This document shows, piece by piece, positions 1 to 26,472 of a stretch of DNA of 26,472 bases. The notes under the pieces were generated by a model. That model was given only the letters and a program-made list of their open reading frames with translations. It did not search any database and was not told the origin of the DNA. Positions within the stretch are counted from its first letter, which is position 1. Every line of letters begins with the position of its first letter. Source of the DNA: a virus (taxonomy: Duplodnaviria > Heunggongvirae > Uroviricota > Caudoviricetes); IMG/VR virus record IMGVR_UViG_2630968705_000016. The stretch is one strand, 5' to 3'. Made by a program: the position numbers and the translations under genes.

Positions 1-555
1 ATGCTTATTGGCTATGTACGTGTGTCAACAAATGACCAGAACACAGATCTACAACGTAATGCGCTGAACTGTGCAGGATGCGAGCTGATTTTTGAAGACA
101 AAATAAGCGGTACAAAGTCCGAAAGGCCGGGACTGAAAAAACTGCTCAGGACATTATCGGCAGGTGACACTCTGGTTGTCTGGAAGCTGGATCGGCTGGG
201 GCGCAGTATGCGGCATCTTGTCGTGCTGGTGGAGGAACTGCGCGAAAGTGGCGTTAATTTTCGCAGCCTGACGGATGCTATTGATACCAGCACGCCGATG
301 GGGCGTTTTTTCTTTCATGTGATGGGTGCCCTGGCTGAAATGGAACGAGAACTGATTGTTGAACGGACAAAAGCTGGACTGGAGGCCGCTCGGGTGCAGG
401 GGCGAATTGGTGGGCGCCGCCCCAAACTTACACCAGAGGAATGGGCGCAGGCCGGGCGATTAATTGTATCAGGAGTTCCTCGCCAGAAGGTGGCTATTAT
501 CTATGATGTTGGTGTGTCAACTTTGTATAAGCGGTTTCCAGTAGGTGATAAATAG
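1..555 (+). CDS. pin: Serine recombinase, DNA invertase (Pin/Hin/Gin/Cin family)
   Basis: 184-aa ORF from ATG at 1. N-terminus MLIGYVRVSTNDQ with catalytic Ser context, VVWKLDRLGRS and C-terminal HTH (VSTLYKRF) match my recollection of Pin/Hin invertases nearly residue for residue. Confidence 0.9.
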   Translation: MLIGYVRVSTNDQNTDLQRNALNCAGCELIFEDKISGTKSERPGLKKLLRTLSAGDTLVVWKLDRLGRSMRHLVVLVEELRESGVNFRSLTDAIDTSTPMGRFFFHVMGALAEMERELIVERTKAGLEAARVQGRIGGRRPKLTPEEWAQAGRLIVSGVPRQKVAIIYDVGVSTLYKRFPVGDK

Positions 556-820
556 AACTAAAGAAAGTTCATAGGTAGGAGTATGCAATGACATATTGTT
601 TGAAATTTATACTATAAAATTAAACGATTAACAGTTTTATACTATATCAAAGCAGATTCAGGACATTTGAGTAGTGAGATAATCGCTTTATTATAGCATC
701 CATATTATGTCGAACATTGTTGCGAAGCCTCTGTAAGGTTAATGCTTGTTTTTATTATAACTATTTGATATGTTGAGTTTTAGATTGCAATATTAATGTC
801 AGTTTAGCGATAAAGGGGAG

Positions 821-1999
821 TTGATGAACAGTTCAGCATTTGTACTTGAAGATAAGAGAGTTGATTGTCTCTCTGTTATTCACACGACAAAATTATCAGA
901 GTATTTATTATTTGCTGAAAAAGCATATGAAGAGAAAGGTGGCATATATGGTCAAAGGGCTCCTCTTAAAACTAAAACTGCTCAAACTATTCGTGAGAGA
1001 ATGGTATCTGATATAATTGATGGGGCTGTTTTACCTCCAATAGTTATCGGAGTAATTGTTGATAATGATACTTATGAGCTTATTAGAAATGTTCGCGATG
1101 ATAAATCATTTGAAGATTTAAATAAAACTATTGATAAATCGTCTTTATCCATTATAGATGGTATGCAAAGAACTACAGCTTTTTTAGAGGCTGTAAAACA
1201 AAGTGAAGAGGTAAAAAATAAGACAATAAGGATAGAATATTGGTTTTCGAAAAGCATGAATAGCCTGATATACAGAATGTTAGTTCTGAATACAGGCCAA
1301 GTTCCATGGGATATAAAAAGGCAATTAGATACTATTTATGACTCTATAATCAAAGAGTTAAAAGAGTCTATACCTAATTTAGACATCAGACTTATTGGGC
1401 AGTCAAGCAGGAGAACGCAAGCAGGCCAATATCAAAGTAGTAAGTTAATAGAGTATTTTTTGTGTTTTTCATCCAGAAAGACTGACATAGACCTTAAAGA
1501 GAAAGTTTCAGAAGATTTTGCTCGCATGGATGCTATTGAGTCAACCTCAGATAATGACTTTTTATCTAAATTTAAATCAGTGCTTAAATTAATGGTTGAC
1601 TTAGATCATGAGTTTTCAAGATTCAAAGATGAGCAGCAGGAGGGGCGCATCAAAGTCGGTAAGGATATATTTACAAGTATTCCTGCTGGTGTAGGGTTTG
1701 TTGCAGCAGCTGCAACATATATTTATGGCCCTCCAGGATTCAAATCCACTAAAGAAGAAAGTGACAGGTGCTGTCAGGATCTTATTAAAAAAGTCTCTGG
1801 TTTAATTGATAAACTCAAAGATTTAAAGGAAAATGAGTTAGGGCTGTTTTTACAGTTTCCTCTTTTAAATGAAAAGTTGAGTGCCAGATCTAGTAAAATA
1901 GGTCAATATGAAAGGGAGTTTTATTATAAAGCTTTTGAAGCTTGTTTTAAATATATTGAAAGATTAGAAGATTTTGGACCATGTTGGCAGGCTAAGTAA
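821..1999 (+). CDS. Hypothetical protein with DGQHR/DUF262-like (ParB/Srx superfamily) motifs; candidate defence component
   Basis: 392-aa ORF in a strongly AT-rich block. RBS AAGGGGAG upstream (start could be the second ATG at 824). Motifs IYGQRAP, then PPIVIGVIV, then SIIDGMQRTTAF (nt 1157-1171) resemble the QR...DGQ(H/Q)R signature of DndB/DUF262 proteins. Stop overlaps the next start (TAATG at 1997-2001). Confidence 0.7.
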   Translation: MMNSSAFVLEDKRVDCLSVIHTTKLSEYLLFAEKAYEEKGGIYGQRAPLKTKTAQTIRERMVSDIIDGAVLPPIVIGVIVDNDTYELIRNVRDDKSFEDLNKTIDKSSLSIIDGMQRTTAFLEAVKQSEEVKNKTIRIEYWFSKSMNSLIYRMLVLNTGQVPWDIKRQLDTIYDSIIKELKESIPNLDIRLIGQSSRRTQAGQYQSSKLIEYFLCFSSRKTDIDLKEKVSEDFARMDAIESTSDNDFLSKFKSVLKLMVDLDHEFSRFKDEQQEGRIKVGKDIFTSIPAGVGFVAAAATYIYGPPGFKSTKEESDRCCQDLIKKVSGLIDKLKDLKENELGLFLQFPLLNEKLSARSSKIGQYEREFYYKAFEACFKYIERLEDFGPCWQAK

Positions 2000-3105
2000 T
2001 GGCAAGAATTAAAGAAAATATAAACTATATTTTTGATGCTATTTGCCATGCTGGTGGTGAAACTGCAACTAGAAAAAAAATGAAGCCGGCACCAGTGGAA
2101 CAAGAGGAAATGAATTGTTTCAAACGGTTAAAATTTAATAAGGGGGAGTCTTTTAGTATATTTAATGGTATTACTATTGCTCACTTCCAAGAAAATATAA
2201 AAGATGATAATGGTTCTGAAATAATTATTGATTATTTTGCGGTTAAAAATATCGCATCATCTGAATTTCAAAGTGAGCTTTATAACAATTATTTTAGTAT
2301 ATATGACTTAACTGAATCTTTTTTTGTTTTTCTTTGCCCTATTTTAAATTTAAAAGTTAAAGATGATATTTCGTCGCAAACTATTTCTAATGATCTGCTT
2401 TTCCAGCAAGAGGATCCTTTATATATAGGGCATAATATTTCTGAATTGATTAATTATTTTGAATCAATAACTATTTTTCGGTTGGAGGATTTATCTACAA
2501 ATTTTAATAACTCTTTTCTTTCTTGCGCGTATTATATACTTACTAGTTGCGAGACTTTTGTTACATTACCACTATCAAAAGCTACTGTTGATAAATTGAA
2601 AAATCTTTTCGTTTGTAATGAAAAAATTCCACAGGATAATATCTTTTTATCATTGACTTCATCGCATTTAAAGCATTGTTATCTCGAATTGTATAGGTGT
2701 ATTGAATGGTTGTATGTGATTCCTAGAAGCAGGAGATTAAAAGGTGTAATTCAATTCCCAAGGCCAGCATATGAGCTGGCTCTTCATTGTATTGATGAAC
2801 TATCTTGGCGTAGAAAAGAAGAGGATTCTTTAGCAAAAATTGTATCTGACGTATTAAAAAAAAATGAAACGCTAAGTTTTAAGTTGTTGGGATGTAAAAT
2901 GTTTTCTGAAGAAAACCTTAATTTTAATAATGTAGCAAAGCATTTATACGCAATACGAAATCAATTCGTTCATCAACTTGAAGCCAAAAGAGAAAAAGTT
3001 GTTAGTGATGATGATATAATAGATGCAATTGAAATAATTGCAGATATCGTCATTTCTGCATACGAGTTATATGATGCCGATATAATTGAATGGCAATGTA
3101 ATTGA
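1999..3105 (+). CDS. Hypothetical protein with C-terminal HEPN-like Rx4H motif (putative RNase effector)
   Basis: 368-aa ORF translationally coupled to the upstream gene, same AT-rich composition. Motif AIRNQFVH (R-N-x-x-x-H, nt 2956-2973) near the C-terminus fits the HEPN Rx4-6H signature. No other recognisable domain. Confidence 0.65.
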   Translation: MARIKENINYIFDAICHAGGETATRKKMKPAPVEQEEMNCFKRLKFNKGESFSIFNGITIAHFQENIKDDNGSEIIIDYFAVKNIASSEFQSELYNNYFSIYDLTESFFVFLCPILNLKVKDDISSQTISNDLLFQQEDPLYIGHNISELINYFESITIFRLEDLSTNFNNSFLSCAYYILTSCETFVTLPLSKATVDKLKNLFVCNEKIPQDNIFLSLTSSHLKHCYLELYRCIEWLYVIPRSRRLKGVIQFPRPAYELALHCIDELSWRRKEEDSLAKIVSDVLKKNETLSFKLLGCKMFSEENLNFNNVAKHLYAIRNQFVHQLEAKREKVVSDDDIIDAIEIIADIVISAYELYDADIIEWQCN

Positions 3106-3917
3106 ATTTTATATGTTGTGATTAATTAATCATCTAGTCACCCAATGAGTATTACAAAGTATATTTTATGCTGGAATGCAAATTGGGTGAGTTATTATAT
3201 AATGGTGATTGGTCATTAAGTGCTGTAGGGCATATATATTAAAAATAAATATGTCTATTTCTGGAAACTACAAAGTATTGGCAAGGTTTTATTATGCTAA
3301 AGGTGTTATTTTATTATTTTAAAATACCTTAGTGTCCATCGTTTATTTTTATTATAAATCAATCTTAAATTTTACAATGCTGATGTATTGCAATTAAAAA
3401 AATGGCTTAAGCTTATTTTTCTTGTTTTTGATATAAATATTAATGTTGTGTTTTTTTTAAAATAAACATTTAACTCATAACTATTATAGTTAATAAAAAG
3501 AAAATAATATTTTATTATATACTATTGAGTTAGTATTCCGTATTGGCGATTTAATTGAAAGATAACGAAATTCTTCCGCCACCGCTTTGAGTTGCGAGAA
3601 AAGTCATCTATTCGAATGCGTATTATGGAATCATGGTTTCATTAATGGTTATTCAGTAGAGAACCATCTTCATCTGGCACAAAATAACGATAGTTATGAC
3701 TGTCTACATCTCGGAAATATAATAATTTTTAATGCGACTTATTGCGGTTTCCTTTTCATATTACCTTGCAACGATCAGTTTTGTAGCTTATTTCTGCAAT
3801 AAAGTTATTTACAGTTTCGCGGTTTTTCTCTTGCATTTGTTCAGTAAAGCAACTTGCCAGCATACTGGACTGCACCTTAATCAGTTGGACGTCCAACTGA
3901 TTAAGGTGCATTTTTTT

Positions 3918-4399
3918 ATGGCAAAGCCAAAATATTCTCTCGAAACCAGTAATCATTATCTTGCCGGACATAATGGCGCACGTCGTATCGCTGAACGTTT
4001 TGGTGTTGAAGAAACATCAGTGCGACGCTGGGTAAGAGCCAGGCAACTCCACGGTATTGATGGTATTACATTGAAAAATGACCGTCACTCTCCTGAGTTT
4101 CGACTGACGGTTGTCCAGAGGGGTCTGAGTGAAGAACTTACCATGCGCGAGGATGCCGCACGGTTTAATATCTCAAATGAATCCGTTGTTAGGCACTGGG
4201 TGAAGATTTACAAAAACACTGGTGAAGAAGGACTTCTGAACATAAAACCAGGCCGGAGCAAGGACATGACAAAACCTCAAAAACACCTCCACTTACCGAT
4301 GCAGAACTGGAAAAGTTATCTCCCGAAGAACTGCGGACTCAACTCCGTTACCTTCGCGCAGAAAATGCCTATCTAAAAAAGCTGAAGGCCTTAGTTTAA
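3918..4399 (+). pseudogene. IS3-family transposase OrfA, frameshifted
   Basis: Starts MAKPKYSLETSNHYLAGHNGARRIAERFGV (HTH). The expected C-terminus ...ELRTQLRYLRAENAYLKKLKALV is readable only in a different frame from the N-terminal part, implying a frameshift near 4270-4300. Confidence 0.7.
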
Positions 4400-5266
4400 A
4401 GCGAGAAAAACGGGAGAAAGCCCGGATAATCAGTGAATTAAGGCTGAAGCATGCGCTCGGTGATCTTCTGCGTGCCGCGGGGATGTCCCGCAGTACGTGG
4501 TATCACAATATGAATGCCCTGAAGCGAGTGGACAGGCATGCCGGACTGAAAGACAAAAACAGAGAGATTTATCACTATCACAAAGGGCGTTATGGCTACC
4601 GCAGAATCACGCTCTCACTGGGAAACAGGGCTTGTTGGTAAACCATAAAACAGTGTAGCGGCTGATGGCAGAGCTGTCGCTCCGCTCTGTGATAAGGGTG
4701 AAGAAATATCGTTCTTGGAAAGGGGAAGTAGGCAAGGCTGCGCCCAACATCCTGAGCCGGAACTGTGGTGCAACGAAGGCCAACGAAAAATGGGTGACGG
4801 AAGTTACAGAATTCTCGGTACAGGGTAAAAAGCTGTACCTGTCGCCAGTTCTCGATCTGTTTAACCGGGAGATTATCTCCTACAGCCTGTCAGAAAGGCC
4901 GGTGATGTAGATGGTTAATACGATGCTGCACGATGCATTCCCAGTGATCGGCCCGGAGGATGCACTGTTGCTGCACACGGATCAGGGCTGGCAATATCGA
5001 ATGGCAGGCTATCAGGCAAAGTTAAAGGCTAAGGGAATGACACAAAGCATGTCGTGCAAGGGAAACTGCCTGGATAACGCAGTGATGGAGAACTTCTTCG
5101 GCACACTGAAATCGGAGTGTTTTTACCTGAACAGGTTCAGCGATCCAGATTAACTGAGGAAGGCTATAGAGGACTATATCCATTATTATAACAACGAGCG
5201 GATCAGCCTGAAATTAAAAGGCCTGAGTCCGGTAGAATACCGAATCCAGGCCCTGAAAACCGCTTA
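4381..5266 (+). pseudogene. IS3-family transposase OrfB (DDE integrase core), disrupted
   Basis: OrfB-like sequence (…WVTEVTEF…[23 protein letters not shown]…, …LLLHTDQGWQY…CLDNAVMENFFGTLKSE…) is split across frames, with a frame break near 4640 and in-frame stops at 4908-4910 (TAG) and 5151-5153 (TAA). Confidence 0.7.
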
Positions 5267-5438
5267 ATATGAGCTGTCCAACTTTATGGGGCAGTCCATA
5301 AGTGGGCTTCTATGTCACTAAAGAGCTGCGGCTCCTTTGCGTATCCTTTTTTGTCTCCTCACCGTCTGGTCGGTGTCTTACTTAGACTGCTAACTTCTTG
5401 TTTTTATTGGTGTTGTCCTTACACCGTCCAATCATGAT

Positions 5439-5466
5439 TGGTGGAGCTGGCGGGAGTTGAACCCGC
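5439..5466 (-). other. tmRNA (ssrA) 3'-end fragment, likely att-site remnant
   Basis: Minus strand reads GCGGGTTCAACTCCCGCCAGCTCCACCA, matching the 3' terminal 28 nt of E. coli ssrA as I recall it. Flanking sequence does not continue as ssrA. Confidence 0.6.
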
Positions 5467-5767
5467 AGACACGTCGTATGCAAGAACTTGCTGCGGCTGG
5501 ATGGTGGACTTTCGATAGTGCGAGTATTGAATGATTTCCATCTATTATAGATTTTACCGTATTTCGGCATGAATGAAACTGAATATCCTCCCACCGACCC
5601 TCCATGACTTTACACCACTGTCTCTGGGGCTGCTATGTGCCAGTAGAGGACGTTGCTAGTGTCAGCCTATGTTAATCAACAGGGAGCAGGTCACACTGTC
5701 GTCTCAGAATACCTAGCGCATAGGTCACACGAACTTCCAACTGTATTGCTTGTTTTCGTGGCTAAGC

Positions 5768-6907
5768 CTATTTTTGTTGATGATACCAATGCAACATCAT
5801 CCGGAGCTTCAATAGAGTTGTACTGTCATCATCCTCAGAACAAAAATTGTATCGCCCGCCTGAATATTCATTTAACTTGTCCAAGTAAAAGCCACCCATT
5901 GGGTCATATCTATCAGAGTGGAGCCAAGTAAACATTTTCTGAAGAACGTAATGCAGGGCATTTTTCGGAAGTGTTGAAATCAACACGCCATGCTTAGTTG
6001 CTAAATCCTCAATATTCATTTCCTGAAGATTATATCTAATCTCTACTGCAATTGGATGTAGTTTACTTAAAAATACGTCAGCTTCATCCTTGAGATGTGC
6101 CTCTTTAACATTCCCCTCGAACAACTTTATTAACTCTTCCACTTCCATTCGGTAATAATCGTTATCACCTCGCACCGCAACTTCTGAAAGAAGCAACTTT
6201 AACTCAGCATGAATGTTATCAGTAGACGGTATAATCTGTTTGGATAGGGTGCTGTAATGTTTTATACGGATTGCTATTACGGAACCCTTTAGGCTTGTTA
6301 GATATTTATACCTATCTTCAATATATGTAATTAGCTCATCGAATTTAATGCCGAAAATAACATCATCTTTCCCTGGCGTGTTGTTGTAAAGGCTTATAGT
6401 GAAATCATTTTCATTGAAAGCATGAAAATGAGGCCAGCTTGCAAACAGTCGCTCACCATCACTATTTTTAAGATTTGTAGGGTGAGCACCAAAGATAGCT
6501 CGAATACTCTTAAAGTATGCGTCATCATCCTCATGTGAAAGATAGGGCGTTTTATTCTTAAAGACATTCGTTGATTTCTTGAAAGGCCACCTCGCTAACT
6601 TATCATCACTCTCAATGATGCGGTGAAGCTGCTGCAACGCCTCCACAGCAATATCAATAGATGATATAAGGCAGTAAACCTGCATGGCCTTGACATCAAT
6701 ATCTTCCGACAGCTCAGGGAAGTTCATCAGATTGCGAACAGAAACGCTTATCCAATCCATGCACGAACAGATAGGGCTGAACTGGTTTTTACCATTTCTG
6801 TTTATGAAGTAGCTGTAAGCAAACTCCCCTTCATTAACCACATCTCGAAAATCAGTTATTAAAGTATCATCAATAGTTACACCAAAATCTGCCTTGGTCA
6901 TCTTCAT
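5768..6907 (-). CDS. Hypothetical protein (about 379 aa), AT-rich orphan gene
   Basis: Long minus-strand ORF. The six-frame track starts at a TTG (6922); the first ATG is at 6907 and a second at 6901. No clear SD. No domain recognised by eye. Confidence 0.75.
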   Translation of the reverse strand: MKMTKADFGVTIDDTLITDFRDVVNEGEFAYSYFINRNGKNQFSPICSCMDWISVSVRNLMNFPELSEDIDVKAMQVYCLISSIDIAVEALQQLHRIIESDDKLARWPFKKSTNVFKNKTPYLSHEDDDAYFKSIRAIFGAHPTNLKNSDGERLFASWPHFHAFNENDFTISLYNNTPGKDDVIFGIKFDELITYIEDRYKYLTSLKGSVIAIRIKHYSTLSKQIIPSTDNIHAELKLLLSEVAVRGDNDYYRMEVEELIKLFEGNVKEAHLKDEADVFLSKLHPIAVEIRYNLQEMNIEDLATKHGVLISTLPKNALHYVLQKMFTWLHSDRYDPMGGFYLDKLNEYSGGRYNFCSEDDDSTTLLKLRMMLHWYHQQK

Positions 6908-7301
6908 GGAAATCACTTTCAAATCAGCACACTTAGAGGTTGATTGTGACCGTTATCATAGGCAAAAACAATTCAGTAGGTTGACCAGCCCCCCCCCATA
7001 ACGCAAAATTGCTCGATTTAAGTATGCATTCCAACTTCCGCTCCTCGCTCATAACAGACATTCACTACAGTTATGGTAGAAGGTATGCATGCTGGGTGGG
7101 GAAAGTATGAAGGAAAAGAAGGCTGCTGTGTCGTTTGACATCACTGCAATCTTCTTATTGGTTATGCGGGTCGTAGTGGGACAAAACTGAGACACATAAG
7201 GCCTAGCAATGGCTTGCAAGGCTTTACATGTTTTGATGTGGTGGGACTTGTGAGCGCAGTGTTGATGGGGTAATGCTTTGAATTAGAAGCGGATTCTTAT
7301 A

Positions 7302-7347
7302 ATTCGTAATGCGAAGGTCGTAGGTTCGACTCCTATTATCGGCACCA
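7302..7347 (+). other. Partial tRNA-Thr(CGU) (thrW-like) 3' portion; integrase att core
   Basis: ATTCGTAATGCGAAGGTCGTAGGTTCGACTCCTATTATCGGCACCA matches the anticodon loop through the CCA end of E. coli tRNA-Thr(CGU). The 5' half (GCCGATATAGCTCAG...) is absent upstream. Confidence 0.7.
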
Positions 7348-7364
7348 TTCAAACATCTCCCCAA

Positions 7365-7450
7365 GTCTACTAAAGTCTTTCAAAACCCCTTATAATCCGC
7401 GTATTAAAGCCCCGTTCGTCTTTTGACGTCTACTAAAGTCCCTCAAAATC
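7365..7450 (+). promoter_or_regulatory. Two direct repeats (GTCTACTAAAGTCyyTCAAAA), putative integrase arm-type binding sites
   Basis: Near-identical 21-23 bp copies at 7365-7386 and 7428-7450, between the tRNA fragment and the integrase start. Confidence 0.4.
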
Positions 7451-7512
7451 TACGGTCAGATGGGGGTACTTATGGGGGTATTTGCTGTTCGGTTTAGTGG
7501 AGGTACCCCCAA

Positions 7513-8727
7513 GTGAAACTCAATGCCCGTCAAATAGACACAGCCAAGCCAAAAGAGAAGGCTTACAAGCTGGCCGATGGTGGCGGTTTGTATCTCTTGG
7601 TAAAACCTAATGGAGGTAAATACTGGCGACTTAAATATCGTGTAGCTGGTAAAGAGAAGCTATTGGCACTAGGTGTGTATCCTGAGGTTACTCTAGCCGA
7701 TGCTCGGGCAAAACGAGAAGATGCGAAAAGAGGTATCGCTGGTGGTATCGATCCGATGGAAGCGAAACGAGAGGAAAAGATTGCCCGGGAAACGCAGTTA
7801 AACAACACCTTCAAAGATATTGCCCTTGAGTGGCACAGCAGCAAATTAAAAAAATGGTCTGCTGGTTATGCTTCAGACATCCTCGAAGCCTTCAACAAAG
7901 ATGTGTTCCCTTACATTGGCAAAAAACCAATCGCCGAAATCAAACCACTTGAACTTCTGAATGTGCTGCGGCGCATCGAGGGGCGCGGTGCGACAGAAAA
8001 AGCCAAAAAAGTGAGGCAGCGGTGCGGGGAAGTTTTCCGTTATGCAATAGTCACTGGTCGCGCAGAGTATAACCCTGCACCAGACCTTACTAGCGCGATG
8101 CAAGGCCATGAATCTAATCATTACCCTTTCCTTACGACCAAAGAATTACCTGATTTTTTCAAGGCATTGTCCAGTTACTCAGGAAGCGCATTGGTTGTTA
8201 TGGCGGCTCGTCTACTGATTATCACCGGCTTGCGAACTGGCGAACTACGTGGCGCATTATGGGATGAAATTGATTTCAACAAGGCTATATGGGAGATACC
8301 CGCTTCACGTATGAAAATGCGGCGGCCTCATATTGTGCCATTGTCTGAGCAGGCTCTTTCGCTTATTGGGAAGATTAGAGAAATAACAGGCAATTACCCT
8401 CTTATGTTTCCCGGGCGCAATGATCCAAGGAAAACAATGAGTGAGGCCAGCATAAACCAAGTGTTTAAGCGCATTGGCTACGCTGGACGTGTAACTGGTC
8501 ATGGGTTCCGACACACTATGAGCACGATTTTGCATGAGCAGGGCTATAACACCGCGTGGATAGAAACGCAGCTCGCTCACGTTGATAAGAACTCAATTCG
8601 TGGCACATACAACCATGCGCAATATCTGGATGGACGGCGGGAGATGCTTCAATGGTATGCCGACTATATGGATTCTCTCGAGCATGGCGGAAATGTGGTG
8701 CATATGGTGTTTGAAAAACACGCATGA
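7513..8727 (+). CDS. int: Tyrosine recombinase, P4-type phage integrase
   Basis: 404 aa, GTG start with GGAGG RBS. N-terminal signature (KLNARQIDTAKPKEK...DGGGLYLLVKPNGGKYWRLKYR) typical of P4-family integrases. Catalytic elements GLRTGELR, HGFRHT and RGTYNHA (R, HxxR, Y) present. Confidence 0.93.
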   Translation: MKLNARQIDTAKPKEKAYKLADGGGLYLLVKPNGGKYWRLKYRVAGKEKLLALGVYPEVTLADARAKREDAKRGIAGGIDPMEAKREEKIARETQLNNTFKDIALEWHSSKLKKWSAGYASDILEAFNKDVFPYIGKKPIAEIKPLELLNVLRRIEGRGATEKAKKVRQRCGEVFRYAIVTGRAEYNPAPDLTSAMQGHESNHYPFLTTKELPDFFKALSSYSGSALVVMAARLLIITGLRTGELRGALWDEIDFNKAIWEIPASRMKMRRPHIVPLSEQALSLIGKIREITGNYPLMFPGRNDPRKTMSEASINQVFKRIGYAGRVTGHGFRHTMSTILHEQGYNTAWIETQLAHVDKNSIRGTYNHAQYLDGRREMLQWYADYMDSLEHGGNVVHMVFEKHA

Positions 8728-9154
8728 AACAACTGGACAAGTATACAGAGGTTTACTAAAGTATAGGGGAGTAGATTGATAAAAACTCACAGAGGATTGC
8801 TATTTAACAGTTAGCCCTGGAGAAGGGCAATCGCTCTTTTATAAACGAAGGTGTATTGAGCCTTCTACGCTGCTGAAAAGCGGAATGTTCTTTAACAGGC
8901 TTTGGCGCTGACAAAGCGCAATTGTTCTTTAAAACTACTGGATGTCACGCCTAATAGCGTGATCCTGCCGAAATGCAGGGTAGCTCTACCCTTGTGGAGC
9001 AAACAAACCAAAACAATCTGACTATCTTTTATAAAAGACCGCAATATGTTTTTCATATTGTGGTCTTTGGCGTATTCGACATTTGACGCAAATAAAACTC
9101 TCGCCATTCGTTGCAGGAGGGGGTTATTGCGTCATTAGTACAGGATATTAATAA

Positions 9155-9358
9155 ATGGCTAATTACAATTCATTAATTCGTCTCTCTGAAGTTCAAAGGC
9201 GAACTGGTTATAGCAAAGCATGGATTTATCGTCTTATTAGTCAGGGGAGGTTCCCTAAACAGGTAAAAATTGGAAGTCGGGCAATTGCTTTTGTTGAGTC
9301 TGAAATAGATGAATGGATTGAGAAGTGTATATTAGAATCTAGAGACGAGGTGGCCTGA
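9155..9358 (+). CDS. alpA: AlpA-family transcriptional regulator / excisionase-like protein
   Basis: 67 aa; IRLSEVQRRTGYSKAWIYRLISQGRFPKQVKIG...ESEIDEWI matches the AlpA/Vis HTH pattern. Confidence 0.85.
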   Translation: MANYNSLIRLSEVQRRTGYSKAWIYRLISQGRFPKQVKIGSRAIAFVESEIDEWIEKCILESRDEVA

Positions 9359-9789
9359 TGGAAAAGAAAAACCGCCCATTACAGGCGGCTAATTCAGATA
9401 TTCGCGTATCTGATGTTACGCCCCTGACAAAATCCCTTCAAGCACCAAAGCGCACACCGAAAAAGCATCGTGCCAGAGTCTATATGCTGCGTACTGGTAT
9501 AGAGGGATGGACAGAAAATGACATTCTTCGCTACTGCCGTCTGTCTTCTGGTCGTAACTATGCAACAGAGTTAGAACGCCAGCTTGGAATCACTCTGGAG
9601 CGTATCGACGAAAAGAATCCTGATGGTATCGGAACACACCTTCGCTACCGTTTCTCCTGCCGTGGTGATGTTCTGAAAGTGATCACTCATGTTAACCATC
9701 TTGCGAACATAAATGATCACAACGGACTTTCTCAGCAGGAAATTGCCGACATTCTGAAACTCTACCCGAACGCGTTTAACGCCGCCTAA
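9358..9789 (+). CDS. Hypothetical phage-island protein
   Basis: 143-aa ORF whose ATG overlaps the alpA stop by 1 nt; no domain recognised. Confidence 0.65.
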   Translation: MEKKNRPLQAANSDIRVSDVTPLTKSLQAPKRTPKKHRARVYMLRTGIEGWTENDILRYCRLSSGRNYATELERQLGITLERIDEKNPDGIGTHLRYRFSCRGDVLKVITHVNHLANINDHNGLSQQEIADILKLYPNAFNAA

Positions 9790-9801
9790 CGGAGACTGAA
9801 A

Positions 9802-10635
9802 ATGAACATCGAAAAAAGCAGATTAATTTCTGAGGCCGCCCCTCATCTGAACGCCTCTCTGGGCACAATTAACGGTAATGAATTTGCCGCAATTGTCCCG
9901 GTTATTCCTGGTCATATCGGTGGGCGTGAAACCAATATTGTTAGCGCAAAAGCGTTACACAAAGCGTTGGGCGTGGGAAAAGACTTCTCTACATGGATCA
10001 CTGATCGCATCTCTGAATATGACTTCACCATTGGGCACGATTACTCAGTCCATAAAACAATTTCCCCAAATTTGGGGAAAAGCCCGAATGACGCGGCTTA
10101 CAGCAAGATTAAGCAGTCTGGCAGACCCGGCAAAGACTATCTGTTAAGTGTCGGAATGGCGAAAGAACTGGCAATGATCGAACGCAATGATCAGGGGCGC
10201 GCTATCCGCCGTTATTTCATCCAGTGCGAGGAAGAATTACAGCGTAGCGTGCCTGAAATCGCCGCCCGCTATCGTCGCCAGCTAAAAGCCCGTATCAGTG
10301 CCGCAAACAACTTTAAGCCAATGTGCGATGCGCTGAATATGGCCCGTGCCGAGATGGGTAAAACGACGCAGCAACACCACTACACAAACGAGAGCAATAT
10401 GATTTCTCGTATCGTTCTTGGTGGGCTAACTGCTAAACAGTGGGCGCGGATAAATGGCTATTCTGGCGAACCTCGCGACCATATGAACGCAGAACAGCTT
10501 GAGCACCTCTCATATCTCGAAAGCACCAATATCACGTTAATTGATATGGGCATGGAATATGAGCAGCGCAAAGGAGAACTCACCCGCCTGTCGCAACGCT
10601 GGCTCGCCAAGCGTCTGGAGGCGGTCCATGTTTAA
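9802..10635 (+). CDS. Phage antirepressor-like protein (KilAC-type C-terminal domain)
   Basis: 277 aa, GGAGA RBS. The segment DYLLSVGMAKELAMIERNDQGRAIRRYFIQCEE resembles the KilAC antirepressor domain. Confidence 0.8.
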   Translation: MNIEKSRLISEAAPHLNASLGTINGNEFAAIVPVIPGHIGGRETNIVSAKALHKALGVGKDFSTWITDRISEYDFTIGHDYSVHKTISPNLGKSPNDAAYSKIKQSGRPGKDYLLSVGMAKELAMIERNDQGRAIRRYFIQCEEELQRSVPEIAARYRRQLKARISAANNFKPMCDALNMARAEMGKTTQQHHYTNESNMISRIVLGGLTAKQWARINGYSGEPRDHMNAEQLEHLSYLESTNITLIDMGMEYEQRKGELTRLSQRWLAKRLEAVHV

Positions 10636-10807
10636 GCCGACAGGAACACCACAACCTCAAAAACGCTACAAAGATGCCCACGGAGCACTCGTTACTGTCG
10701 AAAGCGTGTCTCACAACCGAGTGACGTTTTATCGCGACGGGTATCAATCGCCATGCGTACAACCGCTGGCGCGTTTCATGAAGGAGTTCGCGGAGGTTAA
10801 CCAATGA
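10628..10807 (+). CDS. Small hypothetical protein (59 aa), possibly DUF4222-like
   Basis: ATG at 10628 overlaps the upstream stop (ATGTTTAA). Sequence MFKPTGTPQPQKRYKDAHGALVTVESVSHNRVTFYRDGYQSPCVQPLARFMKEFAEV. Confidence 0.45.
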   Translation: MFKPTGTPQPQKRYKDAHGALVTVESVSHNRVTFYRDGYQSPCVQPLARFMKEFAEVNQ

Positions 10808-11241
10808 TACCCATCCAGAAGAAGACATTTTCACTGGCTGGTATGTCGCCAAAATCCAGAAATATGACGGCAAAGTCAGGCATTAATACAGCAGATACAA
10901 GCAAAGTTTATCATTTGCTGGTGGCCGGAACGGATGCCTTAACCATACCAGAAATCTCGGGCGATGATATTAGCCTTGAGAAGGTCAGCGGCTGCGCCAG
11001 AAAATTTCTGGTCGTAGATGATGTCTTCCGCTCGTGTAGTGACTCCACAAAAACATTCGTCCACGCGCGTGACGTTAACGAAATGAGCGCGATGTACTGT
11101 GCTTCTGGTTCTTCCAATAGTGAGTTTTCGGAGTCCATAAAAAAGAGCTTGCCGTTATGCGGCAACACGGTTTATGGTTATAAGGCACCTCATAAAACGG
11201 GTGCCGGGTTTCGCAGCCCGGAAATGTACGAGGCGACACAT

Positions 11242-11263
11242 GACGCGCCGAGCGTCTTTTTTT
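11242..11263 (+). terminator. Rho-independent terminator-like hairpin plus T7 run
   Basis: GACGC-GCCGA-GCGTC hairpin (11242-11256) followed by TTTTTTT (11257-11263). Lies inside the annotated 355-aa ORF 10804-11871. Confidence 0.5.
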
Positions 11264-11465
11264 GTGCCGTTAGCCAGACTCACACTTTTTTCAGTGATGT
11301 GGTTATAATCCGCGTCGCTTGCAAAATTATGGTGGGCTGGACAGGGCAGCCGAAAGGCTGGCCGGTTTCCTTGTACGCCGGTACTGCGAACTCTGTTCAG
11401 TCCACCACCAGCGAGTTTCGCAGCTCCGGTGGTGGGAAGAATTCCCAGTACAAGGAGGCTGCCAC

Positions 11466-11660
11466 ATGCTGGCTACTACCCCTACCCAAAAACCGCAATT
11501 TATCTGGATTATCGCCGCAGTTCGCCGCGATTGCCCGACAATTACCGCCAAAATTCATCATATTGCTGCCGAGTCTGAACGCGATGCTCGCCGTTCTCTG
11601 GTGCGCGATCACGTCTGCTTTTTTGCTGGTCGTATCCGCATGGAGGTGGCACATGATTAA
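11466..11660 (+). CDS. Small hypothetical protein (64 aa)
   Basis: ATG preceded by AAGGAGG RBS; codon usage (ctg, gcc, cgc) is much more gene-like than the overlapping frame of the long ORF. MLATTPTQKPQFIWIIAAVRRDCPTITAKIHH... Confidence 0.55.
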   Translation: MLATTPTQKPQFIWIIAAVRRDCPTITAKIHHIAAESERDARRSLVRDHVCFFAGRIRMEVAHD

Positions 11661-11871
11661 AACCTACGATGTGCATATGGATCCCCTCGAACGCACAAGC
11701 CAGATCATCACACTGACAGAAGTGATTAACGACATTCTGGTGAGCAACTCTCCCTCACGAGACGAAAGACTGAAGGCGTTACTCGCGATATTGGATCTCG
11801 CCGTTCGTGACGTTCATTTCCTGCTGGAAGGTGGCGAAATGCCAGGAAAAACGGGGGCAACCAATGAATAA
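11655..11871 (+). CDS. Small hypothetical protein (72 aa)
   Basis: Internal ATG of the long ORF with GGAGGTGG RBS; overlaps the upstream stop (ATGATTAA). MIKTYDVHMDPLERTSQIITLTEVINDIL... Confidence 0.5.
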
Positions 11872-12058
11872 CTCAATTAATGCCCCTCGACTTACGTCCG
11901 CACTTCAATTAATCGAGCAAGCAGCGGCTGTCCTGGTTGCTGTCAGTCTTTCGGCTGAAGAAATGGACGCTGCTGATGTCGTGGATGCGATTAAAGCGTG
12001 CTCATCTTTGGTTAACGATGCTCGTGCAGAGCTGGTAATTCTTGGTGGTGAAAAATGA
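11864..12058 (+). CDS. Small hypothetical protein (64 aa)
   Basis: ATG at 11864 overlapping the upstream stop; MNNSINAPRLTSALQLIEQAAAVLVAV... The track ORF begins further upstream at 11807. Confidence 0.5.
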   Translation: MNNSINAPRLTSALQLIEQAAAVLVAVSLSAEEMDAADVVDAIKACSSLVNDARAELVILGGEK

Positions 12059-12318
12059 ATATCAACTTAATTTATCGTCATCCGTGTGAGCTGGAAATTG
12101 AATCATTGCTGAGCCGTGAAGAGCCATATCCAGACACATTCACTCTTGCAGATCGCACGACTGAACGGCTTACCAGGGCGCGCACAGGTCTGGTTCATGT
12201 GATGAATGAGATTCTTCCATCGGTGGGAGGGGAACAGGCGACAGTAATCACTAGCTGGCTACAAAAAGTTACCTCTCTGATAGATATCAGTTTAATCGAT
12301 GCGGAGAGTGCGAAATGA
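12055..12318 (+). CDS. Small hypothetical protein (87 aa)
   Basis: Start overlaps upstream stop (ATGA); part of a coupled run of small genes. Confidence 0.55.
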   Translation: MNINLIYRHPCELEIESLLSREEPYPDTFTLADRTTERLTRARTGLVHVMNEILPSVGGEQATVITSWLQKVTSLIDISLIDAESAK

Positions 12319-12536
12319 CCAACATCCAGCTCATTGAAGCACAATGTCGCATCGAACAGGTTCAGACTGTTTTAGGGTTCTGGCTTGAAGGGGCCAGCCC
12401 CAGCAACAGAGACAAGTTAATGATTGGCGCGGTTATGTCACTGCTCAATGGCGTACCAGAAGCTATTCAGGAAGCAGACGAATTGTTGGGCAAATATGAG
12501 TTACAGAATCATTCAGGCGAGGCGAAACATGAATAA
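12315..12536 (+). CDS. Small hypothetical protein (73 aa)
   Basis: ATGA overlap with the upstream gene; same operon. Confidence 0.55.
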   Translation: MTNIQLIEAQCRIEQVQTVLGFWLEGASPSNRDKLMIGAVMSLLNGVPEAIQEADELLGKYELQNHSGEAKHE

Positions 12537-13131
12537 TTTCTTAACTTTCCATGCAGAAGCAACGCCTGACGGCGTAAACATCATGTACCGCAGCAACGAT
12601 GGCATGACAGAACGCGTTGAGGCCGTCTCATATATTGATGCCGTAAATCGTCTGGATGCCGGGGATTATGACGATAAACCAGATGAAGGTATGTCAATAC
12701 ATCTCGCTATAGCCGATGGCGGCAACCAGGGATATTTCGATTACACATCACAGCATAACGTCATTATGTGGAGATGGCTGATCGCAACAGTATTCATGCT
12801 GGAAATGAGAGAGGAAAACGGCACTGTCAGCATCATTGATGATACTGGCAACCCTTCCGAAGTGGCTGTTTATTCCAACGGCATCGTCGCCATGCCGCTG
12901 TATCCAGTAGCAGAGCGCCTCGCTATGGCAAACAACATTGAGGGCGCGATGATAGAACGTTTTGGCATCGAGTCTGGCACAGAACGCGCCATCATTTTCT
13001 ACAGAGCCATGATGGATGTGGAACAAGGAGCACTGACTCCATTTGGTCGTGAAACGCTTGCTGAACTTCACAACAGCTTTATAGCTGAACTGAATGAAAA
13101 CGGCATGCCAGCGGAACCAGTGACGCACTGA
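12526..13131 (+). CDS. Hypothetical protein (201 aa)
   Basis: ATG at 12526 overlapping the upstream stop (ATGAATAA). The track ORF begins upstream at 12424, but that would overlap the previous gene out of frame. Confidence 0.6.
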   Translation, partial: NMNNFLTFHAEATPDGVNIMYRSNDGMTERVEAVSYIDAVNRLDAGDYDDKPDEGMSIHLAIADGGNQGYFDYTSQHNVIMWRWLIATVFMLEMREENGTVSIIDDTGNPSEVAVYSNGIVAMPLYPVAERLAMANNIEGAMIERFGIESGTERAIIFYRAMMDVEQGALTPFGRETLAELHNSFIAELNENGMPAEPVTH

Positions 13132-13141
13132 GGATGGAACC

Positions 13142-13483
13142 ATGATTACTAAAAATTTCCGACTGAATGCGCTGGCAAATAAGTATGCGTCGGCACTGTA
13201 TAACCACATTACCTCCACCAGCGGCGGGGACTATTTCATGGTTGATGCGGACGGCGAGGCCGTCCGTGTGGAAATCGTCAATGGAGTAAAAGGCGTTCGC
13301 AGCCTGATCGATAGCTACACACTGGCAGCCATGAAAGTGTTCTACCCGCAGTGGGAAACCGTGGGGATCGAGCTTCTTGATCGTTGCGTCACTAAGGACG
13401 GATTGACTGACGTCGGGCGTGAGATATGGCAAAGCATGGTTAATGACATGGGCGCAACTGTAGCGGGAGGTTCTCATGCGTGA
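13142..13483 (+). CDS. Hypothetical protein (113 aa)
   Basis: ORF with GAGGATGG context upstream; the stop overlaps the next start. Confidence 0.6.
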   Translation: MITKNFRLNALANKYASALYNHITSTSGGDYFMVDADGEAVRVEIVNGVKGVRSLIDSYTLAAMKVFYPQWETVGIELLDRCVTKDGLTDVGREIWQSMVNDMGATVAGGSHA

Positions 13484-13847
13484 AAATGCAGAAATGGCGC
13501 TTAGCTCCGCAATCGGAGAGCAGGTGGCAAAGATTGCTGGTGCTGTGTGGATTCATAACCTTCATTCTACTGGTGAAGAGAAAATGGCAATTCAGACGCC
13601 AGAGGGACGCATCATTACTACATCTCTGAAGCCGTCAGATGTTTGTGATCTGATTTGCGCATTCATGTACCCAGCAATGAGGACTGCCCACGGCGATAAG
13701 TGGAAACTTGCGACAACCGCTGAATTTGATATGTGGCTAAACAATGATGGCATGCTGACTGATTACGGAATAACCAAGTGGCAGATGCTGGTTAGCCATA
13801 TCGCAAACGCTATAGACCACGTGGGGTACGGTGATGCGAAACATTGA
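13476..13847 (+). CDS. Hypothetical protein (123 aa)
   Basis: ORF with GGGAGG RBS upstream; 3' end overlaps the primase start. Confidence 0.6.
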   Translation: MRENAEMALSSAIGEQVAKIAGAVWIHNLHSTGEEKMAIQTPEGRIITTSLKPSDVCDLICAFMYPAMRTAHGDKWKLATTAEFDMWLNNDGMLTDYGITKWQMLVSHIANAIDHVGYGDAKH

Positions 13848-16590
13848 TCTTATCCGTCAGGTTATCAGTGCGTCTGAAAACAACTGGCCTCATGTGCTGG
13901 GCTGCCTGAACATAAATGTCCCTGACTCTCCGCGCCGTCATGCTCCCTGCCCTGCATGTGGGGGCAAAGATCGATTCCGGTTCGATGACAACGGGCGCGG
14001 TAGCTTCATCTGTAATCAGTGCGGCGCTGGTGATGGGCTGGATTTAATTAAACGCGTAAATAACTGCGACACAACAGAGGCGGCGCTTCTTGCCGCTGAT
14101 GTTCTGGGTATTGATTACCGGACAACGGAAACACCAGAAGCCACCAGCCAGAAACGGGAACAACTGGAAACCGAGCGCCAGCGACGCGAACAGGAGCGCC
14201 TGAAAAGGGCAGAGAAGGACGAACAACAAAGACGGGATACGTTTTCCCGTCAGTTTGATGACATGCGCAGAAAGGCTGTAAACGGCAAATCTGATTATCT
14301 GGTTGCGAAAGTGGTAGGTGATTTTACATTCCCCGTGTTGCCCGATGGATCTCTGTTGCTGGCGCTGGTGGATAAATCCGGCGCAGTCACAGCAGCACAG
14401 ACTATTACCTCACATGGTGAAAAAAGACTCCTGACAGGTTCAGCAAAGCGGGGGGCATATCACGCCATAAACGCACCAGAAACAACACAGAGCATCTTAA
14501 TCGCAGAAGGGCTGGCAACGGCATTATCTGCCCATTTAATTCGTCCAGAGGCGCTGACAGTGGCGGCGATTGATGCCGGGAACCTGTTATATGTCGCCCA
14601 GGTACTGCGGGATAAATATCCTTCAGCACAAATCATCATTGCTGCGGATAACGACCACAGCGAAGGAAGACAAAACACGGGGAGAATAGCAGCAGAAAAA
14701 GCAGCTTTATCTGTTTCTGGATGGGTGGCATTACCCCCGACAGATCACAAAGCAGACTGGAATGATTACCACCAAAAACACGGCATTAAATGCGCCACAG
14801 AAGCGTTCAATAAGTCAATGTACCAACCACAGGGTAATGGCGTGAAACAGGAGCCACAGACCATTGAGGGAAGCGATTTTAAGGTTATGGATACCGACCC
14901 ACTGAAACCAAGAATAGAAAGCCGCGAGGATGGTATTTATTGGGTATCTCCGAGAGCTGACAGCCAGAGTGGAGAAATCATCAATAACGAAAGCTGGTTA
15001 TGTTCTCCGTTAAGCGTTATCGGTACTGGCAGAGACGATAAAGACCAGTATCTCATTCTTCGCTGGCTGTCGTTTGGTTCTGAAACGCCGACAACCGCTG
15101 CCATTCCACTGGCTGATATTGGTGAACGTGAAGGATGGCGCACACTTAAAGCTGGTGGGGTAAATGTCACGACCAAAAGCAGCCTCAGAGCAATACTGGC
15201 AGACTGGCTACAACGCAGTGGCTCTCGTGAATTGTGGCGTGTTGCTCATGCCACTGGCTGGCAATGCGGAGCGTACATCATGCCTGATGGGGAAATCATC
15301 GGAACACCTGAAAATCCTGTGCTGTTCAGCGGGAGAAGCTCAGCCGCAGCCGGATATACCGTCTCAGGGAGCGCGAAAAGCTGGCGTGATAACGTGGCGC
15401 GTCTGGCCTTTGGTAACTATTCAATGATGACCGGGATCGGCGCAGCACTGGCAGCGCCATTGATTGGGCTGGTGGGCGCTGACGGGTTCGGCATTCATTT
15501 CTATGAGCAGTCGAGCGCAGGTAAGACCACCACGGCAAACGTGGCGAGCAGCTTATACGGCAACCCTGATTTACTGCGGCTGACGTGGTACGGAACCGCG
15601 CTGGGGCTGGCAAATGAGGCCGCCGCCCACAATGACGGACTAATGCCGCTTGATGAAGTTGGTCAGGGCGCTGATCCTGTCAGCGTTTCACAGTCTGCCT
15701 ATGCGTTATTTAACGGTGTAGGGAAACTGCAAGGCGCTAAAGATGGTGGAAACCGGGATCTAAAACGTTGGCGTACAGTGGCAATCAGCACCGGAGAAAT
15801 GGATTTAGAAACATTTATCGCTACTTCCGGGCGAAAAACCAAAGCCGGGCAACTGGTGCGACTGCTGAATATTCCGTTGAGTAAAGCAGTACGCTTTCAC
15901 GATTACCAGAACGGAAAACAGCACGCAGACGCACTGAAAGACGCTTACCAGCATCACCACGGCGCGTCCGGGCGTGAGTGGATTAAATGGCTGGCAGACC
16001 ACCAGCAACAGGCTATTAAAACCGTTCGTGATTGCGAAAGCAGATGGAGAAGCCTGATCCCATCCGATTATGGTGAGCAGGTTCACCGTGTAGCCGCGCG
16101 ATTTGCCATTCTGGAGGCCGCATTGTTGTTAGGCGAGGTTGTAACAGGCTGGGATGCTCAGACATGCCGTGATGCGATACAGCACAGCTATAACGCATGG
16201 TTGCGTGAGTTCGGCACAGGTAACAAAGAGCATCAGCAGATTATTGAACAAACGGAGGCATTTCTTAATGCCTATGGGCTTAGCCGTTTTGCACCATTTT
16301 CATACAGCCCGGCAGATTTGCCCATCAAAGATTTAGCCGGATACCGTCAGCGTGGAGAACATGACGAAAGCCCAATGATTTTCTACACATTCCCGGCCAC
16401 ATTTGAAAAGGAGATCGCATGTGGTTTCAACGCAAAACAGTTTGCTGAAGTGTTGAAAAAAGCCGGGATGCTAACCCCACCAAACAGCGGTCGTGGATAC
16501 CAAAGAAAATCACCACGTATTCAGGGACGACAAATAAACGTTTATGTACTCAATTACCAGCCAGGAGATTATAACTCATCTGAAGAATGA
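13831..16590 (+). CDS. Primase-helicase (P4 alpha-like: zinc ribbon + Toprim primase + P-loop helicase)
   Basis: 919 aa. CPACGG...FICNQCG zinc-binding motif; Toprim-like AEGLATA and IIIAADNDHSEG (DxD); Walker A SSAGKTTT and Walker B-like LMPLDEV. Start could be the GTG at 13831 or the ATG at 13834. Confidence 0.9.
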   Translation: MMRNIDLIRQVISASENNWPHVLGCLNINVPDSPRRHAPCPACGGKDRFRFDDNGRGSFICNQCGAGDGLDLIKRVNNCDTTEAALLAADVLGIDYRTTETPEATSQKREQLETERQRREQERLKRAEKDEQQRRDTFSRQFDDMRRKAVNGKSDYLVAKVVGDFTFPVLPDGSLLLALVDKSGAVTAAQTITSHGEKRLLTGSAKRGAYHAINAPETTQSILIAEGLATALSAHLIRPEALTVAAIDAGNLLYVAQVLRDKYPSAQIIIAADNDHSEGRQNTGRIAAEKAALSVSGWVALPPTDHKADWNDYHQKHGIKCATEAFNKSMYQPQGNGVKQEPQTIEGSDFKVMDTDPLKPRIESREDGIYWVSPRADSQSGEIINNESWLCSPLSVIGTGRDDKDQYLILRWLSFGSETPTTAAIPLADIGEREGWRTLKAGGVNVTTKSSLRAILADWLQRSGSRELWRVAHATGWQCGAYIMPDGEIIGTPENPVLFSGRSSAAAGYTVSGSAKSWRDNVARLAFGNYSMMTGIGAALAAPLIGLVGADGFGIHFYEQSSAGKTTTANVASSLYGNPDLLRLTWYGTALGLANEAAAHNDGLMPLDEVGQGADPVSVSQSAYALFNGVGKLQGAKDGGNRDLKRWRTVAISTGEMDLETFIATSGRKTKAGQLVRLLNIPLSKAVRFHDYQNGKQHADALKDAYQHHHGASGREWIKWLADHQQQAIKTVRDCESRWRSLIPSDYGEQVHRVAARFAILEAALLLGEVVTGWDAQTCRDAIQHSYNAWLREFGTGNKEHQQIIEQTEAFLNAYGLSRFAPFSYSPADLPIKDLAGYRQRGEHDESPMIFYTFPATFEKEIACGFNAKQFAEVLKKAGMLTPPNSGRGYQRKSPRIQGRQINVYVLNYQPGDYNSSEE

Positions 16591-16615
16591 GCTTCTTCAT
16601 GTGCGTAGAAAAGGT

Positions 16616-16726
16616 GTTGGTTCAGTTGGTTCAGTTGGTTCAATTTGTAAAGAGTATTGTTTTATAATGATTTTATTCTTTTTATTGAACCAACACTGAA
16701 CCAACAACACGGTATTTTGAACCAAC
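16616..16726. repeat. Iteron cluster 1 (putative replication origin)
   Basis: Three perfect tandem GTTGGTTCA 9-mers (16616-16642), an AT-rich spacer, then three TGAACCAAC inverted copies (16686-16694, 16697-16705, 16718-16726). Begins 26 bp after the primase stop. Confidence 0.75.
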
Positions 16727-17046
16727 ACAATGTGACTGAATTGATGCGCACAACACCTGGCTGGCATCAGAGAGTGTTTTACGAGACTTTCGTAAAATCC
16801 TGTGTACAAGGGCGTGACGTTTTTGAAAGTGAGCACTACGAAATTTTCGTAGTTCAAAAAACAGCCTCTGAGAAGTTGTTATGCCTGTTCAGCAAACCAT
16901 CCGCATAGCTGATCGCGAATCAAATTACCAATGGAGCCAGAAGCAAGGGCAGAACTGAAAAGCGCCTGCCGTGAAGAGTAATGCGACACCATAAATATAG
17001 TTTTTAGAGTCCATAAAAAACCTGTCAAAACCTGACACACAGAACG

Positions 17047-17080
17047 ATGCCACCAGCTACTGAGCGGTGGCATTTTTTTG
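17047..17080 (+). terminator. Rho-independent terminator
   Basis: Perfect 8-bp stem ATGCCACC/GGTGGCAT with an 11-nt loop, followed by TTTTTTT (17074-17080). Confidence 0.7.
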
Positions 17081-17174
17081 TGCTATTTGTTTCATATTTT
17101 GCAATTACGATGATGAATATTGCGATTTGTGAAACTATAATAACTGTTGTTTTATACAGTTCTAAGGGGGCGTT

Positions 17175-17336
17175 ATGGCTATTTCAGTAAAGCCGGTATT
17201 GATAAGTGAGAAGCAAATGGAAGCGATAAAGAAAATTCAGGAAGAGCAGCGTAAAAAATCAGGAATTGGAGTAGCGCCAACTCTGCATGAAATTGCACGA
17301 GGGTTAATAGATAAGGCGCTGGCAGGCTGTATGTGA
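17175..17336 (+). CDS. Small hypothetical protein (53 aa), possible DNA-binding regulator
   Basis: Strong RBS AAGGGGG 5 nt upstream of ATG; MAISVKPVLISEKQMEAIKKIQEEQRKK... Not on the ORF track because it is under 60 aa. Confidence 0.5.
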   Translation: MAISVKPVLISEKQMEAIKKIQEEQRKKSGIGVAPTLHEIARGLIDKALAGCM

Positions 17337-17352
17337 AAATGGATGGCATCGC

Positions 17353-17814
17353 ATGGAACTAAAATTTATTGATAACCCTGTGCGATTACAGGCCTTTCTT
17401 AACGAGCCAGGCAATACCGAAAATATTGTTGAGCCGGGGCACACGTACTACATCAAGCCTGATGCGGTATATCTCGGCATCTACGAAGGATTAGTGCTGG
17501 CTGGCGTTCATGAAGTGCGTAACTTCTGGCATAGCGTTGTTGAATGCCATGCGGTGTACGACCCCGGATTCCGTGGTGAATATGCACTGCAAGGGCATCG
17601 ATTATTCTGCAAATGGCTTCTCGAAAACTCACCATTCCTTAACAGCATTACCATGGTTCCTGACACCACCAAATACGGACGGGCAATTATCCGTTTGCTT
17701 GGCGCTACCCGTGTTGGTCACCTTGATGATGCTTATATCAGATGTGGTAAACCCGTCGGCGTAACGCTTTATCAGTTAACTCGGCAACAATATAAGGAAT
17801 TCAGCGAATGTTAA
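17353..17814 (+). CDS. Hypothetical protein (153 aa), first gene of the ejection-like cassette
   Basis: ORF coupled to the downstream gene (ATGTTAA overlap); no domain recognised. Confidence 0.7.
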   Translation: MELKFIDNPVRLQAFLNEPGNTENIVEPGHTYYIKPDAVYLGIYEGLVLAGVHEVRNFWHSVVECHAVYDPGFRGEYALQGHRLFCKWLLENSPFLNSITMVPDTTKYGRAIIRLLGATRVGHLDDAYIRCGKPVGVTLYQLTRQQYKEFSEC

Positions 17815-18485
17815 TTACCCACATAGCTCATAAACATCTCAATCGTGCCGTATACGAAAAAGGCGGTGATGGTGGTGCCTCTAAAGCTCAGGCGAAGGCC
17901 CAGCAGCAGGCAATTGATTTGCAGCGCGAGCAGTGGAATACGGTGATGAATAATCTCAAGCCGTATGCAGAAGTCGGATTGCCTGCTTTACAACAACTAC
18001 AAGGACTGATGACTCTGGAAGGGCAGAATAAAGCCGCGAATGATTTCTTTGGTTCTGGTTTATATAAAACACAGGCAGATCAGGCCCGTTATCAGAACCT
18101 TGTCTCAGCAGAAGCTACCGGGGGGCTTGGCTCAACAGCTACCAGTAACCAGTTATCTTCCATTGCGCCCATGCTTTATAACAATTGGCTCAGTGGGCAA
18201 ATGCAAAATTATGGAAACCTGCTAAATGTCGGGATGAATGCGGCATCAGGGCAGGCAACGGCAGGGCAAAACTACGCCAATAATACCGGACAACTCTTGC
18301 AGGGGCTTGGCGCTATTCGTGCAGGTCAGGCGCAGCAGCCATCCAGTCTTGCGCGTGGTATTGGTGGGGCAGCATCAGGCGCTTTAGCGGGTGCGCAACT
18401 TGGTTCCGTTGTTCCTGGAATAGGAACTGCGGCCGGCGCTATTGGTGGTGGGCTTATTGGTCTTGTTGGGGGGCTTGGATTCTAA
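17808..18485 (+). CDS. Hypothetical protein with glycine-zipper-like C-terminus (225 aa), internal-virion/ejection-like
   Basis: Q/A/N/G-rich; C-terminal GIGGAASGALAGAQLGSVVPGIGTAAGAIGGGLIGLVGGLGF suggests a membrane-inserting glycine zipper. Coupled to flanking genes. Confidence 0.75.
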   Translation: MLITHIAHKHLNRAVYEKGGDGGASKAQAKAQQQAIDLQREQWNTVMNNLKPYAEVGLPALQQLQGLMTLEGQNKAANDFFGSGLYKTQADQARYQNLVSAEATGGLGSTATSNQLSSIAPMLYNNWLSGQMQNYGNLLNVGMNAASGQATAGQNYANNTGQLLQGLGAIRAGQAQQPSSLARGIGGAASGALAGAQLGSVVPGIGTAAGAIGGGLIGLVGGLGF

Positions 18486-19804
18486 TGGCGACATGGCAAC
18501 TTGGCGGGCTGCCTAGCATGGCACCGCAAAATGATAATGCTCCTCGTTCTTCCGTTCCTCAGCCTGTGCAGTATCAGCAGCAGCCAAACGTAGGTTTAAT
18601 GGCGCTACAGGGGCTAAGAGGCGTTGCTGAGATTAATCAGCAGGCGCAAATTTCCCAGCAGTTAAAAGAATATCAGGCACGGTTGGGTAGTGCGGTAGCT
18701 AATAATGATCGTGTTGGCGTGCAGAAGTTAATGGCCCAGTATCCCCAGTTTATGGCTGATTCTCAAAAACAGATGGGATTCATTGATGCTGAGCAAAATC
18801 GACAGACCGCTGACGCTGCCATGAATCTGCGTCTTGCGTCACAAACTGGAGATCCACTGACCATGCAGAAGGCCATTCAGCAGGCAAATCCAGTATTACA
18901 GCGATTTGGTCTTCCTGCTGAAGAGGTTTATCAGTCTTGGCAGAATGACCCACAGGAATTCAACAGAATCACTGACCTCATCCACCTCCATGCTGATCCA
19001 AATAGTTACTTTAGTGTTCAAGAGAAGCAGCAAGGGCAGAGCATTGCACAGCAGAACGCAGATACATCCGCATATAATGCTCAGGTTAATGCGGAACAGG
19101 GTAATCGACGTCTCGATATGGAGCAGTTCAAAGTCCTATCCGATAACCAACTACGCACGAGAGAAATGGTTCTGAAAGCACGACTTGGACGTGCTCAAAA
19201 TGACATCGAGAGAGACAAGCTCAATGCTGAACTGAGCAAGATACAGCAGGCGAAAGTGGAGAAGATGAACGATAAAATTAATACTGTTGCAGGTAACATC
19301 GACTCCTTGAACTCTGCGCTTGAAGTGGGTCATGAACTGGCGGGAATTGTAGGGAAACATCCTTCGGCCGTTACCCGCTCGCAGAACTATAACCCCCTGA
19401 CGCTGGGGTTTGGATTCCTTCCTGATGTAGCAGAAGACACACGAAGCCTACGCGCCAAAGCTGATGAATACAACCTAAAGGTTATTCTGCCTAGCCTCAA
19501 AGGGACTTTTGGCTCTAACCCAACCGAAGGGGAAAGGGCTGCCCTTATGCAATCTCAAAATGGCATTAAGTCAGCAACCAGCAATGAGGCATTTTTGCGA
19601 GAGTTGAATAAAGCGCAGGACGTAATTATTCGAATGCAGAAACGACAGATTGCCGGGCTCGGTATTCCTGTAACCAAATCTAAGGACGAAGAAACTGATA
19701 CCAAAATGCTGTTGCAGGATCCTTCACTGGTTAAGGATTATGTGACCGCACATGGCTATCTGCCGGAAAGTTACTATCAGGCAAAACTTAAGGGATGGCA
19801 ATGA
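18485..19804 (+). CDS. Hypothetical Q-rich protein (439 aa), internal-virion/ejection-like
   Basis: Start overlaps the upstream stop (TAATG); low-complexity Q/N/A-rich composition typical of phage internal core proteins. Confidence 0.8.
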   Translation: MATWQLGGLPSMAPQNDNAPRSSVPQPVQYQQQPNVGLMALQGLRGVAEINQQAQISQQLKEYQARLGSAVANNDRVGVQKLMAQYPQFMADSQKQMGFIDAEQNRQTADAAMNLRLASQTGDPLTMQKAIQQANPVLQRFGLPAEEVYQSWQNDPQEFNRITDLIHLHADPNSYFSVQEKQQGQSIAQQNADTSAYNAQVNAEQGNRRLDMEQFKVLSDNQLRTREMVLKARLGRAQNDIERDKLNAELSKIQQAKVEKMNDKINTVAGNIDSLNSALEVGHELAGIVGKHPSAVTRSQNYNPLTLGFGFLPDVAEDTRSLRAKADEYNLKVILPSLKGTFGSNPTEGERAALMQSQNGIKSATSNEAFLRELNKAQDVIIRMQKRQIAGLGIPVTKSKDEETDTKMLLQDPSLVKDYVTAHGYLPESYYQAKLKGWQ

Positions 19805-22521
19805 TGGCACAACTGACAGAAAAACAGAAAGCCTATTCCCGTCATCTCGATGAAAAATATGGTTTCCCATCAGGGACGATGGAAACATTAGTTGGCAATG
19901 AATCTAGTGGTAACGGAAGTGCCGAGTCACCGAAAGGAGCTAGAGGATTTGCTCAACTGATGCCCTCAGTAATGAGTGATGCTGGTTATCGTGGAACAGA
20001 TCCGCGCTCACTGCCATTTGAAAAGCAAATGGATATCGCAGCAAACCATCTCAATAAAGGAATGAAGCGATTTGGTGATATAGGTATGGCATTGGCTGGG
20101 TATAATTCTGGCTATGCTCGTATTAATGCCGTCAGAAACGGTAAATCTACACTGCCAGATGAAACGGCTAATTACGTAAGTAAATTTGCAGATGCCGGAA
20201 TAATCCCTGATGACAGTGAAATCTTGCAGTTTGCACAAACCAGTCAACATCGCAATCTTCAGCAGCCTGACTACTCAGAGCTTGATAAAGAAATCTCTCA
20301 GGTGGGAGATATTTCTGCATGGGAAGCAAAACGTCAGCAATTTAAGAACATAGAAGCAGGACTACCAACAGCCAGTTCATGGGAGCAGAAAAGAGCTCAG
20401 TTTCTCGCCGATGAAAATGCCGGGGAACCGCAGCAGCAAGTAGCCAAGTCTAACCTTAATCCTGAGATGGAATATCTTTCGCCAGGACTGAAAGCTGCGC
20501 CAGAGCAGATGGCCAGAGGGATTGCTAATATACCGTTTGATGTAATGGACGCAGGCGTGGGGGTAGTCAATGCGGCGCAATCAGCCGGAGCATGGGCAGC
20601 TCAGAAGCTTGGTGTGGGTGATGGCACATACACGCCCATATCACCTGTCTTTCGCCCAGTAGACCAACCTACAGATCCATACGCGCAGGCTGGTGAGCAG
20701 CTAGCACCTTACCTTATTACAGGATTAGGTGTAGGAAAGGCAGCTACCGCAGCTTCTTCAGTTGCCAACGCTCCACGTGCTGAACGTGCGGCCACAAAGG
20801 TGGCTAGTATGTTGGCAGAAAACCTGCCAGGTACATTGGTGAACGCCCAAAAGAACGGGCAGATCAGCCCAGAAGACCTAGCAAAAGAGACAGGTATTGG
20901 CCTAGCAGGATCGCTAGGAGCACGCGCTTTAATAAAGAGCGGACAGACAGCCAGTGACGTAATGCGAGATGTATTGCGGAGTAATACAAATCAATCAGGC
21001 CATGTGTTAGGGGCAGCAAATACTCTGGAAACCGCCAATGATGTATCGAAAGCAGCGCGTTCTGCCGTAGGCCGAGAGCATATCGCATCGCAGGCATCAA
21101 ACGTCAGAGATGATGTCGCTAAGGCGGCGAAAATCACTGGTATTAATATCAACACCCTGACGCCTGGAATGCGCTCAGGTAGTCGTGGAATTGCCCAAGC
21201 AGAAGGTGTTCTGGCATCAACTCCTGGGAATGTTCAGGATGCTCACCTTACGGCCTTCAATGAAATATCCTCAAAGTTGAATAAGCAGTTGTCTGATTTC
21301 GGTGCTGAGTCTGGAAGCGCATCAGAAAAAAGCGCAGCAATTAAAGAGCGCATCATCGCGAGCCTCAGTGATATGAAAACAGCAGAGAATATGGCATGGG
21401 CAGAACTGCGAAGCACGATGCCACGCGAAAGGATGAAAATGAGTAATGGGATGGCTGTCGTCCAAGCAGAAAAAGCAGCCAATGTTCCACTCAGCCCGGA
21501 GATGAAACAGTTTCAGGCTGCCAACAACCAAGGTGGCGGCATAACCTTCGACGGGATGAAGGCATGGCGTGCTAAGTTTGCTGATGCTGAACAAGCAAAC
21601 ACCCGGGCAGGTAAGGCCAATGCCGCCCGGATTGCCGGAGAAATGCGCAGAGCTATCACTGATGACATGCGCATCATGGCTGAAAAAGGAAACTTCCTCA
21701 CAGAATGGCAGAAAGCTAACGATCTCTCTAAAAGTTACATTATCGCCAAACAAAATGCCGAATCTGTTTTTGGTCGAGATCTCGCATCAGACGCTATGGT
21801 AAGAAAAGGTGCCGATACGCTTAAGGCATCCGCAAACACTGGAACGGGAGCTTTTCACCGTCTTATCTCCGCGCTGCCGGAAGCAGAACGCCAACCTGCA
21901 ATAGCATCTATTCTTCAGCATGCTGTGGCGCAGGGAGAGAAGGGAGGAATCGGTGAAGAGTCAGGTATCCAGTATTTTGCCAAGCTCATGACCCAGCAGA
22001 ATGTAAACGCCATCAGTCGTCATGCGCCAGATCTCGGTAGAATGATGAAAGAGTTCGGTGTACTCGCTAAAGCCAGTACCAGACCGCAGCGATACGTAGA
22101 GCGCACGGGAAGAACAACTGAGGCTCTCAAAACGCTCGATTCAGGCCTTCCAAAGATCGTCGGCGTGATTATGAACGGTGTTCAACAGTCAGGTGCGATC
22201 GCTGGAGGCTTTGGCGGTGGTGTAATTGGTTCGATTAGTGGTTTGGTTGCTGGTGGCGCGCTAAGAAATGCTGTGGCTAAGATTGGGGCGACAAGAAGTG
22301 GTCGATATGCGATAGAGAAAGCCGTTCAGGAAGCTACAAAAGCAGTGCGCGCAGGGGCATCACCAGCAGCGATCGCCGCAGCAGAGAAACGATTTTCGGC
22401 CAATAAAATTGCCATGAAAGCAATTCGTGATGCCGTTGGGGCTGAAGAATTCGTGAAACTGACAAGGGCCGGGATTGTAGCTACCCTCAGTGGCATGAAA
22501 GATGTTAGCGAATGGGAATAG
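19795..22521 (+). CDS. Large protein with N-terminal lytic transglycosylase (SLT) domain (908 aa), T7 gp16-like architecture
   Basis: N-terminal motifs ESSGN (catalytic Glu context), GFAQLMP and AGYNSGYA match SLT family signatures. The remainder is long and A/G/Q/S-rich with a glycine-rich segment (GAIAGGFGGGVIGSISGLVAGG) near the C-terminus. Confidence 0.88.
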   Translation: MAMMAQLTEKQKAYSRHLDEKYGFPSGTMETLVGNESSGNGSAESPKGARGFAQLMPSVMSDAGYRGTDPRSLPFEKQMDIAANHLNKGMKRFGDIGMALAGYNSGYARINAVRNGKSTLPDETANYVSKFADAGIIPDDSEILQFAQTSQHRNLQQPDYSELDKEISQVGDISAWEAKRQQFKNIEAGLPTASSWEQKRAQFLADENAGEPQQQVAKSNLNPEMEYLSPGLKAAPEQMARGIANIPFDVMDAGVGVVNAAQSAGAWAAQKLGVGDGTYTPISPVFRPVDQPTDPYAQAGEQLAPYLITGLGVGKAATAASSVANAPRAERAATKVASMLAENLPGTLVNAQKNGQISPEDLAKETGIGLAGSLGARALIKSGQTASDVMRDVLRSNTNQSGHVLGAANTLETANDVSKAARSAVGREHIASQASNVRDDVAKAAKITGININTLTPGMRSGSRGIAQAEGVLASTPGNVQDAHLTAFNEISSKLNKQLSDFGAESGSASEKSAAIKERIIASLSDMKTAENMAWAELRSTMPRERMKMSNGMAVVQAEKAANVPLSPEMKQFQAANNQGGGITFDGMKAWRAKFADAEQANTRAGKANAARIAGEMRRAITDDMRIMAEKGNFLTEWQKANDLSKSYIIAKQNAESVFGRDLASDAMVRKGADTLKASANTGTGAFHRLISALPEAERQPAIASILQHAVAQGEKGGIGEESGIQYFAKLMTQQNVNAISRHAPDLGRMMKEFGVLAKASTRPQRYVERTGRTTEALKTLDSGLPKIVGVIMNGVQQSGAIAGGFGGGVIGSISGLVAGGALRNAVAKIGATRSGRYAIEKAVQEATKAVRAGASPAAIAAAEKRFSANKIAMKAIRDAVGAEEFVKLTRAGIVATLSGMKDVSEWE

Positions 22522-22671
22522 ACGCTCTAACTAACAAAACCATAATAGCCAAGGACGGCATACTGATATTGAGCCAACTATCAAAATTCCATATCACATT
22601 ACGAGCCTGTGGCTTACATTCGCTTACAGTGATGATAATTTATAACCACGCAATTCTTAGGTGAGATTATC

Positions 22672-23370
22672 ATGATTAAAAATCTTCTTTTAATATTATC
22701 CCTGTCATTATTGGCTGGATGCGTACAAAAACCGTTAGTAACGGTCAATGCTTTATCTTCCGGGCAATCTGTCGGTAAGAAGTTCTTGATCATCCCCGCA
22801 AGCCAAGAACTTTGGAACACCAAACAGATTGAATACACTCAAATAGCTACGGTAGTAGCCGCCAGTTTATCAAGCCAAGGATATACACAAGTTAAAGATG
22901 AAAAATTGGCTGACCAGGTAATTCTCTTGAACTTTTTGAGAAGTGGGGCCATTTCAAATACTCGTAATGTAACCATCCCAATATACGGGCAAACTGGTGT
23001 GAGCTCAGCAACAACGTACGGAAACTCGAACACCACGTTCAATAGTTATGGTGGTGGCTACGGTACAGCTAATACCACTGGAACGGCAACAACAGTTTAT
23101 ACGCCTACTTATGGAATTACTGGCGCGTATAACACAACTGTGACGGACACGTTCTACGGCGCAGGGGTGATACTCCAGTCGTTTGATGCCAAGGCTTATC
23201 TCAATAATCGGCAGATTAATATGTTATGGAAAGTTGGTAGCTCAGTCGTCTCGCAACAGTCTGATGGAATTGCTGATTACAAAGGGTTGGCGAGAATAGC
23301 CGCTAGCTATGCCGGGAAAAATACAGAAGGTGATATAACTTTTAATGTTGACCCTAAAGCACCAAATTAA
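22672..23370 (+). CDS. Putative lipoprotein (232 aa)
   Basis: Signal peptide with lipobox LLAG|C; AGGTGAG RBS; T/G/N/Y-rich central region; lower GC than neighbours. Confidence 0.8.
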   Translation: MIKNLLLILSLSLLAGCVQKPLVTVNALSSGQSVGKKFLIIPASQELWNTKQIEYTQIATVVAASLSSQGYTQVKDEKLADQVILLNFLRSGAISNTRNVTIPIYGQTGVSSATTYGNSNTTFNSYGGGYGTANTTGTATTVYTPTYGITGAYNTTVTDTFYGAGVILQSFDAKAYLNNRQINMLWKVGSSVVSQQSDGIADYKGLARIAASYAGKNTEGDITFNVDPKAPN

Positions 23371-23377
23371 CTAATAA

Positions 23378-23427
23378 GCCCGGTACGCCGGGCATTCATG
23401 CCCCTATTATTCATGAATCGCTTTTTC
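23378..23427 (+). terminator. Terminator-like tandem hairpins downstream of the lipoprotein gene
   Basis: GCCCGG-TACG-CCGGGC hairpin (23378-23393), then ATTCATG...CATGAAT hairpin (23394-23418), followed by CGCTTTTTC. Confidence 0.4.
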
Positions 23428-23584
23428 TGGAAGGTATGCGACAAACGTTAAGTGACATTGCCTACACATTCGGGGCTCAAATCCGCTCCCAGTTGATGGG
23501 GCCGTTACAGTACGCGCATATCCGCTTTATGTGAAACAGGAAGATTTTTCTGATATCACTGCCACAGCAAAACACCAATTTCGA

Positions 23585-23600
23585 GACAAGTACGCGCGCG
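23585..23600. repeat. GACAAGTACGCGCGCG motif, copy 1
   Basis: Exact 16-mer with an alternating (CG) tract; a degenerate copy (GACCAGTACGCACACG) follows at about 23638-23653. Confidence 0.6.
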
Positions 23601-23870
23601 AGGGGTATCAGTTGCAAAATTTTTTGCAACTGCGTCCGACCAGTACGCACACGATGGCGGGGGATACCATAAAAGTGTTCTCTACATGAGACAGAGTGGT
23701 GGTGATGTGTTGATTATCGGCGTATATGCGCACAGGACGCGCTATGACAATGTTTTATGCGGGTACACCAATCACATGTATCTGACGTGATAAATCGCGT
23801 TACATGACATCTCATGTTGTGCTGGTGGTTATCACGACGTTCTGAATCTGGCCTTTGCCTGATATTTTGC

Positions 23871-23886
23871 GACAAGTACGCGCGCG
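23871..23886. repeat. GACAAGTACGCGCGCG motif, copy 2
   Basis: Exact 16-mer in the context ATTTTGCGACAAGTACGCGCGCGTAGCATC. Confidence 0.6.
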
Positions 23887-23914
23887 TAGCATCGACAGCA
23901 TACACATTGGATAT

Positions 23915-24136
23915 TCATTTTGTGACCAATGCGATAAGTAGCGGGATAAGAATTGATAAAATCAACAGGCCGATGATCCACTTTTGATTTTCACTGGCCT
24001 TATCTCTATTTTCATCAATCTTATCAATAATTCGACGCTCCAGGCCGTGCATATCACCGCGAATGGCAATCATCTCATTGCGAACATCCGAGAAGTGGTT
24101 GGCTTGATGTTCAATGTGTGGCGTTCTGCCTTTCAT
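23915..24136 (-). CDS. Small putative membrane protein (73 aa)
   Basis: AGGTGAGGA RBS on the minus strand; charged N-terminal region and C-terminal hydrophobic helix WIIGLLILSILIPLLIALV. Confidence 0.5.
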   Translation of the reverse strand: MKGRTPHIEHQANHFSDVRNEMIAIRGDMHGLERRIIDKIDENRDKASENQKWIIGLLILSILIPLLIALVTK

Positions 24137-24215
24137 TCCTGATCCTCACCTATCGTCACCACCTGCTGGTGTATAAAGGTATTGGCCCAAGCAGCTTTCC
24201 AATGGGCACTCATGT

Positions 24216-24671
24216 TTATACGCTGACCTTACAATCAATCACCGCTTTTAACTTTTCAGCATTGCTTCCCTGACGCTTCCACGCGCTGTAAATATCTTTA
24301 TCCCACGCTTTACCAGCTTTTGTTTGATAGCCTGCTTCATTGATCCGTTCAGCTATCACACGCCCATTATCAAATCCCTGTCGGATGGTATCGGCAATGA
24401 TCTTTATAACTGCCGTTTCGTTATATGGCTTTGGTGGGATGTTCGGCTTTCCGGCAATAAGCGACGCAGCAGCTTTTTCCATGCGCTCCACCAGCCCAAG
24501 CATTCGTGAATCAATAGACTTTTCCGGCTGTCCCAGCTTCATGCGAATCGCATCAACAAGCCAGGAGGTTTTATCCCCTCCAGAAGCGAGAACAGACCGA
24601 TTAAACTCATCCTGCAATTCAGATGGGATGCGGAACGCGACCAGATTAGATTTGCTCATTGCAAAGACCAT
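24216..24671 (-). CDS. Putative DNA-binding regulatory protein (RHH-like N-terminus), 147-151 aa
   Basis: N-terminus SNLVAFRIPSELQDEFNRSV...SWLVDAIRMKL has a beta-strand/helix/helix pattern; start is ATG at 24671 or 24659. Transcribed divergently from the PerC-like gene, with iteron cluster 2 between them. Confidence 0.65.
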   Translation of the reverse strand: MVFAMSKSNLVAFRIPSELQDEFNRSVLASGGDKTSWLVDAIRMKLGQPEKSIDSRMLGLVERMEKAAASLIAGKPNIPPKPYNETAVIKIIADTIRQGFDNGRVIAERINEAGYQTKAGKAWDKDIYSAWKRQGSNAEKLKAVIDCKVSV

Positions 24672-24773
24672 ATCAGTGAGTAATATCCATACAGTATATC
24701 ACTGTATAACACTGTTATACGCTCAAATATCAGCCAGAAAATAACGGGCCAATCACAAAGCTATCGCTGTGTT

Positions 24774-24894
24774 GTTGGTTCAGAGCTGGGCTGTGTTGGT
24801 TCAAAATGAGTTGATGTTGGTTCAATATTTTAGAAAAAACATAATAAAAACAACAATCTTTACAAATTGAACCAACTGAACCAACTGAACCAAC
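24774..24894. repeat. Iteron cluster 2 (inverted copy of cluster 1)
   Basis: GTTGGTTCA at 24774-24782, 24795-24803 and 24816-24824; AT-rich spacer; three tandem TGAACCAAC at 24868-24894. Its reverse complement aligns with cluster 1, with about 45 bp identical at the tandem end. Confidence 0.75.
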
Positions 24895-24930
24895 ACCTTT
24901 TTGCTTATCTATATAATCTGAGAGGCAGAA

Positions 24931-25212
24931 ATGATAAGGGACAGGAAAGCTGAAGAGCTGGAGTCAAAAGGGCTATACCGGAGAGCTGCCGCACGATGGA
25001 TGGAAGTCATGCTGTTATGCAGCGAGGACGATGATCGGGAATGGATAAAGCGCCGCCGTGAAACGTGTCTGGAGAACGTGAAGCGCCCGCCCGTGAAGGT
25101 TGAGGAATTTGGCGACCTGCATAAAGCTGTTACCGAAACGCAACACCGCATGGGGATAGCGCAACCGAACGGTAACGCCTTCCGGTTAAATGGCGGTAAG
25201 AGGCAAAGGTAG
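24931..25212 (+). CDS. PerC-family transcriptional activator-like protein (93 aa)
   Basis: GAGAGG RBS; MIRDRKAEELESKGLYRRAAARWMEVM... matches my recollection of the PerC/Pch N-terminal signature. Confidence 0.7.
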   Translation: MIRDRKAEELESKGLYRRAAARWMEVMLLCSEDDDREWIKRRRETCLENVKRPPVKVEEFGDLHKAVTETQHRMGIAQPNGNAFRLNGGKRQR

Positions 25213-25260
25213 ACCACCAGAGGGAAATCATCCTCTGGCTGGCGGTTTCTGGTATTTCGG

Positions 25261-25278
25261 GACAAGTACGCGCGCGCG
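25261..25278. repeat. GACAAGTACGCGCGCG motif, copy 3 (one extra CG unit)
   Basis: GACAAGTACGCGCGCGCG in the context TATTTCGGGACAAGTACGCGCGCGCGTAGCACC, sharing about 30 bp of context with copy 2. Confidence 0.6.
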
Positions 25279-25509
25279 TAGCACCCAATCGGTGAGGAAA
25301 TAGCGGCGACCTGAATGGTCAAAATCACAACGCAGCTATCCCCGTAAGCAGCGCTTAACGGAATAGCAGTAACCTGAATCCAGTGGGGAGGGGGTAGTCA
25401 AATCTCTACAGCCCTGACTATCCGGGACTGCCCGCCCCATCGTTTTTTTATACCCGCGAAAAATGAAATTTAATCCGGGCGTGTTTCATCCTTCCAGAGG
25501 GTATGACGT

Positions 25510-25695
25510 ATGACACCACGCGAAATAGCTTTATTGACCACCGCCAAACTGGAGCACGAAGGCCACCAGCTAACCCCGGCAGATCAACGGGAGATAGAAC
25601 GCTCAGTTAATGCCAATATAGCCCGGCGTGACAAATTTCGCGAAATGATGCGATCACCCGCCTACCAGTGGAAGAAGCCTGCGCCGCGCAGGTAG
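25510..25695 (+). CDS. Small hypothetical protein (61 aa)
   Basis: ORF with AGAGGG upstream; basic protein; no domain recognised. Confidence 0.45.
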   Translation: MTPREIALLTTAKLEHEGHQLTPADQREIERSVNANIARRDKFREMMRSPAYQWKKPAPRR

Positions 25696-26016
25696 ATTAC
25701 CTTTATTCACCTTTATATATTCGAACAACAAAACCTCTCGCAGGTCTCGCCAATAAAGGGATATAGCAGTAACTATGACCGCCGAATGGCAAAGCTACGA
25801 TGCAAGTCGCTGGTTTCCAAACTTGAGGTTTCCAGGACGGTTTCAACCAAATTGCGGATTATCAGCCAAACGCACCGGGTATCTTGCGCGGTGGATGGTG
25901 AGCCATCACGCAGAATCTTTAAATGGCATTTTACGATGGGCAATACCCGTGGTTATATGCGATTATTAACGGTAGTGGACAGTTATAGACGAAAACATAC
26001 GGCAGGAGATTGGATA

Positions 26017-26472
26017 ATGGCAGTTACAACCCTTAACAGCGTAGCGGATTACCTGCTTTGCTTTGCTCAAGAGCATGGGGATGTTATGACGCCGCTGAAA
26101 CTGCAAAAAATGGTGTTCTATGCTGATGCTTGGTTCATGGCGCTGAATGATGGCGAAGAACTGGTTGCTGACAAGTTTGAAGCATGGGTACATGGCCCTG
26201 TAGCCAGAGATTTGTATACCAGATTTGCAGATTACAAATGGCGCTCAATAGACGAAGAGATTGCCTGCCCTGAGTTACCTGCGAATGTGTCAAAGCATCT
26301 AAAGGAAATCTATGAGGTATTTGGCGGTTATACAGCTTATGAGCTGGAGCAGATGACGCACCAAGAAAAGCCGTGGCTGGAGGCCCGTGAAGGGGTTCCA
26401 TCAGATGCGCCGTGCAAGAATGTTATTGATAAAAGTGTAACGGCTGAGTTTTATCGTTCGATGGCTTCCTAA
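26017..26472 (+). CDS. Panacea/DUF4065-domain protein (SocA-like phage-associated antitoxin family), 151 aa
   Basis: AGGAGA RBS 8 nt upstream of ATG at 26017; LKLQKMVFYADAWFMALNDGEELVADKFEAWVHGPV resembles the DUF4065 core. The longer track ORF from 25786 has an implausible N-terminal extension. Confidence 0.7.
   Translation: MAVTTLNSVADYLLCFAQEHGDVMTPLKLQKMVFYADAWFMALNDGEELVADKFEAWVHGPVARDLYTRFADYKWRSIDEEIACPELPANVSKHLKEIYEVFGGYTAYELEQMTHQEKPWLEAREGVPSDAPCKNVIDKSVTAEFYRSMAS

Follow-up and report, generated by a model that had tools for sequence, protein, structure and literature searches.

Distal junction of an EcCIMP1-type PICI: rhh147, a putative second origin copy and a perC-family gene as probably separable units

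The DNA segment at positions 24,216 to 25,212 of a stretch of 26,472 nucleotides (the window; virus record IMGVR_UViG_2630968705_000016) is probably the distal junction of an EcCIMP1-type phage-inducible chromosomal island (PICI), a phage satellite of E. coli, located at tRNA-Thr between proA and yagU. It would consist of three separable units, the gene rhh147, a cluster of iterons and a perC-family gene, and not of one divergent regulatory module. Chromosomes of APEC O78:H51 match the whole window with 100% identity, and matches occur in 676 E. coli genomes. EcCIMP1 of E. coli strain MP1 matches it with 98.8% DNA identity over 16.6 kb (7302-23895), and again with 95.5% identity at 24773-25697. 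The PICI gene set and order of the EcCIMP1 type (int, alpA and a primase module) are present in the window, and the att core TCCTATTATC is found at 7331-7340. The excision, helper dependence and att core of EcCIMP1 have been published (Pick, Stadel & Raivio, ISME J 2025; PMC11773190). Judged by sequence, the island in the window is an EcCIMP1-type PICI, and helper-dependent excision is a property that it would share with the published element, from which it is taken. The features discussed below are as follows.

13831..16590, plus strand: primase-helicase (TOPRIM/DUF927; phrog_1139, E=4e-178; RefSeq annotation), the presumed iteron-binding initiator
16615..16727, plus strand: first origin copy, with three tight iterons, a 43-bp spacer (86% A+T) and three spaced iterons
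23871..23886, plus strand: junction motif GACAAGTACGCGCGCG, ending 9 nt ahead of the EcCIMP1 breakpoint
23896-24772: swappable cassette of 877 bp with rhh147 and the gene of a 73-aa membrane protein, replaced by the alpA_1 region in EcCIMP1
23915..24136, minus strand: ORF of a 73-aa tail-anchored small membrane protein (phrog_6324), downstream of rhh147 in the cassette
24216..24659, minus strand: rhh147, gene of a 147-aa two-domain DNA-binding protein (ribbon-helix-helix, RHH, at about aa 1-45, a linker helix, probable recombinase-type HTH at about aa 78-135)
24692..24721, minus strand: putative operator and promoter of rhh147, made up of 10-bp units repeated three times in tandem (24712-24721, 24702-24711 and 24692-24701)
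24773..24824, plus strand: putative second origin copy, spaced arm of three TGTTGGTTCA iterons with 21-bp spacing
24825..24867, no strand: putative second origin copy, spacer of 43 bp (86% A+T), which fits the PICI origin layout (PMC6092414)
24868..24895, minus strand: putative second origin copy, tight arm of three contiguous iterons with 9-bp spacing, inverted
24931..25212, plus strand: perC-family gene of 93 aa, an allele of EcCIMP1_025 with S31 for T31

The preliminary description placed the second iteron cluster between a minus-strand and a plus-strand gene, and this arrangement is confirmed: both reading frames are present, and six TGTTGGTTCA copies lie within the 271-bp gap between rhh147 and perC. 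With one mismatch at most, TGTTGGTTCA occurs 12 times in the window against a mean of 2.24 in shuffled sequence, and none of 100 shuffles reaches 12. All 12 iterons are located in two clusters, 16615-16727 and 24773-24895, the first of which starts 25 bp past the stop codon of the primase-helicase gene. An alignment of cluster 2 and its flanks with cluster 1 in reverse-complement orientation shows identity at 101 of the 110 aligned positions (92%), and the spacers of both clusters have the same length and the same A+T content. Two clusters, dispersed or in tandem, recur across many genera. The distance of the second cluster from the primase gene is 1.8 kb in a 12-kb relative, while in other genera the two are directly adjacent. 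A 12-kb circular record contains the primase gene, cluster 1, rhh147, cluster 2, perC and int. In distant genera the homology reaches about 25 bp past the tight arm.

The C-terminal 139 residues of the primase-helicase covary with the iteron type across genera. In the Morganella and Proteus islands with GTTGGTTCA this domain is 68% identical to that of the window, and in islands with other iterons the identity is only 38-42%, the divergence elsewhere in the protein being equal. The iterons had been regarded from the outset as part of the replication system of the island, and this is borne out by the origin layout of the two clusters, their reverse-complement relation and the covariation of the primase C-terminus. 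In its structure cluster 2 is a complete inverted second copy of the origin, with 3+3 iterons around a 43-bp AT-rich melting region, and the sequence comparison points to the C-terminal domain of the primase-helicase as the part that would bind it. Replication may be initiated at cluster 2 as well, or the cluster may support the first origin in cis, like crr in satellite P4. A duplicated inverted origin of EcCIMP1-type satellites would provide a concrete handle on replication and cargo exchange in the poorly understood "type C" PICIs.

The longest minus-strand reading frame covers 24216-24671 (151 aa). Homologue alignment and RefSeq agree that the true start of rhh147 is at 24659, giving 147 residues with the N-terminus MSKSN. 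The proposal that this protein is RHH-like holds for the fold: in a structure prediction, for which the alignment was made from trimmed database proteins, the N-terminal region of approximately 45 residues has the beta-alpha-alpha fold of the RHH superfamily. It does not extend to sequence families, where no RHH family of Pfam was matched even at E<=10, no significant family was found in Pfam and NCBIfam, and comparison with the PDB, by single protein and by profile, returned nothing meaningful. One public source calls a homologue "Arc-like DNA binding domain protein". For the C-terminal domain, direct Pfam matches are below threshold: HTH_62 (PF20552) is matched by 28 of 32 members, with a best E=0.013, and Recombinase (PF07508) by 15 of the 32. 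A profile of the same domain, run against 1.84 billion proteins, reaches Recombinase/HTH_62 proteins, including a serine recombinase, with E values of 1e-4 to 1e-5.

It is important to note that the C-terminal HTH is almost invariant across genera. Its motif is constant whichever iterons the island uses, GTTGGTTCA, AGTGTGTCA, ACGGGATAA or GTCGGTTCA. Binding of the iterons by this domain was considered and rejected because of its invariance over four iteron types; the HTH presumably binds conserved DNA or a protein partner other than the iterons.

Upstream of rhh147 a 17-bp perfect palindrome, GTATAAC-N3-GTTATAC, occurs at 24704-24720 and nowhere else in the window. In minus-strand reading an extended -10 element is formed by TG (24700-24701) and TATACT (24693-24698). 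The layout [subsite]-N-[subsite]-N1-2-TGnTAnAAT is kept in 45 of 46 loci. The palindrome is associated with the beta strand SNL[VI]AFR in 24 of 25 loci, while all 21 loci with the beta strand SLSVTFR have direct GTCTTAC repeats. No locus combines the operator type of one group with the beta strand of the other. The correlation spans two clades (45 loci), and the covariation splits these clades, so that one or a few evolutionary events may suffice to explain it. RHH dimers of rhh147 would bind tandem TGTnnnACA subsites spaced by 10 bp. These subsites abut and overlap the extended -10 of the gene itself, and binding would therefore be expected to repress its own transcription (autoregulation). 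If so, the family offers a compact natural set of paired operator and specificity variants, usable for studies of RHH-DNA recognition.

Two details of the preliminary description require modification here. Direct repeats CACTGT(A/T)TA at about 24698-24718 had been proposed as operator sites. The repeats are real and located within the conserved putative operator, both inside the three tandem 10-bp units, but the copies CACTGTATA (24700-24708) and CACTGTTATA (24710-24719) are not identical, and CACTGTWTA matches just once in this region. The iterons had also been assigned to a promoter region shared by the two genes. The cluster does lie between them; however, the promoter/operator of rhh147 is 52 bp away from the iterons, and a consensus sigma-70 scan of 23700-25800 found no promoter for perC. 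The same scan found none for rhh147, whose promoter is proposed here from its conservation. The sole TATAAT candidate upstream of perC (24912-24917) was rejected as a -10 element, because it overlaps the ribosome-binding site at a distance of 13 nt from the ATG and has no -35 at 17-19 nt.

The 93-aa product of the plus-strand gene matches Pfam PF06069 with 106.1 bits (gathering cut-off 22.6; E=1.2e-30), residues 1-85 corresponding to positions 1-85 of the 90 in the model. It also matches phrog_994 (E=6.7e-38), and a single comparison with PerC of EPEC pMAR2 gave 39% identity over 75 aa (E=3e-21). The initial assignment to the PerC family is thus well founded, but the label "activator" is not supported. 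The product is identical at 92 of 93 positions to EcCIMP1_025. In Citrobacter rodentium EcCIMP1_025 silences LEE1-lux strongly and in proportion to dose, and the same assay shows activation by EPEC perC (Pick et al. 2025, PMC11773190). This silencing was obtained with IPTG-driven expression in a heterologous host (PMC11773190).

The same product scores 31.1 bits (E=1.6e-7) against the ANR model NF033650, under the curated cut-off of 32, and residues 5-50 cover 46 of the 54 model positions. EPEC PerC, an activator, scores 18.2 bits. On sequence grounds this similarity is a family-level relationship and is not diagnostic of function; the protein may be described as a member of the PerC family whose N-terminal part resembles ANR. 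Plasmids, phages and satellites all carry members of the PerC family, mostly in hosts not known to carry LEE. LEE is likewise not known from the majority of hosts of this island type, so that the native target is probably a different one. Membership of the PerC family is no reason to call a gene of an E. coli island a virulence activator, since the nearest tested orthologue is a silencer.

The genes of rhh147 and the membrane protein form an exchangeable cassette, which lies between the junction motif and the edge of the iteron cluster. Further exact copies of GACAAGTACGCGCGCG are found at 23585-23600 and 25261-25276, and the second breakpoint between the window and EcCIMP1 coincides exactly with the first iteron (24772/24773). 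The 73-aa protein matches phrog_6324 with E=3e-11, together with a weak match to a holin family. At least 80% of the cassette is present in 166 of 5426 E. coli genomes.

Several other explanations of this junction have to be considered. The earlier proposal was that the iterons occupy a promoter common to a divergent RHH repressor and a PerC activator, and that replication control is thereby coupled to activation of a virulence regulon (LEE). We regard this as very unlikely, although two divergent genes do have iterons between them, the PerC family membership is solid, and perC is also found about 38 bp from an iteron cluster in several relatives, so that an initiator bound there could in principle influence the transcription of perC. 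LEE1 is silenced and not activated by the 99%-identical orthologue, rhh147 has an operator separate from the iterons, and the coupling of replication to host regulation is speculative since no perC promoter was found. Furthermore, the divergent pairing is not a conserved unit: in EcCIMP1 the RHH cassette is exchanged for alpA_1 while the iterons and perC stay, and in other genera the usual place of perC is immediately behind the primase gene with its origin; it does not face rhh147 there, which is usually kilobases away. EcCIMP1-like islands are also hosted by commensal and pathogenic strains alike (PMC11773190). There is similarly little to recommend the suggestion that rhh147 regulates replication via the second iteron cluster, perhaps through handcuffing or copy-number control in the manner of P4 Cnr or plasmid CopG. 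Two DNA-binding domains are present in the protein, rhh147 is preceded by an iteron cluster at a distance of about 70-110 bp both in the window and in approximately 15 loci of several genera, and in Pantoea coffeiphila the unit [iterons-rhh147-orf61] is duplicated in tandem. However, the rhh147 operator is unrelated in sequence to the iterons, the C-terminal motif does not change with the four iteron types, many loci have both clusters by the primase gene and none by rhh147, and EcCIMP1, which lacks rhh147, still has both clusters and helper mobilisation.

The cassette itself could be a toxin-antitoxin or abortive-infection system with an RHH antitoxin-repressor and a membrane effector. RHH domains are typical of antitoxins, with hits to RelB, MazE and VapB, and the two genes are co-oriented and exchanged together; the holin match and the number of E. 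coli genomes with the cassette are also in agreement with such a system. It is nevertheless highly improbable in our opinion. The membrane protein was found beside rhh147 in none of 49 loci of other species, and it was rejected for this reason as a conserved partner; the rhh147 part alone is matched in about 200 E. coli genomes; PADLOC detected no defence system among six neighbouring proteins; and the C-terminal domain, which is highly conserved, resembles a recombinase-type HTH and not a tail that binds a toxin. Somewhat less remote, but still improbable, is that the second cluster has no function of its own and is a scar left where related islands recombined at the origin, a mere mark of the module boundary. 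This would account for the breakpoint at the first iteron, for the variable position of the second cluster (tandem or dispersed), and for the variation among islands of the genes on its tight side. A scar is difficult to reconcile with the integrity of all six iterons and of the AT-rich spacer, at 92% identity with the first copy, with the retention of double clusters across many genera and in the 12-kb minimal circular element, or with the homology beyond the tight arm in distant genera.

A more extended scheme may also be drawn from the same observations, which we consider unlikely as a whole. The two inverted origin copies would cooperate, cluster 2 being a crr-like enhancer or second initiation site as well as the mark of the cargo boundary; the two-domain regulator would have switched its operator specificity via three beta-strand residues; and initiator occupancy of cluster 2 would set the expression of a PerC/ANR-like silencer. 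If this were true, satellite induction would be linked to the silencing of host genes.

Satellite P4 has two sites, ori and crr, which are bound by the alpha primase-helicase. The work on ori, crr and alpha is reportedly that of Flensburg and Calendar in 1987 and of Ziegelin and co-workers in 1993. Like P4, the island has two separate clusters of one iteron on a small satellite replicon, and like alpha, its initiator unites primase and helicase in one protein, the C-terminal part of which varies with iteron specificity. The two differ in that the initiator of the window is of TOPRIM/DUF927 type and the island is without sid, psu and delta. The origins of Gram-negative PICIs, such as EcCICFT073, consist of two iteron sets around an AT-rich region directly after pri-rep and have been validated experimentally (Fillol-Salom et al. 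2018, PMC6092414). Both clusters of the window have this structure, and cluster 1 is located directly after the primase gene. Here, however, the structure is doubled, and cluster 2 is inverted and lies 8.2 kb downstream of the primase gene, not adjacent to pri-rep as in the published origins.

The protein encoded by rhh147 resembles the autoregulating RHH repressors (Arc, Mnt, CopG, AmrZ and the N-terminal domain of PutA) in the beta-alpha-alpha fold, in the position of the putative specificity residues in the N-terminal strand, and in the putative tandem subsites one helical turn apart at the promoter of its own gene. It differs from them in having an additional, more conserved domain of probable recombinase-type HTH and in the lack of a sequence-level match to RHH entries of Pfam or the PDB. 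The perC product shares PF06069 over its full length with the LEE1 (ler) activators PerC of EPEC and Pch of EHEC. In contrast to these, its near-identical orthologue has the opposite effect on LEE1, and the gene belongs neither to the per operon nor to a lambdoid prophage but to a PICI, where its neighbour is an origin copy. The repression seen with the orthologue agrees with ANR (the AraC negative regulator, Aar), but the protein has 93 residues against the 54 positions of the ANR model. Binding of AraC-family activators and/or H-NS in the manner of ANR was put forward as a hypothesis by Pick et al. (PMC11773190).

The closest known system is EcCIMP1 of E. coli MP1. The two islands share the att core and the tRNA-Thr site between proA and yagU, and int, alpA, antA/B, the primase-helicase and the P22-like ejection genes all lie inside the 16.6 kb of nearly identical DNA. 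The window differs at 23896-24772, where the 73-aa membrane protein, rhh147 and its operator take the place of 1.24 kb with alpA_1 and an orf61-like gene in EcCIMP1. Both iteron clusters are also found in EcCIMP1, in whose description iterons or an origin go unmentioned (PMC11773190). The island is of a known kind; neither its second origin copy nor the RHH family has been described before.

The two genes that the preliminary description placed on either side of an iteron cluster at 24216-25212 are real, and both ORFs were found together with six copies of TGTTGGTTCA in the 271-bp gap between them. The minus-strand gene, rhh147, encodes an N-terminal RHH fold, as had been proposed, followed by a probable recombinase-type HTH domain. 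The RefSeq annotation and 32 aligned homologues agree in placing its start at 24659, giving 147 residues that begin with MSKSN. The features are as follows.

13831-16590 (+): primase-helicase; its last 139 residues covary with the iteron sequence of the island
17353-22521 (+): four co-oriented genes between both origin copies, resembling P22-type head-completion and DNA-ejection proteins (DUF2824/phrog_651; phrog_598; "phage DNA ejection protein"; 908-aa lytic transglycosylase)
24216-24671 (-): longest ORF of rhh147, 151 aa
24773-24824, direct: spaced arm of cluster 2, three TGTTGGTTCA copies with 21-bp spacing
Between 24824 and 24868: spacer of cluster 2, 43 bp, 86% A+T
24868-24895, inverted: tight arm of cluster 2, three contiguous TGTTGGTTCA copies
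24931-25212 (+): perC, 93 aa

With at most one mismatch, TGTTGGTTCA is found at 12 places in the 26.5-kb window (shuffle mean 2.24; 12 reached in 0 of 100 shuffles), and all copies are confined to cluster 2 or to cluster 1 (16615-16727). Cluster 1 starts 25 bp past the primase-helicase stop codon and consists of three tight and then three spaced iterons, with a 43-bp spacer (86% A+T) between the two sets. This arrangement of iterons around an AT-rich region has been described for the origins of Gram-negative phage-inducible chromosomal islands (PICIs) and validated for EcCICFT073 (Fillol-Salom et al., PMC6092414). When cluster 1 is compared with the reverse complement of cluster 2, 101 of 110 positions align, spacer and flanks included. 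Judged by this alignment, cluster 2 is a second, inverted copy of the island origin, in keeping with the replication-related role suggested earlier for the iterons; as far as could be found, such a copy is undescribed.

The comparison set comprised 49 related loci from other species. The same iteron is also present in Klebsiella, Serratia, Pantoea, Erwinia, Rosenbergiella, Cedecea, Morganella and Proteus, and the clusters are arranged either as a dispersed pair, with one member following the primase gene and the other upstream of rhh147, or side by side, both following the primase gene. Cluster 2 is complete in every part and the two-cluster state is conserved, which favours a role as a second initiation site or crr-like cis partner over that of an inert recombination scar. 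In Pantoea coffeiphila (L010, 9721-12300), a 1251-bp unit of iteron cluster, rhh147 and orf61-like gene is duplicated in tandem; the locus holds rhh147 in two identical copies, along with three iteron clusters.

The primase-helicase was compared with those of loci L027, L029, L034, L040, L045 and L050. Its C-terminal 139 residues are 68% identical in the Morganella and Proteus islands using GTTGGTTCA, 50% in L050, whose iteron is a near variant, and 38-42% in islands with AGTGTGTCA or other repeats. Divergence of the primase part (46-49%) and of the helicase part (47-59%) is the same whether or not the iteron is shared. This segment tracks iteron type at similar divergence elsewhere, which supports iteron binding by it and makes it the likely origin-recognition domain. 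P4 alpha likewise binds iterons through its C-terminal part. Iteron binding by the C-terminal domain of rhh147 is made unlikely by its core motif, DNGRxIAERxNEAGYQTKxGKAWDKDIYSAWKR, which is invariant whichever iteron the island uses. This domain gives sub-threshold matches to Pfam HTH_62 and Recombinase, and a profile built from it picks up, among 1.84 billion proteins, some that bear these domains, including a serine recombinase. The 371 homologues of rhh147 (E<=0.001) come chiefly from Enterobacterales, including Morganellaceae, and a few metagenome bins; almost none are on plasmids and none were found among 50,697 phage records.

In 45 of 46 loci the sequence upstream of rhh147 has one layout, with two 9-bp TGTnnnACA subsites at a distance of 10 bp and, 1-2 nt beyond them, an extended -10 (TGnTAnAAT). 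Proteins with the N-terminal strand SNL[VI]AFR have the 17-bp palindrome, TGTATAACA-N-TGTTATACR, at 24 of 25 loci, and those with SLSVTFR have direct TGTCTTACR repeats at all 21, with no cross cases among the loci compared. The short repeats previously noted here are real, are probably operator repeats and are best read as three tandem 10-bp units (24692-24721). These contain a perfect palindrome, GTATAAC-N3-GTTATAC (24704-24720), found once in the window; the third unit, which includes the -10 (TATACT, 24693-24698, minus strand), is absent from the 12-kb relative NZ_CP148430.1. rhh147 is thus predicted to be an autoregulating RHH repressor, for which the layout and the covariation, a correlation across two clades, are the expected signature. 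A family joining RHH and recombinase-type HTH with a covarying operator is undescribed as far as could be found.

The assignment of the 93-aa product to the PerC family is solid by its sequence matches: 106 bits over the full length of PF06069 (cut-off 22.6), E=7e-38 to phrog_994 and 39% identity to PerC of EPEC plasmid pMAR2. It differs by a single residue (S31T) from EcCIMP1_025 of EcCIMP1, the prototype PICI of E. coli MP1. Expressed in Citrobacter rodentium, EcCIMP1_025 silences LEE1-lux in a dose-dependent manner and EPEC perC activates it in the same assay; behaviour like that of ANR-family repressors was proposed for EcCIMP1_025, and commensal and pathogenic strains carry EcCIMP1-like islands about equally (Pick et al. 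2025, PMC11773190). The ANR model NF033650 (cut-off 32) gives 31.1 bits for the perC product and 18.2 bits for EPEC PerC; since the latter also matches, the similarity reflects a relationship between families and is not diagnostic of function. PerC-family genes occur in 286 plasmid and 70 phage records. The silencing orthologue, this broad spread and the commensal hosts leave the label of activator of a chromosomal virulence regulon unsupported.

A promoter region shared by the two genes, and a coupling to virulence regulation, had also been suggested; neither is borne out. A consensus scan of 23700-25800 gave no sigma-70 promoter, and the rhh147 operator lies 52 bp from the iterons. The sole TATAAT ahead of perC (24912-24917) stands 13 nt before the ATG, across the ribosome-binding site, so no perC promoter can be assigned and coupling of perC to initiator occupancy is conjecture. 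The divergent pair is probably not a functional unit, because the EcCIMP1 breakpoint falls exactly on the first iteron of cluster 2, the 52-bp gap separates operator and iterons, the genes flanking the tight side of cluster 2 vary between islands, and the usual place of perC in other genera is directly behind the primase gene and the first origin copy, with about 38 bp to the last iteron and kilobases to rhh147.

A 16-nt motif, GACAAGTACGCGCGCG, containing the alternating-CG palindrome TACGCGCGCGTA, has three exact same-strand copies (23585-23600, 23871-23886, 25261-25276) and a degenerate one (23638-23653); chance alone would give 0.1 matches, even with up to 3 mismatches. Each exact copy is at a cassette junction: one follows the lipoprotein gene, one ends 9 nt short of the EcCIMP1 breakpoint and one is 49 nt past the perC stop. 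EcCIMP1 has three copies, and Serratia fonticola islands carry the motif in the stretch from the second iteron cluster to the rhh operator. Its function may lie in recombination or in binding a regulator. The small conserved orf61 family (phrog_7271; window 25510-25695, plus strand; L053 10931-11149, minus strand) adjoins rhh147 or an iteron cluster in many islands.

Chromosomes of APEC O78:H51 strains are 100% identical to the region, and 676 of the 5426 complete E. coli genomes contain a match. The best-matching genome is annotated with an island of about 21 kb at tRNA-Thr, after proA, in the order integrase, AlpA-type HTH, AntA/AntB antirepressor, ash-family protein, TOPRIM/DUF927 primase-helicase, P22-like DNA-ejection genes, lipoprotein, rhh147 and perC, and Panacea-domain protein. 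The last (SocA-like antitoxin; 25786-26472, plus strand) extends past the window end; in the reference genome the next genes encode a 144-aa hypothetical protein and a pRiA4b ORF-3 family protein. PADLOC gave no match for this region, which may carry toxin-antitoxin or defence cargo. Rfam matches to isrK (11185-11262, 69 bits) and C4 antisense RNA (11325-11412, 81 bits), both plus strand, fall within the 355-aa ash-family ORF (10804-11871), where EcCIMP1 is annotated with an ash pseudogene and an Icd-like gene. A P1/P4-type RNA immunity module may lie beside the AntA/AntB gene.

NZ_CP148430.1 (12,152 bp, circular), deposited as a non-mobilizable E. coli plasmid, holds a compact set of antA/B, Icd-like gene, primase-helicase, cluster 1, rhh147, cluster 2, perC and integrase, with the clusters 1.8 kb apart and without the ejection-gene module. 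It is a minimal EcCIMP1-like island and may be an excised or autonomously replicating satellite form.

EcCIMP1 is excised and transduced only with helper phage Kapi1, to whose proteins the P22-like island genes are similar (Pick et al., PMC11773190). The MP1 chromosome is 98.8% identical to window 7302-23895 and 95.5% identical to 24773-25697, and the published att core TCCTATTATC is found at 7331-7340. Window 23896-24772, encoding a 73-aa membrane protein and rhh147 with its upstream region, has no counterpart in EcCIMP1, which instead carries 1.24 kb with alpA_1 and one of its two orf61 paralogues. The island belongs to the EcCIMP1-type PICIs and carries an alternative accessory cassette.

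Follow-up and report, generated by a model that had tools for sequence, protein, structure and literature searches.

A Panacea-type antitoxin gene at a sequence edge and its putative RelE/HigB-fold toxin partner in a phage-like thrW island of E. coli

The panA gene and its surroundings

The window, by which we mean the whole stretch of 26,472 nt that was analysed, ends with an intact gene for a Panacea-domain protein, here called panA. By direct reading, the gene starts with ATG at 26017-26019, and its stop codon TAA (26470-26472) forms the final three bases of the window. The features at this end, together with the partner gene panT that follows in complete genomes, are listed below.

25510..25695, + strand: gene for a 61-aa hypothetical backbone protein (WP_001371755.1, RefSeq), the last before the cassette and outside the module
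25698..26016, + strand: left end and 319-nt leader of the panAT cassette, placed by the homology break at 25697 and by comparison with empty sites
25700-25715 (5942-5957 in the empty island L090), no strand assigned: 16-nt motif CCTTTATTCACCTTTA at the left cassette boundary, present in filled and empty islands
25775..25969, + strand: W-rich 64-aa ORF inside the cassette leader, not a gene
26004..26009, + strand: Shine-Dalgarno sequence AGGAGA, 7 nt 5' of the panA ATG, read directly
26017..26472, + strand: panA (151 aa, WP_001371753.1), complete gene for a standalone Panacea-domain antitoxin (PF13274)
26470..26472, + strand: panA stop codon TAA, followed in complete genomes by AT and then the ATG of panT
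26475-26909 if the window continued, + strand: panT (144 aa, WP_032283080.1, 'hypothetical protein' in RefSeq), at 13676-14110 of the E. coli locus L001

A longer in-frame ORF of 228 aa opens at 25786. It was rejected as the real start of panA because the homologues in eight other loci start at the equivalent methionine (MAVTTLNSVADYLL...). The AGGAG at the Shine-Dalgarno position is kept in most of the aligned panA loci.

The initial annotation had called a DUF4065 (Panacea) gene at 26017-26472, a call that would have fallen had no profile of this family matched. In the HMM search, Pfam PF13274 (SocA_Panacea, formerly DUF4065) matched residues 29-120 of PanA with E=8.4e-18 and 65.8 bits, where the gathering cut-off is 25.7 bits, and the match spans profile positions 1-112 of 113. 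The call was thus borne out. The match is far beyond chance and, as judged from its sequence, panA is a genuine Panacea-type antitoxin gene; the RefSeq name of WP_001371753.1 is likewise 'Panacea domain-containing protein'. The architecture of PanA is the standalone ('noNTD') one, with PF13274 as the sole significant Pfam family, and no HTH, PAD1, ZBD or Phd-C accessory domain was found in Pfam, NCBIfam and PADLOC searches. A Pfam match to Hamartin (E=0.096) stayed far under its own cut-off. The NCBIfam model SocA_antitoxin matched PanA with E=4e-16 and 59.2 bits (equivalog cut-off 190), and PADLOC-DB v2 gave no match.

The panA promoter presumably lies in the 319-nt leader. Scans for promoters, terminators and repeats found no consensus sigma-70 site on its + strand and no operator, and the leader has no Rfam match and no unusual structure (fold z-score -0.76). 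The approximately 170 nt directly 5' of panA (window 25845-26016, L001 13046-13217) are about 85% identical to Enterobacter sp. BIGb0383 (L005 2360-2527), beyond which E. coli and this strain differ by large indels; these 170 nt are not conserved in other panAT loci. In several other loci a terminator-like hairpin was found 120-150 nt 5' of panA, which suggests that the panAT pair is its own transcription unit.

Since the W-rich ORF at 25775-25969 stays open for 64 codons and lies no more than 50 nt from panA, and toxin-first PanAT loci exist (PMC8832971), we considered it as a toxin partner in toxin-first order. However, the near-identical Atlantibacter island (L004) has an in-frame TAA at codon 6, the ORF has no counterpart 5' of panA in L006-L009 and L087-L089, and it has neither a Pfam match, or membership of any other family, nor a RefSeq annotation. 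The Atlantibacter stop codon and the absence elsewhere rule it out as a gene or partner, which leaves the toxin-first reading with practically no chance of being right. The doubt about this ORF that had been voiced from the window sequence was justified.

The cassette and the thrW island

The panAT cassette measures 1.25 kb and separates two backbone genes of a phage-like thrW island into which it is inserted. In megablast, coverage is lost at query position 898, equal to window 25697, immediately 3' of the stop codon that closes the 61-aa backbone ORF. Islands that match the window as far as 25697 and then diverge, with no panAT, are carried by several hundred E. coli genomes. In the three panAT-less islands inspected (e.g. 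L090) the 61-aa ORF is followed by 116 nt and then by a PRiA4_ORF3 gene, whereas L001 has 1253 nt (leader, panA and panT) between the same two genes. Comparison of the filled and empty sites therefore identifies panAT as a discrete cassette in variable island cargo, which ends about 41 nt 3' of panT. The boundary motif CCTTTATTCACCTTTA contains ACCTTTAT twice, 10 nt apart, and may be a recombination or insertion hotspot.

The island itself starts at window 7302, inside a 3' half-copy of the tRNA-Thr gene thrW (7302-7347); ARAGORN found no intact tRNA in the window. Positions 1-7301 are a different element with a pinE invertase, an IS3 transposase and hypothetical genes, and not one of 5,426 complete E. 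coli genomes has them joined to the island. The junction inside the thrW half-copy, with a separate element at 1-7301, implies that the source strain carries elements in tandem at thrW. The genes of the island code for an integrase, an AntA/AntB antirepressor, an Ash-family protein, a P4-like TOPRIM/DUF927 primase, PerC, a few small ORFs and P22-like ejection proteins (DUF2824, a 439-aa ejection protein and a 908-aa lytic transglycosylase). It reaches about 2 kb past the window (to about 15300 in L001), with no capsid or tail genes annotated, which makes an odd, satellite-like set.

At the other side of the cassette, L001 14154-15048 holds a gene of the PRiA4_ORF3 family (180 aa, Pfam E=6e-42), which shares 8 nt with a 119-aa ORF convergent to it. 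These two form the conserved right end of the island family, with or without panAT. Diverged panAT copies are located in other PerC-bearing islands next to yejO, or adjoining IS66, and the 119-aa ORF recurs near the copies at the yejO site. We considered PRiA4_ORF3 as a third component of the system and ruled it out, as it belongs to the island backbone, is found without panAT and is missing from other panAT loci. The 119-aa ORF is likewise not conserved with the pair in the loci compared.

The partner gene and its conservation

Inside the window panA has no visible partner, as the initial annotation had stated, but this does not hold beyond it. The chromosome of E. coli APEC E19025 matches window 24800-26472 with 100% identity, and window 7302-25000 likewise; at least 80% of the 24800-26472 stretch is present in 23 complete E. 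coli genomes. In L001 positions 13671-13678 read TAAATATG, so that the gap between panA and panT is 2 nt. Because panT starts 2 nt past the window in window-identical genomes, the missing partner is an artefact of the window cut, and nothing further need be invoked to account for an antitoxin that seems to lack its toxin. The suggestion that the real partner would lie past the window end thus proved correct, in the form of a 144-aa ORF 2 nt after the panA stop whose pairing with PanA is conserved across phyla. The sequence after 26472, examined in window-identical E. coli genomes, provides a toxin-antitoxin-like context and not a clearly different one.

Of the 5,426 complete E. coli genomes, 23 match a panA-plus-panT query with 100% coverage and an identity of 99.9% or more, and panT is intact in all 23 that carry this panA. 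Four further genomes have copies at 68-73% identity. In E. coli APEC E19025 panT is followed by the PRiA4_ORF3 gene, the convergent 119-aa ORF and then the island end, which adjoins a LysR fragment and paoD. The locus is, by gene content, an ordinary two-gene toxin-antitoxin cassette with a putative toxin, halved by the window boundary.

We then looked at the pairing outside E. coli. A scan of one genome per species gave 365 loci encoding panT relatives, and the best 80 of these were analysed. They come from Enterobacterales, other Gammaproteobacteria, many Cyanobacteria, Thermodesulfobacteriota, Binatia, Longimicrobium and Chitinophagaceae. In 79 of the best 80 loci tblastn with the window PanA found a homologue directly 5' of the panT relative on the same strand; in the 80th a contig end leaves only 59 nt of 5' sequence. 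The extrapolated distance between the two genes is -46 to +44 nt in 78 of the best 80, while the 79th (L055) has a distance of +452 because its best match is the first of two tandem panA copies. In Nostoc carneum the 5' gene carries PF13274 and overlaps the panT homologue by 20 nt. The two genes lie within 100 nt of each other in at least two species, which is the arrangement used as the FlaGs criterion by Kurata et al.

The tandem arrangement of L055 (Hormoscilla sp. SP12CHS1, 1971-2873) consists of two panA copies with 38% and 37% identity to the window PanA, followed by a single panT homologue.

Across the best 80 loci, homologues closer to the E. coli PanA tend to be paired with homologues closer to the E. 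coli PanT (r=0.67 between the two identities). Against the diverged E. coli copies, pN of both genes is 0.09-0.23 at saturated pS of 0.72-0.92 (for panA 0.09-0.17 and 0.72-0.77), which means that panA and panT are under strong purifying selection. On the grounds of adjacency, co-variation and selection we treat panA and panT as one module, and its conservation is close to certain.

The initial annotation had also considered that panA might be a solo anti-defence gene or antitoxin decoy, a reading in which we include an orphan antitoxin without a cognate toxin. This would fit the view from inside the window, where no partner is seen, and there is a cyanophage with a truncated panT whose PanA, of the same family, is functionally solo. 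For the E. coli gene it was not borne out: an intact panT lies 2 nt 3' of panA in 23 of 23 complete E. coli genomes, and the two genes are paired in 79 of 79 testable loci. We regard the solo reading as hardly tenable here.

The cyanophage is Cylindrospermopsis raciborskii virus RM-2018a (MH636380.1), which at 1483-2448 of L086 carries an intact panA of the same family as the window PanA. Its product is 46% identical to the window PanA and 63-68% identical to the cyanobacterial PanAs of PanAT loci. Of panT only the first approximately 65 codons are present, and the frame then runs into the annotated CRISPR array of the phage. Since the antitoxin is kept with a truncated toxin, this panA is a candidate for an anti-defence gene directed against PanAT. 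A similar PanA match occurs in Cylindrospermopsis phage Cr-LKS4. When the phage collection was searched with the window end (megablast) and with panT (tblastn), nothing was found; PanA alone has phage homologues.

Predicted fold and candidate activity of PanT

A word-indexed search found 209 relatives of PanT, all unnamed and without Pfam domains. With a profile of 50 PanT relatives, a search of 1.84 billion proteins yielded 1,262 cluster representatives at E<=1e-3. Neither PanT nor any of the 50 relatives matched Pfam at E<=1, and PanT is accordingly in none of the 13 Pfam families of the RelE/ParE group (RelE, YoeB, HigB, HigB-like, MqsR, YafQ, YafO, YhaV, BrnT, gp49, DUF4258, ParE-like and ParE). 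A 2025 survey of the RelE/ParE superfamily also counts 13 Pfam families and mentions no Panacea-linked one (PMC11980606). PanT and the family profile had no sequence match in the PDB. PADLOC-DB v2 gave only NsnC for PanT (E=0.027), and the pair is not listed there as a defence system. The one family model that reached PanT was NCBIfam NF046006 ('MAG6450 family'), with 30.3 bits for the E. coli protein and 29.5 bits for P0001; all 50 relatives matched it at E<=0.01, with a best E of 1.7e-9. By these profile matches NF046006 is related to PanT, yet PanT is not a member by the curated rule, which sets the cut-off at 40 bits.

An AlphaFold2 model built from the 50-sequence alignment had a mean pLDDT of 81.7. 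In the model, a basic disordered N-terminus (residues 1 to about 27) precedes a core of one strand, two helices, a loop region, a three-stranded sheet and a C-terminal tail. Foldseek placed Proteus vulgaris HigB at the top (probability 0.97, TM 0.56 on the target, 18-21% identity), with RelE, YafQ and YoeB next in that order; against viral predicted structures there was no significant match. The predicted model has the RelE-like alpha/beta fold, on which two methods agree with no competing fold. The scores are moderate and belong to a predicted structure, and on this basis PanT very probably has a RelE/ParE fold of the RelE/HigB (BECR) kind.

Across the 50 PanT sequences, which share 41-83% identity, 23 positions are invariant. 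They include His82 in 'HPIxW', Arg119 and His121 on the central strand 'GR[VI]HGFF', and Asp135, His138 and Tyr141 in the tail motif 'WLDPxHxLY'. In HigB, His54 acts as the general base, Arg73 stabilises the transition state and Asp90, Tyr91 and His92 are located at the C-terminus (PMC5027501). We aligned the PanT family with HigB by hhalign, using a HigB sequence verified against PDB entry 4mct. The alignment, topologically sensible and not significant (probability <1%), put His82 on His54 and Arg119 on Arg73, and it is only in this alignment that the invariant His82, Arg119, Asp135, His138 and Tyr141 stand opposite or near the HigB catalytic residues. Alignments of the PanT profile with single HigB, YoeB and RelE sequences were also not significant. 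We infer that the most likely activity of PanT is that of a HigB-like ribosome-dependent mRNase, to which we give about an even chance.

The same fold is used by ParE, and PanT could be a DNA-gyrase poison, with a different target from the one just named. Yet the RNase members RelE, HigB, YafQ and YoeB scored higher in both structure searches, and the invariant His, Arg, Asp, His and Tyr, including those in the C-terminal tail, are at positions that resemble the HigB active site. In addition, the HHpred label given by Kurata et al. to the related toxin cluster is 'mRNase'. A gyrase-poisoning PanT is therefore very unlikely, and we keep the ribosome-dependent mRNase as the preferred activity.

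Relation to described PanAT pairs and comparison with known systems

PanA and PanT pairs were defined by Kurata et al. 2022, who predicted 1,268 pairs with 88 toxin clusters and validated ten, including an earlier B. subtilis pair; none of the ten validated toxins comes from cluster T1 (PMC8832971). T1 appears to be the largest PanT cluster, as it is listed first; its pairs have a noNTD PanA in antitoxin-first order, its toxins have no CDD match and carry the 'mRNase' label, and its members include Mollicutes (PMC8832971). The T1 member from C. cadaveris was toxic and was not neutralised by its own PanA, while the partners from E. coli MOD1 and Salmonella phage Emek were scored 'not toxic' (PMC8832971).

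We compared the PanT family with these proteins by hhalign. It matched the Emek partner (YP_006560566.1) with 95.7% probability and E=9e-9, and an alignment of 20 Emek-type proteins with 97.0% and E=1e-10 over 111 columns, the two matches together spanning 106-111 columns. From these scores, PanT and the Emek type are distantly homologous families (about 23% identity), and PanT thus has homology to a listed T1 member. The Emek type has no equivalents of PanT Arg119, His121 and His138 and ends in 'LYxH'; its invariant residues are Arg130, Lys135, Arg141, Tyr158 and His160, against His82, Arg119, His121, His138 and Tyr141 in PanT. The Emek-type profile gave no significant alignment with HigB.

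A 147-aa E. coli protein with 99% identity to the Emek partner would share 20 nt with its panA, which equals the gap of -20 listed for MOD1. The MOD1 partner is therefore probably of the Emek type, nearly identical to the Emek protein, and not a member of the panT family. Three genomes with the panT family each list one T1 pair in the part of Kurata Dataset S1 that was covered; the listed gaps would fit in-frame ATT codons in two of the three and nothing in the third, an ambiguous comparison. The accessions of E. coli panA and panT do not occur in the covered portions of the dataset. The panAT module appears to be related to T1 by homology, a placement made through the Emek protein and, for the dataset portions covered, not by accession.

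In Salmonella phage vB_SemP_Emek (L085, P22-like) the PanA gene and its Emek-type partner are located at 1495-2368, directly after the DNA-transfer (ejection) gene and before mnt/arc, in the moron region. This is the same relative position as that of panAT in the thrW island.

The results on Emek and MOD1 leave room for a conserved pair in which PanT is not a classical self-poisoning toxin. It would rather be a latent effector that only a specific trigger, for instance a phage protein, activates through PanA as a sensor, or have a non-toxic function, and simple overexpression of PanT would then do nothing. The lack of toxicity of both partners when overexpressed in E. coli speaks for this, as does the location of panAT in variable cargo of a phage-like island and of the Emek pair in a moron region after ejection genes. 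However, the Emek type is a diverged sister family (about 23% identity) without equivalents of Arg119, His121 and His138, and for this reason the Emek and MOD1 result transfers poorly; as the MOD1 partner is taken to be of the Emek type, the two 'not toxic' results bear weakly on the panT family. Moreover, the C. cadaveris member of T1 is toxic, and an invariant His, Arg, Asp, His and Tyr with tightly coupled translation, as seen here, is what active type II toxins usually have. We consider a latent or non-toxic PanT unlikely.

Our preferred reading is that the window ends in the antitoxin half of a PanAT cassette and that PanT is a putative toxin neutralised by PanA, which we hold with a probability of about 0.65. 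Complex formation of other PanAs with their toxins has been reported (PMC8832971), and standalone Panacea domains are reported to neutralise their toxins directly, with Panacea proposed as a sensor (Ernits et al. 2023, PMC10440598). By analogy with the standalone Panacea proteins of these two studies, PanA would bind PanT directly and keep it inactive. When PanA is lost or triggered, PanT would arrest growth through a HigB-like acid-base cleavage of mRNA at the ribosome, for which the family-invariant His82, Arg119 and the C-terminal Asp135, His138 and Tyr141 are the proposed catalytic set. The cassette may serve island maintenance, abortive-infection defence or both.

A bolder version, in our opinion doubtful, would make the PanT family an unrecognised fourteenth branch of RelE/ParE and a phage-triggered abortive-infection effector with PanA as its sensor, carried as a plug-in island cassette and countered by phages with the antitoxin alone. 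If this were true, the cyanophage, whose panT is cut off by a mini-CRISPR array while its family-specific panA is intact, would show a naturally occurring case of anti-defence by antitoxin alone.

The PanT family has approximately 1,260 cluster representatives, is strictly linked to PanA and has no Pfam model. It is related to the apparently largest predicted PanT cluster, of which no member was validated as a toxin-antitoxin pair in Kurata 2022. The E. coli panAT, on a defined 1.25-kb cassette with natural empty sites, is a convenient test system in which RelE-like toxicity, neutralisation by a standalone Panacea protein and phage defence could be probed.

Compared with known systems, NF046006, named for a Mycoplasma agalactiae gene, matches the C-terminal half of 50 of 50 PanT relatives, but PanT stays at about 30 bits, below the 40-bit cut-off, and no function is on record for MAG6450. 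With SocAB, the type VI toxin-antitoxin system of Caulobacter in which SocA is the founding Panacea protein, PanA shares the Panacea domain. PanA nevertheless scores far under the SocA equivalog cut-off (59.2 against 190 bits), and PanT has no match to SocB. SocA is a ClpXP adaptor that promotes degradation of the toxin, whereas the other tested PanAs bind their toxins directly (PMC8832971).

The predicted core fold of PanT is that of HigB, RelE and YoeB, and like them it is a small protein encoded in a bicistronic unit with a putative neutralising partner. The conserved His ahead of the beta-sheet, the Arg of the central strand and the C-terminal Asp, His and Tyr recall His54, Arg73, Asp90, Tyr91 and His92 of HigB. 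Unlike these toxins, PanT is not significantly similar in sequence to any of the superfamily's 13 Pfam families. It also has an extra basic disordered N-terminal segment of about 27 aa, and about 25 residues (HPIxWxxTSExxGF) are inserted between its helix 2 and its strand 2. Its antitoxin is a Panacea protein and not HigA, RelB or YefM.

The closest likeness is with PanAT cluster T1 (Kurata 2022). Both have a PF13274 PanA of about 150 aa without an N-terminal accessory domain, the antitoxin gene first, genes that overlap or lie a few nt apart, and a hypothetical partner of about 140-160 aa without a CDD or Pfam match. The taxonomic spread, as far as the T1 entries covered show it, is also similar, with many cyanobacteria. 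The panT branch differs by its about 23% identity to the Emek type and by its other invariant residues. Taken with the predicted structure, panAT appears to be a PanAT pair of a known kind, an additional member related to T1, with a toxin of predicted RelE/HigB fold.
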